A DNA stretch of 64,000 bases from Candidatus Nomurabacteria bacterium. Lineage in GTDB: Bacteria; Patescibacteriota; Minisyncoccia; Phycocordibacterales; UBA918. Under the pieces are notes generated by a model. It was not told the origin of the DNA, did no database searches, and saw only the letters and a program-made list of their open reading frames with translations. The position numbers and the translations under genes were made by a program. Where the stretch lies: positions 90,773 through 154,772 of the forward strand of contig JACKGJ010000002.1 of the NCBI GenBank assembly GCA_020631995.1, in the 5' to 3' direction. Positions 1 to 64,000 of this stretch are shown here, piece after piece (within the stretch, counting starts at the first letter, position 1; each line of letters starts with the position of its first letter).

Positions 1-726
1 GTCTTAGTGTTTCCTGCGAGCTCACGAAGTTTCTGGTTGTTATAGGTATCAACGTCGGCGTTGTGGGTATAGAGTTTAGTTGGTTCTATATTTTCATACG
101 AAATACTGGTTTGTTCAGAGAGTAGTGTGTAGTGGTCTTCTTCGACTTGATTAAGACGAATAGATTTCAAAAGTCCCAAGAAGAGATTATCTTCCTGGCG
201 GTGTTGCTCAGAGAGGTAGCAAGTGAGTAGTTGCGCATCACTCCAAGCTCTTGACTGGAAGCTATAGAGCATTGAGTCGCCTCGGCGTGTCACTGGTGGC
301 AACTGAAAAAAGTCACCCACGAAGACCACCTGTATTCCACCAAATGGTTCTTCGCGTTGGCGCACAGTCTTTAAAACCAGATTCACCATATCAAGAATCT
401 TGCCGTCGAGCATTGAAACTTCATCAATAACTAAGACATTGGCCTTTTTGGCGCGACGAGAAACTTTTTCATTAGTCGAAATTTTGTCTAGGTCGTACGG
501 AGTCAGAGTGTCGCGTATACCAATACCACTCCAGGAATGGATAGTCATACCACCTATATGTGTGGCAGCGATACCGGTTGAGGCGGTGACAGCTACCGAC
601 AAGCCCGCTGCTTCGAGCCAAGCAATGTACTGGTTGATTACATAAGTCTTCCCTGCTCCGGGTTCACCAGTTAAAAAAACATTAGCGCCGGTCTTTAAAA
701 TATCGAGAGCTGCATTTTGGGTCATT
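1..726 (-). CDS. PIF1/RecD-like P-loop DNA helicase, N-terminal part (gene runs off the left edge)
   Basis: Own reverse translation from ATG at 724-726: MTQNAALDILKTGANVFLTGEPGAGKTYVINQ (Walker A), then ANVLVIDEVSMLDGK (Walker B-like) and FVGDFFQLPPV. This is the motif order of PIF1/RecD-type helicases. It is absent from the ORF track because no stop lies in the window. Confidence 0.7.
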
Positions 727-775
727 GGGTATAAGTTTACCATTTCAGAGTGACTTACGGATATAATGAAACAAA

Positions 776-2524
776 ATGAGTTCCAGTGTACATACACATT
801 CAAAGGTGCAAGAAAAAACCACGCGAGAGCCACTCGGGCATTTAGTGTTGTCTCACGCTCTTAAGGATGCTGGTTTTAAGGGTGAGGTATTGAGTGATAA
901 AAAGACCTTAGAGCTATACGCTACAGACGAAAGTGTTTTCAGTATTAATCCTCAGTTGGTACTTCGCCCGCTTGATAGACGTGATGTAGAGGTGGCTGTG
1001 AATGTGATAGCAGAGCAGACCAAAAGCTTCCCTGGTCTTTCCTTAACGCCCCGTGCCGCTGGTACTGGGCTAGGTGGCGGTTCGCTCACTGATTCAGTAG
1101 TGATAGATATCAAGGAACACCTAAATCAGATAGATAGAATTTCCAAAGTAGGAAGCAAGGTCACTTTTACCGCTGGTCCTGGAGCGATGTGGCGTGATGT
1201 GGAGAAGGAGCTTAAAAAATACGACCGTTATCTTCCCTGCTATCCGGCTTCTAAACAAATCTGTACAGTCGGTGGTGCTGTTGCAAATAATGCCGCTGGT
1301 CCAGACTCACTGCGCTTTGGGCATGTGGCTGATTGGGTAGAGTCGCTTGAAGTCGTTTTGAAGGATGGAAAAACCTACGACGTTAAACCGCTTTCATATA
1401 AGGAATTTCGCAAACTCATAAAGCAAAAGAATGCTCTTGGTGAGATCGCTAAACAAGTCTTTGAGCTAGTTGAATCAAATGAAGAAACCATTAAGAGGGC
1501 CAAGCCGAAAACTTCTAAGAATAGTGCAGGTTATGCGCTTTGGAATGTGGTGACTCCGTCAGTGGCGGAATTTAAGAAAGGTAAAGGTACTTTTGATCTC
1601 ACCCGGATATTCTCTGGCGGACAAGGCACTATCGGTATCATTACCTCACTCACTATGCGGACTGAGCCAATTCACCACGACACTTCCCTAATAGCCGTAC
1701 CAGTTTTCAATCTATCCAATGCCAGTCGCGTAGTTATAGAGGCACTTAAGTACAACCCTATAAACGTAGAAGTCTTCGATGCTCTTACTTACGACGCAGC
1801 GATGCAAAACCCACAGTTCTTCCGTGACCGACTACCAAGCCTCAGCTACTACCGTGTACTGCTCTCTATGTACACTACCTATCACGTTAGATGGCGACGC
1901 AAACTTCCAGAGTTTGTTTTGCTGATTACTCTTGATAACGCTTCTTTAAAGGAATTAAAGAAGCCGATGACTGAAGTGATTGAGGCACTACGAGTGCGCG
2001 GTGGTCCTTCGGCCCGATTGATCCAAAACCCAAATGAACGAGAAATGTTTTGGCAGGTTCGTGACGGTAGTTACCTACTTTCAAAACTACTTGACCCTAA
2101 CAAGCGTCCAGCTGCATTCCTTGAGGATATGACAGTTCCACCTGAGCATATGGCCAAGTTCTTTTCTGATATCAAGTACCTACTCAAGAAATATAATGTA
2201 ACGGCGGCAGTACACGGACATGGTGGTAACGCCCATTTTCACTTCTATCCCCTACTCGATTTCACTAACCGCACTACTCCAGCTTTAATAGTGAAAATGT
2301 CGGAAGAATTCTTTAATGTGGCAGTGAAGTATGGTGGAAACATATGTGGTGAACATAACGACGGAATTATTCGCACACCACATTTATCTAAGATGTTTTC
2401 TAAGAACGCCATCAAGCTCTTTGAAGAAACTGAACACATCTTTGATCCTGATGACATCTTTAACCCTGGTAAAAAGGTCCATCCTCGTTTTGATATAAAA
2501 AGTTCGATTAGGAAGGTGAATTGA
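776..2524 (+). CDS. FAD-binding oxidoreductase (GlcD / D-lactate dehydrogenase-like)
   Basis: 582-aa ORF with an FAD-binding region (PRAAGTGLGGGS) and a C-terminal FAD-linked oxidase signature (HGHGGNAHFHFYP, GEHNDG). Confidence 0.75.
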   Translation: MSSSVHTHSKVQEKTTREPLGHLVLSHALKDAGFKGEVLSDKKTLELYATDESVFSINPQLVLRPLDRRDVEVAVNVIAEQTKSFPGLSLTPRAAGTGLGGGSLTDSVVIDIKEHLNQIDRISKVGSKVTFTAGPGAMWRDVEKELKKYDRYLPCYPASKQICTVGGAVANNAAGPDSLRFGHVADWVESLEVVLKDGKTYDVKPLSYKEFRKLIKQKNALGEIAKQVFELVESNEETIKRAKPKTSKNSAGYALWNVVTPSVAEFKKGKGTFDLTRIFSGGQGTIGIITSLTMRTEPIHHDTSLIAVPVFNLSNASRVVIEALKYNPINVEVFDALTYDAAMQNPQFFRDRLPSLSYYRVLLSMYTTYHVRWRRKLPEFVLLITLDNASLKELKKPMTEVIEALRVRGGPSARLIQNPNEREMFWQVRDGSYLLSKLLDPNKRPAAFLEDMTVPPEHMAKFFSDIKYLLKKYNVTAAVHGHGGNAHFHFYPLLDFTNRTTPALIVKMSEEFFNVAVKYGGNICGEHNDGIIRTPHLSKMFSKNAIKLFEETEHIFDPDDIFNPGKKVHPRFDIKSSIRKVN

Positions 2525-2599
2525 GGGTCTGAACTTTTGACATCTCCCTAAACTATAGTATAATTTTGGAAGATTATTTACGAAACAGGGAGTGTTCTC

Positions 2600-2962
2600 A
2601 TGAATCGATCCGTACTTACGCTGGTGCTTAGCATCAGTTTTTCGCCCGCTGTCTTGGCAGAGGACTTCCACTGCCCGGTTGCATCTTGTTCGGGGATACG
2701 CCAAAACGGGAAAGGACTAGACATTGCTGTTGCAAAAGCCACTTTTGTCCACGCTGTCGAATCTGGTGAAGTCATCTTCGCTGATCGCCTCAAGCAGCAT
2801 GGTATGACCATCATCATCCGCCACAACAACGGAGGATATTCCTCCTATGGTCAGCTGGAGACTTTCCTTGTAGGGACAGGCGTTCGTGTAGGTCAAGGAA
2901 AGAAAATTGCAGTAAAATTGCCTGGCCCACCACTCTACTTCGAGTTGACTCAGCTGGAGTAA
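2600..2962 (+). CDS. Secreted LytM/M23-domain protein, probably non-catalytic
   Basis: Signal-like N-terminus MNRSVLTLVLSISFSPAVLA. M23 fold pattern IIIRHNNGGYSSYGQL...GQGKKIA...LYFEL. The expected HxxxD and HxH zinc ligands read GLD and PLYFE. Confidence 0.6.
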   Translation: MNRSVLTLVLSISFSPAVLAEDFHCPVASCSGIRQNGKGLDIAVAKATFVHAVESGEVIFADRLKQHGMTIIIRHNNGGYSSYGQLETFLVGTGVRVGQGKKIAVKLPGPPLYFELTQLE

Positions 2963-3016
2963 TGATTCTCGCCACCATTGTGAGGCTACAATCCCTCAGT
3001 TGGTGAATACAAAAGT

Positions 3017-3050
3017 GCCCTCTTGATGCTTATCTTGAGGGCCTTTTCTT
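3017..3050 (+). terminator. Rho-independent terminator after the LytM gene
   Basis: Stem GCCCTC (3017-3022) / GAGGGC (3037-3042) followed by CTTTTCTT. Confidence 0.55.
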
Positions 3051-3058
3051 ATAATACC

Positions 3059-3078
3059 AGTTAGTCAGGATTGGAATC
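3059..3078 (+). repeat. Cassette-junction repeat R1 (right-hand 20 nt only)
   Basis: AGTTAGTCAGGATTGGAATC matches 18/20 of the right part of R2. The left GTGACCCT part is absent. Confidence 0.7.
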
Positions 3079-3164
3079 TTTAAATTAAGAAAAAATTGAG
3101 ATGTATTCCCAAAACGATAAATTTATGACATAAATACCCTGGATTAATATACGGAGGTTAACCA

Positions 3165-3803
3165 ATGCTAACAGCTTTTGCCTTCAAATGGAGGTTGACG
3201 GGCTTGATTGCAAAACTACTCTGGAGGAACATAGAATGCGGATACCTCGTTCGTGTGGCGAATAGACGAGGTGAACATATTCAATGTTTGGTTAATTGTG
3301 TGGGATACGAGTTTGTTTCAAGAGAGTCACGAATCACTAGGGTTGGCTATCACACACAATCCAGACCGGGGTACGCTGTAAATGTAAACGGAGAACGAAC
3401 TTCAGATATATGCTGGGAGGCTCCTGTTTGTATTACAGTCTATTGCGAGGATAAACCCCTATTGGGTTTTGCAGTAGAATTCCGTGGACCTGTTCTTTGT
3501 ATACGACAGTTACAAGGTGTTCCAGGCGTAAATATTCCCGAAGCTTTGCGCAAGTGGCCAGCTTTGTTTGTGTATGGAGCAAAGAACTTTCTCTACAATA
3601 CTGAAGAAATTAGTTCAATGCGCCTATATACAGCTGATCAGCGTCCATCTTACGAATATCCTGCAACTGACTTCTCAGAAACTGAATTGCAAGATTACCG
3701 ACGCAACCTACGCAGACGATATGATGGAACCGCTCGTCAACAAGGGTTTAAAAGAAAAGGTCATAAGTTCTGGTGGTGGGATTTGTCTCTAGTCCCGAAG
3801 TAA
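3165..3803 (+). CDS. Hypothetical protein (cassette 1)
   Basis: 212-aa ORF with ACGGAGG SD-like sequence 7 nt upstream of the ATG and its own terminator at 3824-3861. No family confidently recognised. Confidence 0.55.
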   Translation: MLTAFAFKWRLTGLIAKLLWRNIECGYLVRVANRRGEHIQCLVNCVGYEFVSRESRITRVGYHTQSRPGYAVNVNGERTSDICWEAPVCITVYCEDKPLLGFAVEFRGPVLCIRQLQGVPGVNIPEALRKWPALFVYGAKNFLYNTEEISSMRLYTADQRPSYEYPATDFSETELQDYRRNLRRRYDGTARQQGFKRKGHKFWWWDLSLVPK

Positions 3804-3823
3804 CCGGCGCAATCGCCACTCAT

Positions 3824-3861
3824 AAAATCGCCACCCGCGATTCTGGGTGGCGATTTTCATT
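3824..3861 (+). terminator. Rho-independent terminator of cassette 1
   Basis: AAAATCGCCACCC / GGGTGGCGATTTT perfect stem with an 8-nt loop and a T-run. Confidence 0.7.
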
Positions 3862-3880
3862 TTCCAAGTTGGACTAATCT

Positions 3881-3907
3881 GTGACCCTAGTTAGTCGGGA
3901 TTGGAAC
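3881..3907 (+). repeat. Cassette-junction repeat R2
   Basis: GTGACCCTAGTTAGTCGGGATTGGAAC. It lies between two convergent terminators. Confidence 0.8.
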
Positions 3908-3938
3908 TTTATATACAAACAAATCTTAGTTTTGAGAT

Positions 3939-3988
3939 AAAAAAGCAGCCCACAAAACGTGTCTATGGGACTTACGCTTTGTGGGCTG
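3939..3988 (-). terminator. Rho-independent terminator of cassette 2
   Basis: On the minus strand, CAGCCCACAAA / TTTGTGGGCTG forms an 11-bp stem followed by TTTTTT. A homologous copy lies at 42573-42620. Confidence 0.65.
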
Positions 3989-3990
3989 TA

Positions 3991-4344
3991 TCAGCCGATT
4001 GGCTTGTGTTCGACAAACCCGCTGTGTTCGAACGGACGAATCCAGATGCCGAAATTGATGTGGTTGAGGTCACAAGAATTGCCGAAATCGGCCTTCAGGG
4101 CTTGCTTGTGCACATCGACTTCCCCGACAGTTCTCGATCCTGTGTCGATGACAAATTCGAGTCGCAGGATATTGTCTGCAAGATCCGCATCTTCGGCTGC
4201 AATCGGTTTCGGAATCACAGCAATATCTTCCATGCTGTAGCCGAGCTGTTGCGAGACCAGTTCGCGAAACTTCGTCTTGTTCTCCTTCAGGATGGCACGA
4301 ACTTCATTGTCGTCTGCCCGAAAGAGGGGGTAAATGTGTGGCAT
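3991..4344 (-). CDS. Hypothetical protein (cassette 2), 117 aa from the internal ATG
   Basis: I prefer the ATG at 4342-4344 because AGGAAGGAG sits just upstream. The protein starts MPHIYPLFRADDNEV. An N-terminal Met-Pro is reminiscent of the tautomerase superfamily, but this is only a guess. A terminator lies on the same strand. Confidence 0.5.
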   Translation of the reverse strand: MPHIYPLFRADDNEVRAILKENKTKFRELVSQQLGYSMEDIAVIPKPIAAEDADLADNILRLEFVIDTGSRTVGEVDVHKQALKADFGNSCDLNHINFGIWIRPFEHSGFVEHKPIG

Positions 4345-4411
4345 GTCTGACTCCTTCCTATAATAAGAACGTATGTTGAAATAGTACACGTTAAATACAC
4401 TTTGTCAAGTT

Positions 4412-4438
4412 GTGACCCTCGTTAGTAACGATTGGAAC
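4412..4438 (+). repeat. Cassette-junction repeat R3
   Basis: GTGACCCTCGTTAGTAACGATTGGAAC, 23/27 identical to R2. On the minus strand it directly abuts TTGACA (-35) of cassette 2. Confidence 0.75.
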
Positions 4439-4465
4439 CGTATTTATCAAAATTTGATTAAAGTA

Positions 4466-4500
4466 AAAGAAAAACTCGCCCGGGTCGAAACCCGAGCGAG
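4466..4500 (-). terminator. Rho-independent terminator of cassette 3
   Basis: CTCGCCCGGGT / ACCCGAGCGAG stem (10/11 paired), CGAA loop, T-run on the minus strand. Confidence 0.65.
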
Positions 4501-4516
4501 GCGCTGAACACGAGGA

Positions 4517-4813
4517 TCAGCTGATCTTGAAGTTGCCGAAGCGCTTGCCGTTACGCATCCAGTACCGAGCCTCGAAGGAAATCGGCTTGGCAGGATCAGT
4601 CATGATCTCGCCATCGATAGTCCAATTGCGACGACCGGAATCGTGGTTGCGAATGCCCCAGATGCGGACAGGGGTCTCGTTGTGCTGGTTCTCCAGCCGG
4701 AAGAAAACTTCCGAGCCTTCAAACACCGCAAACATCAGAGACGTCCGATCGGGACCGTTGACGATGGCAGCACCATCGTAGCGTTCAAGCACTTCCTTGT
4801 CAGAGGTGAACAT
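4517..4813 (-). CDS. Hypothetical protein (cassette 3), 98 aa from the internal ATG
   Basis: ATG at 4811-4813 preceded by GAAAGGAAG. The protein starts MFTSDKEVLERYDG. Terminator on the same strand. The longer track ORF (to 4918) would run into the promoter region. Confidence 0.5.
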   Translation of the reverse strand: MFTSDKEVLERYDGAAIVNGPDRTSLMFAVFEGSEVFFRLENQHNETPVRIWGIRNHDSGRRNWTIDGEIMTDPAKPISFEARYWMRNGKRFGNFKIS

Positions 4814-4921
4814 TACGTTCTTCCTTTCTTCAAGATTGGGAGTGGCATTACGCCTGTCTCCACATCCGCAGGTGCGAGATGCAAATGGAAAATACCACAA
4901 TAATAGTGATTGTGTCAACTC

Positions 4922-4948
4922 GTGACCTTAGTTAGTCGGGATTGGAAC
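4922..4948 (+). repeat. Cassette-junction repeat R4
   Basis: GTGACCTTAGTTAGTCGGGATTGGAAC, 26/27 identical to R2. On the minus strand it abuts TTGACA of cassette 3. Confidence 0.8.
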
Positions 4949-5063
4949 CAGCTAATTAACCAAGTTAGGTTGGCAACCCTAGATTTAAGACAGTAGATAG
5001 ACATATTTCCATAGGTATTGTAGTGTTGCGATACCCTCAGAAATCAGTGAAAGGAGTATTTCA

Positions 5064-5636
5064 ATGGGTACTGTACATCTGACAAACGGCCACCACGGCC
5101 TGTATATCAGTAACGACAAGATCGACCTCAAGCAACGGGTTCTTCTCACTCAGGCAATGCTCGAGCGTCCCATCTTCATCCGCGGCGAACGTTGGGGAAG
5201 CCCGATGCAAGATGTCATTCGCGGTGCTCTTCAGGGCTTGATGGATTTGAAAGGCTTCAATGCCGCCGTCTCCTATCTCACTGTTGAACATGACGGCGTT
5301 CTTCACATCTCGACACCAAAGCGTGTGTGGTGCGAGATCTCTCTGGAGACTCCATGGGAAATCGCTCTTGGTTTCTCCCACGACTCGAGGTATCGCAATC
5401 ACCCCTTCACCACCCTACTCCAATGGCTGGAAGAGGAGTATCCGGCTGGCGAACTGCCCTACAATGAGTTCAAGCAATTCTGCTTCGGTTGGGTGTCTCC
5501 TGAGAAGTGGCGTGAGTTCTTTGAGCACAGGATCCAGAAGAAGGTCGAGACTATGCGATCCAAGGCCAATACCCTGCGCCATGAGGCACAAGGAATGACT
5601 GAACGGGCAAACTCTATCGAAGCCATACTCGGCTAA
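5064..5636 (+). CDS. Hypothetical protein (cassette 4)
   Basis: 190-aa ORF with GAAAGGAG SD 8 nt upstream of the ATG, visibly G+C-rich. No family recognised. Confidence 0.55.
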   Translation: MGTVHLTNGHHGLYISNDKIDLKQRVLLTQAMLERPIFIRGERWGSPMQDVIRGALQGLMDLKGFNAAVSYLTVEHDGVLHISTPKRVWCEISLETPWEIALGFSHDSRYRNHPFTTLLQWLEEEYPAGELPYNEFKQFCFGWVSPEKWREFFEHRIQKKVETMRSKANTLRHEAQGMTERANSIEAILG

Positions 5637-5738
5637 CGACACGGTCCACTGACAAAAGGAAAGGCACATCAGCCTCCGTGTCGGTGGGCCTTTTCTTTTT
5701 ACTAGCTTTTTCTATAAATAAGAGTAGATTAGCGTCCA

Positions 5739-6137
5739 ATGTCTACCGGAATGAAAGTGGTGGGAGTTATTGGGACTGTGATTGTCTTGTCCTTAGGTGT
5801 CTCTGCGGTTGAACCTACCACTTCAACTACTCCCCCACTAAACACTGCTACTGGGGCAGTTAAGATTGAGTCCAAGTCGGAAACCAAACAAGAAGCAAAA
5901 GCTGACGAGCCAGAACCTGCAATTAAGCCGGTAGAAAAACCTAAAACTACCCCAGCGACACCTAAACCAACCTCAAGTTGTCACCCAAGTTACTCAGGCT
6001 GTCTCAAAATGAATGCTGGTGATTATGACTGTGCCGGAGGCTCAGGAAACGGTCCAAATTATACTGGCACGGTCCAAGTCTACGGCTCCGACCCATTTGA
6101 CTTAGATAGAGATAACGATGGTTGGGGGTGTGAGTAG
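5739..6137 (+). CDS. Secreted Excalibur calcium-binding domain protein
   Basis: N-terminal TM/signal segment, Pro/Thr-rich linker, and C-terminal CHPSYSGCL...DYDCAGGSGNGPNY...DPFDLDRDNDGWGCE, the Excalibur DxDxDGxxCE signature. Confidence 0.7.
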   Translation: MSTGMKVVGVIGTVIVLSLGVSAVEPTTSTTPPLNTATGAVKIESKSETKQEAKADEPEPAIKPVEKPKTTPATPKPTSSCHPSYSGCLKMNAGDYDCAGGSGNGPNYTGTVQVYGSDPFDLDRDNDGWGCE

Positions 6138-7277
6138 TTAGAACCAACTTTTAAAGAAAGAAATTATTTTCTTAAAGAAACTTTCTTTCACAACACCTAA
6201 ATCTTCTTGATTGGTGTCAGTGTCACTGCTTGTTGATACTTCAGTTGTTTCCACTTCGTCAATCATTTCTTGTTCTCCCCTAGGCACTTCTTCCTTCAAT
6301 GTTTCATCAGTTTGTACTTCTTGCTCAACAGTAGCCTGTTTAGGGGTTGTTTGCGGTGGAGTGTAAGTTTGTGTTGACTGGAAGTAGTAGGAATAATCTT
6401 CTTCCTCCTCAGGTTCAGGAAACGAATCATCGTAAGTTTTTTCCTTATGCATGATTGAGCAGGTTTGGCTGTGGTCTTGAAGGACCACCGTATCAAATGT
6501 ATCAACGCTATAGTCTGTTCCTAAATTCACAACTAAATTTTTACCTCGATATCTCTCAATTGATGTGCTCAGACAGCCAACACCTACACGCACGATGTAT
6601 TTTGAGTAATCATAGTCACTTTTAATCAAAAGTTCCTTGTCATTTTCGGGATTTATATCAAGAAGTTTGAAGTAGACATTATTTTGTTTTTCAACACACT
6701 GATAATCGTCGTCAAACGTATACCCACTATCACACTCACATTTATTGCTTAAGCTATCGTAAGAAGATCTGTAGCCATGATCACTACGACAAACCTGGTT
6801 AGCATTAGTACATTGTTGATCTCCAAACATATTGGTATCAAAAATGTAACCATAACTACACTCACAAGTATCTGAAAGCGAGTCGTATCGTGACATGATT
6901 CCGTACTCGTCATGACAAGCAGAATCACCTGAAACACATTGTGTCTGTCCAGAATAATTTTTGCCAAAGACATATCCGTAACCACATTCACATCCTCCTG
7001 AGTAGTTTGCTCTTGCGTTAAATCCGTATTGATCTTGACAAGCTTGTGTCTCAGAGATGCAGTAAGAATTTCCAAGTACCCCCTCGCCCATCACGTAGCC
7101 TGACATACATTTACAGTACCCACCACTTTCATAGGCCATAATCCCATAATCACTGCAGGAAGAGCCATACTGGGCTTGCGCATCGTGAGTTAGTAATAAA
7201 AAGCCACCAAAAACAATGGTGGTTCCAAAGAGTGCAAAAATGATGGCTGGCTGAGCCAATTTTAGTAAGTTTTTCAT
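6138..7277 (-). CDS. Membrane-anchored Cys-rich repeat protein
   Basis: Start taken at MKNLLKLAQPAIIFALFG (ATG 7275-7277). Four tandem modules of the type C..(Y/H)G......S....C.C..GY.F, for example SCSDYGIMAYESGGYCKCMSGYVMG and SACHDEYGIMSRYDSLSDTCECSYGYIFD. Acidic C-terminal tail. Confidence 0.65.
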   Translation of the reverse strand: MKNLLKLAQPAIIFALFGTTIVFGGFLLLTHDAQAQYGSSCSDYGIMAYESGGYCKCMSGYVMGEGVLGNSYCISETQACQDQYGFNARANYSGGCECGYGYVFGKNYSGQTQCVSGDSACHDEYGIMSRYDSLSDTCECSYGYIFDTNMFGDQQCTNANQVCRSDHGYRSSYDSLSNKCECDSGYTFDDDYQCVEKQNNVYFKLLDINPENDKELLIKSDYDYSKYIVRVGVGCLSTSIERYRGKNLVVNLGTDYSVDTFDTVVLQDHSQTCSIMHKEKTYDDSFPEPEEEEDYSYYFQSTQTYTPPQTTPKQATVEQEVQTDETLKEEVPRGEQEMIDEVETTEVSTSSDTDTNQEDLGVVKESFFKKIISFFKSWF

Positions 7278-7624
7278 TGAGATTAAAATAGCACTAAAAG
7301 TGTAAAAGTCTAGGTTGTAGAACAGATGAAACTTGTCTGGTTGCATGGCTGGACCTTTGACTCCGTATAAGTGGCGGTTAAGAAAACCGGTACTAGAGAT
7401 TTTGTAAATAACCGTTCTTGTTGGTTAAAGGTAAATTTTTTGTGTATTAGCATTATTTTCACAAAGAACAACCCACCCCTGTGGATAACTCAGAATGGTG
7501 CAGTTTTCCCTTCCAGAAAATACGGCTTAGATAAGGGCTTTTTGCGTAAAAGTTTGATTTTAATGTTTCGAGCTTAAATTTATACCATTTTTAAGCCGTG
7601 TTTAAATATAAGTAGATAGCATTT

Positions 7625-7716
7625 TGTGCAGGCGTCGTGATTTTCACGGCAAGTTATTGCCGTAGAGCTGATCACTGTTGGGGCAAATGCCCCAACGAAA
7701 TCGTGACGCCTGCACA
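7625..7716 (+). ncRNA. Candidate structured RNA, three-way junction, unclassified
   Basis: 19-bp closing stem 7625-7643 / 7698-7716, including two G.U pairs that work only on the plus strand. Hairpins ACGGCAA/TTGCCGT (7646-7663) and GTTGGGGC/GCCCCAAC (7677-7696). Confidence 0.3.
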
Positions 7717-7810
7717 GTACACTATCTGCCCTCTTTACAGATTAACAGGAAAAGGTCGACTGTCATGTCTGTTTTCCACAGGGCTTTAAAAGTATCATTT
7801 TGTTCTTAGT

Positions 7811-7978
7811 ATGACAAATAAACGTTTTCGCGGACTTCGCCCACTAAAACCATTGGATAGAATGCAAAACATGCGGACAATGAGACCAATGGGAGCAAAG
7901 AAGTGGGTTAAGGCTCACTGGAGATGGGACTATGACCGACGGCAGTGGGAATGGGTAACGGGACATTGGAGTAGATAA
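7811..7978 (+). CDS. Small basic Trp-rich protein (55 aa), YXWGXW-repeat-like
   Basis: Own translation: MTNKRFRGLRPLKPLDRMQNMRTMRPMGAKKWVKAHWRWDYDRRQWEWVTGHWSR. It is below the track length cut-off. A GCCGA/TCGGC hairpin plus TATTTTCTT follows near 8041-8067. Confidence 0.4.
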   Translation: MTNKRFRGLRPLKPLDRMQNMRTMRPMGAKKWVKAHWRWDYDRRQWEWVTGHWSR

Positions 7979-8103
7979 TATCGTTGTGGTCACAAGTTAC
8001 TAAGTATAATCGTGCATTTCATGCAGATTATACTAAGTACTTGCCGACCCCGCCTCGGCTATTTTCTTCACTAGGAAGGGTTCAGAAAATTATGCCTGCG
8101 GCC

Positions 8104-8195
8104 TCACATCAGGCCCGAAACTGAAGCAGTTCAGTTTCTACACAAGAAAACACTACCTCACGGAGAAGTAGTGTTTTCTTGTGTGCCTGATGTGA
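8104..8195 (-). other. Compact three-way-junction structure in the tRNA-Glu 3' trailer
   Basis: Stems 8104-8114/8185-8195 (11 bp), 8117-8125/8130-8138 (9 bp) and 8140-8156/8168-8184 (17 bp). Only 3 unpaired junction nucleotides. Confidence 0.3.
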
Positions 8196-8264
8196 CCCTA
8201 CAGGGAATCGAACCCTGATTTAAGCCTTGAGAAGGCTCCGTCCTAACCGTTAGACGATAGGGCC
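8193..8264 (-). tRNA. tRNA-Glu (anticodon CUC)
   Basis: GGCCCTATCGTCTAACGGTTAGGACGGAGCCTTCTCAAGGCTTAAATCAGGGTTCGATTCCCTGTAGGGTCA folds as a 72-nt cloverleaf with anticodon loop TTCTCAA. CCA is not encoded. Confidence 0.9.
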
Positions 8265-8414
8265 AGTGGCGGTATTTATACCAAATATTTTGCGTTTAGT
8301 GAAGTGATGTGAGGGGGGTGGCTCTATATAGCTTTTGTCATAAATTCCCTGCCTACTCGTCTTATATAGTAGTGGCGATGGTTATCGCAGGTTATTAACT
8401 TAAATAAAATTCTT

Positions 8415-8603
8415 ATGTTATCTTGGGCTCTCACTTTCTTTGTCCTAGCTCTAATCGCTGGTGTGCTAGGTTTTACCGGCATCGCTTCAGCTTCGGCTGG
8501 AATCGCGAAGATTCTCTTTGTTGTCTTTATTATTCTCTTTGTCCTGTCTTTCTTTTTTAAGGCAGCGGGTAAAGCGGACAATATGCTCGACAAGAATATG
8601 TAG
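8415..8603 (+). CDS. DUF1328/YtjA-type small membrane protein
   Basis: [45 protein letters not shown] matches the UPF0391 pattern. Confidence 0.75.
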
Positions 8604-8667
8604 AACGTGTAGCGGACAGAATAAAAGGCCGACACTTTCTGTGCCGGCCTTTTCGCTTTCTTTCAGT

Positions 8668-8940
8668 TCAGTGCAAACGGAACTCAGCGTCCACCATGCG
8701 AATCTCAGCGGGCCTGATGAGGTGGCTGTGTGCAATAACCACCGAATTGATGGGTGCTTCAATAGAAGTTTCCCAGAATTGCAGGAATTTTTGCAAACGC
8801 GGGAATTTAGGGTGCAGATCGTAGAACTGCCAGATAAATTCGCCCAGTAGCGACGGTGTGTCGGGAAGTCGATAGTAGATATGGGCTGTGGTCTGTCCAT
8901 ATCCTGCCATTGATTCACGGAAAGCGGTGTCGGTGTGCAT
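8668..8940 (-). CDS. Usg-like family protein
   Basis: Start at ATG 8938-8940 with AAGGAGG upstream. YGQTTAHIYYRLPDTPSLLGEFIWQFYDLHPKFPRLQKFLQFWETSIEAPINSVVIAHSHLIRPAEIRMVDAEFRLH fits my recollection of the Usg family, which is typical of Alphaproteobacteria. Flanked by G+C-rich hairpins. Confidence 0.6.
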   Translation of the reverse strand: MHTDTAFRESMAGYGQTTAHIYYRLPDTPSLLGEFIWQFYDLHPKFPRLQKFLQFWETSIEAPINSVVIAHSHLIRPAEIRMVDAEFRLH

Positions 8941-9049
8941 TTTCTGTCCTCCTTTTCCTGTGGGAAATGATAATACTTTGAATAATTTGCACAAGAAAAA
9001 CCGGCGTTTAAACGCCGGTTTTTCTATGCTGTCAATTCAAGGTGAACTA

Positions 9050-9751
9050 CTAATTGTCGTCAGTAGTGAAGTCTTCTACATCTCCACAAACTAGTACATC
9101 GTCACCATCCTCATCTTCGAATCCGACGCAAATAGTGAAGTAGTAGTCAGTGTCTTCGTCGAGTCCAGTAACGGTCTCTTCGTAGTCCTCATCATCATCA
9201 AGGTTTGAATCAACGCGGACCTTTTGTAGGTCATCACCGTCTTCGTCAACATCACGATATGAGTCATAGTCATCTTCAACGTCTTCAATCTGATCCTCAT
9301 CTTCTCCGTAGACAAAGAATACTTCTCCGTCTTCAAAGTCGTTCATATCGACTGAACCACGAAGTTCAGCTCTGTCATCTTCAATATCACGAGCACTGTC
9401 AGTTTCTACTTCAGGCTCATCGTCATCGTTGTTTCTAGAGTCACCACGCGGGTCTCCGATAACGTAACCATAGCTATAGTTGTAGCCAGGGTTGTAGTAT
9501 CCACCACCGTAGTTGTATCCCTTACGAGCCTCAATTTGGGCCTGTAGCTGAACAATAAGCTGCTTAAGGAAAGCGATAAGCTGTTCCTCACTCATTTGGT
9601 TACCGCCATACGTGTAAGTAGGGGTATTTGTATTCTGGTATTGATAAGTGGTCGGTACGTAATAGTAAGTGCTGTTAGCTTCAGCCTGTCCTGCTGGGTA
9701 AAAAGCAAAAACTGCTGCAACTGCCACACCTAGGAATAAAATCTTTTTCAT
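9050..9751 (-). CDS. Secreted Tyr/Gly-rich and extremely acidic protein
   Basis: Signal peptide MKKILFLGVAVAAVFAFYPAGQAEA, a YNYGGGYYNPGYNYSYGY segment, then a long Asp/Glu-rich C-terminal half. Confidence 0.6.
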   Translation of the reverse strand: MKKILFLGVAVAAVFAFYPAGQAEANSTYYYVPTTYQYQNTNTPTYTYGGNQMSEEQLIAFLKQLIVQLQAQIEARKGYNYGGGYYNPGYNYSYGYVIGDPRGDSRNNDDDEPEVETDSARDIEDDRAELRGSVDMNDFEDGEVFFVYGEDEDQIEDVEDDYDSYRDVDEDGDDLQKVRVDSNLDDDEDYEETVTGLDEDTDYYFTICVGFEDEDGDDVLVCGDVEDFTTDDN

Positions 9752-9831
9752 ACGTTCGTACTGTACACCTTTAAATCAGAGTGTCAAGGGTAGAATTTAA
9801 TCGCTGAATTTGAGTATCTAAATCAATGTAA

Positions 9832-11124
9832 CTAGCTAATATCTTTCCAGGCTCGGCTTTGACGTACTAGCAGATTCTCAGCCTCAGCTGGGTTAGCCAT
9901 AATTTCCTCTACTATTTTCTCCATTCTCATACTCTGAGAGCCTTTTATGAGGACGATGTCGCCTGGTTGGAGTAGGTTTTGGAGTTCTTTACCGGCTTGA
10001 GTCGCTTCTTCATACTGCAGGATGTTTTTTTCACTCATTCCAGCTTCAAGTGCTGCTTCAGCAATGCCACGAGAGCGAATACCGATAGTAATTAAAAGAT
10101 CAGTACACTCTTCTGCCTGAATACCAACACGCTCATGCTCCCCCACTGAGAAGCGTCCGAGTTCTAACATATCTCCAAGTACAGCCACTTTACGATTGAA
10201 ACCTTTTATCTCCTTTAGGGTAGATAAAGATCTCTCTACTGCCACTGGAGAAGAATTGTATGTATCATCAATAATAACTGTGTTCTTGATACCTTCTATT
10301 AGGCGCATACGGCCAGGTGGCGGTATAAAGTCTTGAAGTGCAACCGCAGAGTCATTTAAAGAGATATTAAAGCAGCTAGCTACTGCTGTTGCGGCTGAAA
10401 AATTGTATGTATGTGCCACGCCAATAGCACCTAGTAGTGTGCACTTAGCACTCTCACCATTTGAATGGATAGTGAAGCCCATACCCTTTGGACTACCATC
10501 TTTGTAGATTACTTCATCACCCTTAACTACAAAATCAGATTCGGAATAACGACTATAACCAATGGAGCGTTGTCTGGTTTGTTCGGCTACTTCCAGCACA
10601 GCTTCGTCATCATGGTTGTATATCAATACCCCGTCGTCCTTCAGGGCTTCAACTAGTGCTCTCTTTTCAGCTATGACTGCTTCAGGTGAGGAAAAGTATT
10701 CTACATGTACTGGCACACTTGGAAGTCGAGTTAATACTACGATGTCTGGTTTAACCCATGATGCCAATCTCTTCATATCTCCTGGACGGTCCACTCCCAT
10801 TTCAAGAACTAACACCTCTGGGTAGTTACCTGGAAAAAGTGCGTGTAAAAGACCATCAATAATGTTTTTAAACCAGTGAAAAGGATTCTGCCAAGCATTA
10901 TCAAGTCCGAGTATCGAAAGCGGTACACCAATATCGGAGTTGTAGCTCTTTTCGCTCTTTCTGGTGCGGACTTTGTTTTTAAGTACGTGATAGATGGCGT
11001 CTTTAGTAGAGGTCTTCCCCACACTTCCTGTTATGGCCACTATCTTTGGCTTCGTTCTCCGTAAGAGCAGTCGAGCTTCGGCAGTTAGAATGGTAACAAT
11101 CAGAGATTTTAAAATAGATTTCAT
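9832..11124 (-). CDS. murF: UDP-N-acetylmuramoyl-tripeptide--D-alanyl-D-alanine ligase
   Basis: Mur ligase P-loop ITGSVGKTSTKD, 430 aa, positioned directly downstream of ftsI. Confidence 0.85.
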   Translation of the reverse strand: MKSILKSLIVTILTAEARLLLRRTKPKIVAITGSVGKTSTKDAIYHVLKNKVRTRKSEKSYNSDIGVPLSILGLDNAWQNPFHWFKNIIDGLLHALFPGNYPEVLVLEMGVDRPGDMKRLASWVKPDIVVLTRLPSVPVHVEYFSSPEAVIAEKRALVEALKDDGVLIYNHDDEAVLEVAEQTRQRSIGYSRYSESDFVVKGDEVIYKDGSPKGMGFTIHSNGESAKCTLLGAIGVAHTYNFSAATAVASCFNISLNDSAVALQDFIPPPGRMRLIEGIKNTVIIDDTYNSSPVAVERSLSTLKEIKGFNRKVAVLGDMLELGRFSVGEHERVGIQAEECTDLLITIGIRSRGIAEAALEAGMSEKNILQYEEATQAGKELQNLLQPGDIVLIKGSQSMRMEKIVEEIMANPAEAENLLVRQSRAWKDIS

Positions 11125-11165
11125 ATGTGAGGTTGATGGGTAACAAAAGGATTTAACTGATTATT

Positions 11166-12890
11166 CTATCGATCCGGCGGGATATTGTAGTAGTTTATCA
11201 AGAATTTAGTGATATTCATAAAAGGCTCGGTCAGGGTTTCTGATGAGTAACTTACCCCCTGCGGGTTAACTGTGTATAGGAATACCAAGAACTCTGGGTC
11301 GTAGGCGGGGAAATAACCAAAGAATGAGTGTAGGTAGCGGTCCTCATAGTACCCTCCAGTGTTGCTAGCCATCTGGGCCGTACCGGTTTTGGCAGCCACT
11401 GTGTGCTCAGGAAGCTTAACTTTACCGCCACGTAGCGCATCATCTACCACGGTCACCAACATTCTGCTTATCTCTTCACTAGTTTCTTTACTCCATACCT
11501 GGTCTCCTTCTGGAAACATTATTTCTTTTTTTGTACCGTCTTCATATTCAATAGACTTAACTATATGAGGAGTGATAAGACGTCCACCGTTACCCAACGC
11601 TGACAGCGCTCGTACTGCAGCTATTGGAGTGAGAGCGATACCTTGCCCGTATGATGCTGTGGCATATTCGATACTACGTGTTGTGTTGAGGTTTTCTAGG
11701 TCGCCGTGTATCTCGCCCACTAGGTCTATTCCCGTCTCGCTCCCTAGTTTTAGTTTATTAAAATATTCTAGAAAACGTGCCTGACCCATTGTCCTCACTA
11801 CGAAGGCCACGCCAGTGTTTAATGATTGATTCAATACTTCTTGCATAGAAACAGTGCCGCGACCGCGGCCATCGTAGTTACGAATCGTTTCAGTGTCTAT
11901 CTCTAGGAAACCCGCATCGTAATAGGTGGTATTAGCAGAAACAGCTTTGCTATCAATACCAACCGCCATAGTGAGGGCCTTAATAATACTGCCGAGTTCG
12001 TAGCGAGCACTGACTAATGGATTGGTGAAATGATCTAGAGTGCTGGTACCACGAGCATTTGGATTAAAGGTAGGTACAGCATCAATCGCATAAATCTCTC
12101 CAGTCTTAGGGTTGATTATGATTCCACCAGTTAGTTCTGACCGCCAGACACCATTGGCTTTTAGTAATTCATTTTGTAGTAGTCTGGCCACGGTCGGCTC
12201 GATTGTAGTCACAATATCACCCTCTTTTTTTTCTGGGTCTTCAGAGATTAGCTTGCCAAGGTTGGTAAATAGCTCGGCAAAAAAATTGACCGATAACTCC
12301 TCGCTCTTTCGGTGCAGGGTGTCTTCGTAGTAGCGTTCTAGTCCGTATCGTCCGATAGGTTCCTCGCCGACTGTTTTCCCCTCGTATGCCACAAAGCCAA
12401 TAGTGCGGGCAGATAAAGGTCCTCCAGGATAATAACGCCAGCGCTGTCGTTTTAGTGATACTCCAGGCAGATCGAGTTCTTTTATGGCCAGAGCTTCTTC
12501 TTCAGTTAGTTCTTCACGGATCTCTACGTCGACGCGATTTTCTAAAGTAGCACGGTATAGAAAAGTTTCTTTGTTTATAAAAATATACTGCTTTAAGGCT
12601 TCATACAAAGCTTCTGCATTTTCAACCCGACTCGGATCGAGTGAGAGAGTGTACCCACTTTGAATGGTGGCAGCACTCACTTTCTCTCCGTCACGGGTAG
12701 TGAAATAAATACTACCTCGATCATAAAGATTTTGGACCGTATGAATGTACTGTCCTTCACCACGGGCGACGTAGGTTTCAAAACTGATGACTTGTAGTTG
12801 ATAAAGGCGTGCTACTAACACTAAAGCCACCAGCAAGACTATACCGGTGATTACTCTTATTCTGATTACTGCTGCATTTCTTGCACTCAT
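11166..12890 (-). CDS. ftsI: Penicillin-binding protein, FtsI/PBP3-type transpeptidase
   Basis: N-terminal TM segment. Transpeptidase motifs SIIK (SxxK), SLN (SxN) and KTGTA. The ATG at 12888-12890 is preferred over the TTG used by the track. Confidence 0.8.
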   Translation of the reverse strand: MSARNAAVIRIRVITGIVLLVALVLVARLYQLQVISFETYVARGEGQYIHTVQNLYDRGSIYFTTRDGEKVSAATIQSGYTLSLDPSRVENAEALYEALKQYIFINKETFLYRATLENRVDVEIREELTEEEALAIKELDLPGVSLKRQRWRYYPGGPLSARTIGFVAYEGKTVGEEPIGRYGLERYYEDTLHRKSEELSVNFFAELFTNLGKLISEDPEKKEGDIVTTIEPTVARLLQNELLKANGVWRSELTGGIIINPKTGEIYAIDAVPTFNPNARGTSTLDHFTNPLVSARYELGSIIKALTMAVGIDSKAVSANTTYYDAGFLEIDTETIRNYDGRGRGTVSMQEVLNQSLNTGVAFVVRTMGQARFLEYFNKLKLGSETGIDLVGEIHGDLENLNTTRSIEYATASYGQGIALTPIAAVRALSALGNGGRLITPHIVKSIEYEDGTKKEIMFPEGDQVWSKETSEEISRMLVTVVDDALRGGKVKLPEHTVAAKTGTAQMASNTGGYYEDRYLHSFFGYFPAYDPEFLVFLYTVNPQGVSYSSETLTEPFMNITKFLINYYNIPPDR

Positions 12891-12992
12891 TAGATTTATT
12901 TCAAAGTTAGTGACCAATTTTTAAGGAGCGTAAGAGACTATAAAAATGGAAATACTCTTGTGGTGCATCTACTTTTGAAAGAAATCTATTAA

Positions 12993-13310
12993 CTACCTTT
13001 GCGTCACGACACTAGTGTTTGATCGGTCTATAAAAATCTTTTTGCCAGTTGCAATATAACCATGACTGGTGGCCAAATCAATTGATAAATTGTGTTGCTT
13101 CTCCATAAAAACAGCTTCAAGCCCAGCTATTTCCCCTTGAACTTTGTTCATCTCCTCATTAAGTTCTTCGTTGATGACTACGTGTATAACACTGACAGAA
13201 AGAAAATAAAAATACAACCCAGCTAACACACAGAGGGTGCAAAAAAGAACAGCTAAAAGCAGGTGTTCTGATCGGTATTTTATTTGGTTTATGGCAGTAA
13301 TGGCATTCAT
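12993..13310 (-). CDS. FtsL-like bitopic division protein
   Basis: 105 aa with a single TM followed by a coiled-coil-like stretch. It sits between rsmH and ftsI, the conserved ftsL slot. Assignment is by position and architecture only. Confidence 0.5.
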   Translation of the reverse strand: MNAITAINQIKYRSEHLLLAVLFCTLCVLAGLYFYFLSVSVIHVVINEELNEEMNKVQGEIAGLEAVFMEKQHNLSIDLATSHGYIATGKKIFIDRSNTSVVTQR

Positions 13311-14197
13311 AATGATAATTTTTCGATAACTCTTAGTTTGGCGCTTCGGGACCGAGGATTTGTGGCCCTCTCCTCCTCCGTTGCGACAATAGGCTTTTTA
13401 ATTAATTTGAGTGCTTGCTCCGCTTGTATTTTCTCGTTAAAAAATTGTTTAACTATGCGGTCTTCTAAACTGTGAAAGGAGATGATGGCCATTCGGCCAC
13501 TAGGGGCAAGAAGATCGAAGCCTTGGGAGAGTAGGTCTTGAAGCACTTGAAGTTCAGCGTTTACCGCAATCCGAATAGCTTGAAAAGTTTTGGTAGCCGG
13601 ATGAATTTTACTCTTACCCTTGAAGCGAGGAATAGCTGACTCAATGATTCCAGCTAGCTGTAGAGACGTTTTGATTTCACCGTTTTCGCGAGCCGCTACA
13701 ATTGCGCGAGCAATTCGCCTTGAGGCTCTTTCCTCTCCGAAGCCATAGATGATGTCTGCTAGAGATTCCTCGGACCAGTCGTTCACGACGTCACTTGCAG
13801 TGAAGACGTGTTTTTCGGGGTCGCCGAAAGTCATCACGAGTGGCTCATCCTTTTGAAAAGAGAAACCTTTGTTGCTTGATTCGAATTGGTCAGATCGCCA
13901 ACCCAAGTCTGCAAGAATGGCAGTTGGAGTAACTTCCAGGTCACCGAGTATCTTCGCTAAATTGGAAAAATTATCGTTAATGAGGTGAACGGTCGCTTTG
14001 TAGCGATGAAGCTCGTCAGCGGCCTCTATGGCTGCAGGGTCGGCATCTATACCGATGTACACCCCACGGTCATCTAGTTCCTCAAGAATGCGTCGACTAT
14101 GCCCGCCACCACCTAAGGTGGCATCTACCACAACACTGTCAGGCCGGAGGGCCAGTACAGAAATCGTTTCTTCAAGTAATACTGGAATGTGCTTCAT
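13307..14197 (-). CDS. rsmH: 16S rRNA (cytosine1402-N4)-methyltransferase
   Basis: MKHIPVLLEETI...DATLGGGGHS...FHSLEDRIVK, the classical MraW/RsmH motifs. Confidence 0.9.
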   Translation of the reverse strand: MKHIPVLLEETISVLALRPDSVVVDATLGGGGHSRRILEELDDRGVYIGIDADPAAIEAADELHRYKATVHLINDNFSNLAKILGDLEVTPTAILADLGWRSDQFESSNKGFSFQKDEPLVMTFGDPEKHVFTASDVVNDWSEESLADIIYGFGEERASRRIARAIVAARENGEIKTSLQLAGIIESAIPRFKGKSKIHPATKTFQAIRIAVNAELQVLQDLLSQGFDLLAPSGRMAIISFHSLEDRIVKQFFNEKIQAEQALKLIKKPIVATEEERATNPRSRSAKLRVIEKLSL

Positions 14198-14257
14198 AAG
14201 ATTTAGGGTTCAGAGTTTAGGTGACACCAATTCGCCCTAAACGCTGGACCCTAAACC

Positions 14258-14692
14258 CTATAATGCTCCAACCGAACCGAGCTTTTCTGCCAAGGAGTCA
14301 GCTTGTTCTTCGATCTTTTTCTTATAGTCGTTCCACTTCTTCTCATCCCAGATTTCAACACGGTCATGGAGTCCGGCCAAAACCACTTTGGTTTTTAGTT
14401 TGGCGAACTCCTTCAAATAATCTGGAACGAGAATACGTCCGGCTTTGTCTACCTCCACTTCAACCGCACCGGAAAGAAAAAATCTATGAACGCTACGCGT
14501 GTCCGCTGAACCAAGTGGCAAACCTACAACCTTGTCGGTTAGAGTTTGCCACTCGGCTCGGGCGTACACAAAGAGACAGTTATCGAATCCGCGAGTGACG
14601 ATTAGTTTCTTCCCCATTTTGGCGCGCCACTTACTTGGAAGTGACAATCGCTTCTTTGGGTCCAATGTATGAACATATTCACCAATCAACAT
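14258..14692 (-). CDS. mraZ: Transcriptional regulator MraZ
   Basis: MLIGEYVHTLDPKKRLSLPSKWR plus a second DxxxR-type repeat (VEVDKAGRILVP). 144 aa, first gene of the dcw cluster. Confidence 0.9.
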   Translation of the reverse strand: MLIGEYVHTLDPKKRLSLPSKWRAKMGKKLIVTRGFDNCLFVYARAEWQTLTDKVVGLPLGSADTRSVHRFFLSGAVEVEVDKAGRILVPDYLKEFAKLKTKVVLAGLHDRVEIWDEKKWNDYKKKIEEQADSLAEKLGSVGAL

Positions 14693-14810
14693 ATACGTAT
14701 TCGATTATGAGTTTTAGTTGTCAGTTTTTTGTGTAGTGCGAAAGATTATGTTGTTGGTTGCTACCCAACTCACGCTTCCTTAACACTATACAGACAATTT
14801 ATTACTCATT

Positions 14811-14866
14811 CCACTTTCTCCCACCACAACACCACTATACACCACCTCATCCCACCAAACTCCACA
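14811..14866 (-). promoter_or_regulatory. Candidate MraZ operator: six GTGG boxes with helical phasing
   Basis: CCAC on the plus strand begins at 14811, 14821, 14832, 14842, 14852 and 14862, which is GTGG(G/T) on the mraZ strand. The boxes lie 119-174 nt upstream of the mraZ ATG. Confidence 0.5.
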
Positions 14867-15023
14867 ATGATACACTTAGGCTGTGGAAAAGTCGTTAAAA
14901 GTCCTAGTAGATAAGGCTTCTATGGAGTAGTGATGATTTCTGATTGACAAGAGGTGTTAAGTGTGATATTATGATAGGTAGGAAATTAACCAGAGCACTA
15001 AGTGCTCAAAAATGGAGGTTGCT

Positions 15024-15443
15024 ATGCGCAACATTGCTTCTTTGCTTCTCGCTGCTGTACTGATTGTCGGTACCTTCTCCTCGGCCTCGGTCTCGGCTGC
15101 AGAATGGTACACCAAGGACGCCAATGGACGGCTGACTTATCACAATGATGGTCGACCCGGCTATGTGGCGCCCCGAGTGCACCGTCATCAGCATTATCAG
15201 TCACGGTCGTGGGGACGATCAATGTATTTGCCTCGCTATCAGCGTAATCATCGTTCTGACGATGCTGTTGCAGGAATCATTTTGTTTGGTCTTGGTGCCA
15301 CTGTTGGTGCTGCAATCGTCAACAGTCAGCAGCAGCCCAGACCAGCGCAACAGCTGATGCCAGAACAACAACATTGCGTCGAGACCAATGGTGTCTGGCT
15401 CGAAGACACTCGCACTAGACGCCAGTTCTGTGGTTGGCGCTGA
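15024..15443 (+). CDS. Hypothetical secreted/membrane protein (G+C-rich one-gene module)
   Basis: GGAGG SD before the ATG at 15024. Signal-like MRNIASLLLAAVLIVGTFSSASVSA and an internal TM AVAGIILFGLGATVGAAIV. Hairpin terminator at 15455-15492. Confidence 0.55.
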   Translation: MRNIASLLLAAVLIVGTFSSASVSAAEWYTKDANGRLTYHNDGRPGYVAPRVHRHQHYQSRSWGRSMYLPRYQRNHRSDDAVAGIILFGLGATVGAAIVNSQQQPRPAQQLMPEQQHCVETNGVWLEDTRTRRQFCGWR

Positions 15444-15454
15444 TACATCCAATA

Positions 15455-15492
15455 GGCCCGCGACGCATTCATTTGCGCCGCGGCCTTTTTTA
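15455..15492 (+). terminator. Rho-independent terminator
   Basis: GGCCCGCGACGCA / TGCGCCGCGGCC imperfect G+C-rich stem followed by TTTTTT. Confidence 0.6.
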
Positions 15493-15570
15493 TTTATATA
15501 TATGAACAAGCAAAAGAACGCCGGTGAAGCCGGTGTTCTTTTGTAGTTTGTGCAATCGAGCGACTTTGCG

Positions 15571-17037
15571 CTATTGCTTATCCTCTCTCACAGGACGCAT
15601 CAGCGGAAACATCTGTACTTCACGAAGTGGCTTATCGATTAAGAATGCAAACAGTCTTTCTCCGAAACCAAACCCACAAGTTGGTGGAATTCCATATTCA
15701 AGCATCTCCACAAACTCATAGTCAGGCATCATCGCTTCTTCGTCACCTCCTTCAAGTAGCTTCTGCTGTTCTCCGAAGCGCTTAGCCTGCTCTTCCGGGT
15801 CGTTAAGCTCACTGTACCCGTTACCAATTTCACTACCAGCGAGGATTGGCTGGAAACGCTCCACCACTTCCCTACCCTCAACCTTCTTCGCCAATGGTGC
15901 GATAAGGACTGGATGATTAATCACAAAAGCTGGTCCACTGATTTGCTTTCGACAATATTTCCACAGAGTGTCAGTGAGGCGCTCTTTATTATCTCCTTCA
16001 TACTTAACTCCAAGTTCCTGGAGTTTTGACTCCATTTCAGTCTTTGAAGAATGTAATACATCGATACTGGTCTGACGACGAATCTCTTCTACATAATCAA
16101 TCTCTACCCATTCGTCAGCTAGATCAAAGGTGTGGCCACGAGTGGTGAATTTGGTGGTACCGAAAACCTTTTCAGCTAGTTCGCGATAAAGGTCGCGTAC
16201 TAGCTTCATACCATCATTGTAATCAGCGTAGGCTAGGTAGAACTCTAGATTAGTGAATTCCTGAAGGTGTTCTGGACTACTGCCTTCGTTGCGGTAGGCG
16301 CGACCAATTTCAAATGTCTTAGTGTACCCAGCCGCCATTAAGCGTTTCTGCCAGAGTTCACCAATTGAAATACGCAAATAAACATTGATATCAAAATCGT
16401 TGTGATGAGTTTTGAAGGGTCTAGCTTCAGCGCCACCTGTAGTTACCTCCAGAGTTGGTGTTTCAACCTCAGCGAAATTGTGACGCTTCATAAAGTCACG
16501 CGCTGTGTCCCAGAACAATGCCTTCTTAACGAAGACCTCCTTTTGAGCCGGGTCTAATAGCAAATCAAGGTATCGCTTACGGTAGCGCTCTTCTTCATCT
16601 TTAAGGCCGAAGTGTTCGGTTGGAATAGCTTGGATAGCTTTAGTGAGTACTCGCCAGTCTTCGGCTGCGACTGCTTCGGCGCTGCGCTTGGTAAGAAACG
16701 GCACACCCTTTACTTCAATAAAATCTCCTGGGTCAATGGTGTCATTTAATAAATCAAATAGTCGCTTACCAAGAGTGTCGCGAGACATAAATACTTGCAC
16801 TCGCCCGCTGCCGTCGTCGATGTCTGCGAAAGCGGATCCGCCATGTCGACGGATTGATATTACTCTTCCAGCAATAACCACTACAGTCTCTTCGCTACTT
16901 AAGTCATCAAAATTTTCTAAGACTTCCCTTACCTCATGGGTACGTTCAGTCCGGGTAGCATAAGGATCCATCCCAGCTGCACGTAGGAGCTCGCGCTTTT
17001 TTATGCGGTCGTGACGTATCTCTTCGAGTGAGGACAT
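15571..17037 (-). CDS. lysS: Lysyl-tRNA synthetase, class II
   Basis: 488 aa with an OB-fold N-domain plus class II core (FEIGRAYRNEG, GFGFGERL). Confidence 0.9.
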   Translation of the reverse strand: MSSLEEIRHDRIKKRELLRAAGMDPYATRTERTHEVREVLENFDDLSSEETVVVIAGRVISIRRHGGSAFADIDDGSGRVQVFMSRDTLGKRLFDLLNDTIDPGDFIEVKGVPFLTKRSAEAVAAEDWRVLTKAIQAIPTEHFGLKDEEERYRKRYLDLLLDPAQKEVFVKKALFWDTARDFMKRHNFAEVETPTLEVTTGGAEARPFKTHHNDFDINVYLRISIGELWQKRLMAAGYTKTFEIGRAYRNEGSSPEHLQEFTNLEFYLAYADYNDGMKLVRDLYRELAEKVFGTTKFTTRGHTFDLADEWVEIDYVEEIRRQTSIDVLHSSKTEMESKLQELGVKYEGDNKERLTDTLWKYCRKQISGPAFVINHPVLIAPLAKKVEGREVVERFQPILAGSEIGNGYSELNDPEEQAKRFGEQQKLLEGGDEEAMMPDYEFVEMLEYGIPPTCGFGFGERLFAFLIDKPLREVQMFPLMRPVREDKQ

Positions 17038-17148
17038 AGGGTTAGTATAAAGTTAAAAGCTGAAAGTTGGAAGTATAGAAGTGTAGGTAATTGTTACGAC
17101 GACGGCCCGCCGAAGGCGGGCCGTGAGTCTTTTGTCTTCAAGACTTAA

Positions 17149-17619
17149 CTATGCAACTTTTACCACTTTGTAGTTTTGTTTACCTGACGGTGTGTCAAAG
17201 TTGAATGCATCACCGGTAGCTTTCCCCATCAATGCCTCTCCAAGTGGAGAAAGGTATGAAAGTTTGTGGTCGTGGATGTTGGCTTCTTCGGTTCCCACAA
17301 TAGTGTATGTACGTTCCTCTTTGCCACCATCCTTCTTAATGGTAACTGTGCTACCTAGGCCCACAATGTCACCTTTTTTGTCGTGAGCAACTATCTTGGC
17401 TTCTTTAATGACTTGTTCTAGGTGACCAATACGCTCTTCGATAGTAGCCTGCATATCGCGTGCTTCTTGATACTCAGCGTTTTCTGAGAGGTCTCCAAGA
17501 CTACGAGCGTATTCTAGAGCCTCGGCCACTTCACGACGACGGACTGTCTTCAAGTGTTCTAACTCCTTTTTTAATTCTTCGAACTTCTGAGGGGTCAGAT
17601 ATGCTTGTGTGTCATTCAT
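17149..17619 (-). CDS. greA: Transcription elongation factor GreA
   Basis: LTPQKFEELKKELEHLK...SENAEYQEARD coiled-coil plus a C-terminal FKBP-like domain. An ATG at 17617-17619 or a GTG at 17640 are both possible starts. Confidence 0.9.
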   Translation of the reverse strand: MNDTQAYLTPQKFEELKKELEHLKTVRRREVAEALEYARSLGDLSENAEYQEARDMQATIEERIGHLEQVIKEAKIVAHDKKGDIVGLGSTVTIKKDGGKEERTYTIVGTEEANIHDHKLSYLSPLGEALMGKATGDAFNFDTPSGKQNYKVVKVA

Positions 17620-17812
17620 ATTGTACAAATTTGATTTCACGCAATTATACTTGGAATAGAGATTAAATCAAATCTGAGAATTTTATTCCATCAAAAGTTA
17701 GAGTCATCCTGAAAATAGATGAGATACAAGGCGCGAGTGAAGCCCGAACCGAGTCGTACGAAAATGTACGGTGAGGGAGGAATGGAACGAGCAACGCAGT
17801 AGCTCGCTATTT

Positions 17813-19525
17813 TCAGTATGGCTCCAAGTACTCAGGACGATTTACTTTCATCCAATCAAATACGTCCCTCATTACCCAGCTGGCGCCGAGTGAATTGGTT
17901 CTAGGTGCTCTCTCCATTAGTAGTATGAAAGCGTACTTTGGCTTGTCGTATGGCCAGTAACCTGCAACCCAAGAGTTAACATGTTCATTATCGTTTCCAA
18001 GCTCCGCCGTACCCGACTTGCCAGCAATCGAGACATACTTTAAATCAAGTCCACGCACTGTACCCCCGTCCACAGTAACGGCCATACGCATTCCCTCATG
18101 CACTACGTTTAAATATGATTGATTTAAGTTTAGGTCAATGCTCTTAGTCTTAGTGTCTTTAACTAGTGTTGGTGTGACTAGCTTCCCGCCGTTAGCGAGC
18201 GCTGCATAAGCACGGAGCATTTGCAGAGGAGTGATTAAGAAACCAAACTGACCGATGGAAGTATGGTAAGTGTTTCCGAGTCGCCATTCTTCATCAAAAG
18301 TCTCTTCCTTCCACTCTGGTGTTGGGATTAATCCAGCTTGTTCCCCGGGGAAATTGACGCCAGTTTTTTCTCCTAGGCCAAACAACTTCATATATTCATC
18401 AATGCGCGCAATGCCGAGTCCTGTAAAGGTATCCATTCCGGCCTGAGGAGCCGCTATGGCAGGGAGTCCTCCCCCAATGATATAGAAATAGACATCGGAA
18501 GAATAAGCGATAGCCGTTTTCATATCAGTAGCACCGTGCGCGCGCCAGTCTCCGAAGCGAGTAGGTTGGTCAGGATTGTATGGGTTAGGGATGATGAGCT
18601 CTCCGTTTGAGGTTATTTTTCTTCCTGATGAGATTACTCCTGCATCAAGTGCTGCATAGGCCATAAATGGCTTTACTATAGACCCTGGAGTATAAGCACC
18701 TCCTGCAACTTTATTTAAGAAAGGAAAGCGGTCGTCGTTATTGTAGCTTTCAATTAATTCCACATCACTACCATTAGCCATTACTTCAGGATCATATGAA
18801 GGAAAACTAGTCATAGCGATTATTTCACCAGTCTCCACATCCATAATGGCACCGGCACCACTACGGAAACCTGCTTTTTCGGTCGAAGTAGATATGATGT
18901 TGTACATTGCCTCTGAAAGGGCGGCATCGACTGATGTGGTGAAGGAGTGTCCGGCACTTGGTCGTTCCACAGTTAGGGATGAGATGACGTCATTGCCCAC
19001 ATTAATTTCAATTATTTGACGACCATTTGTTCCATGAAGCACTTCTTCATAGGCGCTTTCAAGACCAGTTCGTCCTAGATAGTCGGTACGATAGTAGAAA
19101 CCATTTTTATCTCTCTGCGGATAACTCACATAACCGAGTAGTTGGCCCAAGCCCGCTCGGTCACTGTATGCGCGTAGTGGGAAGCCACGGGACCCACCGT
19201 AGTCTGTACCGTTCCAAGCAAGCATCTCTCCGTTGCGGTCGTAGATAACACCTCTCTCTGCGATTATTAGCGATTCGTAGAGACTATTGCTGTCACTACG
19301 TTCACGATATTCAGCCCCTTTAACTATCTGCAGGTTCACTAATTGTCCAAAAAACACCAAGGATATCAACAAGAAAATACCACCTACCATTAATACTCCC
19401 CGCTTCTTGATAGGGAGTTCGATACGACCCTCTAGTCTTTCTTTGTTGAAAGCAGGAAGGTTAGACGAATCCATAAAGATTTCGTCAAACTCCACTAGAG
19501 GCTTTGATTTTCTCCTAAACCACAT
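17813..19525 (-). CDS. mrdA: Penicillin-binding protein 2 (elongasome transpeptidase)
   Basis: 570 aa with an N-terminal TM. Motifs SIVK (SxxK) and KSGTA. Located directly downstream of mreBCD. Confidence 0.85.
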   Translation of the reverse strand: MWFRRKSKPLVEFDEIFMDSSNLPAFNKERLEGRIELPIKKRGVLMVGGIFLLISLVFFGQLVNLQIVKGAEYRERSDSNSLYESLIIAERGVIYDRNGEMLAWNGTDYGGSRGFPLRAYSDRAGLGQLLGYVSYPQRDKNGFYYRTDYLGRTGLESAYEEVLHGTNGRQIIEINVGNDVISSLTVERPSAGHSFTTSVDAALSEAMYNIISTSTEKAGFRSGAGAIMDVETGEIIAMTSFPSYDPEVMANGSDVELIESYNNDDRFPFLNKVAGGAYTPGSIVKPFMAYAALDAGVISSGRKITSNGELIIPNPYNPDQPTRFGDWRAHGATDMKTAIAYSSDVYFYIIGGGLPAIAAPQAGMDTFTGLGIARIDEYMKLFGLGEKTGVNFPGEQAGLIPTPEWKEETFDEEWRLGNTYHTSIGQFGFLITPLQMLRAYAALANGGKLVTPTLVKDTKTKSIDLNLNQSYLNVVHEGMRMAVTVDGGTVRGLDLKYVSIAGKSGTAELGNDNEHVNSWVAGYWPYDKPKYAFILLMERAPRTNSLGASWVMRDVFDWMKVNRPEYLEPY

Positions 19526-19529
19526 CTAC

Positions 19530-19772
19530 CTATTTTAGCATCAGAAAGTGCTTCCCCACTTCAAGAGAAATAATCAGCAAGAAAGCTCCGATCGTGTAAA
19601 GGGGCAGTGAATTTGCTGCGCCAAAATAGACATCTATTAAAAAAGCCAAAGGTAGAATTTCTATTGCAAAGTATCGTATTGCGTAGAATATAGCGAGCGG
19701 AACAAAAATAAGTGGTGTGATAAAAACACTGAGTAGTGAGAGTCCAATGAAATATAGGATGCGGAATGTCAT
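19530..19772 (-). CDS. mreD: MreD-like small polytopic membrane protein
   Basis: 80 aa, all hydrophobic. The start overlaps the mreC stop and it occupies the slot between mreC and mrdA. Positional call. Confidence 0.5.
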   Translation of the reverse strand: MTFRILYFIGLSLLSVFITPLIFVPLAIFYAIRYFAIEILPLAFLIDVYFGAANSLPLYTIGAFLLIISLEVGKHFLMLK

Positions 19773-20686
19773 TATTCAGTTACAGTATTTATCTCAACAT
19801 CTGTCTCTGTGCTGGATTCAGCGTCTACTCCTTCTTGTGTGCTAGTTGCGGTAGAAGTAGAGCTTTGGGCCTCTATCAAGAACTCATCAGGTACATCAAT
19901 AGTCAAAAACTCACGTCTGGTTTCTTCCACCACTTTTCTGGCTTCATTAAATTCCATAACGCTGAGTGGTCTCGTTCCCACCGCCACTACCTTAAGTGAA
20001 CTTATTGGTATGTCGGTCGTTAGGTATCCATACTGTTCTGCTCTCTCTGGTACTGAGTCGACAGCATTCACTGTGCCGTAGAGACCTGGAGACATTGATG
20101 GCAGTACCACCAAGTCCCCAACACTTAAAGTGATTCCTTGCGGGACATGAATGCGTGTGACTCCCCCGCCAATTCCCACTGCCGTGGTGTATATATTTGG
20201 CCCAAAGATGTATGCGGTAGAGGTAAATCCAGGAGTACTAAGGAGTGCTACTAAAGAGCTGTTTTGATAGGTTTCAGCCACAAATCCGATGACGGTATCT
20301 CTACCTATATATATCGGAGTGTCTTTCTTAATACCATCATCACTGCCTTTGTCTATCATTAAAATATCGTACGGTAGTGCACTTGGTCTACCAATAACTC
20401 CGGCGGCGATTCTGGGCTCATCTGATTGTCCTAACACTTCTCTTAAGGAAGTGTTTTCAGCTCTGAGATAGTCTAATTCATTACTCTCCTCGTCACTGAG
20501 TGGGTCCGACTGTCCACGTACTAAATTATTAAGAACAGTTTCGCCCTGGAGTAGTGGTCGGAAAATGGTTTCGGAAACTAGTTCTCCCGGGGTCGGTAAA
20601 AAGCGCCAGAATAAAACCGCTACGACAAAAACTATTGTCGCTACAACTATTCGTCCTTTAATGTTTGAAGTTTGGCGTAATTTCAT
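19772..20686 (-). CDS. mreC: Rod shape-determining protein MreC
   Basis: N-terminal TM, coiled-coil (LDYLRAENTSLREVL) and beta-barrel domains. The ATG at 20684-20686 is preferred over the TTG at 20698. Confidence 0.8.
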   Translation of the reverse strand: MKLRQTSNIKGRIVVATIVFVVAVLFWRFLPTPGELVSETIFRPLLQGETVLNNLVRGQSDPLSDEESNELDYLRAENTSLREVLGQSDEPRIAAGVIGRPSALPYDILMIDKGSDDGIKKDTPIYIGRDTVIGFVAETYQNSSLVALLSTPGFTSTAYIFGPNIYTTAVGIGGGVTRIHVPQGITLSVGDLVVLPSMSPGLYGTVNAVDSVPERAEQYGYLTTDIPISSLKVVAVGTRPLSVMEFNEARKVVEETRREFLTIDVPDEFLIEAQSSTSTATSTQEGVDAESSTETDVEINTVTE

Positions 20687-21731
20687 CGTTTTGGTCAATT
20701 AACATTGGTTCGTAAATTGGTAGATTCTCTAGTACAACCCCGATACCACGAATAACCGCTCGGAGTGGGTCAGCCACAATAATTACCGGCACCCGAATGA
20801 TTGATTCAAGTAGTGGTGCAAAGCCAGGGATAAGGGCTCCACCACCGGAAAGGTAGATTCCCTTCTGCATAATGTCTGACAGTACTTCTGGTGGGGTTTG
20901 CTCGAGAACAGAACGCACTGCTTCAACCACGCCATCAACGAGTGGACTAATAGCCTCTCTGATGTCAGCATCAGTCACTATTACTTCCTTAGGTAGACCA
21001 GTCACCACATCGCGACCGCGTACAATCATTTCCCGTTCTTCACTGTCGCCCTCTACCGCTGCTAGCTTTATCTTGGCTTCTTCAGCGGTTCTCTCCCCTA
21101 CTAACACTTTAAACTGGTCGCGGATATAGGTAACGATGGCGGTGTTGAGATGGTCACCTGCTACTTTGAGATTCTTTGAGGTCACCATACCACCATAAGA
21201 AATAACAGCGATATTGGCTGTACCGCCACCGATATCAATAATCATACTTCCGACTGACTTTGAGATAGGAAGTTTTGCGCCAATAGCGGCAGCCATTGGT
21301 TCTTCAATGAGTAGCACTTCACGAGCGCCAGCATTTTTGGCAGCGTCGCGAGCAGCGCGTGTCTCCACGTTTGTGATTCCACATGGTACGCCGATTAAAA
21401 CTCTTGGTGCAAACAGAGTCTTAGTATCCTGACGCACTTTGTTTATAAAGTATGCCAACATCTCTTCAGTCACTTCAAAGTCGGAGATAACTCCTTCGTT
21501 CAGTGGGCGTACCACTTCGATGTGCGATGGGGTACGTCCGTGCATTGCTTGCGCTGCTTCACCAATAGCGACCAGTTGCCCAGTCTTTTTGTTTATAGCG
21601 ACAATGGTCGGTTCATTTATCACCACTCCTTTGCCACGAACGTAAACCAAGGTAGAAGCTGTTCCAAGGTCAATTCCAATATCTGCCGAGAAGGCAGAGA
21701 GAGCACGATTAAAAAGGCGAGAAATAGCCAT
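20658..21731 (-). CDS. mreB: Rod shape-determining protein MreB
   Basis: Actin/Hsp70-fold phosphate motifs IGIDLGTASTLVY and IIDIGGGTANIAV. 357 aa, followed by mreC. Confidence 0.9.
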   Translation of the reverse strand: MAISRLFNRALSAFSADIGIDLGTASTLVYVRGKGVVINEPTIVAINKKTGQLVAIGEAAQAMHGRTPSHIEVVRPLNEGVISDFEVTEEMLAYFINKVRQDTKTLFAPRVLIGVPCGITNVETRAARDAAKNAGAREVLLIEEPMAAAIGAKLPISKSVGSMIIDIGGGTANIAVISYGGMVTSKNLKVAGDHLNTAIVTYIRDQFKVLVGERTAEEAKIKLAAVEGDSEEREMIVRGRDVVTGLPKEVIVTDADIREAISPLVDGVVEAVRSVLEQTPPEVLSDIMQKGIYLSGGGALIPGFAPLLESIIRVPVIIVADPLRAVIRGIGVVLENLPIYEPMLIDQNDEITPNFKH

Positions 21732-21803
21732 ATTGGTTACATCATACCAGAATTAGCTGGTTTGGCACTTGGTAACTTAAATTCGTTACTTTTAAAATTA
21801 AAT

Positions 21804-21831
21804 AAAAAAGCCGCCCCTTAACAGGGACGGC
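21804..21831 (-). terminator. Rho-independent terminator
   Basis: On the minus strand, GCCGTCCC / GGGGCGGC stem followed by TTTTTT. Confidence 0.6.
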
Positions 21832-21850
21832 ATAGTGACACAAAAACTAA

Positions 21851-22117
21851 TCAGCCTGGAACTTCGCACATAGCGTCGATTTCTTCAGACGTAGGTGGCT
21901 CCTGTTGTTGTGCCGATGACGACTTTTTCGTTACCGACTGTTTCTGTATGGCTGGAAAAATACAATCGCAATTTAGTTCCGGACACTCATCTGCACGAGT
22001 GTCGGGATGGTTCGGACAGTAGCACATGTATAATCCCTCCGTTTCTACTTTTGAAATAGTACCATGTTTATTTTGGTACAGGTGTATGTACTGCGTTAAA
22101 TTTTGATGTCTTGACAT
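21851..22117 (-). CDS. Hypothetical small Cys-rich protein
   Basis: 88 aa from ATG 22115-22117. Motif CYCPNHPDTRADECPELNCDC. Own terminator. No family recognised. Confidence 0.45.
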   Translation of the reverse strand: MSRHQNLTQYIHLYQNKHGTISKVETEGLYMCYCPNHPDTRADECPELNCDCIFPAIQKQSVTKKSSSAQQQEPPTSEEIDAMCEVPG

Positions 22118-22168
22118 CACTACATAGTAGTAGTATATTATTATACAGAAACAACGGAGGGTTATTCA

Positions 22169-22540
22169 GTGATTGATATTGATACGTACCATGGAATCGG
22201 TTATTCTATTAGCAACCGGGCGTCACTCGTGTCTGAACTCAGCAAAAAACTCGCTGAGCAGGACGAGCAGGACCTCAGACTCAAGGAACTTATGCTTAAA
22301 AAAGCTCCTGAGGAGCTACGTGAATGGCTAAATGAAGACGGCATAATGCGCGCCCTTTTCATTTGGGGTCGCTGCGACACTAAGATTAGCTACGATGACG
22401 AATATGGGTTTTCCAATTTGGACGACGTCAAAGCCAAACTTGGAGTGCTTCGCAAAGCTTGGAGGGATATTGTCTACATTAAATTGGACAAGAGTCCTGA
22501 ACCGCATCGTGTCAAAGTCTGGTTCTCAGCCGTATTGTAA
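22169..22540 (+). CDS. Hypothetical protein
   Basis: GTG start with GGAGGG 7 nt upstream, 123 aa. Divergent from the preceding gene. Confidence 0.45.
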   Translation: MIDIDTYHGIGYSISNRASLVSELSKKLAEQDEQDLRLKELMLKKAPEELREWLNEDGIMRALFIWGRCDTKISYDDEYGFSNLDDVKAKLGVLRKAWRDIVYIKLDKSPEPHRVKVWFSAVL

Positions 22541-22614
22541 AATCGCTCAACGGAAGTCTCTCGACTTTGTTGGGCGATTTCTGTCTTAGGCTCGATAAAA
22601 GACCCAATTAATTT

Positions 22615-23880
22615 TTAAGTATTCTCGTCACTATCGAAATCAGCATACAACTCCTCTTCAGTGAGGTGACGGACTTCGCCGGTGGCGCGGGTCACTACTT
22701 CAAACTTCCCTTCTTCCTTAGTCTTTCGGGACACTACCACTCGGTACGGAATACCAATCAGGTCACTGTCGGCAAACTTTTCACCAGCACGTGCGTCACG
22801 GTCATCATAAAGCACTTCTACCCCCTTTTCTTTAAGAGATACGTAAATACCATCGGTAAAATCTTTTACCTCAACGTCATCAGAATTAAGCCCAACTAAG
22901 TGAACCTTGAAAGGTGCAACACTCTCTGGCCACACCATACCTTTCTCATCAGCAAACTTTTCCACCAGTACACCAACTAGTCTCGTGATACCAATACCGT
23001 ATGAACCCATCCAGACGGGAACACTTTCTCCGTTTTGGTCCTTAAATGTTAGCCCTAAGTCTTTAGCTTTTTGTTGACCAAAGTTGAAGATGTTACCCAC
23101 TTCTGCAGTTTTGGTCGCAGTGAGTTCATCTTGAGTTATTCCGAGGGTTTTTAGAGTTTCGTCATTAAGTACCTCTTCGTTAATAGCAATTCCCTTTTCT
23201 TTATTTATATAAGTGATGTCTTCACCAGCTTCGCAGACTGTTTGGAACTCGTGACTGAACTTGGTGAAAGCTCCTCCAGCTGCAAAAGTGACATAAGTAT
23301 CGTCTCCGATACCTAGTCGCTCAAAGACCCGCATATAGGCTGGTTTGGTAGACTCGTAGTAGGCAAGGTGTGTCTCTTCGTCAGCACAGAAAGAGTACAT
23401 ATCTTTCATTATGAATTCACGCCCACGCATTACACCACTTTTAGCACGAGTTTCGTTACGAAGTTTGGTTTGGAATTGATAAACAGATATCGGCATATCT
23501 TTATAACTATCAATATAGTTCTTCATCATTTCACCAATCGGTTCTTCGTGACTCCATCCAAAACCAACCTCACCACCTGCCTTGAGGTTAGATTTGAACC
23601 ATACGTCTACTACTTCGTCATCCCAACGACCAGTTGATTCCCATAGTTCCTTTCGTTGCAGAGAGGTCATTATAAGCTCTTGACCATTTATGGCATTCAT
23701 CTCTTCGCGCACTACTTTCTTTATATTCTCTACAACTCGTAAACCAAGAGGTAGATAAGAGTAAACGCCAGCCATTTCTTTGGCGATAAAGCCAGCCCGC
23801 ATTAAGAGCTGAGCGTTCTTTGCTGTCTCGTCGGCCGGGGCTTCCTTCCGAGTCTTGGTGAAAAGTTGTGATTGTCGCAT
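22615..23880 (-). CDS. proS: Prolyl-tRNA synthetase (short form without the large INS editing domain)
   Basis: MRQSQLFTKTRKEAPADETAKNAQLLMRAGFI N-terminus, class II core and anticodon-binding domain. Only 421 aa. Confidence 0.9.
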   Translation of the reverse strand: MRQSQLFTKTRKEAPADETAKNAQLLMRAGFIAKEMAGVYSYLPLGLRVVENIKKVVREEMNAINGQELIMTSLQRKELWESTGRWDDEVVDVWFKSNLKAGGEVGFGWSHEEPIGEMMKNYIDSYKDMPISVYQFQTKLRNETRAKSGVMRGREFIMKDMYSFCADEETHLAYYESTKPAYMRVFERLGIGDDTYVTFAAGGAFTKFSHEFQTVCEAGEDITYINKEKGIAINEEVLNDETLKTLGITQDELTATKTAEVGNIFNFGQQKAKDLGLTFKDQNGESVPVWMGSYGIGITRLVGVLVEKFADEKGMVWPESVAPFKVHLVGLNSDDVEVKDFTDGIYVSLKEKGVEVLYDDRDARAGEKFADSDLIGIPYRVVVSRKTKEEGKFEVVTRATGEVRHLTEEELYADFDSDENT

Positions 23881-23900
23881 AGGATTAATTTAGCACCCTC

Positions 23901-24986
23901 TTAAAATAGTCGCAAAAGGTCGTTGTACGTTACAGCTACCATCAAGAGTATCAAGAGCGCAAAGCCAGCCAAGTTAACCCGGGCCATCCATTCTGGATTA
24001 ATCGGTCGACGGATGATTGCCTCTGCAATAACAAAGAGCAAACGACCACCATCAAGAGCAGGAATTGGAAGTAGGTTGATGACTGCTAGGTTGAGTGAGA
24101 TAAAGGCGGTGAAAACCATAAGGGTCACAAAACCAAACTCAGCCGCATCCCCCACCATACCAGCAATACCAATTGGTCCCGTTACCTCCTCAATGTTGGC
24201 GGAAAGTGTAAAAGCTGAAGCCAGGAAGGACGATAGTCCGACTGTAATGGCCCAGAGAGAATTTACTGTTCGCAAACTTGCACTAATAAGCGCGTCTATT
24301 GGATCTAATTTCTTATTCTCAACCAGTGCTGTTGCCACACCTACCACTTCTCTGTTTGGTTCTGATTCGATTACGCCAGAACGAGGCTCTATAGTAGCGC
24401 TGCCCAGGTCACCCTTATGGGTGTAGTGAATAGTGACTGGTCCATCTGAGTCATTCACAAAGTTAGTGAAGGCGGTAGGGGTCAGAGTGCCAAGTGACCC
24501 TTGTTCTGTCTGGACCCCAACTACCTTTGCGCCAGACGGGATACCTGCTTCATCGGCTGGTGAGTTAGGTATTGTGCTTGTGATGGTTAGAAACGCTTTA
24601 TCTGTATCGTAGTCGGTTTCGCTCACTGCTGTCGGAGTACCAATCATTGCGACCGTAAAGAAGATAAGCCATGCAATCAGCACGTTCATAGTGACGCCAG
24701 CTAGGAGAACAATGGCTTGGTGTAGTTTAGGGCGATTACCGAAGGCGCGCGCGCTATCACTATTGGATGAATCCCCATTTTCACCAAATATTTTTACATA
24801 ACCCCCAATTGGTATTAGGTTAATGGAATATTCAGTCTCCCCTTTCTTGATTGAGAAGAGTCTCGGTGGAAAACCAATAGCGAACTCATCTACTCGCATT
24901 TTCGCCCACTTGGCAGTCATAAAGTGCCCAAGCTCATGAACGAGAATGAGAAAGAATAGGACCGCTATGAAAAGAATTATTGTCAT
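23901..24986 (-). CDS. rseP: Site-2 protease RseP (M50 family)
   Basis: HELGHF zinc motif in TM1, central PDZ-like region and C-terminal NLLPIPALDGG motif. Confidence 0.85.
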   Translation of the reverse strand: MTIILFIAVLFFLILVHELGHFMTAKWAKMRVDEFAIGFPPRLFSIKKGETEYSINLIPIGGYVKIFGENGDSSNSDSARAFGNRPKLHQAIVLLAGVTMNVLIAWLIFFTVAMIGTPTAVSETDYDTDKAFLTITSTIPNSPADEAGIPSGAKVVGVQTEQGSLGTLTPTAFTNFVNDSDGPVTIHYTHKGDLGSATIEPRSGVIESEPNREVVGVATALVENKKLDPIDALISASLRTVNSLWAITVGLSSFLASAFTLSANIEEVTGPIGIAGMVGDAAEFGFVTLMVFTAFISLNLAVINLLPIPALDGGRLLFVIAEAIIRRPINPEWMARVNLAGFALLILLMVAVTYNDLLRLF

Positions 24987-25039
24987 AAGTTTTAATTACT
25001 AGACTTCTTTAAAGCTAGTATGTCTAGTTTTAAAGAAGT

Positions 25040-25579
25040 CTATTGGCTGATTTCCTTCTCTTTTTCGTTGTAGAGTGCCTCCAGTTTCCTATTAGCTTCA
25101 TCAATTTGCTTTTGCACTTGGTCTTTTTCTCGACGAGCTTCATCCTCACCAATTTCTTTGGCTTTTATTTTGGACTCGATGCTTTTCATTTTCTCGTCAC
25201 GGGCATTCCTTACCCGTACTCGAGCTTCTTCATATTTTTGACCAGCTAGTTTCATTAGAGATGTTCGGCGTTCACCAGTCAGCTCTGGAAAAGTGATACG
25301 TAGTCCAGAAGAGTCAGTCACTACACCGAGTCCAAGGTCAGCATCAAGTATCGCGCGTTCAATTGCCGATACACTATCAGTGTCCCAGGGGGACACACGA
25401 AGGGTGCGAGCGTCTTCAATGCCAACAGAACCTACCTGGTTAATTGGCACCTTAGTCCCGTAACTATCTACTTTTATACTGTCCAAAATACTGGGAGTAG
25501 CTTGGCCAGTTCTGATACCAGAAAATTCCCCTCGGAGCCAGGTGTTCGTCGCTTCTAATTTTTTATTGAAATCATCCAT
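25040..25579 (-). CDS. frr: Ribosome recycling factor
   Basis: 179 aa with FSGIRTGQATPSILD...LTGERRTSLMK, typical of Frr. Confidence 0.9.
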   Translation of the reverse strand: MDDFNKKLEATNTWLRGEFSGIRTGQATPSILDSIKVDSYGTKVPINQVGSVGIEDARTLRVSPWDTDSVSAIERAILDADLGLGVVTDSSGLRITFPELTGERRTSLMKLAGQKYEEARVRVRNARDEKMKSIESKIKAKEIGEDEARREKDQVQKQIDEANRKLEALYNEKEKEISQ

Positions 25580-25611
25580 ATTAAATAAAGTTAAAATTTT
25601 AGTGTAAGGAG

Positions 25612-26202
25612 CTAGGTTTTAAGACTTAAGGCCAGTTCCTCAAGCAACATCTTTCGGGAAGCTCCCCGATTATAAACATATTTTTCGCAGAGCAACAATG
25701 AGCGCTTAGCGTCCGGTGATAATTCTGTGAGATGCTTCTCTCCGAGTTCGCGTACTATTCTACCTAAAGTCTGAGGGTCGTCTTTAGCTAATTTCGCTAT
25801 TGTATCTATACGCTCTTTCACAGATTGTTCAAGAAATTCAGTTGCCGACTTACTTTCTGTAGATGTGTTGCTGGTGACAATGAGGCGGGAACGTAGGGTT
25901 GGAATGAGAATTGATGTGTGAGGGACAATTAGATAGAAGACGGTGTTCTCTGGTGGCTCCTCAAACAATTTTAAAAGAGCGTTTTGAGCTTCGTGAGTTA
26001 ATCCCTTAGCTACAATTACAAATTGGTGGAGTCCGGTCCCAAGCGCCTTCTTGGCACTTTCTTTCACTAACCAACGTGCCTCATCTATGCTGAGATTTTC
26101 GGTGAATAGATGTCGAGTGTCAGTGGTCTCAGACTTTAGCTCCTCTGGCAGTGAGGCGTTTAGAAGAGAGTCGGCTACCAAGAGCTGAGCGTGAGCAATC
26201 AT
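25612..26202 (-). CDS. holB: DNA polymerase III delta-prime-like protein (short)
   Basis: AQNALLKLFEEPPENTVFYLIV and SRL (sensor) motifs of clamp-loader delta-prime. Only 196 aa, with no P-loop. Confidence 0.6.
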   Translation of the reverse strand: MIAHAQLLVADSLLNASLPEELKSETTDTRHLFTENLSIDEARWLVKESAKKALGTGLHQFVIVAKGLTHEAQNALLKLFEEPPENTVFYLIVPHTSILIPTLRSRLIVTSNTSTESKSATEFLEQSVKERIDTIAKLAKDDPQTLGRIVRELGEKHLTELSPDAKRSLLLCEKYVYNRGASRKMLLEELALSLKT

Positions 26203-26214
26203 CTGCTCATTTTA

Positions 26215-27933
26215 TCATAATTCTTTGTTGCCCTGCGTTCTCTGCCTCTCTAGTACTTGGCGAATTACTCGACGTAGATAATTTTCAAAAGTCTCACCCA
26301 TTTCGTGCATTACTCCCTGCTCGTAGCGCCAGCCAGTCATATAGTCACTAAGGTGGCGTTTAATTTCGGGAGTTACTCCTTCAAAGCGCCCTGATACCAC
26401 TGCTGCCATCGGCATTCCTGCCAATTTTTTATAAAGCGGGTGGTCTATGCCAGATGGACCGGTACCAAGGAAGCCACTCTTTTTAAATAGTACCCATTCA
26501 GATAGTAATTGTTTAAGTCCGGCCTCAATTTGAGGAGACTTTAAATCAGTGATTGGCTTTTTAGCTTCTTCTTCCCGCTTGGCGGACGCAGACTTTATGG
26601 CCGCCATTTTTTCTGGCAGGGTTGCAGATGCATTTTGAAGTGGTTGGAGTTTGTCTGACTGGGTACTTTGTGTAGCTGGACTAGGTGCAGGTGCGGAATC
26701 TTTAACCTCGACCTTTCTAATGTCTGCTATCGGTCTTTTTGGTGCGGTTTCACCTTGTTCCTCATCCTTCTTTGACTGTTCTGGAGACCTGAAAAACTTA
26801 CTAGCAAAAGAAGATAGTTTATTGTCATCAGTAGAAGTTTCTGCATCAAGCTCATCGGAAGGACGATGATACAAGCCTTCAGACTGCTGAGGAGGAGTTA
26901 CATTTTCTGGAGTTGGTTCGGGTTTAGGTTCTGGTGTAGTTGTAGCGACTGGTGCCGGAGTTGGTACTGGAGTGGGAGCTGGTTCCGGTTCTGCTACTTT
27001 GGGAGCTGGCGCGTCGGGCTGAGGAGCAGCAGGAGCTTTGGGTTGCTTAGTTTCAGCTTCAACTTCAACCAGTTTGGTCTCAGTTGGTTGCTCTGACGGT
27101 CGGCCTAAACCCTTTTCGATAATTAAGTCGAGTGTAGCTTTGTACGCAGTCTCTAGTCGTGGGAGTGCTTCGGCTCCCCCACCTGTACTTGAACGCTTCA
27201 TAGCGTCAAGAAGAGCTGACATATACTCCCTACCAATTGCCTCATCAGCGTTTATTACATTAACGGGATTACCAACTCGACTGTTGATATCGTGTTTAAT
27301 GGCATCAATACGGGCACGCACATCTGTGACTGGTGTAGTTGTAGTGACTGGTTCGGGAGTTGAAGTAGGAGCGGGTGCTGGCGCAGGAGTCGGCTCAACT
27401 TCTTTGGGTGCGGGTGGTGCTGATTCTATAGGTTGTGGTGCAGGTGTTACGGGTGCCGATGCACTTACTGGAGCTACTTTTTCTTCTACAGATGACTCCA
27501 TCTCTTTAATAGGAGGTGGTACTGGAGTAGGTGCTTCAGTACCGATTGTCTTTACTGGTGGCGCGTTGGTTATTACAAAGTTCGGAGTCGGACGGGTTTG
27601 TCCCAATGAGGAAGAGGTTTGAGTCTTAGGAATACTTGCCTCTTTTTGTTTGGTGGTTGTTTCACTCGCACTATCGTTCACTACTAGTGAGGATAGTTGT
27701 GGGTGCTGCTTTATTTGTTCTAGAATTTGATTCTTAATTGATGTTCTTTTTGCCTCATCACCTTCTCCAGCGTAGGTTAGAAACAGATTTCTTAAAGAAT
27801 CTTTCTCACTAGGTGAAATAGCCGCTTGGCGCAGTGTAGATAACGCTTTCACGACGCCAGCCTCGCCACCAAAAATATCGGTGTCGGAGTTTTTTGCGAC
27901 GTTTAAATCACCCGAAGGAGCGACGGCGTTCAT
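26215..27933 (-). CDS. Large Pro/Ala/Thr/Glu-rich low-complexity protein with a conserved-looking C-terminal domain
   Basis: 572 aa. Long PAPxP/TPEP tracts interrupted by short folded-looking segments. C-terminal about 110 aa is non-repetitive (GFLGTGPSGIDHPLYKKL...GWRYEQGVMHEMGETFENYLRRV). Confidence 0.6.
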   Translation of the reverse strand: MNAVAPSGDLNVAKNSDTDIFGGEAGVVKALSTLRQAAISPSEKDSLRNLFLTYAGEGDEAKRTSIKNQILEQIKQHPQLSSLVVNDSASETTTKQKEASIPKTQTSSSLGQTRPTPNFVITNAPPVKTIGTEAPTPVPPPIKEMESSVEEKVAPVSASAPVTPAPQPIESAPPAPKEVEPTPAPAPAPTSTPEPVTTTTPVTDVRARIDAIKHDINSRVGNPVNVINADEAIGREYMSALLDAMKRSSTGGGAEALPRLETAYKATLDLIIEKGLGRPSEQPTETKLVEVEAETKQPKAPAAPQPDAPAPKVAEPEPAPTPVPTPAPVATTTPEPKPEPTPENVTPPQQSEGLYHRPSDELDAETSTDDNKLSSFASKFFRSPEQSKKDEEQGETAPKRPIADIRKVEVKDSAPAPSPATQSTQSDKLQPLQNASATLPEKMAAIKSASAKREEEAKKPITDLKSPQIEAGLKQLLSEWVLFKKSGFLGTGPSGIDHPLYKKLAGMPMAAVVSGRFEGVTPEIKRHLSDYMTGWRYEQGVMHEMGETFENYLRRVIRQVLERQRTQGNKEL

Positions 27934-28132
27934 ATCACTATTATTGTATCACTGTGTCTACTAACAACACGTGTGTTTGTGTGAATTGTGAACTGTGAAT
28001 TACTAACTTCTTTATAAACTAAATGAAGTTGTGCTGGTTGGAAGAATTTTTGGCGACAGAGCCTTAGATTAAACTAAGGTGACCGAGCCAAAATTCTGAA
28101 ACCAGTGCAAATTCGTTAGTTTTAGAAGAAGG

Positions 28133-29146
28133 CTATCGTTTGGCGAGAATAGTTTGCTTATAGCTGTCCAAATGCTCAAGTGCAATACCAGTACCTTTAG
28201 CGACACAGAAGAGTGCTTGGTCGGCGAGTGTGGCAGATACTCCAGTTCGTCGACGAATCAGTTCTGGAAAATTACGTAGTTGCGAAGTACCGCCAGTCAT
28301 AATGATTCCACTATCCATAATGTCTGAAGCGAGCTCTGGTGGAGTGTTTTGAAAAACATCCTTAATGGCCTTAATCATTTCGCGAAGTTCCTTTCCAATT
28401 GCTTGAACAACTTCGTTGGTCTTTATTTCAGTGATTCGGGGAAGGCCAGTTAGAGTATCGATACCTTTTATTTCTATCGTTAGCTCTTCTTGGACCGGCA
28501 AGGCGGAGCCAATTTTAATCTTTATATCTTCAGCAGTTTTTTCACCAATAGAAAGATTACGAGTTTTCTTTACGTGATCAATGATGGCAGCGTCGATTCT
28601 GTTTCCGGCACACTTCACTGAGTTTGAAGCTACGATTCCACCAAGCGAAATCACCGCCACGTCGATGGTTCCACCACCACAGTCCACTATCATATGTCCT
28701 TGAGGTTCGTAAATTGGTACACCTGCTCCGATAGCAGAGAGAATCGGTTCTTTAACTACGTAGGCGTTTTTAGCACCAGCCTTAATAGCCGCTTCTACCA
28801 CCGCTCTCTTTTCTGTCGAGGTAACTCCAGCTGGCACAGATATCAAAACTTCTGGACGAAAAAAATTCCACCGGCCGAGCGCCTCTCGGATGAAGTGGTT
28901 TAACATTATTTCAGTGACACGGTAGTCAGCAATTACACCGTCGCGAAGTGGACGGTAGGCGTGGATGGTGTCGGGTGTACGACCAATCATTTCTTTGGCG
29001 GCGGTCCCTACCGCTAGAACTTGATTGTCATTTGATACCGCCACCACTGAGGGTTCATTTAAAACAACCCCCTGACCGGGTATGAATACTAAGACACTGG
29101 TGGTGCCTAGGTCTATACCGAGTTTAGGGGTAAATCGTGAAAGCAT
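28133..29146 (-). CDS. Second MreB-like actin homolog
   Basis: LGIDLGTTSVLVF, IVDCGGGTIDVAV and MTGGTSQL phosphate/adenosine motifs. The ATG at 29144-29146 is preferred over the upstream GTG. Confidence 0.8.
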   Translation of the reverse strand: MLSRFTPKLGIDLGTTSVLVFIPGQGVVLNEPSVVAVSNDNQVLAVGTAAKEMIGRTPDTIHAYRPLRDGVIADYRVTEIMLNHFIREALGRWNFFRPEVLISVPAGVTSTEKRAVVEAAIKAGAKNAYVVKEPILSAIGAGVPIYEPQGHMIVDCGGGTIDVAVISLGGIVASNSVKCAGNRIDAAIIDHVKKTRNLSIGEKTAEDIKIKIGSALPVQEELTIEIKGIDTLTGLPRITEIKTNEVVQAIGKELREMIKAIKDVFQNTPPELASDIMDSGIIMTGGTSQLRNFPELIRRRTGVSATLADQALFCVAKGTGIALEHLDSYKQTILAKR

Positions 29147-29212
29147 TACGCTAGAGTATAACAAAACTTTATCCACATTGTCTGATATAGCCTATATGCT
29201 ATATTGGTATGT

Positions 29213-30739
29213 ATGAAAACAAGTGAGACAAATAATTTAGGAAAGCGAATCGCAGACCTACGCGAAGCAGCGGGAATGACTCAGACAGAGCTAGCTCGTA
29301 AGCTCAAGACCACCCAAAGTGCTATAGCTCGTATTGAAGCGGGTAAGCAAAATATTTCGACCGACACATTAAAGAAACTCTCTCGTGCTCTGGGGCGCAA
29401 TGTTTTGTCCTTGTCAGTTGGAAGTTTGAGTCTTGAAATCGTGGGAGGTAAAAAACTTCACGGTACTATTGAAACTAATACCTCTAAGAATGGCGCAGTA
29501 GGGCTTTTGTGTGCCTCACTTTTAAACAAAGGTAAAACTACGCTCCGCCGGATGCCACGCATCGAAGAGGTTCATCGCATCATCGAGGTGCTCGAATCAA
29601 TCGGCACAAGTGTGGTGTGGCATGGTAGCGACATTGTTATTACTCCACCTAAAAAGCAACAACTTGAAAAAATAGACAAGGAGGCAGCGGTGAAGACCCG
29701 TAGCATCATAATGTTTATTGGTGCCCTGATGCATCGCTTTGATAAATTTTCTCTACCGCAATCTGGTGGATGCAAGCTTGGCAGTCGTACTGTCCGTCCG
29801 CACTTCTACGCTCTTGAGCACTTTGGCGTTGATATCAATACGACCGAAACCGCCTTTGAAGTGAAGGTTGCGCCACGGAAAGCTAAGACAGAGGAGCGTG
29901 AGGTAATTCTTTATGAGTCTGGGGATACTGTGACTGAGACCGCTTTGTTTGCGGCTGCTCTCACGCCAGGACGCACAGTTATCAAATACGCCACGTCTAA
30001 CTATATGGTGCAGGAGGTGTGCGCCTTCTTGATGAAGGCTGGTGTATCAATAGAAGGAGTTGGTACTACTACTTTGATTGTTGATGGTCTGGCTGAGTTT
30101 GATATGAATATTGAGTACACGCTTTCTGAAGATCCAACCGATAGTATGTTCTTCTTAACTTCAGCTATTGTCACTAATTCAGCCATTACCATCACTCGTT
30201 GTCCTATCGACTTCTTGGAACTGGAACTCCTGGTATTAAAGAAGATGGGCTTTAAGTATGAGCAGAGCAAACCGTACTTGTCTGAGAACGGTTTGACCAA
30301 ACTGGTGGATATTAAGACAAAGCCGTCTAAACTCATTGCTCCACCGGAGAAGGTTCACTCGCGTCCGTATCCTGGCCTCAATGCCGATAATCTTCCCTTC
30401 TTTGCGGTGATTGCCACTCAGGCTGAAGGCCAGACACTTATTCACGACTGGATGTACGAGAAGCGTGCTCTATACTTCACCGAACTCGACAAGCTGGGCG
30501 GTGACACTCTCTTGGCGGATCCACACCGTATTTATATAAATGGTCGTACACCGCTAAAGGCTGCAGAGCTTATTTCCCCACCTGCCCTTCGTCCGGCCAC
30601 CATTCTCTTGATTGCAATGCTCGGTGCTGAAGGTCGCTCGGTCTTGCGTAACATCTATTCAATTAATCGTGGTTATGAAAAGTTGGTAGAGAGACTTTCG
30701 TCGCTTGGAGCCCAGATAAAATATTTGGAGGAGTTTTAG
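29213..30739 (+). CDS. murA: XRE-type HTH domain fused to UDP-N-acetylglucosamine 1-carboxyvinyltransferase
   Basis: N-terminal LGKRIADLREAAGMTQTELARKLKTTQSAIARIEAGKQNIS (HTH_XRE). The MurA body keeps the catalytic equivalents: TSKNGA (Lys22), SGGCKLGSRTVRPH (Cys115 loop), LNADN (Asp305), ALRPAT (Arg397) and NRGYE. Confidence 0.8.
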   Translation: MKTSETNNLGKRIADLREAAGMTQTELARKLKTTQSAIARIEAGKQNISTDTLKKLSRALGRNVLSLSVGSLSLEIVGGKKLHGTIETNTSKNGAVGLLCASLLNKGKTTLRRMPRIEEVHRIIEVLESIGTSVVWHGSDIVITPPKKQQLEKIDKEAAVKTRSIIMFIGALMHRFDKFSLPQSGGCKLGSRTVRPHFYALEHFGVDINTTETAFEVKVAPRKAKTEEREVILYESGDTVTETALFAAALTPGRTVIKYATSNYMVQEVCAFLMKAGVSIEGVGTTTLIVDGLAEFDMNIEYTLSEDPTDSMFFLTSAIVTNSAITITRCPIDFLELELLVLKKMGFKYEQSKPYLSENGLTKLVDIKTKPSKLIAPPEKVHSRPYPGLNADNLPFFAVIATQAEGQTLIHDWMYEKRALYFTELDKLGGDTLLADPHRIYINGRTPLKAAELISPPALRPATILLIAMLGAEGRSVLRNIYSINRGYEKLVERLSSLGAQIKYLEEF

Positions 30740-30859
30740 AAATTGTTAAAAATCGCGCTCTGTCCAAAAGTCGCAGAAAACTCGCTGCAAAAGCTTAGAG
30801 AATTCTGTGATTTTTTGTTAAAACTTTCAACTTTTAGCTTTACGCTTTAAACTGTCCGT

Positions 30860-32752
30860 ATGTACGTAATCCAAGTCTCTCCGCTTTTAAAGGGTGCCAA
30901 CCTAGAATCTCTAACTTATTTCTCGGGAGTGCCGTACGAGCTTGGGACTCTACTTCGTATTCCGGTCAGAAACAGTGAAGCTACCGGGATGGTGTTGTCT
31001 GTGAAGCCGGTGTCGGCAGCGCGGACCGCGGTCCGCGCTGCTACCTTCTCACTCCGTCGCCTGCCTGAGCAGACTGGCAACGCAAGCTTGTCTCCACTTC
31101 TCATTAAGACCGCCACAGCCTTGCTGGACGAAGTGCCGGCTGGTTTTGGTTCGATACTTTTTTCACTTTTGCCACCGGAAGTGCGTGATGGTAGTGAGCA
31201 ATATCCTTTTGCTCCCGAAAGTACTAGTGAAAAGAGTGACGCTACCGTATCAGTGATTACTGCTGTTACAGAAGAAAGGTGGCGTACCTATAAGAGTCGG
31301 GTTCGTGAAGCTTTTGCTCACCGCGGATCCGTTCTCTTTGTTTCCCCTACCGCCAGAGCGGCTGCGAGTGCCGCCGAAAGACTGCTTCCTGGTATCAAAG
31401 ATCGTGCCATTATTTTCTCACCAGCGCTGACTGCTAAAAGTTTAAGGAAGGCTTTTCAAAGTGTTACCGACCTTTCTACTTCTAAGCTGATTATCGTCAC
31501 CCCAGGATACGCTTTTTTAGACCGTCACGACATCACAGACATTATTATTGATGAAAGTCGCAGTCAGCACTATCGCTCTCGTACCAGACCGTATCTTGAC
31601 TATAAGGCTGCGTTGATAAAGATGGCTTCTATCGGAGGACGAAACGTTCTCTTAGGTGACCTGCTTCATAAAGCAGAAGACGAATACAAGAGAAGGACAG
31701 AAGAGTATATGACCGAAGGTGAGGAACAACTTAGAGTGGCTTTTCCAAACACGGTAAAACTATTAGTAGCAAAAGACAAAGCTACAGGAGACACTGCTTT
31801 CAAACTTATTGCTCCTGAATCAAAGGCGGCACTGACGAAAACTTTAAAAGAAAGAAAGAACGCGTTTGTGTATGCTGCCAGACGTGGGCTTGCACCGGTT
31901 GTGGCCTGTATGGACTGCGGACATATCTTTCGCTGTCCTCATTCAGGCACACCTTACTCGCTCTTTCGTACCTTCAAGGACGGTGATGAGAAGCGCTGGT
32001 TCCTTTCTTCTGTGTCGGGTCGTCGTGTGAAAGCGCCAGACAATTGTTCAGAATGTGGTTCGTGGCGACTTAAAGAGCGTGGGATTGGTATCCAATATAT
32101 TGAAGAAGAATTAAAAAAGCATTTTCCACCTGAGAAGATATTTATCTTTGACCACAGTACAGCTTCGACAGCCAGGAAGGCTGCTTCTATCATTGGAGAT
32201 TTCTATGAAGAAAAAGGGGCCATCCTCATCGGCACAGCAATGGCTATTCCCTATCTTGAGAAGCCAGTTTCGCTTGGCTTGGTTACTTCGCTTGATGCAG
32301 CGAGAGCCGTCCCAACTTGGCGGGTGGATGAGGATTGTCTCGCGCTCTTATTAACACTACGTGAAAATGTGGAGGAGGAATTAATTATCCAGAGTCGTAG
32401 TGAGCCGGATGAGTTAATGGATTACTTACGCAAAGGCCAGATCAGTAATTTCTTCAATGATGAACTTAAGCTACGTGAAGAGGTTGGCTATCCTCCTTTC
32501 TCACATTTGATTCACCTTACTATGAAAGGAAAAGAAGAAGCTGTGAAAATGTTGGAGAACGAAGTGAGCACACTCCTTGCGGACTTCAACTTCTCTTTCT
32601 ATAGTTCACCTGATTCAACAACAGAAAGTACCACTCGCTATGCCTTGCTGCGCGTCAGTAACGAAAAGTGGCCGTGGCAGAAACTGATGGAGGTTTTGCG
32701 TAGTCTTCCACTATCGGTAAAGGTGGAGGTGAATCCAGATCGATTGGTTTAG
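30860..32752 (+). CDS. priA: PriA-like primosomal protein with degenerate Walker A
   Basis: PriA zinc-binding Cys cluster CMDCGHIFRCPHSG...CSECGS and overall collinearity. The GxGKT position reads AVTEERWRTY and DEEH reads DESR. Confidence 0.7.
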   Translation: MYVIQVSPLLKGANLESLTYFSGVPYELGTLLRIPVRNSEATGMVLSVKPVSAARTAVRAATFSLRRLPEQTGNASLSPLLIKTATALLDEVPAGFGSILFSLLPPEVRDGSEQYPFAPESTSEKSDATVSVITAVTEERWRTYKSRVREAFAHRGSVLFVSPTARAAASAAERLLPGIKDRAIIFSPALTAKSLRKAFQSVTDLSTSKLIIVTPGYAFLDRHDITDIIIDESRSQHYRSRTRPYLDYKAALIKMASIGGRNVLLGDLLHKAEDEYKRRTEEYMTEGEEQLRVAFPNTVKLLVAKDKATGDTAFKLIAPESKAALTKTLKERKNAFVYAARRGLAPVVACMDCGHIFRCPHSGTPYSLFRTFKDGDEKRWFLSSVSGRRVKAPDNCSECGSWRLKERGIGIQYIEEELKKHFPPEKIFIFDHSTASTARKAASIIGDFYEEKGAILIGTAMAIPYLEKPVSLGLVTSLDAARAVPTWRVDEDCLALLLTLRENVEEELIIQSRSEPDELMDYLRKGQISNFFNDELKLREEVGYPPFSHLIHLTMKGKEEAVKMLENEVSTLLADFNFSFYSSPDSTTESTTRYALLRVSNEKWPWQKLMEVLRSLPLSVKVEVNPDRLV

Positions 32753-32831
32753 TAACAATGTTGAGACTTCAGACATTTTCTGAGATTTAGGTTATAGTAC
32801 AATTCTTTCAAAAGGTCACGTTGCATAATAT

Positions 32832-33365
32832 ATGTCAAAACTAGTTGCAGAAAACCACCAAGCTCTCCACTCAATTTCTGAATCAGTTACTGAAGAGGAA
32901 TTTAAGGACGGGACGGTAAAGAAATTGATTAAAAAAATGCGGGACGCACTCCACTCATACAACGTGGATGGCTATGTTGGTGTAGCTATTGCGGCACCAC
33001 AGATTGGAGTCGCGAAGCGGGTTTTTCTGGTGGAGGACCAGAGTAAAGATAGAGATGATGCTCTTCCCTTTTTGGTAGCAATTAATCCAGAAATCATAAA
33101 GTTCTCTAAAAAGACTAATGTTGTCGGTGAAGGATGTCTTTCTGTGCCAGAACGCTACGGTGCAGTGAAAAGACATAGTAACGTGACCCTTCGGGCTATG
33201 GATGAGAATGGAGAGGTGTATGAGCGAGGTGCTGGAGGTCTTTTGGCGCAGATATTTCAACACGAGTGCGATCACCTAGACGGTACTTTGTTTATTGATA
33301 GAGCCGAGCAGGTTTGGACTAAGAAAGAGGCTGATGAACTGCCACTACGTGAAGCGAATTCTTAA
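32832..33365 (+). CDS. def: Peptide deformylase
   Basis: GVAIAAPQIG, EGCLS and HECDHL motifs. Confidence 0.9.
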   Translation: MSKLVAENHQALHSISESVTEEEFKDGTVKKLIKKMRDALHSYNVDGYVGVAIAAPQIGVAKRVFLVEDQSKDRDDALPFLVAINPEIIKFSKKTNVVGEGCLSVPERYGAVKRHSNVTLRAMDENGEVYERGAGGLLAQIFQHECDHLDGTLFIDRAEQVWTKKEADELPLREANS

Positions 33366-33367
33366 TT

Positions 33368-34177
33368 ATGAAATTCATTTTTTTTGGTACCCCAGATGTA
33401 GCCAAAGATACTTTAGAGTATCTAGTGGAGAAGGGGTTGCATCCACTCGCTGTAGTTACTAACCCAGATGCACCAAAAGGCAGAGGGCACATAATGACAC
33501 CCACACCGGTTAAGGAATATGCTACCAACCAAGGACTACCTGTTCTCACTCCTGACTCGCTGGACGAGGAGTTTATGAAAGAGGTCAGCGCTGTAGGCGC
33601 TGACCTAGCCATTGTGGTTGCTTACGGCAAAATTTTGCCCGAGGCATTGATTAATTCCTTCCCACAAGGCGTTCTCAATATTCACTATTCACTGCTACCT
33701 CGCTGGCGCGGTGCTGCTCCGGTAGAGTATGCACTTTTAAATAACGACAAAGAAACCGGCGTCACCATCCAAAAGATGGTAAAGGAACTCGATGCTGGGG
33801 ATATTGTGGCGCAACAGCAGATAACAATTGAGGAAAATGACACCACAGCAACTTTACGACCACGACTAATAAAGCTCGGAGCAGAGCTTTTATTAGAAAC
33901 ACTTCCCCGTTATCTCACAGGCGAAATTGTTCCGACTCCTCAAGAAGAAAGCGCAGTTACCTTAGCTCCTAAACTCAAGAAAGAGGCCGGTGAATTAAAG
34001 TTAGACGATGACTCGCAGTTAAACTGGAACAAGTATCGGGCATTTGCGGTTTGGCCTGGGACGTACTTCTTTAAGGATGGTAAAAGGTATAAAGTAACAC
34101 ACGCTTCATTCAAGGATGGAGTTTTTCAGATTGAGAAAGTAATTCCAGAAGGTGGTCGAGAAGTAGATTGGTCCTAG
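33368..34177 (+). CDS. fmt: Methionyl-tRNA formyltransferase
   Basis: FFGTPD..., NIHYSLLPRWRGAAP motif. Follows def. Confidence 0.85.
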   Translation: MKFIFFGTPDVAKDTLEYLVEKGLHPLAVVTNPDAPKGRGHIMTPTPVKEYATNQGLPVLTPDSLDEEFMKEVSAVGADLAIVVAYGKILPEALINSFPQGVLNIHYSLLPRWRGAAPVEYALLNNDKETGVTIQKMVKELDAGDIVAQQQITIEENDTTATLRPRLIKLGAELLLETLPRYLTGEIVPTPQEESAVTLAPKLKKEAGELKLDDDSQLNWNKYRAFAVWPGTYFFKDGKRYKVTHASFKDGVFQIEKVIPEGGREVDWS

Positions 34178-34539
34178 CGTCCAAACCTCATCATCTCTTT
34201 AAACCTACGTGCACCACGCTTCATTAGAGTTTCTCTCTTGCCTTGTTGACTCTGGAGCTCGTTATATAGTTCATTTCGTACATCGTCGATAGCTTTTTCG
34301 AAGCTGTCAGCAGTAGCTTCAGCGCGGTATAGTTTTCCGTTTATTTCTAGATTCACTTCAGCACGATGAATCTCCCCGCTTTGATGGTGGTTAGTAATTC
34401 TTTCAAACTCTAGTTCACATATTGCTGGTGCATCCCCGATAAACTTTTCTAGTGTATTTAACTTGTTCTCGGATATATCTTGAAGGTGATCACGGGATTC
34501 GGTGTTGGTAAATTTATAGTTGATCATTGGAAATGACAT
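34174..34539 (-). CDS. hpf: Ribosome hibernation promoting factor (RaiA/HPF family)
   Basis: Short-HPF pattern: L.DISENKLNTLEKF, AEVNLEINGKLYRAEATADSFEKAIDDV. Confidence 0.8.
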   Translation of the reverse strand: MSFPMINYKFTNTESRDHLQDISENKLNTLEKFIGDAPAICELEFERITNHHQSGEIHRAEVNLEINGKLYRAEATADSFEKAIDDVRNELYNELQSQQGKRETLMKRGARRFKEMMRFGR

Positions 34540-34551
34540 AGCTTTTTATAC

Positions 34552-34776
34552 TTAAACTTTTAATACATCAAACACCTTCGTTGGCGAACGATGTCCGCTC
34601 ACCAACTTTACCTGGCCAACGTCTGTGTTGAATTCTGAAGCTAGGATTTGCCGTAGGCGAACGTTGGCCAAGTTGCGTTCCTTTGGTTCTTTTACCTTGA
34701 TACGATAAGTCGTCGGGTTTTCTTTCTCAATGATTTCTTTTCTTGAGTTAGGTGTGACGTAGACTTTAATGTACAT
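34552..34776 (-). CDS. DUF167/YggU family protein
   Basis: 74 aa. VTPNSRK...NLAN...VKLVSGHRSPTKVF fits the YggU pattern. Confidence 0.6.
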   Translation of the reverse strand: MYIKVYVTPNSRKEIIEKENPTTYRIKVKEPKERNLANVRLRQILASEFNTDVGQVKLVSGHRSPTKVFDVLKV

Positions 34777-35005
34777 AATTCTTTTTAAGGTAGGTAATTA
34801 TGTCGTCGGACTCGTACATCTCTATCTCCTTCTTATCATCCACTAGATATGGTACTTGCCTCTTTCCTCCTCGTTCTATCAGGTCTTCGGCATGTTCTGG
34901 AACAGTGGCAATGTCTCGTAAATCAAGCGTGAGTGACTGTTCTTCAGCAAAACGAAGAACAGTCTGGCAATACGAACAATTTGGCTTGTAGTAGAGGATA
35001 AGCAT
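34766..35005 (-). CDS. Glutaredoxin-like protein
   Basis: MLILYYKPNCSYCQ (CxxC after beta-1) and a VPYL motif. 79 aa. Confidence 0.7.
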   Translation of the reverse strand: MLILYYKPNCSYCQTVLRFAEEQSLTLDLRDIATVPEHAEDLIERGGKRQVPYLVDDKKEIEMYESDDIITYLKKNYVH

Positions 35006-35007
35006 AG

Positions 35008-35133
35008 TTACGGTGAGGCGCGCGCCTCTATTTCCTCAGTCGAGGATGGAGCATGTGCTTTAGTAATGATTAAATAAGCACCGACGAACACTATGATGAA
35101 GGAGAGACCGAGTAATGCGTAGGCATTTCTCAT
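35008..35133 (-). CDS. Possible 41-aa single-TM peptide
   Basis: Own translation: MRNAYALLGLSFIIVFVGAYLIITKAHAPSSTEEIEARASP. Below the track cut-off, and no clear SD. Confidence 0.25.
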   Translation of the reverse strand: MRNAYALLGLSFIIVFVGAYLIITKAHAPSSTEEIEARASP

Positions 35134-35154
35134 ATACGTCTATTATATCATAAA

Positions 35155-36024
35155 CTATTTCTGACACTTTGGACAAAAATGGGTGCCTCGGCCAGCAACT
35201 TTAGTCTTTTCTATGATGGATTTGCACCGATAGCAAGGTAATCCTTGGCGGGCAAAAACTAACAAATGGCTACTGTGTCCACCGGCCTGTCCGTCTGTGT
35301 CGGCAAAGCTTTGAAAGGTAGTGCCCCCATTTTTTATAGCCTCCTCAAGAACTTCTTTAGATGCTTTTGCCAAGCGGGCTGACTCGCTCTTCTTTAAAGT
35401 GTTGGCACGACGGTCTGGGCGTATTTTGGCCTTAAACAACGCTTCATCTACATAGATGTTACCGAGACCGGCTACGAAAGATTGGTCGAGTAGCACAGCT
35501 TTTATTAAAGCGTTCTTTTTTGCTAGTCTAGACATAAAATCTTCCGTACTGAAGTTGTCTGCAATCGGTTCTGGTCCAAACTTAAGCATTGTCGCCGAAA
35601 GTCCTTCTTCGTCGGTGAGACGCAGATAACCAAATAGTCTCATATCATTGAAGTACAGGGTGCTACCGCCAACAAAATGAATAGCGACGCGTGTGTGTCT
35701 GCCGGGAAATTTAGCTGTATCACGATGAGTGGCTGTGTGTCCTCCTCCGCCAGAGAGTCTCCCCGCTTTGTCCGTGAAAAAGAATTGGCCAGTCATCTTT
35801 AGGTGAGCCAACATAAACAAGTTTTTCTGTCCGGAGAATTTAAAGATAAGCAACTTCCCTATTCGGTCGATGTCAGATATTTTCAAACCGATTAACCTAT
35901 CAGCAAAACTAGAGTCACGACTGACCGATTTCGGGTGCAGTATATCCACTGCGGAAATCTTCTTTCCTTTAAGCTTGTTCCATAACTGAACTCTAACTGT
36001 TTCTACTTCTGGTAATTCTGGCAT
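35155..36024 (-). CDS. mutM: Formamidopyrimidine-DNA glycosylase
   Basis: Starts MPELPEVETV (catalytic Pro2) at ATG 36022-36024. H2TH region and C-terminal zinc finger CYRC...CPKC. The track's 35-aa N-terminal extension covers a structured repeat and is rejected. Confidence 0.85.
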   Translation of the reverse strand: MPELPEVETVRVQLWNKLKGKKISAVDILHPKSVSRDSSFADRLIGLKISDIDRIGKLLIFKFSGQKNLFMLAHLKMTGQFFFTDKAGRLSGGGGHTATHRDTAKFPGRHTRVAIHFVGGSTLYFNDMRLFGYLRLTDEEGLSATMLKFGPEPIADNFSTEDFMSRLAKKNALIKAVLLDQSFVAGLGNIYVDEALFKAKIRPDRRANTLKKSESARLAKASKEVLEEAIKNGGTTFQSFADTDGQAGGHSSHLLVFARQGLPCYRCKSIIEKTKVAGRGTHFCPKCQK

Positions 36025-36028
36025 AGCG

Positions 36029-36217
36029 AGGACTCGGTTCAACAATAACAACAATATTACATAGAATATATTGTTTTCGCCATCGTCTGTCGACAAAAAT
36101 CGAGCAGAAATGCACAAAAGCTCACTCACCAGAGGGTTATATGGTTCTTTCCCTTCAGTGCATTTCTACTCGATTCTTGTCGACCATTGAATTGGTGATG
36201 TTATTGAACCGAGTCCT
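36029..36217. repeat. 190-nt nested inverted repeat (candidate structured RNA or MITE-like element)
   Basis: Outer arms 36029-36055 / 36191-36217, with the first 14 bp perfect (AGGACTCGGTTCAA). Inner arms 36089-36115 / 36158-36184 pair at 25/27 positions as DNA. Both mismatches become G.U pairs if the minus strand is transcribed. Confidence 0.5.
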
Positions 36218-36280
36218 ATTCAAAATGAAATCAACTTCTTACCCGTCGTTCTTGTACATACCCATGCTATCATTTATTTA

Positions 36281-37552
36281 ATGAATGAGGACAGTGTCAA
36301 TAATTTTGACTTAGAGGGAGTTACTCGCACGGTAACATACAATAAAAATGAGCGCCTTAGCCTCTTGCGGTCGCTTTCTCTGCCAGAGCGGAGTGCAGTT
36401 TTTAATAATCTCTCCCCTAAAGTACGCGAAGTAGTAATTGATTCTTTGACTTTTAATGAAGTAGTGGAGATGTTGGATCATCTTGATCCACTCCGGGTTC
36501 ATCAGATTCTTTTCAAGATGAGAGACAAGAAGCGGAAGGCAAGATTTCTGTCTAGACTTAAGAGTGATCGTTTTGAAAAGACAGAATATTTTCTTCAATT
36601 TCATCCTGAAGCATCTTTAACTCTGTTTCACCTCAACTATCTCTACCTCTCTGAAGACACCACAGTTGGAGACACCGCAAATATTATTGAGAATCACCTC
36701 CGTACCACTGGAAAGATTCCTGCTATTTTGGTTTCAAAGGGTGGCAAGTTAACTGGTGAGGTGTCGCTCGGAACACTAGTGCGTGAACGAAATACAAACA
36801 AGTTAAAAAACTATGTTAGTCCAGTTAGTACTGTTGCGTATAACACTGACCGAAACAAGGTTTTGGAATTATTTCAATCTACTCCTCATGAAAAAGTAAT
36901 AGTTACTGACAGTGATGGTAGCGTGCTCGGAGTCATTTATTCTGATGATGTGATTGATTTGCTAGATGCGCAGCCAGCAGCGACGCTGTACTCTTTTGCT
37001 GGAGTGGAAGCTAGTGAGAGACCTTTTGATGCCGTATTTGATAAAGTGCGTGGTCGTTATCGCTGGCTCATAATAAACCTAGGGACCTGCTTTATAGCTG
37101 GTGGTACGGTCTCTCTCTTTGGTGAAACTATTAATCAATTTGTTGCACTCGCCATTTTTATGCCAATGATTGCCGGTATGGGTGGCAACACTAGCAATCA
37201 GACTTTTGCTATTATGATACGTGGCATATCAACTGGTGAAATTTCATTAAAGAATAGCTATCCAGCTATGATGCGCGAAATGATTGCTGCAGGAATCAAT
37301 GGACTACTTGTTTCTCTAATGATGGTACCAATAGCTCTATTTTTCGGACTTGATTTGATTATTGCTGTGATTGCAGGAGTAGCCATTGTGTTCAATATGA
37401 TTGTCGGAGGATTTTTTGGGACATTAGTTCCTTTGGTTCTCAAGTACATTGGTAAGGACCCCGCTACTTCAGCTGGTATCTTCATTTCCACTGCCACTGA
37501 CGTGATTGGCTTATTATTCTTCCTTGGACTGGCCACTATTATTTTGTTGTAA
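36281..37552 (+). CDS. mgtE: Magnesium transporter MgtE
   Basis: MgtE N-domain, CBS pair and TM domain with the PMIAGMGGNTSNQ motif. Confidence 0.9.
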   Translation: MNEDSVNNFDLEGVTRTVTYNKNERLSLLRSLSLPERSAVFNNLSPKVREVVIDSLTFNEVVEMLDHLDPLRVHQILFKMRDKKRKARFLSRLKSDRFEKTEYFLQFHPEASLTLFHLNYLYLSEDTTVGDTANIIENHLRTTGKIPAILVSKGGKLTGEVSLGTLVRERNTNKLKNYVSPVSTVAYNTDRNKVLELFQSTPHEKVIVTDSDGSVLGVIYSDDVIDLLDAQPAATLYSFAGVEASERPFDAVFDKVRGRYRWLIINLGTCFIAGGTVSLFGETINQFVALAIFMPMIAGMGGNTSNQTFAIMIRGISTGEISLKNSYPAMMREMIAAGINGLLVSLMMVPIALFFGLDLIIAVIAGVAIVFNMIVGGFFGTLVPLVLKYIGKDPATSAGIFISTATDVIGLLFFLGLATIILL

Positions 37553-37561
37553 TTAATCATT

Positions 37562-38038
37562 ATGAATATTTCAAAATCAATCAAGTTTGTTATCGCTCTA
37601 GCGCTACCCCTATCGGCTGGTTTCTTTGGTTCATTGTTCACAATGTCTTCCATTGATTCTTGGTATCGCTTCTTAGAAAAGCCAACTTTTTCTCCACCTG
37701 ACTTTGTCTTTGGTCCAGTATGGACTGCACTCTACATTATGATGGGTATCGCTGCTTATTTGGTTTGGAAAGATGGACTTTCAAGTGGTCGGGTGCGGAT
37801 GGCTCTACTAGTCTTTCTACTGCAACTTTCCTTAAATACCTCTTGGTCTATCTTTTTCTTTGGATTACAAAGCCCTATATCAGGTCTTTATATTATAGGA
37901 GCACTGTGGACGGCAATTGTTTTGAATATCTTTTTGTTCGCCCGTGTGTCTTCAGCAGCGGCGTGGTTGTTGGTCCCCTATTTATTATGGGTTTCCTTTG
38001 CTACTTACCTAAACTACTCCATTTATATCTTGAACTAA
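37562..38038 (+). CDS. tspO: TspO/MBR tryptophan-rich sensory protein
   Basis: Five TM segments, FGPVWTALYIMMGIAAYLVW and Trp-rich loops. Confidence 0.85.
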   Translation: MNISKSIKFVIALALPLSAGFFGSLFTMSSIDSWYRFLEKPTFSPPDFVFGPVWTALYIMMGIAAYLVWKDGLSSGRVRMALLVFLLQLSLNTSWSIFFFGLQSPISGLYIIGALWTAIVLNIFLFARVSSAAAWLLVPYLLWVSFATYLNYSIYILN

Positions 38039-38041
38039 TTT

Positions 38042-38569
38042 ATGGGGACAAAAGTTAAAAAGGTCATTAGAGTGAATGACAAAATGCAGAAAGGTTATCA
38101 ATATGAACTCACTGCACCGGCTGGGAAAAATTTTGATGCAGAGTTTAAACCACAACTAACCCCTCAAGAGATGTTAGAGCTCGGAGTATTTGGTGGTGTT
38201 TATATGAGGGACTGCACAAAGGAGTATCCAGCTTCTTGGTTTAAGGGCGCCAAGTTATCGCAGCGTTCTGACAATAAGCCGGTAAAAGAACTAAATTACT
38301 TTGGCCAGAATGCTAGTCAGCCACTGCGAGTTTGGATTGAGAAGGGATGGATATATAAAGATGATCCACGAGGTTGGTTTCAGTGGTATTGTCGCTATTA
38401 CATAGGACGGCGTATTGAAATAGAGGATGCACGTCAGATTAAAAGATGGAAAGCAATTAAACGTCACATTGCTCAGATACAGAAAAACTGTCGAAAGGGC
38501 GATGAGTATTGTCGCCCGCGTCAGCGTCAGGCTGTACTGCATTGGGCATACGATAGTAGGAAGTTATAA
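38042..38569 (+). CDS. Conserved-looking hypothetical protein
   Basis: 175 aa with distinctive GWFQWYCRYYIGRR and QIKRWKAIKRH motifs. Family not recalled with confidence. Confidence 0.55.
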   Translation: MGTKVKKVIRVNDKMQKGYQYELTAPAGKNFDAEFKPQLTPQEMLELGVFGGVYMRDCTKEYPASWFKGAKLSQRSDNKPVKELNYFGQNASQPLRVWIEKGWIYKDDPRGWFQWYCRYYIGRRIEIEDARQIKRWKAIKRHIAQIQKNCRKGDEYCRPRQRQAVLHWAYDSRKL

Positions 38570-38603
38570 AAAAACGCCCGCCCCGAGAGTATCGGGACGA
38601 GCG
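38566..38603 (-). terminator. Rho-independent terminator of the G+C-rich module
   Basis: On the minus strand, CGCTCGTCCCGA / TCGGGGCGGGCG stem then TTTTTTT. Confidence 0.6.
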
Positions 38604-38626
38604 GTATTGGGTTGCGCAGCCAGGGG

Positions 38627-39136
38627 CTACGCGGCGGTCTTGTCGTGACCGTTCGGCTGACGACCGCCGGCATGAAGAGTATGATCGGCAATAGCCGGAT
38701 CGATATCTTCCTTGGCGCGGGCGGTCCTGGCTGGTGTGTCGGTCATAGTGCCGTCGGCGCCGATGCCAAGATTGAGCTGGTCGGCCGAATCGAAGATGAT
38801 CCCCATCTTCGCAAAGAGCGCCCTGGCGAACTTGTCGGCCTCAGCCGAGCGCAGTGCGTTGTCGTGAACGGTTTTCCGGATTGTCCTCAGCTGGTCGACG
38901 CTAGTCGCACTGTAGATGTCGACCTGCTTGTCGAGTTCGTCGATCTTCTTGTCGAGCGTCTCGAGAACCAGCGGCACTTCAGCCGGCGGAATCAGAAGCT
39001 TCGTGGCGAGATAGATCGCCTTGTCGGAATGACCGGCATTGTCCCGCTTCCCGTCGATGTGGTTTGCTTCATACAAAATGGCGCCGCCTACCGACAGCAT
39101 GGCTGCGGATGCAATCAATGTGGATCTCTGTGACAT
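38627..39136 (-). CDS. Hypothetical exported protein (G+C-rich one-gene module)
   Basis: ATG 39134-39136 with GAGGAAG upstream. N-terminal hydrophobic MSQRSTLIASAAMLSVGGAIL. TTGACA -35 further upstream and a terminator on the same strand. My count is 35/60 G+C at 38641-38700. Confidence 0.55.
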   Translation of the reverse strand: MSQRSTLIASAAMLSVGGAILYEANHIDGKRDNAGHSDKAIYLATKLLIPPAEVPLVLETLDKKIDELDKQVDIYSATSVDQLRTIRKTVHDNALRSAEADKFARALFAKMGIIFDSADQLNLGIGADGTMTDTPARTARAKEDIDPAIADHTLHAGGRQPNGHDKTAA

Positions 39137-39253
39137 GAAAGAACTTCCTCTTTTCGACTTAAGGGACAATCCCTCAAGTTGCAGTACCTTAACCCACCTT
39201 CTCAAACTTGTCAACAGTGATATTTTGTATAAAATATCGGTCAATATTTGCAC

Positions 39254-39796
39254 TTAGTTGCGACGCATATACAGATAGACAACGATTAGGAAGGCGAAAG
39301 TAATGGCTGACAAAAGTGGAAAGGTCACAAAACCAAACTCATTAATTACTTTAACAGCACAGTCAGCGTTACTGCCGTCAATCAGACACGGAGCAAATCC
39401 CCCTTCTCGCACCGCTGGTGGAACGAGTTGGTAAATGTATTGATAGATAGCAACAATAAGTCCAAATATAGACAAACCTATTCCGTATAGTGGGAAGTTT
39501 CTTGTATCTTGGTTTCTAAAAGCTAGTAAGACTAGCAGTGCTTGTGGGTAAATAGCAATACGCTGAAGCCAGCAGAGTGAACACGGTATAAACTTAAAGT
39601 ATTCAGAATAAAGAAGTGTTAAAGCCACGGTGCCAATCGTGGTTAGTGTCACTACCGGCCACATTGCTTCTTTTACTCTGTCCTGAAAATATTTTCCTTT
39701 ATATATAAAATAATCAACGTAGAGAGCGATAGTTAAGGCTCCGAGTGCTAAACCACCGACTGCTAGTACGAAATTTAGGGTTGGAAGTAGATACAT
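39254..39796 (-). CDS. Disulfide bond formation protein, DsbB/BdbC family
   Basis: Four TM segments, with CSLCWLQR (CxxC) in loop 1 and a second Cys pair (CLIDGSNADC) in loop 2. ATG at 39794-39796. Confidence 0.7.
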   Translation of the reverse strand: MYLLPTLNFVLAVGGLALGALTIALYVDYFIYKGKYFQDRVKEAMWPVVTLTTIGTVALTLLYSEYFKFIPCSLCWLQRIAIYPQALLVLLAFRNQDTRNFPLYGIGLSIFGLIVAIYQYIYQLVPPAVREGGFAPCLIDGSNADCAVKVINEFGFVTFPLLSAITFAFLIVVYLYMRRN

Positions 39797-39859
39797 ATTT
39801 ATAATATTACCTGTATTAATGTTGTTTGTGCAAACACAGTTCCCTAACAAAGATTACTT

Positions 39860-40642
39860 TTATTCTCTTATAGCAATATATCTTTTTTTCCAAGCACTTT
39901 GGAATTGTTCGATTGAGATAGAGCCGTTACCTGATTTTTCGGCAGGGTCATTGTAGTAAACCTTTCCACCCTCTACACCGGTCACAATGACGAGGTGTGG
40001 AATCGGGTTAGTAGGTTGGAAGGTGTAGTGAACTGATACCATTACTGGTCCATCAATTAAGGCTTCCTCAAGGTTAGAGAAGGCAATACTCATCGACTGG
40101 TCGGTCATATAAACCGCTTCGCCAGAGAGACCATAACTTTTCGCTAGTCCGATAAGGCCAGAATGGGACCAACCAGCGCTTGATACATAGGCGTTAGCAG
40201 CAATTCCCTCCTCCAATAAACCATCAACAGTTATTTCACCTGGTTTATAAAAATCAATTAACATCGCCAGGCTCGCTATACCACAACCTATCTTTCGCCA
40301 CTCAGGTGCACTAATGTTGGTGAACTGTGAATAGAAAGGTACGGTGTGAATAGTTGCGGAGTCAGACTTTGTTGGTTTTGGCTGTTCTGGCTCTTCTTCA
40401 GGCGTCTCAACTTCTAAAGTACCAACTTCATTCTGGTCGGTAGATTCATTTTTGATTTCTTCAGTTAATTCTGTATCGTCCAAAACAACAACGCCTGTGT
40501 CTGGCATTGTCTTTTCTTCCTGTGCAAGATCCGGAGTTTCTTTCACGTAGGTAACAGTGTTTTGTGCACCATAAGCGATACCGTAAAGAGTTACGGTAGA
40601 TACTGCTACTATCGTGACTACTAAAGTATGAATGTACTTCAA
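39860..40642 (-). CDS. Secreted peptidase C39-like (papain-fold) domain protein
   Basis: TTG start, N-terminal TM/signal, acidic linker, then VPFYSQF...WRKIGCGIASLAMLIDFY, typical of the Peptidase_C39_2 family. Confidence 0.65.
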   Translation of the reverse strand: MKYIHTLVVTIVAVSTVTLYGIAYGAQNTVTYVKETPDLAQEEKTMPDTGVVVLDDTELTEEIKNESTDQNEVGTLEVETPEEEPEQPKPTKSDSATIHTVPFYSQFTNISAPEWRKIGCGIASLAMLIDFYKPGEITVDGLLEEGIAANAYVSSAGWSHSGLIGLAKSYGLSGEAVYMTDQSMSIAFSNLEEALIDGPVMVSVHYTFQPTNPIPHLVIVTGVEGGKVYYNDPAEKSGNGSISIEQFQSAWKKRYIAIRE

Positions 40643-40705
40643 AGCCGTATCATTTTACTATGGACTAGCTCTTGCCTGTAAGGGATTGTTGTGTTGGAAA
40701 TTTTT

Positions 40706-41653
40706 CTAGTCTTTCACTATCACTTTCGTGCCTATGTCAGCCCATTCATATAGTTTTTGTGCCATATCGGATGGTAAGTTTACACAGCCGTGTGAATAGC
40801 GCGAACCAAAGCTGGTATGCCAGTATGCACCATGTATCACTGCCCCACCGCTAGTGAAGTAGAGGTTCCAAGGAACACCTGGTAGATCATAATATTGGTC
40901 CGATGGTAGTCCTGGCAATGGACCTTGCATATAACGACTTGGTGTTTTTCTGAAGATAGTGAATGTACCTCGTGGAGTTGGGGTGAGCTCTAATCCGGTT
41001 GAAATATCTGTTTCCATATATAACTTCCCGTCTTCATAGGCATAAAGTCTCTGCTCCCCTCTGTCCACAGTAATCTCCTTATTGGTACTACTGGCGTGGC
41101 CACTGTCTTCAATGGTTTTCACTCCTTCGTCCAACAAAACCTCTACATAGTCAGCCGACACATACCAATCACTCGTCACTCTTTCTGGGTAGCGAAGCCA
41201 CTCATCAAAAACGATTTTAAACCATGTTTCATCATCCCTAGTCACTTTACCGCCCACCTTTAGCACTATGTCATTTCTTAAATGCGATACGACCGGATAG
41301 TCAGTACCTGGGCCAGATCGCACGTTTAAACACTCACCTTCAAAGTGTGGACCACAACCATCAATTACCTCTACGTATTCGAACAATACCTTTTCGACAG
41401 GCAGTGACTCTGCTATATCGCTGGAAGTGGCAGAACCAATGATTACTACCTCCTCCTCTTGTAGAAAGGGAGAAGGCGGTGCTGTGTAGTAACTCTCTGC
41501 GTTAGATTGGCTATCATCACTGTTTGGCTTGTTATATTCAATTGTGCCAGTAAGGAACATCCAGAAACCAAACAAAACAATTATTATCAGCAACAATAAG
41601 GCTCCGGTTAGCGACCAGGTGACTCTACGGTGATGTTTTCTTGTGACATTCAT
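40706..41653 (-). CDS. L,D-transpeptidase (YkuD) with SH3b-like domain
   Basis: N-terminal TM, NVRSGPGTDYPVVSHL (SH3b) and catalytic YSHGCVNL motif. Confidence 0.85.
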   Translation of the reverse strand: MNVTRKHHRRVTWSLTGALLLLIIIVLFGFWMFLTGTIEYNKPNSDDSQSNAESYYTAPPSPFLQEEEVVIIGSATSSDIAESLPVEKVLFEYVEVIDGCGPHFEGECLNVRSGPGTDYPVVSHLRNDIVLKVGGKVTRDDETWFKIVFDEWLRYPERVTSDWYVSADYVEVLLDEGVKTIEDSGHASSTNKEITVDRGEQRLYAYEDGKLYMETDISTGLELTPTPRGTFTIFRKTPSRYMQGPLPGLPSDQYYDLPGVPWNLYFTSGGAVIHGAYWHTSFGSRYSHGCVNLPSDMAQKLYEWADIGTKVIVKD

Positions 41654-41745
41654 ATCTTTATTTAGTGTATATAAGCACAGAATCTGGTTATAGAATAATA
41701 TTCACTCCCTTAAAGATTGTCTAATTAGTCGTACGCTATAATTTA

Positions 41746-42312
41746 ATGATGAAAAACTCATCATTAGAGTTGAAGGTACAGGCTCTCAATGAGCTACAAA
41801 AACGGGTGGAGAAACTACAAACTAAATCCAAAACGAAGAACAAGGCTGGTATTGGTGATGATTTTATTAATATTAAAGTCGAGAAGTCCCAAGCAACATT
41901 CAAAAGAGTAAAAGTATCAGGAGAGCGTGACATTGGTCATGGTGAATTTTTTCTCCTCTTAGACATTACAGCTCTAAAAGAAGATGTATACATTCCCCTT
42001 TCAATTGCATCCGGAAAGAAAACCACCGGCTTTATGTATCATATTGAAGGAACAGCCGAGGGTGACATATACACCACCACCATTACAGGTAGAGGTGAAG
42101 GTATCACTAAAATTACGTTAGGGACACTGCTATATGCAAAGATTCCGTCTGGTAAGACTGCCAGTTTCCGGATGTTAATTGAAGTGAGGGGTGGGACTAG
42201 CAAAGAGTTCAAGGTGGTAATAAATCGTATTAACTACAAACTGGATCCAACTGATGCTAGGTATAAACGTTTGGATGTTGAAATCAATTCGAAGCTCTTG
42301 AAGTTTTTGTAG
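41746..42312 (+). CDS. Hypothetical protein
   Basis: 188 aa with an N-terminal coiled-coil. No family recognised. A bidirectional hairpin (AAAGACC/GGTCTTT) follows. Confidence 0.5.
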   Translation: MMKNSSLELKVQALNELQKRVEKLQTKSKTKNKAGIGDDFINIKVEKSQATFKRVKVSGERDIGHGEFFLLLDITALKEDVYIPLSIASGKKTTGFMYHIEGTAEGDIYTTTITGRGEGITKITLGTLLYAKIPSGKTASFRMLIEVRGGTSKEFKVVINRINYKLDPTDARYKRLDVEINSKLLKFL

Positions 42313-42375
42313 TATATGACAAAAGAAAAGACCCTTTGATGTTATCTCGAGGTCTTTTAGTTTGTGCTATTTAAT

Positions 42376-42501
42376 CTACTTCTTTCCCTTTTTACCTGCC
42401 TTCTTGGCAAGCATTTCTCTTTTTGCTTCTAAGCGCTTCTTTGATTTATATGGACGCTTAGAAGTGTTCTTCTTTGGACTCAATGCAATTATTCGTGTCA
42501 T
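42376..42501 (-). CDS. Possible 41-aa highly basic peptide
   Basis: Own translation: MTRIIALSPKKNTSKRPYKSKKRLEAKREMLAKKAGKKGKK. Below the track cut-off, no SD seen. Confidence 0.3.
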   Translation of the reverse strand: MTRIIALSPKKNTSKRPYKSKKRLEAKREMLAKKAGKKGKK

Positions 42502-42625
42502 GTCGAACAGTATATATTAATTTTGGTTGGTAGTTAAGGTGTTTTCTGGGAGAATGTTGAAACTTTTTATATAAAAGCAGCCCACAAACGTAGTCGTGGG
42601 ACTTACGCTTATGGGCAGTCTGTAA

Positions 42626-43078
42626 TCATCGAGGGAAACCAGCATCCTTCTGCCAGGTCCAACCTGCTGTTGCTAGTCCAGTCAGAAGTCCTCCGTTGTA
42701 TAAGTCCATGCGAATCCATTTCGCAGCAGCGATGCTGTATAGAATGGCCAGACCATGAGCGATTTCCTTCTCAGGTAGGTCTGGAGAAAGAGCGATACTG
42801 TCTTGCTTCCATGCCTCCATCTCGATCAGGGTAGGAATTCGTCGCTCGGCAATAAGCTTTTGCAGATGGATTCGGGCATCTTCCACTGAAGCCTCAATTT
42901 CTTCTTCATCCATGTCGAGTATCTCTGCTGTGCTTGTGTAGCTGTGTTGTCTTACAACTACCAAAACAAGAGGATGAAGTTCAGAGGGCATCAAATGAAA
43001 CATCGCCGCTATTTCTTCAGGCAAAACATGAGCCTTACCTGGATTCAGAATTGCTGTCGAAAAAACGTCACTGAGCAT
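42626..43078 (-). CDS. Hypothetical protein with sigma-70 region-4-like HTH (G+C-rich one-gene module)
   Basis: AGGAGG SD before ATG 43076-43078. LMPSELHPLVLVVVRQHSYTSTAEILDMDEEEIEASVEDARIHLQKLI resembles sigma70_r4_2. The terminator is homologous to that of cassette 2. Confidence 0.5.
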   Translation of the reverse strand: MLSDVFSTAILNPGKAHVLPEEIAAMFHLMPSELHPLVLVVVRQHSYTSTAEILDMDEEEIEASVEDARIHLQKLIAERRIPTLIEMEAWKQDSIALSPDLPEKEIAHGLAILYSIAAAKWIRMDLYNGGLLTGLATAGWTWQKDAGFPR

Positions 43079-43314
43079 TATGACCTCCTAAGTCTTGTTT
43101 CGTCTGTTAGTGATACTACAATAAAAACTCAAAATGTCTAGCTCCGCGGGAAGGAATTTCTTTCATTACATGAACGGTACAGGTTGTCACGATTTTTCAT
43201 ACTTCAAAATCGCAGGCAACCTTTTCGAATCCTGACGGAAGTGACGCAGGTCACTTCCTCCCGCGTAGCATTAAAATCAAAGACCACACAAAGTGTGGCC
43301 TAAGATTTTATATG

Positions 43315-43607
43315 CTCCGCGGGCAGGATTCGAACCTGCGACCAATCGATTACACGAATCCCAATGTTTCCAAAGGGCGTGGACTATATCATCACCCACT
43401 AGGGGTGGAAGGCGCTTCCCCGGATTTCTCCGAGTACTCCCGTTAGGGATAGTCTCTGAACCTTTCCTTTGATTACTCTCCGGACTTGGCTGCTGATTGC
43501 CCACGGCTTTACGTTTGGGTTCCCAGCAGTTCACCTTCTTTTCGATCTGGATTACTCCAGAAAGCTGCCTTTGACAGTCGACCGCTCTACCGCTGAGCTA
43601 CCGCGGA
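43315..43607 (-). tRNA. tRNA-Asn (anticodon GUU) interrupted by a group I intron
   Basis: Exon 1 43574-43607 is TCCGCGGTAGCTCAGCGGTAGAGCGGTCGACTGT. Exon 2 43315-43352 is TAATCGATTGGTCGCAGGTTCGAATCCTGCCCGCGGAG. Joined, they give a 72-nt cloverleaf with loop CTGTTAA, a U1-A72 pair and G73, like bacterial tRNA-Asn. Confidence 0.85.
43353..43573 (-). ncRNA. Group I intron, 221 nt, no ORF
   Basis: The 5' exon ends in U and the intron ends in G. GCAG near the intron 5' end can pair with exon CUGU (P1 with a U.G pair). Conserved core strings GCAGCCAAGUCC and GUUCAGAGACUA with the complementary AUAGUC (P7), as in the Tetrahymena and Azoarcus introns. Confidence 0.85.
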
Positions 43608-43700
43608 ATATCCTTAATCTGCGGTATTAGATTAAGTACGCACATTCTACAGAAAAACTGAATTGTTTCAACTTTACCAATAGTGTATATTACGCTCTCT

Positions 43701-43771
43701 GGGCCCATAGTATAGTGGTAGAACGAATCCATGGCATGGATTAGGTCCGAGTTCGATTCTCGGTGGGTCCA
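43701..43771 (+). tRNA. tRNA-Ala (anticodon GGC)
   Basis: GGGCCCATAGTATAGTGGTAGAACGAATCCATGGCATGGATTAGGTCCGAGTTCGATTCTCGGTGGGTCCA has anticodon loop ATGGCAT and the G3:U70 identity pair. The D-stem is imperfect. Confidence 0.8.
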
Positions 43772-43806
43772 CTTAAATGAAGAATCGGTCATGCTAAAAT
43801 CCGATT

Positions 43807-44469
43807 ATGGAAGTCAAAATTGAGTCGAGTTGGAAGAAAGTTCTGAAAGAAGAATTTGAGAAAGAATACTTTAAGAATTTGTCTGCAAAAGTTCGCCAGG
43901 CTTATTTAACTGACTCTATCTTCCCTCCTCCGCCTTTAGTTTTTAATGCCTTTAACCTCTGTCCGTTCGATAAGGTGAAAGTTGTGATTATTGGGCAGGA
44001 TCCATATCATGGTCGTGGACAGGCGCATGGTCTGTGTTTTTCGGTGAATGATGGTGTGGCGGTACCACCGTCTCTAAAAAATATCTATAAAGAAATAAAG
44101 AGTGACCTTGGAATTGATGTGCCTGCCTCTGGAAATCTCGAACGTTGGGCCAAGCAGGGCGTACTACTTCTTAATGCTACCTTAACTGTGAAAGAAGCGA
44201 CGGCTGGCGCTCATCAAGGTTGGGGATGGGAGGAATTTACTGACGCTACCATCAAGAAAATTTCAGATGAGAAAGAGGGAGTGGTCTTTATGCTTTGGGG
44301 GCGATATGCACAGAACAAATCTGCACTTATCGATGAGTCAAAGCATTTAATATTAAAAGCACCGCACCCTTCCCCATTGTCTGCATATAGTGGTTGGTTT
44401 GGCTCCAAGCATTTCAGCCAAGCTAATACCTACCTAGAATCACACGGAAAAGAGCCGATTGATTGGTAA
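43807..44469 (+). CDS. ung: Uracil-DNA glycosylase (family 1)
   Basis: GQDPYH, PPSL and HPSPLS motifs. Confidence 0.9.
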   Translation: MEVKIESSWKKVLKEEFEKEYFKNLSAKVRQAYLTDSIFPPPPLVFNAFNLCPFDKVKVVIIGQDPYHGRGQAHGLCFSVNDGVAVPPSLKNIYKEIKSDLGIDVPASGNLERWAKQGVLLLNATLTVKEATAGAHQGWGWEEFTDATIKKISDEKEGVVFMLWGRYAQNKSALIDESKHLILKAPHPSPLSAYSGWFGSKHFSQANTYLESHGKEPIDW

Positions 44470-44705
44470 AAACGTCGCTCGTCCTATCTATCGCCGCAGG
44501 GACGAGGTGTTAGTCGAGCGAACCCGGCGTTTTTGCTAGCTAAGATGTCGGCCACCGCCGACGCAACTTATAAAAGTCGCATCCATCTCCGCGACAGGGT
44601 CGTCGGAGCTGACTTCGACATTGCTAGTAAAATTGACATTTAAAGATTTAATTGTTAAGTTTTGAGTTGGGTTTGTTATCTACAGAAGCAGAAAAGGAGA
44701 GCGTG

Positions 44706-45134
44706 ATGTCATTCATGCGAGCTGCCAGATCAACTTTGTCCCACTATATGGAGATGGGAAAAATCAGAAATACTGATTCTACAATCCGTCTCAAAACTTG
44801 GTTGGAAGAGTGTGGTTACTGTGTCTTTGATGTTAGTCAAAAAAGACAACGCTCTAACAGCGACATTGTGGCTGTTCTTCCCAACGACCCAACTTCATCA
44901 GTTTGGATCTATCAAAGAAAGAGCGATGACAAGTTTGTTGTACGCGCGTTCGTAAATCACTGTGCGTATAACAATTTATACGAAACTCTTTGTCGTTCAT
45001 CGTCTGAGATGGATATGAGTGACATCTCTTTGGTGCAGGGAGGAACCTTGAGTCTTCGTGAGGCCGAGAACGCTTGGTTGTCATGGCTTTCCGAAGCTTC
45101 AATGCAGAAAGCTCGAGCTCTCGAGCTTGTCTGA
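44706..45134 (+). CDS. Hypothetical protein, paralog A (possible PD-(D/E)xK-like fold)
   Basis: AAGGAGAG SD before ATG 44706. RLKTWLEECGYCVFDVSQKRQRSNSDIVAVLPNDPTSSVWIYQRKSDDKFVVRAF aligns with the next ORF. Confidence 0.5.
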   Translation: MSFMRAARSTLSHYMEMGKIRNTDSTIRLKTWLEECGYCVFDVSQKRQRSNSDIVAVLPNDPTSSVWIYQRKSDDKFVVRAFVNHCAYNNLYETLCRSSSEMDMSDISLVQGGTLSLREAENAWLSWLSEASMQKARALELV

Positions 45135-45141
45135 TCAACAA

Positions 45142-45174
45142 GGCACGGGGCAATATGCCCCGTGCCGTTTTTTT
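45142..45174 (+). terminator. Rho-independent terminator of paralog A
   Basis: GGCACGGGGCA / TGCCCCGTGCC 11-bp stem then TTTTTTT. Confidence 0.7.
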
Positions 45175-45241
45175 ATCTTAGGGATTAGTTGACTATAAGC
45201 ACATACTCATAGTTATATAGAGTCTGACAAGGAGTACTAAA

Positions 45242-45637
45242 ATGATCAGGACAAATAAGTCACGAGTTGTTCGGAAGTCTCCTGTGGCGGAAAAAATGGA
45301 GAGGTTGCGCCACCTGCTTGGAGAGAAAGGATACTGGGTGTTTAGAGTCAGTCCTAAACTTCGCAAAACGTCTCTCGACATAGTTGCGGTGGAAAAGGAC
45401 TATCCTCCCGTTTCTTACTGGCTTTATCCAACAAAAACCGGAAGAGTCGTTGTTAGGGCATGGAGGATACGTAAAGGAGCCTCGCAGGAGTTTTACAGCA
45501 ATATACGCATCCCAGATAGAGAGCGTAAAGCGCTCAAACTACTGCGTAGTTCGCCAATGCCCGAAACATCTTCTTGGCACAATTGGCTTACTAAGGACTC
45601 TAAGAAGGAGGCTGAACATCTCAAGGTTAGAATGTAA
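45242..45637 (+). CDS. Hypothetical protein, paralog B
   Basis: RLRHLLGEKGYWVFRVSPKLRKTSLDIVAVEKDYPPVSYWLYPTKTGRVVVRAW aligns with paralog A, and both share a W..WL C-terminal motif. Confidence 0.5.
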   Translation: MIRTNKSRVVRKSPVAEKMERLRHLLGEKGYWVFRVSPKLRKTSLDIVAVEKDYPPVSYWLYPTKTGRVVVRAWRIRKGASQEFYSNIRIPDRERKALKLLRSSPMPETSSWHNWLTKDSKKEAEHLKVRM

Positions 45638-45643
45638 TAAAAA

Positions 45644-45678
45644 GGCACGGGGCAGTAAACTGCCCCGTGCCAATTTTT
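45644..45678 (+). terminator. Rho-independent terminator of paralog B
   Basis: The same 11-bp stem GGCACGGGGCA / TGCCCCGTGCC with a different loop (GTAAAC), then TTTTT. Confidence 0.7.
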
Positions 45679-45709
45679 ATTTCACCTTGATTTTGATTAA
45701 TTTGAATAA

Positions 45710-46888
45710 TTAATCAAACAGGTTCCAAATCTTTTGGTCCTCTTCCCCATCTACCTTAAAGATAGCGATACCTTTGAGTCCGTACTGCTTAGCTAGATCA
45801 ACTTTGTCAGCAATAGCGTCAGCGTCTGAATACCATACTAATTCTACCGGTACTTCCATCTTGGTTAGGTTGGCGAAGAGGAGTGCTTTAGCAACGGCTT
45901 CAAATCCAACTCGAGTACCGTCTGGTACTGGAAGAACGTCGAGAATTTTGAAAGGTGAATTAGGATTAAAGAAAGTGTAGCTCTTCTCACCTGCTACATT
46001 CTCTCCAGGGGTAACATCATTATCCTCTGCCCATTCCTTAGCATCCGGCAAGTTTATTGCGCCATTGCCTTTATATTCCTTATACCATTCAGGAGCAACC
46101 GTCATAGTCCATTTGCGACCATAGGTTGGTACACCGAGCATAATCTGATCAGCAGAGAAATCTTTCAGAGCGAGCTCTAATACACTTTCCACCCAGTCGA
46201 CGTCAGCTACTGGTATATACGGCTCACCTTTCTTAGCGTCATTAAGAAGTAAGTCGGCACGCTGTTGGTCGTAGGTCATCAATTCAACAACGTCACAGTG
46301 TTTGGCCATTTCCTTATAGTCATTTGCATACTCAATGTTTTTAGGAACGTCTCTCCAGCGGTTTTCTGGTGGCATTCTAGCCTCTACAGTACAAGTGAGT
46401 AGCTTGCCATTGAGTCGCTCTTTTAATTCTTTTAGGAAAAGTGAGAAGTGATTCTTAGTGTCAGATAATTTCGACTCATAGTCGATATTTATTCCATCAA
46501 AGTCTCCGGCTTCTACGTAGCGCGCAATGATTTCGATATGGAGTCGACGCCACGTTGGGTTACTTAAAACTTTTTGTATTTCAGCACCATTATTCCACAG
46601 GATTGAAGGTACTACATCAACACCCTCATCTCTAGCTTTTTCAAACAGGTCTTGCCACTTATCTTCCGATAAATCAGCTTTATCTAATGGTATCCCTACT
46701 GAAGATACTTCAAAAGCAAAGGGATAAATAATATCGAGTTTATCAAGATTCTTTGAGGCACTGGCTGTTCCCATCGTGTCTTGCCAATAAGGAATCCAAC
46801 CACCTACTTCTATGTCAGAGGCAGCGGACACGCTACTAATCGGAGCCATAATTGTGATAAGGGCTAGTATTGCAAATATTTTCTTCAT
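45710..46888 (-). CDS. Secreted glycoside hydrolase family 18-like protein
   Basis: Signal peptide MKKIFAILALITIMAPISSVSA and the GH18 catalytic motif FDGINIDYES (DxxDxDxE). Confidence 0.75.
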   Translation of the reverse strand: MKKIFAILALITIMAPISSVSAASDIEVGGWIPYWQDTMGTASASKNLDKLDIIYPFAFEVSSVGIPLDKADLSEDKWQDLFEKARDEGVDVVPSILWNNGAEIQKVLSNPTWRRLHIEIIARYVEAGDFDGINIDYESKLSDTKNHFSLFLKELKERLNGKLLTCTVEARMPPENRWRDVPKNIEYANDYKEMAKHCDVVELMTYDQQRADLLLNDAKKGEPYIPVADVDWVESVLELALKDFSADQIMLGVPTYGRKWTMTVAPEWYKEYKGNGAINLPDAKEWAEDNDVTPGENVAGEKSYTFFNPNSPFKILDVLPVPDGTRVGFEAVAKALLFANLTKMEVPVELVWYSDADAIADKVDLAKQYGLKGIAIFKVDGEEDQKIWNLFD

Positions 46889-47037
46889 ATACCTTCAAGA
46901 CGAGTCACGAGCTCTTTTCTTTCATTGACCTCCTTTGAAATAAGCTTGCTGGTTGCAAGAAATGTCTTTTTGAACCGTCCTAGTAGATGGGTGGAGGTTG
47001 AGGTGACTTGCCTTCAATAGTACAAGGATTACAGAGA

Positions 47038-47430
47038 ATGAAAAAAGCTACATACGTTGCAGTAATGACAGCTATGCTTAGTCTGGCTCTCACTACTACA
47101 ACATATGCCAACCAGAACGCTCAAGTAGAGCAAATGGTCCGGGCGTATTTCAAAGACGCGCCTGTGATGGTGAAAATTGCAAAGTGCGAATCAGGATTCA
47201 AACACTTTGATCCGAATGGACCAAATGGCTTGAATACCAACCCAGACCCACGCTCTAGTGCCAGTGGTGTGTTTCAAATCCTCCTGAAAACCCACGGTCC
47301 AAAAGCGCGACGACTCGGTTTCGATATCACCACTGTAAAGGGTCAGCTCGGATACGCTAGGCACTTGTACAAGCTCGGTGGTACCAGGGACTGGAAAGAA
47401 TCCCGGCCATGCTGGAAACGAACAACATAA
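47038..47430 (+). CDS. Secreted transglycosylase-like (lysozyme-fold) protein
   Basis: Signal peptide MKKATYVAVMTAMLSLALTTTTYA. IAKCESGF and SASGVFQI resemble the lytic transglycosylase ES / GxxQ motifs. Confidence 0.55.
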   Translation: MKKATYVAVMTAMLSLALTTTTYANQNAQVEQMVRAYFKDAPVMVKIAKCESGFKHFDPNGPNGLNTNPDPRSSASGVFQILLKTHGPKARRLGFDITTVKGQLGYARHLYKLGGTRDWKESRPCWKRTT

Positions 47431-47445
47431 TGTTCTTTGAACTCG

Positions 47446-47475
47446 ACAGGGCGTCTTTGACGCCCTGTTTTTCTT
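47446..47475 (+). terminator. Rho-independent terminator
   Basis: ACAGGGCGTC / GACGCCCTGT 10-bp stem then TTTTTC. Confidence 0.7.
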
Positions 47476-47576
47476 TTCCTGATATACTGATCATAATATG
47501 CTTCGCACCATACTCCCTTGGATTTTAGGTTTCATTCTCCTCCTGATAATTAACGCCTACATTTCTAGTTAATCCT

Positions 47577-48389
47577 ATGCCTAAATACATTGTTATCGAA
47601 AAGCGTGTCGGAGAAACGCCTCTTCAGGCGGTTACTGCTTATAAACAAGCGAATCCAGAGTTTCAAAATCTACCAATGTCATATGCCGGTAGACTAGACC
47701 CGATGGCTAGTGGAAAACTACTAGTGTTAGTCGGTGAGGAGTGCAAGAAGCAGGAAGAATATCACGCACTTGATAAAGAGTATGAATTTGAAGTTTTGCT
47801 CGGTAGTTCTTCTGACACTGGTGACGTACTCGGACTCATTGACTGGAAGGAGACAACAACATTTTCAGAACAGCAACTTAAAAAAACTGCTAATAGTTTA
47901 AATGGTCCACTTTCACTTCCCTATCCCAATTTTTCATCACGTACAGTTAAGGGTAAGCCTCTACATACTTGGACACTGGAGGATCGTCTTGATGAAATAG
48001 AGATTCCTAGTGCTGATACTTTTATATACAAACTTAATCTAGTTGATATGCGGGAAGAGTTAGTTGAGACTGTCTATCAGGACGCCTTACGCCGAATTGA
48101 ATCTATACCACCGGTGACTGAGGATAGTAAGGCTTTGGGACGTGATTTCAGGCGCAGTGAAGTCCGGGTGGCTTGGGCAGTGTGGCTTGAGCATCATAAG
48201 GGCCAGAAGGTGCAGATTGCACGTTTCCGATGCATAGCTACCAGTGGGACCTATATGCGGTCTCTAGCAGGCGAAATAGGCCGCTTATTAGGTACTACCG
48301 GACTAGCCTACTCAATACATAGAAGCAAAATTGGGGTTTATAAAACCCTGCCCTTTAAGCTTGGATATTGGCGGAAACTTTTCGCTTAA
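47577..48389 (+). CDS. truB: tRNA pseudouridine synthase, TruB-like
   Basis: AGRLDPMASGKLLVLVG catalytic Asp motif. 270 aa, no PUA domain evident. Confidence 0.7.
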   Translation: MPKYIVIEKRVGETPLQAVTAYKQANPEFQNLPMSYAGRLDPMASGKLLVLVGEECKKQEEYHALDKEYEFEVLLGSSSDTGDVLGLIDWKETTTFSEQQLKKTANSLNGPLSLPYPNFSSRTVKGKPLHTWTLEDRLDEIEIPSADTFIYKLNLVDMREELVETVYQDALRRIESIPPVTEDSKALGRDFRRSEVRVAWAVWLEHHKGQKVQIARFRCIATSGTYMRSLAGEIGRLLGTTGLAYSIHRSKIGVYKTLPFKLGYWRKLFA

Positions 48390-48434
48390 TGGCAGTTGAC
48401 TCAAAGAGGGTTTTCTGGTATCTTTCTAGCCACT

Positions 48435-48614
48435 ATGTCACAAGACAGACTAATAAAACTTGTATCGAAGGGCGACGCCAAAAATGGTGTTTCTACTGAC
48501 GTGTATTACACTCGATACAACAATAAGACTAAGAAGGACCCAAGCAAGAAGCTGGCGCTGAAGAAGTATAATAAGAAGCTTCGCAAACACGTAGTTTACA
48601 CTCAGAAGAAATAA
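48435..48614 (+). CDS. rpmG: 50S ribosomal protein L33
   Basis: From the internal ATG: MSQDRLIKLVSKGDAKNGVSTDVYYTRYNNKTKKDPSKKLALKKYNKKLRKHVVYTQKK follows the bL33 pattern (IKLVS...Y.T.KN......KL.LKKY.P.LRKHV.Y.E.K). Confidence 0.8.
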   Translation: MSQDRLIKLVSKGDAKNGVSTDVYYTRYNNKTKKDPSKKLALKKYNKKLRKHVVYTQKK

Positions 48615-48659
48615 AAAAACCGTCAATTTGGCGGTTTTTTTGTTTATTATCCTCTGGAA

Positions 48660-49667
48660 CTAAAGTTGTCCCTCGTCTGCCTTGCAGTTTCTTTCCAACA
48701 CTTCAAGTAGCACTTTTTGTGCAGTGGATACATTCTCTTCCTTTCCTTTCCAAGCTTCCTGTACTGGTTGCTCGATACCGCGTGAGAATGAGAAGGCCAG
48801 TTGCCATGGCAAACCACCGTTTTCTTTCTCTAGTTTTCCAATAGCATTAAAGTTGCTAGTTACCTGCTCAGGAGTTTGCCCACCAGAGAGAAATACTATT
48901 CCGGGCACTTCACTTGGAACGGCGCCTTCTAAGACACGAAGTGTAGCTTCCGCCACTTCTTCTGGGCTACTTTGCTTCTCATTCTTGTTACCAGCTAGTA
49001 CCATACTAGTCTTCAAAATAACTGCCTTTAAATCAACTCGGTACTGTATTAATACTGCAAAGAGGGTCCGCAGTACCAATGAAGTTACTTCTTCCGCTTT
49101 AGCTAAATTATGTGTTCCTGCATAGATAACTTCTGGTTCAACTATCGGAACTATTCCCGCTTCTTGGCAGAGGCGAGCGTAACGTGCCAGTAGCAGACAG
49201 TTAAACTTAATGCTCTCAATGGTTGGCAAATTTTCTCCAATATTAACCACCGCTCGCCACTTAGCAGCCCGTGCACCCATTTTGAAATATTCTTCTAACC
49301 TTTCCTTTAGTCCGTCTAACCCTTCAGTCACAACTTCTCCATCGAAACCCTCAAAAGGTTTGGTGCTTTTATCGACTTTGATTATTGGAATAATTCCTTT
49401 GGCAATTAAGTAGTCAACAAAAGCCGTTCCGTCATCAGTTTGGTTACGAATGGTAGCGTCATAAAGAATGATACCAGTCACATACTTCTCGATGCCTGGT
49501 GCGGTGAAGAGTAGTTGGCGATATTTACGACGAGTGTCTGCGTCCGGAGTGGCACCGACAGCGGATAGTTGTTTATCCATCGTCGTGACACTTTGGTCGG
49601 CTGCTAATATTCCCTTCCCGGGCGACATTAGAAGTGCTGCGGTCTTATAGAGTTCTTCTGATAGCAT
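48660..49667 (-). CDS. fba: Fructose-bisphosphate aldolase, class I
   Basis: GKGILAADQSVTTMDKQL and the overall class I TIM-barrel pattern. 335 aa. Confidence 0.85.
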   Translation of the reverse strand: MLSEELYKTAALLMSPGKGILAADQSVTTMDKQLSAVGATPDADTRRKYRQLLFTAPGIEKYVTGIILYDATIRNQTDDGTAFVDYLIAKGIIPIIKVDKSTKPFEGFDGEVVTEGLDGLKERLEEYFKMGARAAKWRAVVNIGENLPTIESIKFNCLLLARYARLCQEAGIVPIVEPEVIYAGTHNLAKAEEVTSLVLRTLFAVLIQYRVDLKAVILKTSMVLAGNKNEKQSSPEEVAEATLRVLEGAVPSEVPGIVFLSGGQTPEQVTSNFNAIGKLEKENGGLPWQLAFSFSRGIEQPVQEAWKGKEENVSTAQKVLLEVLERNCKADEGQL

Positions 49668-49732
49668 TTAAACATTATAGCAACACGTGGGACGGCCAAG
49701 CTGTCTCACGTGTTGATACTAGTCTCTAGAAC

Positions 49733-50497
49733 TTAGCTTCTTATCTTCCAACCAATTCTAAACAAATATGTGACGAGTAGTGCAAGTGAGGCCACTAAGC
49801 CAAAAATCACCATCGCACCAATAGCTGAATTGGCTTCACTATATCCAATCATACTGCTTCTGATGGCGTCGGCAAAATAGAAGAAAGGATTGGCGCGAGT
49901 GAGTGTAGCGGCGAGTGGTGGCAAGAAAGTGATTGAGTAGAAGATACCACCTAAGTAAGTAAGTGGGGTGATTACAAATGTGTTCAAAACTTGCAGTTGC
50001 TCAAAGCCCTCGGCCCAAAGAGCGACAATAATTCCGAGCATAGCAAATATGGCCGCTACCGCCGCTACATATATCACGAACATTACTGGATTCACTAGAC
50101 TAACTGCTCCAAAGAGCACTCCAACGCCAAGGATTAAGAAAGCTACAATAAGTGCTCTTGAGACGGCACTACCAACAAATCCTAGTAACATTTCTAGATA
50201 CGAGAATGGAGAAATTAAAATTTCCTCGATGCCACGGGTGAAGCGCATAAAGTATAGTGCAGATGAAGCTGAGGAAAAGGATGCGTTGATGATAGATAGC
50301 ATCAAGACACCTGGGAAAACAAAGGAGATGTATGGCACACCAGCAAAGTCATCAATTCTGGTACCAATGACGCTACCGAAAATAAAGATGTAGAGAGCAG
50401 CCGAAATAACCGGTGCTACTAGAGTCTGAATAACTACACGAAATGTACGTTGCACCTCACGCCGTAGCATTGTGTATAGACCAATTCGATTAAACAT
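49733..50497 (-). CDS. ABC-2 type transporter permease
   Basis: 254 aa with six TM segments, translationally coupled to the upstream ATPase. Confidence 0.75.
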   Translation of the reverse strand: MFNRIGLYTMLRREVQRTFRVVIQTLVAPVISAALYIFIFGSVIGTRIDDFAGVPYISFVFPGVLMLSIINASFSSASSALYFMRFTRGIEEILISPFSYLEMLLGFVGSAVSRALIVAFLILGVGVLFGAVSLVNPVMFVIYVAAVAAIFAMLGIIVALWAEGFEQLQVLNTFVITPLTYLGGIFYSITFLPPLAATLTRANPFFYFADAIRSSMIGYSEANSAIGAMVIFGLVASLALLVTYLFRIGWKIRS

Positions 50498-50499
50498 AA

Positions 50500-51234
50500 T
50501 TAATTTTGAGCCTTAATTATTTCCAAATAGGTTTGTTCGACTGACTTCCCCTCCTTCATAAATTCTTCTTTGGTACCCTCAGCCACTATCTTTCCGTGGT
50601 TAATAATGGCGATGTCATTACAAAGGTACTGAATTTCTTCAAGATAGTGCGAGGTGAGAATGATGGTCTTTCCTCGCTCGTTCATTTCTTTTAAGTATGC
50701 CCATAGATCGTGGCGTTGCTCCACATCTACGCCGGCGGTTGGCTCGTCGAGTATTAATAGCTCTGGGGTATGGATAAGTGCACGACCAAGCATAGCTCGG
50801 CGCTTAAGGCCACCAGAAAGTTTTTGAAATTTCACGTGACGATGCGCTTCAAGGTCAAAGCGTTTTATTAAATCGTCAATTCTCTGCCACCTAGTTTCTT
50901 TTGGAATACCATAGTAGCCACCCATATAGTCCATTAACTGTTCGGGTGTGGCAAAGATATCGACATTGAACTCTTGAGGAGAAAGCCCGACTTTGGTCCT
51001 CGCCTTCTTGTATTCGGTTACAACATCGGTTCCGTCTACCAATATCTGTCCTGAGGTAGGCTGAGCAATACCGGTGATGCAGTGGATAGTAGTAGATTTA
51101 CCAGCACCATTTGGACCCAAAAGACCAAAAAAGCTCCCTTTTGGGATGGAGAGTGAGATGTTGTCTACTGCAACTTTGTCGCCGTATTTCTTAGTGAGGT
51201 TCTTAATTTCGAGTGCTAGAGCCGTATTTGTCAT
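50500..51234 (-). CDS. ABC transporter ATP-binding protein
   Basis: GPNGAGKST (Walker A), LSGGLKRR (signature) and LILDEPT (Walker B). Confidence 0.9.
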   Translation of the reverse strand: MTNTALALEIKNLTKKYGDKVAVDNISLSIPKGSFFGLLGPNGAGKSTTIHCITGIAQPTSGQILVDGTDVVTEYKKARTKVGLSPQEFNVDIFATPEQLMDYMGGYYGIPKETRWQRIDDLIKRFDLEAHRHVKFQKLSGGLKRRAMLGRALIHTPELLILDEPTAGVDVEQRHDLWAYLKEMNERGKTIILTSHYLEEIQYLCNDIAIINHGKIVAEGTKEEFMKEGKSVEQTYLEIIKAQN

Positions 51235-51310
51235 TACGGCTATGATATCACGCCCGTCAATGCTCGTCTAAAAAACCCCACGGCGCGCTGGTGCGCCGTG
51301 GGGGTTTGGG

Positions 51311-51691
51311 TCAGAGATTTTTCTTGACCCACTTGTCGAAACCTTCGTCGAACCTTTTCTTATCGAGTTTAGGTCCGATACCGGTGAAGTAAAGCCACTT
51401 TTTCCTTCTCATTGTCTCGACCATTAACTGAGTAAGGTCAGCGTCCCTCGGTAGTTTGGCGTGAACTTCATCGATGTTTCCTTGGGCAACGAGGTAATCG
51501 CCTTCTTCAACCCTACAGGCTCTTGGCCAGTCAATCTTGACATGGCCAATTCTCCTACCATTCACTTGAAGAATCAGGTTCGTAAATCCCCCAACTCCAG
51601 GGTTGATGAAAGGCGTCCAAAATTTGGCATACGCTCTGAAGCCGTACTCTTTCGAGTCGATTTTTACACAGATTATTTGCTTTCTCACCAA
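51311..51691 (-). CDS. Hypothetical protein (one-gene module)
   Basis: 126 aa. G+C-rich hairpin CCCCACGGCGCGC/GCGCGCCGTGGGG downstream at about 51275-51308. No family recognised. Confidence 0.5.
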   Translation of the reverse strand: MVRKQIICVKIDSKEYGFRAYAKFWTPFINPGVGGFTNLILQVNGRRIGHVKIDWPRACRVEEGDYLVAQGNIDEVHAKLPRDADLTQLMVETMRRKKWLYFTGIGPKLDKKRFDEGFDKWVKKNL

Positions 51692-51698
51692 GATCTCC

Positions 51699-51726
51699 TT
51701 GACAGTTGTTATGCGACCTATATAAT
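51699..51726 (+). promoter_or_regulatory. Consensus sigma-70-type promoter for prmC
   Basis: TTGACA (51699-51704), a 16-nt spacer, then TATAAT (51721-51726). The ATG of prmC is at 51742, so the leader would be very short. Confidence 0.5.
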
Positions 51727-51741
51727 GGCACGAAAATATCT

Positions 51742-52500
51742 ATGAGTCAAGATGAGGTGTGGTTATTAAAGGAGAAGTATGGAGGCACGGAAAGCTCCGC
51801 TTTCCGTGCCGATTTGGAGCGACTAAGAGCTGGTGAGCCACTCGCTTATTTAATAGGCCATACCCCTTTTCTTGATTGTAAGATTTATCTTGATTCTCAT
51901 CCATTAATTCCTCGCACAGAGACTGAGTATTGGGTAGAGAAAGCTATTGAATCAATACTAATGGATAGTAAGTCAGACACTAAAGTACTGGATCTTTGTG
52001 CTGGTTCAGGCTGTGTGGGTGTGGTGGTGGCGAGGAACGTGCCGGATGCTCAAGTGACTTTTACTGAAATTTATTCTTCACACCTTCCTACCATCAAAAA
52101 AAATCTGGAGTCAAATCTTTCTGACTATTCTGATCGAATGGAACATTTGCAAGTATTGCAGAGTGATTTGTTTCAAAATGTTACTGGCAAGTTTGATTTT
52201 ATTCTCACCAATCCTCCATACATTGATCCCGCACTTGATCGCACAGAGAATTCTGTTAAAAGACACGAGCCTCACTTAGCACTTTACGGTGGCGAAAGTG
52301 GATTTGCTATTATTACTGACATTATTAAAGAAGCCCCCGGGTATTTAAATAACGCTGGTCAGCTTTGGATTGAGCACGAACCTGAGCAGGTAGAGGCTAT
52401 TCATTCCCTTGCTTCGGCCTATGACTTTTTAGTCGTTACCCACAAGGATCAGTACGGTGTAGAGAGGTTTTCAGTGCTAACATTAAGCCAGACAAAGTAG
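51742..52500 (+). CDS. prmC: Release factor glutamine methyltransferase
   Basis: DLCAGSGCVG SAM motif and the NPPY catalytic motif (ILTNPPYI). Confidence 0.85.
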   Translation: MSQDEVWLLKEKYGGTESSAFRADLERLRAGEPLAYLIGHTPFLDCKIYLDSHPLIPRTETEYWVEKAIESILMDSKSDTKVLDLCAGSGCVGVVVARNVPDAQVTFTEIYSSHLPTIKKNLESNLSDYSDRMEHLQVLQSDLFQNVTGKFDFILTNPPYIDPALDRTENSVKRHEPHLALYGGESGFAIITDIIKEAPGYLNNAGQLWIEHEPEQVEAIHSLASAYDFLVVTHKDQYGVERFSVLTLSQTK

Positions 52501-52547
52501 TGTCGCTAGAGTCGAATGTCTGAAGATTTCAATAAGGGAGAAAGTCA

Positions 52548-52715
52548 ATGAATATCGAAGACGATGCAGGTAATGTCATAGTGGTGAGGCCAGGCGCCTT
52601 CATCGCTTTGCCAAATCAGAATAAGGAAGATGAACACAAAAACGGCCCAAGAGTAATGCATTGCGATATACCTCCCTTGGCCGAGGTTGAAGACTTTCAT
52701 CTTGATTTGGAGTAG
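52548..52715 (+). CDS. Possible 55-aa acidic protein (one-gene module)
   Basis: Own translation: MNIEDDAGNVIVVRPGAFIALPNQNKEDEHKNGPRVMHCDIPPLAEVEDFHLDLE. GGGAGAAAG SD upstream. Followed by the hairpin GGCGCAC/GTGCGCC plus a T-run at about 52733-52760. It competes with the antisense 64-aa track ORF. Confidence 0.35.
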   Translation: MNIEDDAGNVIVVRPGAFIALPNQNKEDEHKNGPRVMHCDIPPLAEVEDFHLDLE

Positions 52716-52793
52716 ATCGGATGAGGTCAAAAGGCGCACCGCCAGTGCGCCTTTTCCTTTTATTGCTTAACAAAGTTATGTCATAATATACAG

Positions 52794-52997
52794 ATGCAAC
52801 CGATGGTCCCCCTACTGGCTGAACTATTTTTTTACCTTGCTTTGCCTATAGTAGTGGTTTATACATTCATCTTTGGTTACCACTGGTATAGCTATGGTAC
52901 TCAAAAAAGTCACTCCTCTCTCGCTATTATTATTTTTCTAGTAGGTGCGGGATTATTGCTCGGAGTAATGTTCCTCACTCTTCAATATGTTGGTTGA
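52794..52997 (+). CDS. Small two-TM membrane protein
   Basis: 67 aa and hydrophobic. It overlaps the start of the next gene. Confidence 0.4.
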   Translation: MQPMVPLLAELFFYLALPIVVVYTFIFGYHWYSYGTQKSHSSLAIIIFLVGAGLLLGVMFLTLQYVG

Positions 52998-53532
52998 TAA
53001 AATAAACTTAGAATCTGGAGAGGAGGTGTTGGCAATGTCTCGTCGACATAAATTTTTAATATTTTTGGAATGTTTCAGTTTGTTACTTGTGGCTGTGTTA
53101 CCACCCGTGCTGTACTTTTTTGTCATACAAAGTACTGAGATATTCATTTTTGATATAGATGCATACTTCCCTTTAATGGTTTATCTATACTGTGTCTGGT
53201 TGTTGGGAATTTGGATAGCCCTTTTTGTTGCTTGGACCGACTACTATCTAGATATTCTAGTCATAACGAACCATAGACTGATAATGACTAACCAAAAAGG
53301 CTTCTGGCGTCGTAGTATATCTAGTTTCCGTTTGGAGCGTCTTCAGGAAGTGAATGTTGAAATCGACGGTCTACTCTCCACCTTGCTTGATTTTGGTACT
53401 CTGCGTGCAGAGACAGCCGGGCATAGTGATGAGGATATTCATATGAATAATCTCCCCGACCCCAAAGGCCTTAAGGCGATAATAATGGACGCCGCTTTGA
53501 AGCACGGTGCTGCGATGCGACCGACAACTTAA
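52987..53532 (+). CDS. Membrane protein with bacterial PH (bPH_2/YdbT-like) domain
   Basis: Two TM segments followed by ITNHRLIMTNQKGFWRRSISSFRLERLQEVNVEIDGLLSTLLDFGTL. Confidence 0.6.
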   Translation: MLVDKINLESGEEVLAMSRRHKFLIFLECFSLLLVAVLPPVLYFFVIQSTEIFIFDIDAYFPLMVYLYCVWLLGIWIALFVAWTDYYLDILVITNHRLIMTNQKGFWRRSISSFRLERLQEVNVEIDGLLSTLLDFGTLRAETAGHSDEDIHMNNLPDPKGLKAIIMDAALKHGAAMRPTT

Positions 53533-53579
53533 TACAAAAACAGCCCGCCGAAACGGACTGTGTTGGGTCTGGTCGAAGC

Positions 53580-54071
53580 TCACATCTGATGATACTGCAG
53601 AACGGCTTCCGTGTTGGCTTGCAGCACCCTTCCGCCGACGAGTACACTCAGAAAAATGAGAAAAAATGCATCTTCAACTGAAAACATGAATGCGATGCAA
53701 GTGACATCCATAAGAATGCCGAGGAAGAGAAGAAAAGCGATAGTACGCATCCTACTTTTCTCCAACTCTGTCTGCAGGATAATGGCCGTCGTGTCACGGC
53801 TGATCATTATCAAGCGATAGCCGATGAAGGCAAGGTGAGGAATCATCCACATCATACCTGCCCAAATGAGGACAAATGGCCATCCAAAAAGTGGCGAGTC
53901 TATAATTACTTTGGCTGAATCCCAGTTCAGATAGATGTAGCTGGGCCAAGCGCACTGGAAAGCCGCTGCAACCAAGTACAATGTACCCATCCGGCCAAGG
54001 CTGATAAAGTGGCCGCGAGAGCCACGTTTTTCTATCAGGATTGAAATTGGATTATAGTGCGCTGGCACCAT
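53580..54071 (-). CDS. Hypothetical polytopic membrane protein (one-gene module)
   Basis: 163 aa with four predicted TM segments. No family recognised. Confidence 0.5.
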   Translation of the reverse strand: MVPAHYNPISILIEKRGSRGHFISLGRMGTLYLVAAAFQCAWPSYIYLNWDSAKVIIDSPLFGWPFVLIWAGMMWMIPHLAFIGYRLIMISRDTTAIILQTELEKSRMRTIAFLLFLGILMDVTCIAFMFSVEDAFFLIFLSVLVGGRVLQANTEAVLQYHQM

Positions 54072-54193
54072 CTCTCAGTCTCCTTTAAAGTTAAGAACTT
54101 TCGTTAGAATAAAAACACAGATGACTCTCTGTGTCAAATTCCGTTATTTTTGCATTGTCATTTCACTCCTTTTCCCATACAATCATATGAATT

Positions 54194-55447
54194 ATGGCTG
54201 AAAAACTATCTACTGAACCATATAAGGGTGTGCGTGATTTTTATCCAGAGGATATGGCTGTACAGCGTCATATTTTTGATACCTGGAGTCACACTGCTGA
54301 GTCATTTGGCTTTGAGCGTTATGATGCATCAGTTCTTGAGCCTTCTGAGTTATATAAAAGTAAGGGGGTAGAAAATGAAGAGTTGGTTAACGACCAAACT
54401 TATACTTTTACTGACCGTGGTGACCGCGAGGTTACACTCCGTCCAGAAATGACCCCTACAGTCGCTCGAATGATCGCTGGACGTCATAAGGAGCTACCTT
54501 TTCCAGCGCGTTGGTATTCCATTCCAAATTTGTTTCGTTATGAACGCTCCCAACGTGGACGAGTTCGTGAACACTGGCAACTAAACTGCGATCTTTTTGG
54601 TGCTGAAGATCAATTGGCGGCTGATGTAGAGATGATTGCTTTGGCGTATCAGTCACTCATCAACTTTGGTGCTACTGAAGAAATGTTTTCAATCCGAGTG
54701 AATGACCGGCGTGAAATGAAAGAGTTTTATTACTCCCTTGGCGTCATTGATGAAGAAAGTATTACGCAAGTGACTCGCCTCAATGACCGCTTCCACAAGA
54801 TCGAACGTGCAGAATATATGGAGGAATTGCGTCAGATAGTACCTGGAGCAGCAGAAGCAATCTTAGAATTTGTTGAGAAGAGCGAGCAGACAGAAAATGC
54901 TGTGACTAAGGCCCTGAACGCCATCGGTATTAATAATGTGCAAATTGACCGCTCCCTAGCTCGTGGCTTCGATTACTACACTGGTACTATTTTTGAAATC
55001 TTTGATAATGACCCAAAGAACAATCGTTCAATGCTTGGCGGTGGCCGCTATGACGACCTTACATTCCTCTTTGGTGACGAGCGTATTGGTGGAGTAGGAT
55101 TTGGAATGGGTGACGTTACTATGAGGGACTTTTTGGAAACTCACGATCTGCTCCCAAACCTGAAGGCTAGTGCTTCACTCATCGTAGTACCGACCGACAC
55201 AAAGTTTAATCTTGATGGTGAGAAGGTAGCGATGGCTTTTAGAGCATCTGGGGTTTCCACACTGGTTGATATCTCTAATCGTAAGCTAGGAAAGAAAGTC
55301 ACAAATGCAGCTCATTCTGGAGCCGGGTATCTTCTAGTTGTTGGCGAAGATGAGATTGCTCGTGATGAATTTGTCCTTAAAAATTTGGCTGATGGCACTG
55401 AAATTTCCGGTTCGCTGACCGACCTAGCTAAACAGATTGCTTCTTAA
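54194..55447 (+). CDS. hisS: Histidyl-tRNA synthetase
   Basis: KGVRDFYPEDM, RYERSQRGRVREHWQ (class II motif 2) and GGGRYD motif 3. Confidence 0.9.
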   Translation: MAEKLSTEPYKGVRDFYPEDMAVQRHIFDTWSHTAESFGFERYDASVLEPSELYKSKGVENEELVNDQTYTFTDRGDREVTLRPEMTPTVARMIAGRHKELPFPARWYSIPNLFRYERSQRGRVREHWQLNCDLFGAEDQLAADVEMIALAYQSLINFGATEEMFSIRVNDRREMKEFYYSLGVIDEESITQVTRLNDRFHKIERAEYMEELRQIVPGAAEAILEFVEKSEQTENAVTKALNAIGINNVQIDRSLARGFDYYTGTIFEIFDNDPKNNRSMLGGGRYDDLTFLFGDERIGGVGFGMGDVTMRDFLETHDLLPNLKASASLIVVPTDTKFNLDGEKVAMAFRASGVSTLVDISNRKLGKKVTNAAHSGAGYLLVVGEDEIARDEFVLKNLADGTEISGSLTDLAKQIAS

Positions 55448-55459
55448 CCTTCATTCCTT

Positions 55460-56035
55460 GTGCGATACATTGTATTTGACCTTGAAACTCAAAATATTTT
55501 TTCTGATATAGGTGGAAATGATCCAGCAAATTTGGATATTTCTGTGGCTGGCTTTTATGACAGCGGTACTGATGAGTATTCGGCTTTTTCCATAGACGAC
55601 TTATCTTCGGCCTGGCCAATAATCGAAGGTGCAGATGCATTGGTTGGGTACAACAGCAATCACTTCGATATACCCCTTTTAAATAAATATTATCCAGGCG
55701 ACCTTACATCAATAAAGAGTATTGATATATTAGAGTCAATTCGTGAGTCACTTGGACGTCGTCTACGCCTCGACAGCGTCGCGCAGGCGACTATCGGAGC
55801 CAAGAAGTCCGCTGATGGTCTGCAGGCGGTGAGGTGGTGGCGTGAGGGTAAGGTGGAAGAGGTTAAAAAGTATTGTCTCCAAGATGTGAAGGTGACAAAG
55901 AAGGTTTTTGATTATGCTTTAGAGCACGGCCACGTAAAGTTTAAAGATGGAAGAATGAAGAGGGATATTCCGATTGATACTTCGGGATGGATGACTAAGG
56001 AAAATACTGGAATCACTCATACCTTGCCCTTTTGA
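55460..56035 (+). CDS. RNase H-fold 3'-5' exonuclease-like protein
   Basis: GTG start. IVFDLETQ (ExoI), GYNSNHFDIPLL (ExoII) and YCLQDVKV (ExoIII-like). Confidence 0.6.
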   Translation: MRYIVFDLETQNIFSDIGGNDPANLDISVAGFYDSGTDEYSAFSIDDLSSAWPIIEGADALVGYNSNHFDIPLLNKYYPGDLTSIKSIDILESIRESLGRRLRLDSVAQATIGAKKSADGLQAVRWWREGKVEEVKKYCLQDVKVTKKVFDYALEHGHVKFKDGRMKRDIPIDTSGWMTKENTGITHTLPF

Positions 56036-56095
56036 CAAAGGTGGGATTATGTAGTATATTCCACAAAGCAATCGTACAAACAACGAGGGAATAAA

Positions 56096-56488
56096 ATGGT
56101 GACAATTCTGACTTTACTCGCACTCATCTCGGTGGCTGTAGGCGTTTTCTGCACCAGGGATGAGCACGATTACGGCATTTCGTTGATGGGATGGACTTTG
56201 GTCTTTGGGTTCTCAACAGTGCTCCACATAGGTATCGAGCCATCTGATGCAAGTAGTTTCTATTTTCATCACGAATTCTTCGAAAAGGTCACTATGGCAA
56301 CTGGCGTCATCGCGTTTATCGCTATGTTGGTACTCAGCTTACTGGTTACAGCGAACACCAATCGAGACCGGAAAGAACAGGAGTGTTTGAAAGAGGATTT
56401 AAAGCGTTTAAGAGAAGCACAAAGGGCAACAAAGGACGCTCTAGGAAACCGAAGACCTGTCATTATAGACGTAAAAAGAAATCCCTGA
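56096..56488 (+). CDS. Hypothetical membrane protein (one-gene module)
   Basis: 130 aa with three TM segments plus a basic tail. Hairpin AACGCCGCTC/GAGCGGCGTT follows at about 56509-56535. Confidence 0.5.
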   Translation: MVTILTLLALISVAVGVFCTRDEHDYGISLMGWTLVFGFSTVLHIGIEPSDASSFYFHHEFFEKVTMATGVIAFIAMLVLSLLVTANTNRDRKEQECLKEDLKRLREAQRATKDALGNRRPVIIDVKRNP

Positions 56489-56539
56489 AATGATTTCACC
56501 TCCACAACAACGCCGCTCTCTCCTGAGCGGCGTTTCTTA

Positions 56540-57346
56540 TTACCCAAAATATACAAAGGCCACGACAACCGTAGCTAAAGCGAGACGATACCAAATGAAT
56601 GGCCATAGTGTATGGCGACGGACGAAAGAGAGCATAAAGTGAATTGCAAACAGTCCAGCTAAGAAAGCAATAACTGCCGCTAGAAATAAATCACTCCAAG
56701 GTACGTTACTACCCGACACCATTAAATCTAAAAGTTTTTTGAGGCCACTCCCAAGAATGACTGGTATGGCTAAAAGGAATGAAAAACGGGCTGCTTCACT
56801 ACGGGAGAGTCCAAGTAGCATACCGCCAGCAATCGAAGCGCCACTGCGAGACATTCCTGGAATTAGTGCTAGACATTGGAAGAAGCCTATGAGCAAACCT
56901 TTTCGTAAGGTCATTTTGTCATCCCTGTTTCTGGCAAAGTATTTCCATTCCGCTATCATAAATAGAAGTGAACCGGCAACCAATACTCCAGCCACCAGTA
57001 GTGGACTACGAAATATTGTTTCCATATACGATTCAAGGAGTAGTCCGAAGATGATCGCCGGTATCGTACCTATTAATATCGCGTAGGCCAAAGTAATTTC
57101 CTTCTCATTAACTGGCAGTCTGGACAACTGGCGTAGTACGGCATTTGCCATATCGTAAATATCTCGACGGAAATAGATAATAACCGCCAATACGGTAGCG
57201 AGTTGCAATACAGCATCAAAAGCCAAGTCATTTTCTCCGGTCCCGAAGACTGAGTGTAGGAGGACTAGGTGTCCTGTTGAGGAAACTGGCAAAAACTCTG
57301 TTAGTCCTTGAATTATTCCAAACCAGATGTTGCTTAGGGTATCCAT
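56540..57346 (-). CDS. uppP: Undecaprenyl-diphosphatase
   Basis: GIIQGLTEFLPVSSTGHL and PGMSRSGASI motifs. ATG at 57344-57346. Confidence 0.85.
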   Translation of the reverse strand: MDTLSNIWFGIIQGLTEFLPVSSTGHLVLLHSVFGTGENDLAFDAVLQLATVLAVIIYFRRDIYDMANAVLRQLSRLPVNEKEITLAYAILIGTIPAIIFGLLLESYMETIFRSPLLVAGVLVAGSLLFMIAEWKYFARNRDDKMTLRKGLLIGFFQCLALIPGMSRSGASIAGGMLLGLSRSEAARFSFLLAIPVILGSGLKKLLDLMVSGSNVPWSDLFLAAVIAFLAGLFAIHFMLSFVRRHTLWPFIWYRLALATVVVAFVYFG

Positions 57347-57416
57347 ATAATTTACTAATTCTAACATGATATAATTGGTAAAATCCCTAACAGAATAAGT
57401 AGTTTGAATATTAATT

Positions 57417-58157
57417 ATGAGCGAAACAAATAGAGGAGATAACACCCCATCAGTGCAGCCAAGAGGAACAGGAATGGCAATACCAGCAGCAATTATTGTT
57501 GGTTTTGCCTTGATTGCTATATCTATTTATCTTTCTGGTGGCAAAGAAGTTGCTAACACAAACGTTAATCAGAACGAACAAGTAGAAAATAAAGGTGATA
57601 TTGCTAATATCACTCCGGTAAACGAAAATGACCACATTCGTGGTAATCCAAACGCACCATTGGTGATTGTTGAGTATTCAGACTTCGATTGTCCTTTCTG
57701 TAAGACTTTCCATACTACAATGCAGCAGATAATGGATGAATATGGCCCGACCGGAGAAGTGGCCTGGGTTTATCGTCACTTACCCCTAACTTCCCTTCAC
57801 CCAAGTGCAGCACATATCGCCGAAGCCTCCGAATGTGTGGCCGAGCTTGGTGGTAGTGAAGCTTTCTGGAAGTTTGCTGATATGGTTTTTGGTGAGCGCG
57901 GAGTGAACGATCTAACTAATATTGCTCTCTTGCCGGAGTTTGCTGTTAGCGCTGGTGTATCAGAGACTGACTACAAGGCTTGTATGGATAGTGCTAGGAA
58001 TCGACCATTGATTGAAGAAGATGTTGCTAATGCAATATCCATTGGAGCAAGAGGTACTCCACATTCAATAGTGATAGCTGGAGACCAAATGATGGTCATT
58101 AATGGAGCACAGCCTTATGATCAAGTGAAGCTTTTGGTGGATGGATTATTGCGATAA
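57417..58157 (+). CDS. DsbA-like thioredoxin-fold oxidoreductase
   Basis: N-terminal TM anchor, EYSDFDCPFCKTF (CxxC) and GTPHSIV (cis-Pro loop). Confidence 0.75.
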   Translation: MSETNRGDNTPSVQPRGTGMAIPAAIIVGFALIAISIYLSGGKEVANTNVNQNEQVENKGDIANITPVNENDHIRGNPNAPLVIVEYSDFDCPFCKTFHTTMQQIMDEYGPTGEVAWVYRHLPLTSLHPSAAHIAEASECVAELGGSEAFWKFADMVFGERGVNDLTNIALLPEFAVSAGVSETDYKACMDSARNRPLIEEDVANAISIGARGTPHSIVIAGDQMMVINGAQPYDQVKLLVDGLLR

Positions 58158-58234
58158 GCAACAAATCATTCTCCTAGCAGTGAAAAGACGTCCGCAAGCC
58201 AAAGTTTGCGGGCGTCTTTTATAATAACCTCTCA

Positions 58235-61192
58235 CTAATTCGTCAAGAATTTTGTGCCAGATACAATTTCCTTGGCTACCCGAATCACTTCCAGTTTCAG
58301 GTCCTCTACCTCCTCTTTTTCTACCTTGAAACCATATTCCACAATCTCCCCTGTTTTGTCCTTGGGCTCTACGAAAGAAAGTACAAATTCAACATCTGTG
58401 CTTACCTCTGCTCCATAGAGTTCTATGAGTAGGGCGTAGAATACGAGTTGGCGTTTATAGTTACCATTTGAATTTTTAGTATTGCCTTCAACTTCGTTTC
58501 GACTCTTGGGCTTGCCGGTTTTGTAGTCATATACGCGGATGATTCGTCCATCAGTGTCGTGATCTACCCTATCAATCTTTCCAGTCAGTGGAACTTCTGG
58601 TAAGTCAGCGTCGCTATTTTCGAGCACTGTACGCACTGAAAACTCAGAACGTGGGTTATTACCTAAACTACTCTTAAGGTGTGGTACGTAGGCCGTGAGA
58701 GCCGTCAGGCACTGTTCGTGAATGGTTGGTAGCTCGCGGACACCAAAGGGAAACTTCTCAAGAGCTGTTTTTATCATAGTGTTAAGCTCGGTTGGGTTTG
58801 GCCAAGCTTGGCTTTGGGCAAAAGTTGCGACTATGCGGTCTAGTACTTCGTGTACTGCGTTACCTTTCATTAAGGATAAACTCTGGGGTTGAGGACGACG
58901 CAAGAGGTTTTCGTAGAAATACTTTAGTGGGTCCTCAAGATAATTATTTAGGTGTGTGACTGACAGTCCACGCGCCAAAAACAGCTGTTTAATAATATGA
59001 GGTTCAAGTTTAAAAGGACGATAGTTCGTACTAAGTAGGGATTCGGGTTTGAACCCTTCTTCCTCCTGTTCCGTATCAATAGTTTTAACAATATTCTCGG
59101 GCAATTGATATATGAATCGCGATGGCTCACAAACTTTTCCGGAAGCTGTATTTAGTGAGGAAGAAATAAACAGGTTTTCTTTTGCTCTCGTCATTGCGAC
59201 GTAAAAAAGTCTCTTTTCGTCGTCTTCACTGTCAGCGCCACTTAATCTTTCTGCATACAGAGGCAGTTTAAAATAATCTCTCTGGTCGCTACCTCCGAAA
59301 GCTTTGTCAGTCGCTCGAGGCATAAAGACAGTATGAAACTCTAGACCTTTGGCCTTATGTGCGGTCATTACTTGTACAGCAGTTTGGTCTGCGTCTATGA
59401 ATGGTGCTGTTAGAGGTAGGCTATGAGTACGGCGGTAACGAAGTTGTCTAGAAACCTCGCTTAAAGTGGTGGCCTGCTTTTCTATCACCATTGCCTCCAC
59501 GTCATCATAAAAACGTCTGACTACTCTGGCTGCTTCAATTGGATCTTGCTTTAGTACCTCTTCAAGCAGACCACTTTCTTCAAGCAGTGTGTGCAAAATT
59601 AGGTGTGGAGCAGTAGTGGCTTGAAGACGTCGGGCATTTTCGAGTACTTTCGAGACATTTAGTACTACTTCGGGGTCAGTAACAGAAATATCTTGTAATA
59701 TTTCTTCGCTTTCAATGATTTTATAAAGTGGTCGGGAGTATGACCTATTAGATAAAATAAGTGCTAAGTCGCCACTTTTTATACCCCACCAGCTACCAAG
59801 GAGTGTCTCAAATAAAGGAGTTTCATCCCCTGGAGAGAGTACAGCGAGCATTATGCTTTCTAGAGCTAGTGTTATTGGATGATCCAGAATATCGCTGTCA
59901 GCTGAAGCGTTAGCGTCGATATTAAAGCGTCGCAGGATTCCAGCAAAATGTTCAACATCACGGTTGTAACGCACAATAACAGCTATCTCTTCGAGTGGCA
60001 CTCCAGCATCTATGCTTGCCTTTACTTCCCTTACTAACCACTCACTCTCAACTGCCTCATGAGAGAAGTGCCTACACTCTTGCTTCCCCGGACTTTTAAA
60101 TTTTCTCCCAGCCTTTAGGGGTATGCGAAGTTTAGCGAGGTCAGGGTCTTCACTTTTAACTAACTCGTGTGATGCGTCGAGGATGTTTTGGGTTGAGCGA
60201 TAGTTTTCTTCAAGCGAAATAACTTTAGTGCCAGGAAAACGGTCTTCGAAGTATAAGAAATTGTGTAGCGAGGCACCTTGAAAGCGATAAATCGCCTGCT
60301 TCTCATCCCCCACCACAAAAATATTTGGATTATTGTGGAAGTCAGCTAGAAGCTCCAAGGTTTTATTTTGCGCCTCGTTCACATCTTGATGTTCATCGGC
60401 CAAGATGTATTGATAGGTTTCTTGGAGGTCGCGAAGCATATCCTCGTTATTTTCGAGTGCCTTGACCGTCTCGACAATCATATCGTCAAAGTCATAAAGG
60501 CGACGCTCACGAAGCACTTGTTGGTACAAACGATACACAAGGAGTAGTTCTTTGTGCTTATTTATACGCTTCTCTTCCTTGGCGTAGTCTCCCCTTACCT
60601 TTCCCTTATGTGCTCCCTTCTCATGAAATTTTGGAGAATTCTCTAGTGCAGTCTCGGCTGTGGCAATGAGTTCCGCGAAGCGGTCTGGAGTGATGTACTC
60701 CTTTTTGAGGTCAGTAATGGCACCAGGGATTTTTTTGACGTAGTACAGTGGGTCACCATTTGGACGAAGTTCTTTAAATCCACCATCATTGATGATGTCC
60801 TCGATAATGGAAAACTTTTCAATTTCACTAGCTGGGCGCCCACCGATGATATTTGGATAGCTGTCTGGATATTTACGAATTAACTCTCCAGCAAAACTAT
60901 GGAAGGTGTGCACTGCTACTTTATAGGCAGTGTCGCCTATATAGCGACGCAGGCGCTCACGCATCGCGTGAGCGCCCGCGTCAGTAAAGGTCAGAGCTAG
61001 GATGTTCTCAGGCTTTGTGTCGGTCTGAAGAAGTACATTAGCAATTCGTAGTGCTAATATCTGGGTCTTTCCTGTGCCTGGTCCGGCAATAACCATCACT
61101 GGACCATCAATGGTGTCTACGGCACTTTTTTGCGCTGTATTTAGTGAGGTGTATGCCTCTTTAAAGGCCTTCTGGTCTAACGGAGCTTTCAT
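58235..61192 (-). CDS. UvrD/PcrA-type helicase fused to a C-terminal PD-(D/E)xK (RecB-like) nuclease
   Basis: AGPGTGKT (Walker A), DEHQD, VGDEKQAIYRFQGA, and C-terminal GKIDRVDHD...VYDYKTGK. ATG at 61190-61192. Confidence 0.8.
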   Translation of the reverse strand: MKAPLDQKAFKEAYTSLNTAQKSAVDTIDGPVMVIAGPGTGKTQILALRIANVLLQTDTKPENILALTFTDAGAHAMRERLRRYIGDTAYKVAVHTFHSFAGELIRKYPDSYPNIIGGRPASEIEKFSIIEDIINDGGFKELRPNGDPLYYVKKIPGAITDLKKEYITPDRFAELIATAETALENSPKFHEKGAHKGKVRGDYAKEEKRINKHKELLLVYRLYQQVLRERRLYDFDDMIVETVKALENNEDMLRDLQETYQYILADEHQDVNEAQNKTLELLADFHNNPNIFVVGDEKQAIYRFQGASLHNFLYFEDRFPGTKVISLEENYRSTQNILDASHELVKSEDPDLAKLRIPLKAGRKFKSPGKQECRHFSHEAVESEWLVREVKASIDAGVPLEEIAVIVRYNRDVEHFAGILRRFNIDANASADSDILDHPITLALESIMLAVLSPGDETPLFETLLGSWWGIKSGDLALILSNRSYSRPLYKIIESEEILQDISVTDPEVVLNVSKVLENARRLQATTAPHLILHTLLEESGLLEEVLKQDPIEAARVVRRFYDDVEAMVIEKQATTLSEVSRQLRYRRTHSLPLTAPFIDADQTAVQVMTAHKAKGLEFHTVFMPRATDKAFGGSDQRDYFKLPLYAERLSGADSEDDEKRLFYVAMTRAKENLFISSSLNTASGKVCEPSRFIYQLPENIVKTIDTEQEEEGFKPESLLSTNYRPFKLEPHIIKQLFLARGLSVTHLNNYLEDPLKYFYENLLRRPQPQSLSLMKGNAVHEVLDRIVATFAQSQAWPNPTELNTMIKTALEKFPFGVRELPTIHEQCLTALTAYVPHLKSSLGNNPRSEFSVRTVLENSDADLPEVPLTGKIDRVDHDTDGRIIRVYDYKTGKPKSRNEVEGNTKNSNGNYKRQLVFYALLIELYGAEVSTDVEFVLSFVEPKDKTGEIVEYGFKVEKEEVEDLKLEVIRVAKEIVSGTKFLTN

Positions 61193-61232
61193 AAGGTATG
61201 TGCAGTATAGCAAATACCTGACTATTCTCTAT

Positions 61233-62510
61233 TTAGCCAAGTAATAAGTATTGGATATACCAAACTCCGATACCAGCAATGTACCCGAGAGCTGCGGGAA
61301 TGGCTGCAATTTTTAAGTACTTAGTAAAACTCAGTTCTTTAACCATACCCATAGCCACTACCCCGGCGGCAGAACCAATTACAAGCATTGATCCGCCTGT
61401 TCCGACACAAATAGCTAACAATATCCAGAGATGAGGGTCGGTGGTCTGTAAAATATCAATGGCTGCGGCAGTGAGTGGGATGTTATCAAGGATAGCTGAA
61501 AATGCTCCTAACAATACGCTACCAGCAACAAGACGTGACATTGCTGGATCCTCACCAAAGAGGCTGGCGGAAATGAAATCTAGAACACCCAAGAAACCAA
61601 GAGCTCCCACCGCAAATAGAATTCCGATAAAGAATAGAAGACTAGTTATATCAAGCTTACCTAAAAGCTTTTCTATCTCCATCGACATATGTGAGTCACG
61701 GTGCTTGGCGTTGTTGCTAAACCAACCGATAGTTAGGCCAACTAATCCAACTCCAAGCAAGAGTCCCATAAATGGAGGTAAACCAATAAGGTGAGCCAGT
61801 GGTGGCAGTACGAATGAAGCGAAGGACATACTTATGACTACCTTATCGGAGCGTGAAAGTATGACTTGTTCAGAAGGTGCTGGAGTTTCATCACCACTAT
61901 CCTTTTTAAGCTGTCTAACGAACAACAGCATACTAACTAATAAAATGGCCAATGAGGGAAGGAAAGCCCATAGAATAATATCTAAGGCTGAGAATTTACC
62001 TGCCAACCAGAGCATAATAGTGGTCACGTCACCGACTGGAGAAAATGCTCCTCCAGCATTTGCTGCCACCACAATCATACCGGCCATTACTAGCAGGTTG
62101 TGCCCCTTAAAGAAGCGACGCGCAATCTGCACCATTACAATAGTAGTGGTGAGGTTGTCTAGGATGGCTGATAGGAAAAAGGTTAGTGTGCCAATCAAGA
62201 TGAGTTGTGCTCCATCCTTTAGTCCTAAGCTAAACAGCTTGGCTCGTAAAAGATCAAAAAAGCGATAATGTACTAGAATTTCAACCAGTGTCATTGCCGC
62301 TAAGAGAAATACGACCAAAGAGAAGGTCTCTGCAGAAATAATATGCAAGGCCTCTTCTATAGCGTGACTGTCAGGGCTAGTAAAAGCAATAAGTGCCCAC
62401 AATACTGCTGCGAGTGCAGTGGCAGTGATAGACTTATTAACTTTCCAATAATGCTCTAGCGTAATCAGGACGTATCCGACCACGAAAATAATACTTGCGA
62501 TAAGGGCCAT
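61233..62510 (-). CDS. NhaD/ArsB-superfamily ion transporter
   Basis: 425 aa with about 11 TM segments and two-fold internal symmetry with LDN motifs (SAILDNLTT, SAILDNIPLT). Confidence 0.65.
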   Translation of the reverse strand: MALIASIIFVVGYVLITLEHYWKVNKSITATALAAVLWALIAFTSPDSHAIEEALHIISAETFSLVVFLLAAMTLVEILVHYRFFDLLRAKLFSLGLKDGAQLILIGTLTFFLSAILDNLTTTIVMVQIARRFFKGHNLLVMAGMIVVAANAGGAFSPVGDVTTIMLWLAGKFSALDIILWAFLPSLAILLVSMLLFVRQLKKDSGDETPAPSEQVILSRSDKVVISMSFASFVLPPLAHLIGLPPFMGLLLGVGLVGLTIGWFSNNAKHRDSHMSMEIEKLLGKLDITSLLFFIGILFAVGALGFLGVLDFISASLFGEDPAMSRLVAGSVLLGAFSAILDNIPLTAAAIDILQTTDPHLWILLAICVGTGGSMLVIGSAAGVVAMGMVKELSFTKYLKIAAIPAALGYIAGIGVWYIQYLLLG

Positions 62511-62659
62511 AAAGGGGCATCAAATAAAATGCGTTAATAAGACGCCACATACTACTAGAGCAAGAAACCATGTCAAATACCTTTTAAAGGTAGGTTTCTA
62601 GGAGAGCAGACAAATAAAAACGCCCGCGAACCAATTCGAAAATAACTAATCAAATTGGC

Positions 62660-63109
62660 TTACAGGAGTTCTTGGTGCTCAAGATAAGCGATTCCAGTTT
62701 GTGAGCGTGCCTTAAGGGTTGGCAGTAGACGTCGAGCACTGTTGGCTCTAAGCATCGATTTTGCTTCCTCTGGCGTTACAAATCGGACCTCTAATAGTTG
62801 CGGCGGAAGTTGGATTTTGTTCACCATTTCTTCTGTGAAGACACCACCATCAAAGATAAACATTACATATTCGTCGGATAATCCGCGATAATCGATGCTC
62901 AGTAACCTCGGGTGGGTGGTCAAATCAACACCAAGCTCTGCACGCATTTCACGTATGAATGCATTACTTGGTGCTTCACCGATTTCAACATACCCGCCTG
63001 GAAAGATCCAACCTTCCTTATGAGAAGGTTTAACTATCAAGACACGTCCGTTTTCGTCGGTTATCAGACCTGCAACAACAATTTCTTTACTTGCTTGTTG
63101 ATTGTTCAC
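62660..63109 (-). CDS. Nudix hydrolase
   Basis: Nudix box GGYVEIGEAPSNAFIREMRAELGV. GTG start. Confidence 0.85.
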   Translation of the reverse strand: MNNQQASKEIVVAGLITDENGRVLIVKPSHKEGWIFPGGYVEIGEAPSNAFIREMRAELGVDLTTHPRLLSIDYRGLSDEYVMFIFDGGVFTEEMVNKIQLPPQLLEVRFVTPEEAKSMLRANSARRLLPTLKARSQTGIAYLEHQELL

Positions 63110-63192
63110 GTTGGCGAGTATACCACCAAGTTATTGGGTTGGGAATATGTCTAAAATGGATAGGTGGATACTCTGAATAAGAGAAAAATAGC

Positions 63193-63221
63193 AAAAAGAC
63201 CAGCCAAAGGCCGGTCTTTTT
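63193..63221 (-). terminator. Bidirectional hairpin terminator after rpoD
   Basis: AAGACCAGCC / GGCCGGTCTT stem flanked by an A-run and a T-run. Confidence 0.6.
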
Positions 63222-63229
63222 GTGTTTCG

Positions 63230-64000
63230 TTAGTATGACTTTAGTCTCCTTGCCTTATCGTGTTGTCTGATCTTCTCTAGAGCCTTTGCTTCAATCTGAC
63301 GAATACGTTCACGAGTAACTCCAAACTCAGCTCCTACCTCTTCAAGGGTGTGATAAGTGCCATCAATTAGTCCATGACGCATTTCGAGAATCTTTCGCTC
63401 TTTCTCGGAAAGAGTGTCTAAGATTTCTAGGATTTGGTCAGTTAAAATACTGTGAGACACTTCTTGGTCAGGAGAAGTAATTTTGTCGTCGGCGATAAAG
63501 TCGGAGAGTCTTGAGCGGTCATCGTCATCTCCCACTGGAAGCTCAAGCGAGATAGTATCCTGACTAATCTTTTCAATCTGATAGATTTTCTCTACCTCTA
63601 CTCCCATCTCAGTAGCGATTTCCTCAGGCATAGGATCACGACCAAAGTCTTGCGCTAAACGGCGAGAGACCTGCTTGTACTTGGCCATAGTTTCAACCAT
63701 ATGTACTGGAATACGAATGGTACGAGATTGGTCTGCGAGCGCACGAGTAATAGCCTGACGAATCCACCAAGTAGCGTAGGTAGAAAACTTAAAGCCCTTA
63801 GTGAAGTCGAATTTATCAACTGCCTTAAATAGTCCTAAGTTCCCTTCTTGAATAAGGTCAAGTAGAGTCAGGTCAGGAGAGCGTCCAACGTATTTTTTAG
63901 CAATAGATACCACTAGACGGAGGTTTGCTCTAGCTAGTAGGTTTCTAGCCTCTTCGTCTCCATCTAAAATACGCTTAGCTAGAGTGCGCTCCTCCATCGC
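63230..64000 (-). CDS. rpoD: Primary sigma factor (regions 2-4), N-terminus beyond the right edge
   Basis: [31 protein letters not shown] (region 2) and [24 protein letters not shown] (region 4.2). Confidence 0.9.

Follow-up and report, generated by a model that had tools for sequence, protein, structure and literature searches.

A 27-nt repeat sharing its end with tRNA-Glu borders small gene cassettes in Patescibacteria: a candidate recombination hotspot

How did a row of small genes, separated by direct copies of one 27-nt repeat, come to lie in the chromosome of a patescibacterium? The locus sits in a 64-kb stretch of DNA from Candidatus Nomurabacteria (the window, 64,000 nt; positions are counted from its first base). 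The reading that we favor, with a probability of roughly two in three, is that the 3′ end of tRNA-Glu acts as a hotspot for site-specific recombination, where tiny integrase-less cassettes have accumulated into an array; the tRNA-Glu end would be the attB/attI-like site, the repeat would be the site borne by each cassette, and a recombinase would act in trans. The original prediction had suggested that the locus might be undescribed. Full-text literature searches returned no description of this arrangement, but the locus belongs to a known broad kind, tRNA gene site-specific integration with tandem accretion, and in that sense it is not unprecedented.

Repeat copies and the genes between them

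Pattern and profile searches confirmed four direct copies of the 27-nt repeat in the 64-kb window, all on the plus strand and clustered within 3059-4948: the truncated copy R1 (3059-3078), the full repeat R2 (3881-3907; GTGACCCTAGTTAGTCGGGATTGGAAC), the variant R3 (4412-4438; GTGACCCTCGTTAGTAACGATTGGAAC, 4 mismatches) and R4 (4922-4948; 26/27 identical to R2). The pattern search recovered R2 and R4 (1 mismatch) where zero matches were expected by chance. A looser pattern gave four exact matches, including R3 and the R1 core at 3060-3076, against 0.65 expected, and a fifth match with two mismatches at 6367-6383; only R1 to R4 matched when the whole window was scanned with a repeat profile built from 24 copies. 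In register, the copies are spaced 830, 531 and 510 bp apart, which leaves the predicted second and third distances intact and replaces the first (824 bp).

The conserved unit is 27 nt long with sharp edges. Read on the opposite strand, it consists of an 18-nt arm, GTTCCAATCCCGACTAAC, and a 9-nt core, TAGGGTCAC, so that R2 in the sense of the tRNA is GTTCCAATCCCGACTAAC-TAGGGTCAC. Between loci, the 24 copies have a mean identity of ∼90%, with TTCCAATC..ACTAAC.AGGGTCAC almost invariant, and the cassettes that they flank are 67 to 71% identical. The site is conserved beyond its flanking cassettes, which points to selection on the repeat and is one of our arguments for the favored reading.

Constant-orientation direct repeats of 27 nt recall CRISPR repeats or dif-like sites, and the layout recalls an integron. 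However, the repeat with 20 nt on either side, folded as DNA, was no more stable than shuffled sequences (z from −1.72 to +0.55), and no Rfam family matched it. A CRISPR array was rejected, as the 510- to 830-bp intervals hold expressed-looking genes, versus the 25- to 70-nt spacers between 23- to 50-nt repeats of CRISPR, and Pfam annotation revealed neither cas genes nor intI. A REP/MITE cluster was likewise rejected, since the four copies are clustered rather than dispersed over the 64 kb and form no hairpin. In line with the original prediction, the folding scores and the profile scan speak against a CRISPR array, a classical integron/CALIN, a pdif/Xer module array or a REP/MITE cluster, and we regard the chance that the repeat belongs to one of these classes as close to negligible.

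Each of the three repeat-to-repeat intervals contains one credible small gene with its own promoter, Shine-Dalgarno sequence and terminator. Cassette 1 (3096-3857, plus strand) has a promoter-like site (3096-3123), gene c1 (3165-3803; 212 aa), which reads toward the tRNA, and a terminator with a perfect 13-bp hairpin (3824-3857). In cassette 2 (3908-4411, minus strand), −35/−10 elements (4408-4381) precede gene c2 (4344-3991; 117 aa), whose terminator (3988-3946, including 3949-3969) is followed by a conserved spacer. Cassette 3 (4439-4921, minus strand) comprises −35/−10 elements (4918-4889), gene c3 (4813-4517; 98 aa) and a terminator (4500-4475). The three terminators agree with the prediction, as do the exact TTGACA −35 boxes of the two minus-strand genes (at 4408 and 4918, inside cassettes 2 and 3). 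Of the four one-gene intervals that had been proposed, the three described above stand (3165-3803, 3991-4344 and 4517-4813), but the fourth gene (5064-5636) lacks a repeat on its far side. Similarly, the claimed G+C richness applies to c2 (0.51), c3 (0.55) and this fourth unit, c4 (0.53), and fails for c1 (0.44), the background being 0.442 (SD, 0.027).

Gene orientation is mixed among the cassettes, and all repeat copies are direct. The minus-strand genes c2 and c3 are backed by conserved homologues, with each family forming 5 clusters among 5.8 billion proteins; the c1 family has ∼110 representative clusters and gave no match in Pfam or the PDB. Protein c2 has an invariant Pro2 and a weak match to the tautomerase fold, and it is possibly tautomerase-like.

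R1 differs from the other copies in keeping the arm on the cassette side (AGTTAGTCAGGATTGGAAT) and having the 9-nt core swapped for ATAATACC (profile E value, 2e-4). It matches the right-hand side of R2 at 17 of 19 bases, slightly fewer than the 18 of 20 first counted, and its left 8 nt are unrelated to R2, as the prediction that they were lacking implied. The same junction, CTTATAATAC(C/T)AGTTAGTCAGGA, recurs at 14389-14412 in strain L001, and R1 is the terminal junction of the array.

A tRNA-Glu anchor shared by independent loci

A feature overlooked in the original prediction is a tRNA-Glu(CTC) gene 3.2 kb from the array (8192-8264, minus strand). Its 3′ end reads ...GTTCGATTCCCTG-TAGGGTCAC, and positions 8192-8200 are GTGACCCTA on the plus strand. 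The repeat, read in tRNA sense, and the tRNA end in the same 9 nt. When repeat and tRNA were compared by plain local alignment, only this 9-nt core was significant, with 150 of 20,000 shuffles scoring equally well; the 18-nt arm, as judged by eye, resembles the tRNA T-loop/T-stem with a 5-nt insertion. The repeat as a whole may be a diverged version of the tRNA-Glu 3′ end. A genuine 16-nt duplicate of the tRNA end is present in L001 at 17241-17257. From these sequences, we propose that the tRNA-Glu 3′ end may be the primary, attB/attI-like attachment site.

Between R4 and the tRNA lies a multigene variable segment of ∼3.2 kb (4949-8191) that is absent from L001. It contains genes at 5064-5636 (plus strand; the fourth cassette of the prediction), 5739-6137 (plus strand; Excalibur-like C terminus), 6138-7346 (minus strand; Cys-rich) and 7811-7978 (plus strand), as well as a long hairpin (7629-7717). 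The profile scan found no further repeat copies in the segment. The Excalibur-like 3′ end of the 5739-6137 gene recurs in the island of locus L018. In the window, the tRNA is adjoined by a 3.2-kb block free of repeats and the repeat-bounded cassettes lie farther away, which we count against the favored reading.

Pattern scans covered public genomes and metagenomes, and the matches were loci in Patescibacteria metagenome-assembled genomes; several are short metagenomic or k=31 contigs, in which repeats could cause misjoins. Wherever the flank sufficed, the repeats were located downstream of tRNA-Glu (CTC or TTC), in tRNA orientation and spaced 340 to 2,000 bp apart. Seven independent loci are linked to tRNA-Glu: the window, L004/L010, L007/L012, L009, L013, L018 and L008. 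Most repeat-to-repeat intervals across loci hold 1 gene in 340 to 1,000 bp, and the longest reach ∼2 kb with 2 or 3 genes.

Among 22 copies, 9 (R3 and R4 included) have a TTGACA −35 box at a distance of 3 nt, which could indicate that the 27-mer is an operator, UP-type element or insulator at accessory gene promoters, repeated for coregulation. However, the remaining copies, such as R2, border terminators of genes in the opposite orientation, and the direction of the repeat always follows the tRNA and not the neighboring gene. The box is equally found past the tRNA end itself (2 to 3 nt beyond it in L009 and L013), at the same distance as after R3, R4 and the copies in L005, L008, L018, L019 and L026, and this shared junction supports the favored reading. 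As a regulatory role accounts for neither the tRNA-Glu linkage, the core identity nor the content breakpoints, we consider it very improbable.

Cassette turnover between strains and loci

The left border of the variable region is conserved and consists of a Peptidase_M23 gene (2600-2962, plus strand; Pfam PF01551) and its terminator (together 2600-3055). Window positions 1-3055 are 100% identical to 9226-12280 of L001, with the break coming after CTTATAAT, and identity resumes exactly at 8192, the tRNA-Glu 3′ end. The whole stretch from the M23 peptidase terminator to the tRNA end (3056-8191) is thus replaced in L001 between flanks that are 99.7 to 100% identical, and the break at 3055/3056 places R1 at the border with conserved chromosome, as had been claimed. 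L001 14411-15170 matches cassette 1 at 94% identity amid other neighbors: cassette 1 is followed by c2 in the window but by cassette D in L001, and D is followed by c2 in L013.

Homology between loci also ends at repeats. Blocks homologous to c2 lie between repeats in L013 (673-1211; 88.7%), L008 (682-1276; 68%) and L026 (240-654; 71%). The c3 blocks (window 4412-4949 with L026 2203-1613; window 4401-4947 with L005 641-1237) stop at the outer repeat edges, and in L026 the order of c2 and c3 relative to the tRNA is inverted, with another cassette in between. In L005, the sequence past the last repeat copy (the contig ends ∼50 nt on) resembles the flank downstream of the tRNA in the window, a displacement that insertion at the tRNA predicts. 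Locus L032 has a solo c3-like cassette at a non-tRNA site between a 53-aa gene and fpg, and the matching intergenic region in the window is empty (∼13 to 20 nt). This solo cassette keeps the arm and has the core replaced; similar truncated arms occur at R1 and in L025. The content swap with L001, the permuted cassettes with homology ending at repeats and the solo cassette at a site empty in the window all support the cassette capture or exchange that was originally suggested. The expectation that strain differences would break at the repeats held next to R1 and for the homology blocks, but some boundaries lie elsewhere: L001 genes A to C are bordered by an 11-nt microhomology, TTTCTTATAAT, and not by the 27-mer, and a c3 homologue in L029 has no repeat on either side. 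These boundaries count against the favored reading.

Consistent with the original prediction, no recombinase was detected in the window, either as a domain in Pfam annotation (of a near-identical contig and of window positions 51 to 64 kb) or in a phmmer screen of the window's ORFs of ≥100 aa with XerD. Among the compared loci, no cassette or locus had a recombinase except for a large serine recombinase fragment in L017, whose close homologues occur in unrelated contexts where the repeat is absent. More than 20 cassettes in ∼12 loci yielded no integrase fragment. No excision junction and no circular form of a cassette appeared either, and this, like the missing recombinase, counts against the favored reading.

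The homology blocks that stop at repeats, the recombinase-free window and the TTTCTTATAAT-bounded differences in the same island would also be expected if the 27-mers were short conserved sequences for RecA-dependent (or transformation-associated) cassette swaps between related, naturally competent cells rather than recombinase sites. However, 27 bp is at the lower limit for RecA-mediated exchange. Portable homology also leaves unexplained the 9 nt that the site shares with the tRNA terminus, the constant position of arrays beside tRNA-Glu and the exact cut between arm and core in terminal and secondary-site copies. We consider it improbable.

Alternatively, the repeats could be only scars, that is, attR-type remnants of successive integrations at tRNA-Glu, in which ordinary islands or prophages, larger and equipped with an integrase, later decayed to single immobile genes, with strain differences arising by homologous replacement of whole islands via the flanks. 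Serial tRNA integration leaving partial tRNA copies is well documented (tycheposon islands [bioRxiv 10.1101/2020.12.28.424599]; CIMEs and accretion [PMC5704250]), the window and L001 differ over the entire 5-kb segment between identical flanks as such replacement would give, and some boundaries (L001 and L029) lack repeats. Against decay stand the absence of integrase fragments from all of the cassettes surveyed, the short and mostly single-gene intervals, the permuted cassette order and the solo cassette at the non-tRNA site of L032. Furthermore, independent decay would not hold a non-tRNA 18-nt arm at ∼90% identity across lineages in which the cassettes are at 67 to 71%. We regard the scar explanation as unlikely.

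Proposed mechanism, related elements and significance

A cassette read in tRNA orientation begins 2 to 3 nt past a GGGTCAC core and ends with the arm GTTCCAATCCCGACTAAC and then the core TAGGGTCAC. Most cassettes have 1 gene and a few have 2 or 3, with a promoter and terminator for each gene in either orientation. Under the favored reading of a tRNA-Glu recombination hotspot, a circular cassette with one site would recombine either with the core that ends the tRNA or with a repeat already in place. Insertion would regenerate the tRNA and leave arm and core at the distal end of the cassette, and repeated insertions would set direct copies of the site between cassettes. Any two sites could then recombine to excise or reshuffle cassettes, and the rare insertions at pseudosites would keep the arm but lose the core, as seen at R1. 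The enzyme would have to act in trans, encoded at another place in the genome or on a helper element. Its catalytic role is wholly inferred, and a tyrosine or serine site-specific recombinase is most likely.

Functionally, the array would resemble an integron in which the tRNA end stands for attI and the repeat for attC, using short, unstructured sites and cassettes that each bring a promoter. As in integrons, small and mostly single-gene cassettes end in a constant-orientation site, are shuffled between genomes and are inserted at one anchor, with occasional secondary-site insertions. Unlike in integrons, Pfam and phmmer with XerD identified no adjacent intI, the site is 27 nt and unstructured instead of a folded attC hairpin of 55 to 140 nt (R″/L″-L′/R′ boxes), the anchor is a tRNA gene end and not attI, and the cassettes have their own promoters in both orientations without Pc-driven co-orientation.

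IMEX elements and pdif modules are recombinase-less, are integrated by a host-encoded recombinase (Xer) and form tandem arrays with short, 28-bp sites. The present modules share the tandem, recombinase-less layout with short intervening sites. However, their site is the tRNA-Glu end and not dif, sequence inspection revealed no 11-6-11 dif architecture, the repeat orientation is constant whereas pdif modules alternate, and the window is apparently closer to the origin than to the terminus. In staphylococci, SCC composite islands and pseudo-SCC elements are found at rlmH (orfX); these are multi-kilobase elements with large serine recombinases, and some rely on Ccr in trans. They, too, are arranged in tandem where a conserved gene has its 3′ end, are delimited by short direct att repeats and in some cases lack a recombinase, but SCC targets a protein-coding gene, is multi-kilobase and has a recombinase of known identity.

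Tycheposons of Prochlorococcus encode a tyrosine or large serine recombinase of their own along with replication genes, and have multi-kilobase cargo (bioRxiv 10.1101/2020.12.28.424599). Both they and the present locus form a variable island beside a tRNA gene (here starting exactly at the tRNA end) with flexible cargo. Directly repeated sites separate the modules, as serial integration at the tRNA 3′ end would yield, and in the present locus these sites may be partial copies of the tRNA. Here, in contrast, the units are mostly 0.35 to 1 kb with a single gene, none has a recombinase, and the site is a conserved 18-nt arm plus 9-nt core common to Patescibacteria lineages, not a plain tRNA copy. 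CIMEs of Streptococcus are mobilizable only by a recombinase from another element and are viewed as decayed ICEs or IMEs of several kilobases (Guedon et al. 2017, PMC5704250). Like CIMEs, the cassettes are att flanked, devoid of recombination and transfer genes, and lined up at a target gene's 3′ end, and they would move only through a recombinase from another element; the sequences compared contained no related autonomous element. Unlike CIMEs, they are units of uniformly small size, with a single gene and its promoter, that recur and are permuted between genomes.

Patescibacteria (CPR) have tiny genomes from which, to our knowledge, few conventional mobile elements have been reported, and their accessory gene exchange is poorly understood. 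tRNA-anchored minimal, self-expressing cassettes that turn over between strains with near-identical flanks would provide a concrete mechanism for accessory gene flux. They would also solve, for a second time and independently, the integron problem of how to capture single genes at one site. The cassette proteins are nearly all orphans, which suggests that the arrays mark a gene pool under rapid exchange, with roles perhaps in host or phage interaction. Were the recombinase found, this compact system, with a 27-bp site whose 9-bp core also occurs in the tRNA, could become a useful recombination tool. More tentatively, and at somewhat less than even odds, Patescibacteria may possess an integron-analogous capture system in which a dedicated trans-acting recombinase docks at the tRNA-Glu 3′ end, recognizes a 27-bp double-stranded cassette signal and moves single, promoter-bearing, mostly one-gene cassettes, with occasional drops at pseudosites and possibly a reach into other phyla (L017). 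Such a system would be a main route of accessory gene flux in these reduced genomes.

The repeats and their cassettes

All four repeat copies of the original prediction were recovered. The 27-mer GTGACCCTAGTTAGTCGGGATTGGAAC was present in full at R2 (3881-3907) and with one mismatch at R4 (4922-4948), where a pattern scan of the window expects 0 chance matches, and the looser core GTTAGTNNNGATTGGAA (0.65 matches expected by chance in the window) picked up R3 (4412-4438) and R1 (match at 3060-3076). R1 is a partial copy, as had been described, although it retains the right-hand 19 nt and not 20. In register, the repeats are spaced by 830, 531, and 510 bp. A profile from 24 repeat copies, in short TTCCAATC-N4-ACTAAC-N-AGGGTCAC, returned these four sites only in the 64-kb window, so the repeat is clustered and not dispersed. 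Between loci, repeat identity averages 90% with sharp edges, compared with 67 to 71% for homologous cassettes. The site thus shows higher conservation than the flanked genes, which, at the level of sequence comparison, argues for selection acting on the repeat. No significant fold of the repeat (attC-like or RNA structure) was found, and it was therefore rejected as an attC-like site. It had no match in Rfam, and inspection by eye of positions 10 to 12 against 19 revealed no consistent pairing.

Each repeat interval holds one credible gene: c1 (3165-3803, plus strand), c2 (3991-4344, minus strand), and c3 (4517-4813, minus strand). The features first read from the sequence are in place, with visible Shine-Dalgarno sequences, exact TTGACA −35 boxes upstream of both minus-strand genes, and terminator hairpins. 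The gene at 5064-5636 (plus strand; c4), taken earlier for a fourth cassette, instead belongs to a 3.2-kb repeat-free block adjoining the tRNA and is not bounded by repeats. Of the four genes, c2, c3, and c4 show the proposed G+C enrichment (0.51 to 0.55; background, 0.442 ± 0.027), whereas c1 (0.44) does not.

Searches of Pfam, NCBIfam, PHROGs, and PADLOC returned nothing for c1 to c4 or for six cassette proteins of other loci, and defense-system models did not match c1 to c4. The c1 family comprises ∼110 representative clusters, and its profile matched nothing in PDB or Pfam. For the c2 protein, the resemblance to tautomerases is weak; Pro2 is invariant, and the structural model is mediocre (pLDDT, 64). 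The AlphaFold model of c3 is good (pLDDT, 82.6) and had no convincing fold match in PDB; no match was found for c4. Exact-protein look-ups for c2 and c3 returned nothing, even though c2 is present in NCBI as H6788_02080 ("Candidatus Nomurabacteria bacterium"). Cargo at other loci includes isochorismatase, peptidase C39, HAD hydrolase, NYN, SleB-type hydrolase (Hydrolase_2), and Lactamase_B/anti-Pycsar-like proteins. The variable island also contains a near-perfect hairpin of ∼90 nt (7629-7717; GTGCAGGCGTCGTGATTT...AAATCGTGACGCCTGCAC) between a Cys-rich gene and a 55-aa open reading frame, with no match above noise in Rfam.

The tRNA-Glu anchor

The only tRNA gene in the vicinity of the array is tRNA-Glu(CTC) (8192-8264, minus strand), and the two share a 9-nt core. 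On the opposite strand, the repeat reads GTTCCAATCCCGACTAAC-TAGGGTCAC, and the tRNA ends in ...GGTTCGATTCCCTG-TAGGGTCAC, the last 9 nt being identical. Across the whole window, an exact GTGACCCTA occurs only in R2 and at the tRNA-Glu end. The 18 nt that precede this core in the repeat (the cassette-side arm) resemble, by eye, the T-loop and T-stem of the tRNA (GTTCCAATCCCGA versus GTTCGATTCCCTG) with a 5-nt insertion, CTAAC; plain local alignment recovers the core only.

We scanned species-representative genomes, JGI/ENA metagenomes, and viral contigs with the pattern GACCNTNGTTAGTNNNGATTGGAA and found 6 loci in the first set and 12 in the second. A viral origin was rejected, as neither the repeat pattern nor the c1 to c3 proteins matched IMG/VR contigs. 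Convincing matches were in MAGs labeled Saccharibacteria, Paceibacterota, or "Patescibacteria group." Matches at L003, L016, and four identical OFE* contigs (L011, L014, L015, and L020) lacked an array or tRNA context and were set aside as probably due to chance or unrelated. Several comparison contigs are short, and at every locus with enough flank (L004/L010, L007/L012, L009, L013, L018, and L008) the repeats lie downstream of tRNA-Glu (CTC or TTC), in the orientation of the tRNA. The tRNA-Glu genes of array loci all end in G(T/G)(A/G)GGGTCAC, and successive sites are 344 to 2,019 bp apart, with one to three small genes per interval. At L009 and L013, a TTGACA −35 box begins 2 to 3 nt past the tRNA end, and the box is equally spaced from R3, from R4, and from seven more repeat copies. 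Either core, that of the tRNA or that of a repeat, can therefore adjoin the start of a cassette, which is what recombination inside the core would predict.

Two further features of the window lie away from the array. A group I intron (43312-43608, minus strand; Rfam RF00028, 82.8 bits) sits in the anticodon loop of a tRNA missed by ARAGORN (exons, TCCGCGGTAGCTCAGCGGTAGAGCGGTCGACTGT and TAATCGATTGGTCGCAGGTTCGAATCCTGCCCGCGGAG). The split gene resembles tRNA-Asn(GUU) or, with a shifted splice site, Asp(GUC); neither is known as a usual host of introns among bacterial tRNAs. The window may also include the replication origin: in the region of about 24000-29200, the cumulative GC skew has its minimum near 24 kb, and gene orientation diverges between 28133-29176 (minus) and 29204-30739 (plus).

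Modular cassettes and strain variation

Cassettes recur as repeat-bounded modules, in permuted orders and alone. The c2 cassette (3880-4416) is found again at L013 (88.7%), L008 (68%), and L026 (71%), and the c3 cassette (4412-4949) is found at L026 and L005 (67 to 68%), with homology blocks that stop at the outer repeat edges. L026 starts with GGGTCAC and continues with a c2-like gene, a repeat, a reversed 241-aa gene, a repeat, a c3-like gene, a repeat, and chromosome; relative to the tRNA, the order of c2 and c3 is thus the opposite of that in the window, and a further cassette separates the two. The neighbor after cassette 1 is c2 in the window and a different cassette, D, in a strain with near-identical flanks (L001; GCA_020632025.1); cassette D is in turn followed by c2 in L013 and is present again in L018. 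In the genome of L008, a solo c3-like cassette (L032) lies between a 53-aa gene and fpg, an intergenic region of only ∼13 to 20 nt in the window. The fpg stop codon and the arm of this cassette, ATTCCAATTCGTACTAAC, are separated by 3 nt; the core has been replaced, and the opposite side has a degenerate one, GGAGTTAC-TAG-TTGACA. The repeats at R1 (..CTAACT/GGTATTAT) and in L025 (..CTAACTAG/TACCC) are likewise cut where the arm meets the core. Some cassette homologues (L029) have lost their repeats.

Two contigs add separate observations. In L025 (860-4800), a c2 homologue (80%) and a truncated repeat stand beside genes matching ZorA-like, OmpA-like, DUF8245, and DUF2130 proteins, which looks like a defense-island neighborhood. 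A 1-kb Logan contig (L031, 1-1019) carries a c3-like gene, a repeat, a reversed 64-aa gene, and a repeat, and its end overlaps its own start by 8 nt (compare L026 650-700), an overlap that a two-cassette unit in tandem or circular form could produce.

The FAD-oxidase protein of the window (776-2524) is identically encoded on two other contigs, L001 and a Logan contig (L002). L001 is 100% identical to window positions 1-3055 and 99.7% identical to 8192-12494; between these flanks, 5.1 kb in the window is replaced by a different 5.2 kb in L001. Cassette 1 alone is common to both islands (94%), with different neighbors in L001. In the L001 island, a diverged repeat copy (16243-16270) and a truncated version of the R1 junction are present, as is a true 16-nt duplicate of the tRNA end (17241-17257); the TTGACA box belonging to a Lactamase_B-family gene comes 3 nt after this duplicate. 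The flanks break at 3055/3056, three bases before R1, and at the exact tRNA-Glu 3′ end. Other breaks in the island fall at different short homologies. The terminator-tail homology GGGCCTTTTCTT occurs twice in the window (3039-3055 and 5686-5697), and another, TTTCTTATAAT, flanks the extra genes A to C of L001 on either side (12270-12280 and 14386-14396); both coincide with gene-content breakpoints away from the 27-mer. These coincidences indicate that microhomology-mediated deletion or insertion also shapes the island. In L001, which is of the same species, a lone 206-aa gene lies between those for RmuC and YqeY (2585-3448), some 6 kb to the left of where the window begins. Two repeat-like copies in a decayed state (8 and 5 mismatches) flank it, no tRNA is nearby, and it probably represents an old secondary-site cassette.

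Recombinase search and likeness to known systems

No recombinase gene was found among the proteins encoded in the window, in agreement with the first reading; a phmmer search of 381 ORFs with an XerD query, which serves as a lead only, was also blank. One recombinase was found near a repeat, a large-serine-recombinase fragment of a widespread family in L017. It was rejected as the array enzyme because other family members occur in unrelated, repeat-free contexts: its homologues P0006 and P0009 (loci L027 and L028) lie in non-Patescibacteria surroundings of 50% GC. The gene looks like a target or neighbor. In L017 (845-2460), two diverged copies of the 3′ end of the recombinase gene, each starting with GTGACC, enclose a 131-aa cassette that bears a repeat, together with an NYN-domain gene, and the G+C content is 0.38 in the insert and 0.55 to 0.61 in the surrounding contig. 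The arrangement points to an insertion at a pseudo-site resembling tRNA-Glu, perhaps in a genome from outside the Patescibacteria.

We propose that a site-specific recombinase acting in trans would join a cassette-borne site to the tRNA end or to a resident repeat. Successive insertions would build the array, recombination between repeats would excise or reshuffle cassettes, and events at pseudo-sites may leave junctions with the arm only. No excised cassette circle was observed. Tandem accretion at tRNA genes is the logic shared with tycheposon islands and CIMEs. Ordinary tRNA-targeted islands, in contrast, bring an element-borne integrase, which is absent here. Integrons are alike in function, but the locus has no intI, no folded attC, and no Pc-dependent orientation.

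Searches of full-text literature returned no account of this arrangement. In substance, the original prediction of a cassette-capture or cassette-exchange locus is borne out by the repeat-bounded modules, the permuted orders, and the segment replaced relative to L001, and the feature is real. Judged from its sequence, the locus would best be placed with site-specific integration systems that target tRNA genes, as a new variant functioning in the manner of an integron.

Follow-up and report, generated by a model that had tools for sequence, protein, structure and literature searches.

Repeats beside a tRNA-Glu gene in Candidatus Nomurabacteria as probable attachment-site junctions of a large serine recombinase family

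A 64-kb stretch of Candidatus Nomurabacteria DNA, called here the window, carries small gene cassettes separated by a 27-nt repeat whose first nucleotides read like the 3' end of a nearby tRNA-Glu gene. The locus raises the question of what the repeat owes to the tRNA and which recombination system placed it there. The repeats are, most probably, attachment-site junctions left by one family of mobile elements that integrate into the 3' end of tRNA-Glu by means of a large serine recombinase (LSR).

The repeats, the tRNA and the variable island

On the plus strand the tRNA end (8192-8214) reads GTGACCCTACAGGGAATCGAACC, and the exact GTGACCCTA occurs in the window only at positions 3881 and 8192. 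The 9-nt identity of repeat and tRNA, and the 9/11 match of their T-arm parts, claimed in a first-pass annotation, are both borne out by the sequence, and the copies at 3060, 3881, 4412 and 4922 confirm that the repeats are oriented like the tRNA and lie on its 3' side, 3.2-5.1 kb off. A site profile run over the 64 kb recovers R0, R1, R2 and R3 only (Table 1), and shuffles give a chance expectation of none for any repeat copy. The gapped local score of repeat against tRNA is 10.5. Among 27-mers drawn from the window 0.9% score as high, and among shuffled repeats 1.7% do; the similarity by itself is only moderately significant. What we regard as decisive support for the link is comparative: in five of the five other metagenome contigs of sufficient length, the site lies 0.4-2.8 kb 3' of tRNA-Glu in the shared orientation.

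The sister strain (GCA_020632025.1; contig L001) is 100% identical to the window over 1-3055 and 99.8% identical over 8192-12932, while the gene content between differs. Since the flanks are near-identical and the interior genes different, 3056-8191 is a variable island that ends exactly at the tRNA 3' end. The proposal that 3059-8192 is a composite island thus holds, with boundaries exact at 3055 and 8192, and the comparison supports a composite, strain-variable island probably built by insertions of serine-recombinase elements. Flank identity is about 99%, yet three different tRNA-proximal junctions are seen, in the window, L001 and L008. The tRNA-proximal segment is missing from the sister strain and 99.6% identical in L055. 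Cassette c1 shares 94% identity with an L001 cassette that occupies another place in the array. The module 3880-4408 matches L020 673-1203 at 89% identity, with boundaries at the site core and P arm, and c3 has a GC content of ~55% against ~44% in its flanks. The empty site that the annotation proposed to look for at the tRNA-Glu loci of relatives was found in none of them.

Several observations count against the LSR reading. No att site was found by the profile in the 3.2 kb adjoining the tRNA, no P arm is recognisable in the window's tRNA-proximal flank, and tblastn found no recombinase homologue in the 64-kb window. R0, which marks the variable region's left edge, is without the GTGACCC core, and the left edge in L001 is not an att site. 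In L001, a truncated form of the R0 junction (12575-12588) stands ahead of the c1 homologue. The 2.1 kb by which L001 and the window differ are bordered by a 12-bp direct repeat, TTTTCTTATAAT, which suggests an ordinary deletion at the L001 left edge.

Table 1. Features of the island and its tRNA-Glu end (window coordinates)
Feature	Position	Strand	Description
R0, P'-arm-only copy	3060-3077 (3059..3081)	+	right half GTTAGTCAGGATTGGAAT (AGTTAGTCAGGATTGGAATC); profile E = 1.5e-4
Cassette c1	3082..3858	+	212-aa ORF (3165-3803), own terminator, no known domain
R1, full site	3859..3907	+	TTCCAAGTTGGACTAATCT GTGACCCTA GTTAGTCGGGATTGGAA; dyad axis at core nt 4
R1, 27-mer	3881-3907	+	GTGACCCTAGTTAGTCGGGATTGGAAC; best-preserved attP-like site
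Putative recombinase-tail coding remnant past R1	3881..3940	+	VTLVSRDWNFIYKQILVLR, then stop (in-frame translation)
Cassette c2	3908..4411	-	118-aa ORF (3991-4347, minus strand), own promoter and terminator
R2, attP-like junction	27-mer 4412-4438; with P arm 4402..4438	+	GTGACCCTCGTTAGTAACGATTGGAAC
Cassette c3	4439..4911	-	99-aa ORF (4517-4816, minus strand)
R3, attP-like junction	27-mer 4922-4948; with P arm 4912..4948	+	1 mismatch
tRNA-proximal segment	4949..8191	.	no further att sites; ORFs, structured element, tRNA-trailer hairpins
190-aa ORF	5064-5636		within tRNA-proximal segment
Excalibur-like secreted protein	5739-6137		within tRNA-proximal segment
Cys-rich 402-aa protein	6138-7346	-	within tRNA-proximal segment
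Structured non-coding element	7612-7729		within tRNA-proximal segment
55-aa ORF and tRNA-trailer hairpins	within 4949..8191		
Putative attB-derived half, tRNA 3' end	8192..8214	+	core GTGACCC(TA) and B' arm CAGGGAATCGAACC (T-arm antisense)
tRNA-Glu(CTC), predicted integration target	8192-8264	-	ARAGORN; Rfam RF00005, 61.9 bits

The recombinase tail and the geometry of the sites

Islands at tRNA genes usually use tyrosine-type integrases. The enzyme indicated here is, judged from its sequence, a serine recombinase and not of the tyrosine type. Read in frame, the repeat gives VTLVSRDWN followed by 19-33 more tail-like codons, and its variation is largely synonymous (CTA/CTC/CTT, CGG/CGA, AAC/AAT). 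Full-length homologues have similar tails (e.g., LVTHISRDWNQLL... in P0117, which matches the SPbeta integrase structure), and VTLVSRDWN reads as the native C-terminal tail of an LSR. In the near-conspecific contig L008 (flank 98.9% identical), an ORF for the LSR C-terminus continues into this tRNA-Glu and ends ...SSNLVTLQGIEP, stop. Homologues of this ORF show a Resolvase + Recombinase + Zn_ribbon_recom domain architecture. The L008 ORF contains an in-frame TGA, a point against the LSR reading. At about 15 of the 21 genome loci with homologues, the ORF terminates within a tRNA 3' end (Glu, Lys, Ala, Tyr). Within the best 120 of 2257 homologues, the ending G[IFLV]E[PL] is found in 76, RIEL-type tails, judged by eye, in about 21 more, and the native tail LVTxxSxxWNQLxxELxxW is kept in at least 9. 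LSR relatives in IMG/VR viral contigs are at most 38% identical.

Elements carrying the site are found in other contigs. L056 (6216 nt, no tRNA) has an intact 527-aa LSR gene with GTGACCCATATTAGTCGAGATTGGAAC inside its 3' end, the site being 23/27 identical to R1. Its 30-nt terminal overlap is consistent with a circle carrying attP, in agreement with the earlier expectation that some element would carry a GTTAGTC-like variant as its attP. L047 (6.2 kb) and L037 hold complete integrated elements with attL and attR. The LSR elements seen are small (~6 kb), and their cargo is of the defence type.

From these data the following scheme can be proposed. In the free element, attP would sit within the 3'-terminal codons of the recombinase gene. 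Its P arm would be the codons ...L-V-T (TTG GTG ACC), antisense of the tRNA A73-CCA end, its core GTGACCC, and its P' arm, (TA)GTTAGTCGGGATTGGAAC..., would code for the native tail VSRDWNxL... The attB site would run from the tRNA trailer through GTGACCC into the T-arm antisense, strands being swapped with attP inside the core. Integration would rebuild the tRNA, the recombinase would lose its tail and read into the tRNA, and the P' arm would land at the far side of the insert. Serial events at one tRNA would then produce an array whose internal junctions, R1-R3, are P|P' hybrids and hence attP-like. To our knowledge, canonical LSRs recombine attP with attB only, and not attP with attR or attL. 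Since the internal junctions are attP-like, growth of the array would need attP × attR or attP × attL events, homologous recombination or relaxed specificity, a requirement that counts against the LSR reading.

The arrangement of the sites fits this scheme. The core common to attP and attB is GTGACCC(TA), and hybrid attL/attR pairs are found in L047, L037, L012 and L020. In P', GACCC is followed after 14 nt by TGGAAC, and in B' after 9 nt by TCGAAC (window, L047, L037, L038, L029); in the Ala-type L041 and L046 the distance is 15 nt in P' against 10 in B'. By the rule of Rutherford et al. (2013, PMC3783163) for serine integrases, the motif for the zinc-ribbon domain is 5 bp further out from the centre in attP than in attB, and the resemblance of GGGATTGGAAC to the T-arm, shifted by 5 nt, fits this rule. 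The replacement of CA in the tRNA by GTTAGTC in the repeat is then read as the 5-bp offset, matching the attB-versus-attP geometry of serine integrases, and the shared GGGAwTsGAAC as the predicted zinc-ribbon-domain binding motif in its attP and attB positions. In R1, 14/24 positions are complementary around the A of GTGACC, and core nt 4 is the dyad axis in R1, the L056 attP and the reconstructed L047 attP; the analysis is ambiguous at several other sites, which weakens the LSR reading. Strand exchange is probably bounded to GTGACCC, with GA or AC of GTGACC as the candidate dinucleotide.

R2 and R3 are less complete than R1. R2 has TTGTCAAgtt (the inner P-arm motif) and the core GTGACCCT, and its P' arm, CGTTAGTAACGATTGGAAC, has diverged; R3 reads GTGTCAActc GTGACCTTA GTTAGTCGGGATTGGAAC, with a tail in translation of VTLVSRDWNQLINQV... 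In the P arms of both, the inner motif alone is kept and the outer motif is missing, which also counts against the LSR reading. By its sequence, TTGTCAA of R2 also provides the minus-strand cassette gene with its -35 box (TTGACA).

Rival origins of the repeats and of the cassettes

As classical tRNA islands, inserted by tyrosine integrases, would leave them, the repeats would be displaced, decayed tRNA-Glu 3' halves; for the right half this is the annotation's reading. The geometry agrees, with shared orientation and a position on the tRNA 3' side, as do the 9/11 match of the T-arm parts and, in L001 (15414-15429), 16 nt that truly duplicate the tRNA end. However, the right half codes for a serine recombinase tail and is conserved as such. 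It also occurs in the attP on the circle-consistent contig, and all family members, tRNA-Ala targeters included, show an offset of exactly 5 nt. No Phage_integrase domain is found in the island or within 10 kb on either side in the sister strain, the called genes of L001 and L007 include none, and a Pfam search of the island ORFs gave no hit. We consider this origin very unlikely. A derivation from the tRNA by integration stands insofar as the terminal nucleotides are shared through site-specific integration into the tRNA-Glu 3' end, but tRNA sequence extends over no more than the first 7-9 nt; the other 18 nt, taken for a decayed T-arm, would be the P' arm encoding VSRDWN... A displaced tRNA 3' fragment as the far-end direct repeat was likewise not found, only 9 nt being tRNA and the rest coding for the recombinase tail. 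Still more improbable is an integron-type array (IntI and attC) or a chance resemblance to the tRNA. Single-gene cassettes with a repeat between them would suit the former, and p ~0.01-0.02 within the window alone the latter. Against these, the 27-46 bp sites have no consistent attC-like hairpin folding relative to shuffles (z = -1.1, -1.7, +0.4), the cassettes bring promoters and terminators of their own and point in either direction, an integron integrase is absent, and the tRNA-Glu link recurs in all informative contigs.

With the anatomy, the strain variation, the recombinase link and the attP on the contig with overlapping ends documented in the sequences, what has to be inferred is the position of strand exchange, the part played by the T-loop motif and the route of the recombinase-less cassettes into the array; the cassettes of the window may be either non-autonomous elements or remnants. 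If they are remnants, a reading we hold at somewhat less than an even chance, all units come from full recombinase-bearing elements that later lost the recombinase and most of the cargo, and strains differ through homologous recombination and deletion instead of ongoing site-specific events. Degenerate sites and truncated recombinase fragments within arrays (L018 5626-6024, L033, L048) agree with such decay, as do the direct repeat around the 2.1-kb difference and an R0 truncation that differs between the two strains. It accounts poorly for the R1 27-mer, which recurs unchanged in L020, L025 (two copies) and L030 and between genomes with a core-gene identity of only 80-85%, and for the inner P-arm motif, beside which there is no trace of recombinase coding sequence. 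This motif, TTGTCAAT, is conserved at 7 or more independent junctions and resembles recombinase 3' codons (TGTCAATTG vs TCTAAATTG). Also difficult for the remnant reading are the minimal single-gene inserts of L012 and L020, with clean attL-type and attR-type ends. These same features favour a possibility we entertain a little more tentatively, namely that c1-c3 and the minimal units of L012 and L020 are non-autonomous, keep both att arms and entered at the tRNA one after another through a recombinase acting in trans, making an integron-like or pseudo-SCC-like platform built on a serine recombinase. Module limits exactly at the site core and P arm, an order that varies between genomes, the full symmetric 46-bp site at R1 and the recombinase-bearing variant of L008 point the same way. 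Trans-mobilisation is harder to reconcile with the lack of a circular cassette contig (L024, L029 and L030 are without terminal overlap), the outer motif missing from R2 and R3, the many degenerate junctions and the restriction of canonical LSRs noted above.

Known systems and the place of this family

The closest relatives are the large serine integrases (A118/LI, phiC31, Bxb1, TP901-1, SPbeta), with which the LSR has the Resolvase + Recombinase + zinc ribbon architecture in common and whose SPbeta and TP901-1 structures it matches in sequence. They likewise have a short attP/attB core, an outer motif 5 bp nearer the centre in attB (PMC3783163) and an attP that is an imperfect ~46-bp inverted repeat. 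Those integrases usually target sites within protein genes, whereas here the target would be a tRNA gene 3' end that the element rebuilds; and, unlike theirs, attP would fall within the 3' coding end of the recombinase gene itself, and integration would thereby swap the C-terminal ~25-35 residues. In SCC/SCCmec (CcrAB/CcrC, rlmH 3' end) serine recombinases also insert serially at the 3' end of one conserved gene, giving tandem composites with short direct repeats and recombinase-less pseudo-SCC units (bioRxiv 10.1101/336396). The resemblance is functional only, the target being tRNA-Glu and not rlmH, the units going down to one gene (0.4-0.8 kb) and a single recombinase gene spanning its own attP. 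Integrons similarly have arrays of mostly single-gene cassettes with a recombination site between, but IntI, attI and attC hairpins are not seen here, the cassettes have promoters of their own and both orientations, and the recombinase type differs.

The integration target of Mx8 is a tRNA gene. As here, attP lies inside the int gene in Mx8 (IntP/IntX) and SSV1-type systems, and since the integrase ORF of Mx8 and SSV crosses attP, the protein is altered or split on integration (PMC4383910, citing Tojo et al., 1996 for Mx8). Those enzymes are tyrosine recombinases, with other chemistry and longer identity segments. Islander-type tRNA/tmRNA islands abut the tRNA 3' end, regenerate the tRNA and occur in tandem arrays (PMC4383910), all in common with the present system, but they repeat 15-50 nt of the tRNA 3' half, against 7-9 nt here. 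No description of the system was found in the literature searched. According to a 2015 survey, no use of tRNA genes by serine integrases was known, and for this reason a serine recombinase family that targets tRNA-Glu, as these sites most likely indicate, would be notable.

Repeat copies and the variable island beside tRNA-Glu

The first-pass annotation read the cassette repeat as a displaced 3' end of tRNA-Glu. The identities that it quoted are correct: 9 nt match exactly, followed by 9/11 once CA is replaced by GTTAGTC. For the gapped score of 10.5, 0.9% of the 27-mers of the window and 1.7% of shuffled repeats do as well; the resemblance, by itself, is only moderately unusual. The string GTGACCCTA occurs in the window at 3881 and 8192 only. 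A profile built from 13 sites has four matches in the whole 64 kb, namely the four copies R0-R3, and finds no att-type site in 5000-8191. In metagenome contigs long enough to judge, a site lies 0.4-2.8 kb 3' of tRNA-Glu in 5/5, in the same orientation relative to the tRNA as in the window.

Features of the window discussed in the text
Feature	Position	Strand	Remarks
R0	3060-3077		right half of repeat only
R1	3881-3907		exact copy of 27-nt repeat GTGACCCTAGTTAGTCGGGATTGGAAC
R2	4412-4438		diverged copy of GTGACCCTAGTTAGTCGGGATTGGAAC
R3	4922-4948		copy of GTGACCCTAGTTAGTCGGGATTGGAAC, one mismatch
Inverted repeat, 33 nt	3106-3138 and 8271-8303		76% complementary
Y-shaped element	7612-7729	plus	-68.5 kcal/mol, z = -10.2 vs shuffles
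Trailer hairpin	8140-8184		terminator-like, in tRNA-Glu trailer
tRNA-Glu(CTC)	8192-8264	minus	3' end on plus strand, GTGACCCTA-CA-GGGAATCGAACC
150-aa ORF	42626-43078	minus	just downstream of intron, same strand
Group I catalytic intron	43360-43590	minus	Rfam RF00028, 82.8 bits, full length
tRNA-Ala(GGC)	43701-43772	plus	near intron

A sister strain, GCA_020632025.1 (contigs L001 and L007), was located by exact-protein look-up with the flanking LytM-like gene and a 62-aa gene beyond the tRNA. Its DNA is 100% identical to window positions 1-3055 and 99.8% identical to 8192-12932, yet gene content differs in the 5.2 kb between these flanks. Cassette c1, one of the single-gene cassettes between repeat copies, is found in L001 at another position (94% identity), and an R1-like site is also present (83%). 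In the near-conspecific contig L008, whose flank is 98.9% identical to the window, yet another sequence adjoins the tRNA, and several short contigs end exactly at 3055 or close to 8192. Because content differs between near-identical flanks and contigs break at the edges, 3056-8191 is a gene-turnover hot spot. On the right it extends to the final tRNA nucleotide, as had been proposed, with flank identity resuming at 8192. An empty LytM-tRNA junction, looked for at the annotation's suggestion, is not among the contigs found. At the left edge, L001 has 2.1 kb (three genes), absent from the window, bracketed by the 12-bp direct repeat TTTTCTTATAAT (L001 10446-10457 and 12562-12573 (= window 3044-3055)), an arrangement that suggests an ordinary deletion (or insertion) across short repeats and no att-site event. 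The 33-nt inverted repeat spans nearly the whole island and the tRNA; it is probably a chance match, given the AT-richness of the region and a left arm that moves with c1 in L001.

Several structured elements were also observed. In the island, the Cys-rich gene and a 55-aa ORF flank the Y-shaped element, a highly stable structure whose long outer stem encloses two GC-rich hairpins; it matches no Rfam family. Upstream of the trailer hairpin the tRNA 3' end and trailer occur again in inverted form, CCTGCGGCCTCACATCAGGC vs GCCTGATGTGACCCTACAGG (8095-8114; 8126-8204), so that the att core is also present inverted, about 90 nt away. In L001 a non-coding element of about 170 nt (15413-15585) immediately adjoins the 3' end of tRNA-Glu and is bordered by GTGACCCTACAGGGAA, an exact 16-nt copy of the tRNA end. 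A distant genome has two further copies of the element at 85-87% identity (L018 4938-5110, 6874-7146), of which one adjoins tRNA-Glu(TTC) and the other, carrying an insert, is 2 kb off. The termini of the element are inverted tRNA-end-like sequences, one interrupted by a 23-nt hairpin, and a predicted long-range stem has five compensatory pairs among three sequences. Rfam searches of the whole window, and permissive ones of 7250-8300 and L001 15340-15720, gave only tRNAs, the group I intron and sub-threshold hairpin noise. No rRNA match (Rfam) was found around the intron, and the adjacent 150-aa ORF could encode a homing endonuclease.

Recombinase genes ending in tRNA genes

The sequence adjoining the tRNA in L008 is the 3' part of a recombinase gene whose product has a Cys-rich zinc-ribbon motif and the C-terminal region of large serine recombinases (LSRs). 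The protein ends ...DSSNLVTLQGIEP, followed by a stop, and its final nine codons are antisense to the acceptor and T-arm of the tRNA. A single in-frame TGA in this ORF (L008 429-431) could reflect a pseudogene, a sequencing error or stop-codon recoding; translation with table 11 is normal for the host genes of the window. The homologues P0001-P0003 end like the L008 protein, and one of them contains PF07508. A scan of species-representative genomes gave 21 loci, mostly in Candidatus Saccharibacteria and other Patescibacteria MAGs, where the nearest recombinase loci also lie. The proteins have 500-550 aa with Resolvase, Recombinase and Zn_ribbon_recom domains, and at about 15 of the 21 loci the ORF ends within a tRNA 3' end (Glu is commonest; also Lys, Ala and Tyr). 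A database search returned 2257 homologues (E <= 1e-20). Most of the best 120 have tails antisense to a tRNA; 76 of these 120 carry the tail G[IFLV]E[PL], about 21 more have RIEL-type tails (counted by eye), and at least nine are 20-30 residues longer, with the tail LVTxxSxxWNQLxxELxxWxxFG. P0117, an intact 527-aa LSR encoded by contig L056, also matches SPbeta and TP901-1 integrase structures. In viral-contig scans the repeat had no match and the recombinase matched distant LSRs only (<=38% identity), so the elements are not recognisable phages.

The repeat itself reads as the tail of such a recombinase. In frame, GTG ACC CTA GTT AGT CGG GAT TGG AAC gives V T L V S R D W N, and in every copy 19-33 more codons follow, resembling native tails (e.g., LVTLVSRDWNQLINQV... 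in R3; P0117 ends LVTHISRDWNQLLWELNQW...). Differences between copies are largely synonymous (CTA/CTC/CTT, CGG/CGA, AAC/AAT). The first-pass annotation had suggested a search for an attP carrying the GTTAGTC-type variant, and one was found in L056: the 3' end of its recombinase gene contains aaatctaaattgGTGACCCATATTAGTCGAGATTGGAACC, 23/27 identical to R1. L056 (6216 nt) has no tRNA and has a 30-nt terminal overlap, as expected for a circle assembled at k = 31. The in-frame tail together with the matching site in L056 indicates that the repeat is an attP-type site; a candidate attP contains ...AAATCTAAATTGGTGACCCATATTAGTCGAGATTGGAACC.... The proposed derivation from the tRNA thus survives for the first 7-9 nt, the core, and the right 18 nt, taken earlier for a decayed T-arm, are the P' arm.

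Integrated elements are found in relatives. L047 contains a complete element of 6.2 kb in the order attL (GGTGACCC-AAATTAGTGGTAATTGGAAC), cargo (AbiU2 and SIR2 + HerA), recombinase and attR, the last being tRNA-Glu(TTC); joining P and P' restores a native tail, ...KLVTQISGNWNSLVSELNSW.... L037 has a similar element, and L038 has an array of about 17 kb upstream of tRNA-Glu with two recombinases and several sites. The minimal inserts of L012 and L020 consist of a P' site, a tail remnant, a terminator and one gene with its promoter, and end TTGTCAATnT-GTGACCCTAC at the tRNA. A candidate B-arm motif in L020, GGTTCGCTT, was dropped, as other attL sites are without it. The cargo of recombinase-bearing elements and cassettes (L047 4899-8656; L037 1656-3813; L056 2637-5066; L001 14536-15339) is enriched in phage-defence-type genes, such as AbiU2, SIR2 + HerA, Schlafen/AlbA_2, a Z1-domain protein and an Apyc1-like metallo-beta-lactamase fold. 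L024 combines in one array (830-990, 2305-2440; site at 1801) a VSGDWK-type site and sites of a second serine-recombinase subfamily (GTGACCCACAACAGGATACACCTCGAAC, tail duplicated); the GTGACC core appears to be common to different recombinase lineages.

The attB/attP offset and the predicted position of strand exchange

In the tRNA, 9 nt separate GACCC from TCGAAC, whereas in the P' arms 14 nt separate GACCC from TGGAAC (window, L047, L037, L038 and L029). The corresponding distances in the Ala-targeting branch are 10 and 15 nt, and a net gap of 5 nt was placed independently by MAFFT. In the LI/A118 integrase, the motif for the zinc-ribbon domain sits 5 bp nearer the centre in attB than in attP, a shift proposed as the basis for attP/attB discrimination (Rutherford et al., 2013; PMC3783163). 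The replacement of CA by GTTAGTC, described earlier as the only structural difference between tRNA end and repeat, is real, and since the 5-nt offset matches the LI/A118 shift, its meaning changes to the signature expected of a serine-integrase attB/attP pair. The putative zinc-ribbon motif is GGGAATCGAAC in attB and GGGATTGGAAC in attP. We infer that the outer motif of attB is the antisense T-loop, a sequence that nearly all tRNAs conserve; this would explain switches between tRNA species within the recombinase family.

Judged from the attL/attR pairs and from the variable ninth position, exchange must take place inside GTGACCC. Arm symmetry gives a clear dyad axis at nt 4 (GTG-A-CCC) in R1, the L056 attP and the reconstructed L047 attP only (14/24, 13/24 and 12/24 complementary positions, respectively), other sites being ambiguous. 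This sequence symmetry suggests that the central dinucleotide is GA or AC. With exchange there, an element would replace no more of the tRNA than the last acceptor base, A73 and CCA. The conserved codons L-V-T (TTG GTG ACC) are, as read directly from the sequence, the antisense of GGU-CAC-CAA.

The cassette array and its possible origin

The R1 site is complete and symmetric (46 bp). R2 and R3 retain the core and P' arm and, of the P arm, only the inner motif TTGTCAA, which doubles as a -35 box for the minus-strand cassette genes; candidate arms include the TTGTCAAT type. Module c2 (3880-4408) has an 89% identical counterpart in L020, with edges at the core and P arm, and the two genomes share about 85% identity in their core genes. 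Exactly the same 27-mer occurs in the window, L020, L025 (two copies) and L030. Cassettes c2, c3 and c4 have a GC content above that of their flanks. Searches of the island proteins against Pfam, PHROGs and PADLOC gave no recognisable function, the sole match being a weak Excalibur, and no exact-protein record was found for the c1, c2 and c3 products. The recombinase is absent from the 64-kb window, and of possible circular cassette contigs L024, L029 and L030 were checked and have no terminal overlap. Serial insertion beside the tRNA would leave internal P/P' junctions, and these would need attP x attR, attP x attL or homologous recombination. The small cassettes may be non-autonomous elements moved in trans, or deletion remnants.

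Other origins for the array were considered and rejected. An integron would account for single-gene cassettes between repeats, but the sites are without attC-like hairpins and there is no integron integrase. The spacing, the lack of a hairpin and the coding-frame evidence argue against a CRISPR-like array. A classical tRNA-half left by integration would suit the orientation of the repeats and their position 3' of the tRNA; no tyrosine integrase is present in the island or, in the sister strain, within 10 kb to either side. Chance would suit the moderate shuffling result, and is rejected because the association with tRNA-Glu is replicated across contigs. Among known systems, large serine integrases have the chemistry and site geometry of the present one, and SCC composite islands likewise grow by successive insertions at the 3' end of a single conserved gene and include recombinase-less units. 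An integrase ORF spanning attP is known from Mx8 and SSV, but both are of the tyrosine type (PMC4383910), unlike the system described here. Its description was not found in the open-access literature on Saccharibacteria/Patescibacteria serine recombinases, tRNA and islands; an earlier description is possible.

tRNA genes are textbook targets of tyrosine integrases, and according to a 2015 survey serine integrases were not known to use them. The LSR family described here does target tRNA genes, with the last conserved codons of the recombinase doubling as the A73-CCA end of the tRNA and the conserved T-loop plausibly supplying the outer motif of attB. From this architecture follows a testable rule by which attB and attP could be predicted for many serine integrases that are still uncharacterised, enzymes in demand for genome engineering. 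It also accounts for a site of concentrated gene turnover between strains of apparent Patescibacteria, where the cargo is of defence and secreted-protein type, and suggests that a serine recombinase may underlie an integron-like cassette system. A tentative and rather doubtful extension is a cassette-capture platform, in which recombinase-less single-gene cassettes, each with an attP-like site of about 46 bp, are inserted serially at the tRNA-Glu 3' end by a recombinase encoded elsewhere in the population, with the universally conserved T-loop DNA as the attB outer motif. T-loop recognition would, in addition, allow the family to move from one tRNA species to another. If true, such a platform would be an independently evolved functional analogue of integrons, based on serine chemistry and apparently at work in Patescibacteria.

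What the first reader, a model, noticed from the sequence alone, without database searches (positions are those of the whole stretch)
36029..36217. 190-nt nested inverted repeat in the mutM-mgtE divergent intergenic region
The outer arms are 27 nt with 14 perfect terminal bp (AGGACTCGGTTCAA). The inner arms are 27 nt and pair at 25/27 positions. They enclose a 42-nt apical region, with a strongly asymmetric internal loop (about 33 nt against 6 nt).

Both inner-arm mismatches become G.U pairs only if the minus strand is the RNA. The transcript would then end 5 nt before the mutM start codon.

On the plus strand the element precedes mgtE, which commonly carries an Mg-sensing leader. I could not recognise M-box sequence motifs here.

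Alternatives are a novel cis-regulatory leader, a 6S-like or RNase III-substrate RNA, or a MITE. The ORF-track extension of mutM across this element is almost certainly spurious.
Basis: partly seen in the sequence, partly recalled or inferred. Interest (0 to 1): 0.55.

Follow-up and report, generated by a model that had tools for sequence, protein, structure and literature searches.

The report
Hairpin insertion in the mutM leader
A 190-base hairpin-forming piece of non-coding DNA was inserted just upstream of the DNA-repair gene mutM in two of about nine related candidate-phyla-radiation lineages examined; its hairpin has been kept intact as the two copies diverged, and it is not a magnesium sensor for the neighbouring mgtE gene.

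Summary
The nested inverted repeat at 36029-36217 is real (z about -10) and exactly as described. It matches no Rfam family (no M-box, no 6S).

It is a clean ~190-nt insertion. Seven related lineages keep the divergent mutM/mgtE pair with a 34-102-nt spacer and no element, including a relative whose MutM is 89% identical.

One other relative (L103) carries a diverged copy, 86% identical, at the same site and in the same orientation. Flanking genes there are only 61-83% identical and 4-fold sites 43%.

All 69 predicted pairs hold in both copies on the mutM-sense strand. There are 4 double compensatory changes, a paired deletion and 7 wobble changes. Random substitution would keep about 60 of 71 pairs; 70 are kept (P<1e-5). 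Read on the mgtE-sense strand, 12 cells break.

No second copy, no target-site duplication and no transposase were found. The carriers are not each other's closest relatives.

Best reading: a lineage-restricted palindromic insertion element (ERIC/Correia-like, atypical) lying in or providing the mutM leader, with selection on the mutM-sense hairpin.

mgtE appears leaderless, with its promoter downstream of the element. Interest is moderate.

The parts
36028..36217 (-). The ~190-nt inserted element (Y-shaped hairpin on the mutM-sense strand). Removing 36028-36217 restores the 12-nt CAT-to-GAAATC spacing seen in the empty sites.
   Evidence: Alignment with empty sites. Homologous copy at L103:3328-3515.
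36029..36055 (.). Left outer arm. Positions 36029-36041 (first 13 nt) are identical in the L103 copy. On the mutM-sense RNA this is the 3' strand of the closing stem, 4 nt from the mutM AUG.
   Evidence: helix 1: 13 pairs, 12 invariant.
36191..36217 (.). Right outer arm (partner of 36029-36055).
36044..36082 (.). 39-nt block identical in both copies. It holds the AT-rich side hairpin (ACAATATATTCTATGTAATATTGT on the minus strand) and -10-like hexamers on both strands.
   Evidence: (A5 columns 16-54 invariant).
36065..36093 (-). Promoter-like site facing mutM: TCGACA-17-TATATT (10/12). It is kept as TCGACC-17-TATATT in L103. Consensus match only.
36089..36115 (.). Left inner arm of the long helix.
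   Evidence: helix 4.
36158..36184 (.). Right inner arm of the long helix. The arms differ most between the two copies, but every pair is kept on the minus strand.
36116..36157 (.). Non-palindromic apical region. The core 36119-36155 has one change (36139) between the two copies. On the plus strand it carries GAGGG (36132-36136) followed by ATG (36141).
35155..36024 (-). mutM/fpg coding sequence (289 aa; true start MPELPEVE).
36218..36280 (.). Ancestral mutM-mgtE spacer, homologous to the whole 66-nt spacer of empty-site relatives. It includes the conserved GAAATCAAC block and the TGCTATCAT box.
36265..36273 (+). Extended -10-like box TGCTATCAT, 7 nt before the mgtE ATG. A TAnnAT hexamer lies 6-7 nt before the ATG in all ten lineages, so I infer a leaderless mgtE mRNA. 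The reverse complement TGATAGCAT could be the ancestral mutM-facing -10.
   Evidence: Sequence read. Inference, not a tool call.
36281..37552 (+). mgtE coding sequence (423 aa).

Best explanation
A ~190-nt non-coding palindromic element was inserted 4-5 nt upstream of the mutM start codon, within one genus-level group of Patescibacteria (Kaiserbacteria/Nomurabacteria-like).

It is a lineage-restricted insertion element of the ERIC/Correia/MITE-like kind. It is not an ancestral riboswitch or leader.

**Shown**
- It is an insertion, absent from syntenic relatives.
- A second, diverged copy occupies the same site in one other lineage.
- The two copies are far more alike than their flanks.
- Their differences preserve a Y-shaped hairpin: closing stem, small AT-rich side hairpin, ~30-bp long stem.
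- Pairing is complete only on the mutM-sense strand.

**Inferred**
- The element is transcribed in the mutM direction as part of the mutM 5' leader, from the ancestral promoter now displaced about 190 nt upstream.
- Selection keeps the insert tightly folded in that RNA. Folding would bring the old leader back next to the start codon, or stabilise or process the mRNA (for example as an RNase III substrate).
- The invariant AT-rich block may also supply a mutM-facing promoter.
- mgtE is not regulated through this element as a leader. Its promoter-like box lies downstream of the element and implies a leaderless mRNA.
For: **Insertion**
- Spacers of 34-102 nt without the element occur in L010 (MutM 89% identical), L011, L016, L017, L096, L097 and L105-L107. 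All keep mutM and mgtE divergent.
- The window spacer is 256 nt, that is 66 + 190.

**Second copy**
- L103:3328-3515 has the same site, the same orientation and again a 256-nt spacer.

**Island of similarity**
- The element is 163/189 (86%) identical between the two copies.
- Flanking genes are 61-83% identical at nucleotide level; pooled 4-fold sites are 43% (n=522).
- The first 150 nt to the right are 74% identical.

**Structure preserved**
- Both copies give the same fold: -86.9 and -85.5 kcal/mol on the minus strand.
- 69/69 pairs hold in both copies, 138/138 cells. Four pairs changed on both sides and 7 changed on one side via G.U.
- The W G.U pair at A3 columns 49/126 is deleted on both sides in L103.
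- In simulation, 24 random substitutions keep 59.8 +/- 2.2 of 71 pairs. Observed 70; P<1e-5.

**Strand**
- The same pairs read on the plus strand give 125/137 cells.
- By hand count from the table, the palindromic arms hold 8 G.U-on-minus states against 1 A.C.
- MFE favours the minus strand by 7-8 kcal/mol in both copies.

**Not a known RNA**
- No Rfam family at gathering score. At E<=10 only miRNA-hairpin noise and one marginal snoRNA hit (E=9.8) appear.

**No coding**
- No reading frame is shared by the two copies.
Against: - **Only two copies exist,** so covariation rests on one pairwise comparison. The structure tested was derived from these same sequences.
- **No expression data.** Transcription and its strand are inferred.
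- **Template switching in quasi-palindromes** could copy changes from one arm to the other without any RNA-level selection. It would not explain the G.U strand bias.
- **Rates are alike in paired and unpaired columns** (19/144 against 7/45). This fits a younger, recently spread element at least as well as an old constrained RNA.
- **Classical MITE hallmarks are missing.**
  - No target-site duplication longer than 1-2 nt.
  - No second copy in 82 kb of the source contig, 15 kb of L103, or the 1.05 Mb of these and related loci searched with the covariance model.
  - No cognate transposase.
- **The carriers are not sister lineages.** L103 is closer to the empty-site L105/L107 than to the window. 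The history needs loss, recombination or repeated site-specific insertion.
- **A conserved internal promoter-like site** would give a mutM transcript lacking the 5' half of the hairpin.
Confidence: 0.55

Rival explanations
1. A site- and orientation-specific mobile element that leaves no target duplication. It would be a non-autonomous derivative of a single-strand or recombinase-type transposon (IS200/IS605-, IS110/IS1111- or REPIN-like). It would have inserted independently at the same spot in the two lineages, and its strand-specific hairpin would be needed as folded single-stranded DNA for mobilisation.
For: - Same site and orientation in two lineages that are not each other's closest relatives.
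- The similarity island ends at the element's borders.
- No target-site duplication.
- The terminal 13 nt are invariant on both arms.
- Structure is kept with G.T/G.U tolerated on one strand only.
- Paired and unpaired sites diverge at about the same rate, suggesting a common ancestor younger than the host split.
Against: - No second copy in 82 kb of the source contig, 15 kb of L103, or the 1.05 Mb searched with the covariance model.
- No hits in viral, metagenome or genome pattern scans.
- Assemblies run straight through the element, including Logan contigs. By my own knowledge Logan contigs come from a k=31 de Bruijn graph, which argues against near-identical extra copies.
- No transposase with matching ends in the window.
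- The 4 nt next to each end differ between the two filled sites, unlike IS200/IS605 targets.
Confidence: 0.2
2. Selectively neutral palindromic junk DNA. It would be a single old insertion whose arms are kept alike by hairpin-templated replication repair (quasi-palindrome template switching), with no role in RNA. Presence and absence would be shuffled by homologous recombination.
For: - Changes on both arms, and a paired 1-nt deletion, are what template switching produces.
- Recombination at this locus is evident. There are two deep mutM alleles (63% aa) among genomes that are otherwise 80-96% alike, and all four allele-by-element combinations occur.
Against: - Neutral DNA of the age of the host split would be near saturation (4-fold sites 43%), not 86% identical.
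- The non-palindromic parts cannot be corrected by template switching, yet they are the most conserved: the apical core has 1 change in 37 nt and a 39-nt block is invariant.
- One-sided changes are 7 G.U-on-minus against 1 A.C and 1 other (hand count from the table; about 25% each expected for the two wobble classes).
Confidence: 0.1
3. An independent small RNA gene (6S-like RNA or an RNase III-processed hairpin RNA) with its own promoter, acquired by this lineage and only by chance next to mutM.
For: - Size of about 190 nt, a closing stem plus a long helix, and strong structure conservation on one strand.
- Sequence-conserved loops.
Against: - No 6S or any other Rfam family matches, even at E<=10.
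- No terminator-like site follows the element on either strand.
- No consensus promoter upstream of the element on the minus strand in the window.
- It is missing from sister lineages, unlike housekeeping RNAs such as 6S.
- A perfect 27-30-bp helix is unlike the bulged 6S stems (own knowledge).
Confidence: 0.08
4. A plus-strand leader of mgtE: a magnesium-sensing riboswitch or a leader-peptide attenuator.
For: - It lies 63 nt upstream of mgtE.
- On the plus strand the apical loop carries GAGGG-4 nt-ATG, conserved in both copies. In the window that ORF ends in TAATG, overlapping the mgtE start.
Against: - No M-box hit.
- Absent from seven lineages with the same mgtE.
- 12 of 137 cells are unpaired when the structure is read on the plus strand.
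- The small ORF is not conserved: 46 aa against 17 aa, diverging after MVLSL.
- A conserved -10-like box 6-7 nt before the mgtE ATG in all ten lineages puts the likely start of the mgtE mRNA downstream of the element (inference from sequence).
Confidence: 0.03

Closest known systems
ERIC (IRU) and Yersinia YPAL elements, and Correia elements (CREE/NEMIS) of Neisseria: palindromic intergenic MITE-like repeats co-transcribed with neighbouring genes (own knowledge)
   Same: - 100-200 nt, non-coding and nearly whole-length imperfect palindromes.
- Inserted in intergenic leaders close to start codons.
- Present or absent at orthologous sites among relatives.
- They fold into long RNA hairpins in the flanking gene's transcript, and may carry promoter-like sequences.
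   Different: - Those families have tens to hundreds of copies per genome and duplicate a TA target.
- Here there is one copy per genome as far as could be searched, no duplication longer than 1-2 nt, and the same site filled in two genomes.
- The host is a reduced-genome Patescibacterium.
REPINs (REP doublets mobilised by RAYT transposases) and IS200/IS605-derived palindromic elements (own knowledge)
   Same: - Hairpin-forming and without target duplication.
- Hairpin structure is maintained by compensatory change.
- Strand-specific folding is relevant to how they work.
   Different: - REPINs are shorter, very numerous, and accompanied by a RAYT gene.
- IS200/IS605 ends carry two separate subterminal hairpins and a fixed 4-5-nt target.
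- None of this is seen here.
M-box (ykoK) Mg2+ riboswitch, Rfam RF00380
   Same: It lies upstream of a magnesium transporter gene.
   Different: - No sequence or structure match.
- The wrong strand is favoured.
- It is not conserved among mgtE orthologues.
- The mgtE promoter-like box is downstream of the element.
6S RNA, Rfam RF00013
   Same: About 190 nt and a largely double-stranded rod.
   Different: - No match.
- No central bubble architecture.
- Sporadic presence among close relatives.

Membership tests
MITE (miniature inverted-repeat transposable element) | Short (<~500 bp) and non-coding | tested here: met
   189-190 nt. No reading frame is shared by the two copies. Protein searches with its translations found nothing.
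MITE (miniature inverted-repeat transposable element) | Terminal inverted repeats | tested here: met
   14 perfect terminal bp within 27-nt arms. The terminal 13 bp are identical in the L103 copy.
MITE (miniature inverted-repeat transposable element) | Presence/absence polymorphism at orthologous sites (filled and empty sites) | tested here: met
   Filled in the window and L103. Empty in L010, L011, L105-L107, L016, L017, L096 and L097.
MITE (miniature inverted-repeat transposable element) | Target-site duplication flanking the element | tested here: not met
   The flanks are AGCG/ATTC in the window and AATG/(T)ACTT in L103. Three empty sites have 12 nt between CAT and GAAATC, against 13-14 nt plus the element in filled sites. 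At most 1-2 nt could be duplicated. A TA..TA reading needs an asymmetric end.
MITE (miniature inverted-repeat transposable element) | Multiple dispersed copies in the genome | tested here: inconclusive
   - No second copy in 64 kb + 18 kb of the source contig, 15 kb of L103, or the 1.05 Mb searched with the covariance model.
- At most about 10% of the source genome was available, on my own estimate of its size.
- The source genome is not in the genome collection, so one search had no positive control.
MITE (miniature inverted-repeat transposable element) | Cognate autonomous IS with the same ends | tested here: inconclusive
   The terminal 14-mer occurs nowhere else in the window. The rest of the genome could not be read.
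M-box Mg2+ riboswitch (RF00380) | Match to the covariance model | tested here: not met
   No hit at gathering score or at E<=10 on 35900-36400.
M-box Mg2+ riboswitch (RF00380) | Located in the transcribed leader of the regulated gene and conserved among orthologues | tested here: not met
   Absent upstream of mgtE in seven related lineages. A promoter-like box lies between the element and the mgtE ATG (sequence). Transcription itself is not testable here.
6S RNA (RF00013 and related) | Match to the covariance model, and conservation across related genomes | tested here: not met
   No hit. Missing from sister lineages.
REPIN / RAYT system | Many copies of a REP doublet plus a RAYT (IS200-like TnpA) gene | tested here: inconclusive
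   There are no extra copies in the DNA available. RAYT presence in the whole genome was not testable.
Structured cis-acting RNA (generic) | Base pairs maintained by compensatory and wobble substitutions, on one strand | tested here: met
   - 138/138 cells paired on the minus strand against 125/137 on the plus strand.
- 4 double changes.
- Simulation P<1e-5.
- Caveat: only two sequences, and the structure was derived from them.
Structured cis-acting RNA (generic) | The element is transcribed | not testable with these tools
   No expression data were available. There are only consensus promoter-like sites.

The most novel reading that the evidence does not exclude
The element is a new kind of site-specific mobile structured RNA/DNA element in candidate-phyla-radiation bacteria. 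It would home, without target duplication and in one orientation, to the position just upstream of the mutM start codon. It would be kept at one copy per genome. Its Y-shaped hairpin and invariant loops would be the functional core, either as guide or recognition RNA for its own mobility, or as a horizontally spreading regulatory cassette that rewires expression of a mutation-avoidance gene.
Probability: 0.12. Interest if true: 0.75.

Novelty: new variant of a known kind. Interest (0 to 1): 0.4.

Why it matters
- **Annotation.** It removes a false lead: there is no Mg riboswitch and no 6S RNA here. It also corrects a start codon, because one public MutM annotation begins inside the element.
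- **Biology.** I found no paper describing MITE-like elements in Patescibacteria (one full-text search).
- **Gene expression.** An insertion 4 nt from the start codon of the 8-oxoguanine glycosylase gene must change how that gene is expressed, and mutM expression level sets the mutation rate.
- **Evolution.** The hairpin has been kept by compensatory evolution while flanking neutral sites saturated. The element is therefore either functional in the mutM transcript or spreads between lineages. Both are testable with metatranscriptomes and complete genomes.

Tried and rejected
**RNA family searches**
- Rfam at gathering score on the whole window, and at E<=10 on 35900-36400. Apart from miRNA-precursor hairpin noise and one marginal snoRNA hit (E=9.8), nothing matched.

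**Searches for further copies**
- Terminal 14-mer, inner arm, blastn and nhmmer in the window: single copy.
- Exact-pattern scans all returned nothing informative.
  - TIR pair in genome contigs: 0 hits, but the source genome is not in that collection, so there was no positive control.
  - TIR pair in metagenome contigs and relaxed TIR in metagenome contigs: 0 hits.
  - Five viral scans: 0 hits. One search gave 4 hits with no blastn similarity to the element beyond the pattern, so I took them as chance.
- blastn against plasmids and phages: one chance 36-nt hit.
- Covariance model R1 built from the two copies found only those two in 1.05 Mb.
- Translated-peptide searches, hoping gene callers had called ORFs across other copies: no candidates and 0 hits among 1.84 billion representatives.

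**Comparisons that gave no information**
- Four same-species contigs are 100% identical over the spacer. Their differences cluster at 26-32 kb.
- I looked for a recombination tract linking the window and L103 to the right of the element. There is none.

**Ideas rejected**
- Replication origin: no skew signal.
- Conserved small ORF: frames differ between the copies.
- Bridge-RNA-like or guide complementarity between loops and the target site: nothing convincing by eye.
- TA target duplication: possible only with an asymmetric 4-nt extra at one end, so not adopted.

**Literature**
- I found no paper on MITEs in Patescibacteria.

Full report
**1. The observation**

The region was read directly and analysed for repeats.
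- Outer arms 36029-36055 and 36191-36217 are 27 nt and 85% complementary. The terminal AGGACTCGGTTCAA is perfect on both sides.
- Inner arms 36089-36115 and 36158-36184 differ at 2 of 27 positions.
- The apex is 42 nt. The asymmetric segments are 33 nt and 6 nt.
- As RNA, the 197-nt stretch folds at -78.9 kcal/mol on the plus strand and -86.9 on the minus strand. Shuffles give about -39 and -42, z is about -10, and 0 of 200 shuffles fold as well.
- Both inner-arm mismatches are G.U only on the minus strand.
- The element ends 4 nt from the mutM ATG (36024) and 63 nt before the mgtE ATG (36281).
- The long ORF that extends mutM through the element is spurious. MutM begins MPELPEVE as in all relatives.

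**2. Known RNA families**

A Rfam scan of the whole window at gathering score finds only two tRNAs and a group I intron elsewhere. A permissive scan of 35900-36400 (E<=10) gives, apart from one marginal snoRNA hit (E=9.8), only eukaryotic miRNA-precursor models, which is generic hairpin noise. There is no M-box and no 6S.

**3. Source and relatives**

- Exact-protein look-ups place the window on JACKGK010000001.1 of GCA_020632025.1, a Patescibacteria MAG.
- NCBI names its proteins Candidatus Nomurabacteria. The nearest named relatives are Kaiserbacteria.
- Three further assemblies of the same species have an identical spacer. Their differences are confined to 26-32 kb, so they carry no comparative information.

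**4. It is an insertion**

- Relatives that keep mutM and mgtE divergent have short spacers and no element:
  - L010 (MutM 89% identical): 66 nt.
  - L011: 66 nt.
  - L105/L106/L107: 66 nt.
  - L096: 102 nt.
  - L097: 59 nt.
  - L016 and L017: 34 and 37 nt.
- Aligned, the window equals an empty site plus about 190 nt inserted between CATAGC and ATTCAA.
- The remaining 62 nt are homologous to the whole spacer of the empty sites.
- No target-site duplication longer than 1-2 nt can be read.

**5. A second copy**

- L103 (Logan SRR943321; MgtE 87% identical) carries a homologous element at exactly the same site and in the same orientation, again with a 256-nt spacer.
- The two copies are 163/189 (86%) identical.
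- Between the same two genomes, the flanking genes are 61-83% identical at nucleotide level. Pooled 4-fold degenerate sites are 43% identical (n=522), which is near saturation.
- The first 150 nt to the right of the element are 74% identical, no better than against an empty-site relative.

The element is therefore an island of similarity whose limits coincide with its ends.

**6. Structure is preserved, on one strand**

- Both copies fold into the same Y shape: a closing stem, a small AT-rich side hairpin and a ~30-bp long helix with a 30-40-nt apex.
- On the mutM-sense (minus) strand, RNAalifold predicts 69 pairs and all hold in both copies. Four pairs changed on both sides and 7 changed on one side through G.U.
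- One W G.U pair (A3 columns 49/126) is removed in L103 by deletions on both arms.
- The same pairs read on the plus strand give 125 of 137 cells.
- By hand count from the table, the palindromic arms, where pairing does not depend on the folding program, hold 8 G.U-on-minus states, 1 A.C and 1 true mismatch. An 8:1 split has a two-sided binomial probability of about 0.04 (my own arithmetic).
- A simulation applied 24 random substitutions with the observed transition share to one copy. It keeps 59.8 +/- 2.2 of 71 pairs. The observed value is 70, with P<1e-5 in either direction.

Divergence is uneven:
- The terminal 13 bp are invariant.
- A 39-nt block (36044-36082) containing the side hairpin is invariant.
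- The apical core 36119-36155 has one change.
- The long helix and the 36185-36203 linker carry most of the changes.

Caveats: there are only two sequences, and the structure was derived from them. Paired and unpaired columns differ at similar rates (19/144 against 7/45).

**7. History**

- Among the genus-level group, L103 is closer to the empty-site L105/L107 than to the window. MgtE is 90% against 87% identical, grx 90% against 82%, and pooled 4-fold identity 0.50 against 0.43.
- mutM itself exists as two deep alleles.
  - Allele A: window, L009, L010.
  - Allele B: L103, L011, L105/L107.
  - A and B are about 63% identical at protein level, while neighbouring genes are 80-96% identical.
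- All four combinations of allele and element occur.
- One gain with strictly vertical descent therefore does not fit. The history needs homologous replacement of alleles, losses, or repeated site-specific insertion.

**8. Copy number**

- No second copy was found in the window.
- None was found in 18 kb more of the same contig or in 15 kb of L103.
- None was found in the 1.05 Mb of these and related loci searched with a covariance model built from both copies.
- Exact-pattern scans of genome, metagenome and viral collections found nothing. The source genome is not in the genome collection, so that scan had no positive control.
- Several independent assemblies, including Logan contigs, run through the element without a break. 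From my own knowledge of de Bruijn assemblers, this argues against further near-identical copies.
- At most about 10% of the genome could be read, on my own estimate of its size. A low copy number cannot be excluded.

**9. Neighbouring promoters (inference)**

- In all ten lineages a TAnnAT hexamer lies 6-7 nt before the mgtE ATG (window: TGCTATCAT, 36265-36273).
  - This implies a leaderless mgtE mRNA that starts downstream of the element.
  - Its reverse complement, TGATAGCAT, is a candidate ancestral mutM-facing -10. That would put the whole element in a ~233-nt mutM leader.
- The scan tool finds a mutM-facing promoter-like site inside the element: TCGACA-17-TATATT at 36093 to 36065, scoring 10/12. 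It is kept in L103.
  - That site would give a short leader containing only one arm.
  - Which promoter is used cannot be decided here.
- No terminator-like site follows the element on either strand.

**10. Conclusion**

- The element is a lineage-restricted palindromic insertion in or at the mutM leader. It is not an mgtE riboswitch, not 6S RNA and not an ancestral leader.
- It works most like the ERIC/Correia class of hairpin-forming intergenic insertions that are co-transcribed with the adjacent gene.
- It fails or leaves open two defining MITE features: target duplication is not met, and multiple copies are not found.
- It shows an unusual same-site occurrence in two genomes, with strong, strand-specific preservation of its fold.
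- I put 0.55 on the structured mutM-leader insertion reading, 0.2 on an actively site-specific mobile element, and about 0.1 each or less on neutral palindrome, independent sRNA or mgtE leader.

Noticed in passing
window 43314-43607 (-), next to tRNA-Ala(GGC) at 43701-43772 (+): The Rfam group I intron hit (43360-43590, 82.8 bits) sits in the anticodon loop of a tRNA gene. Manual splicing variants give tRNA-Tyr(GUA). Standard tRNA scanning misses this gene.
   Followed up: partly
window 35155-36024 (mutM), compared with L103, L011, L105/L107, L009, L010: mutM exists as two deep alleles within one genus-level group. They are about 63% identical at protein level, while neighbouring genes are 80-96% identical. 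The window allele is closest to L009/L010 (89-90%) and next to L096/L097 (74%). This suggests replacement of the gene by recombination, with one boundary at the mutM 5' end next to the element.
   Followed up: partly
L009:1-175 joined to L104:1-152 (24-nt overlap, both from SRR28374726): In this relative the mutM-mgtE spacer appears to be 303 nt of unrelated sequence with four or five strong hairpins. The same spacer may be a hot spot for hairpin-rich insertions. The join rests only on a 24-nt contig overlap.
   Followed up: partly
L098:2480-2540 (same contig as the window, about 7 kb beyond window position 1) and the L009/L104 spacer: A pair of adjacent small palindromes of the type CTACGTATCATTGATGATACGTAG / CTCCTTATTATCGATGATAAGGAG recurs at unrelated intergenic sites in two genomes (87% over 47 nt, E=8e-10). 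It could be a small repeat family or an operator motif.
   Followed up: no
window 7590-8204, beside tRNA-Glu(CUC) at 8192-8264 (-): An ~850-nt region with little coding potential, rich in long hairpins. These include a 30-nt inverted repeat (7614-7643 / 7698-7727) and a nested repeat (8095-8114 / 8185-8204 around 8140-8184). The outer arm of the nested repeat overlaps the 3' end of the tRNA gene. There is no sequence similarity to the mutM element.
   Followed up: no
window 26000-32000 compared with L002 and L003: Same-species contigs are identical to the window over most of their length. They carry about 300 and about 95 differences packed into 26-32 kb, a pattern typical of a recombination tract or a hypervariable gene.
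   Followed up: no
window 36132-36281 (+): On the plus strand the apical loop carries GAGGG, 4 nt, then ATG, conserved in both copies (peptide starts MVLSL). In the window the 46-codon ORF ends in TAATG, overlapping the mgtE start. In L103 it stops after 17 codons. Probably a coincidence of frames.
   Followed up: partly
P0001 (NCBI protein, 296 aa); by inference window 36025-36045 (-): A public annotation of MutM from a sister assembly is 296 aa, 7 residues longer than the canonical start. By my reading of the sequence it begins at a TTG inside the element's outer arm, a mis-called start caused by the insertion.
   Followed up: yes
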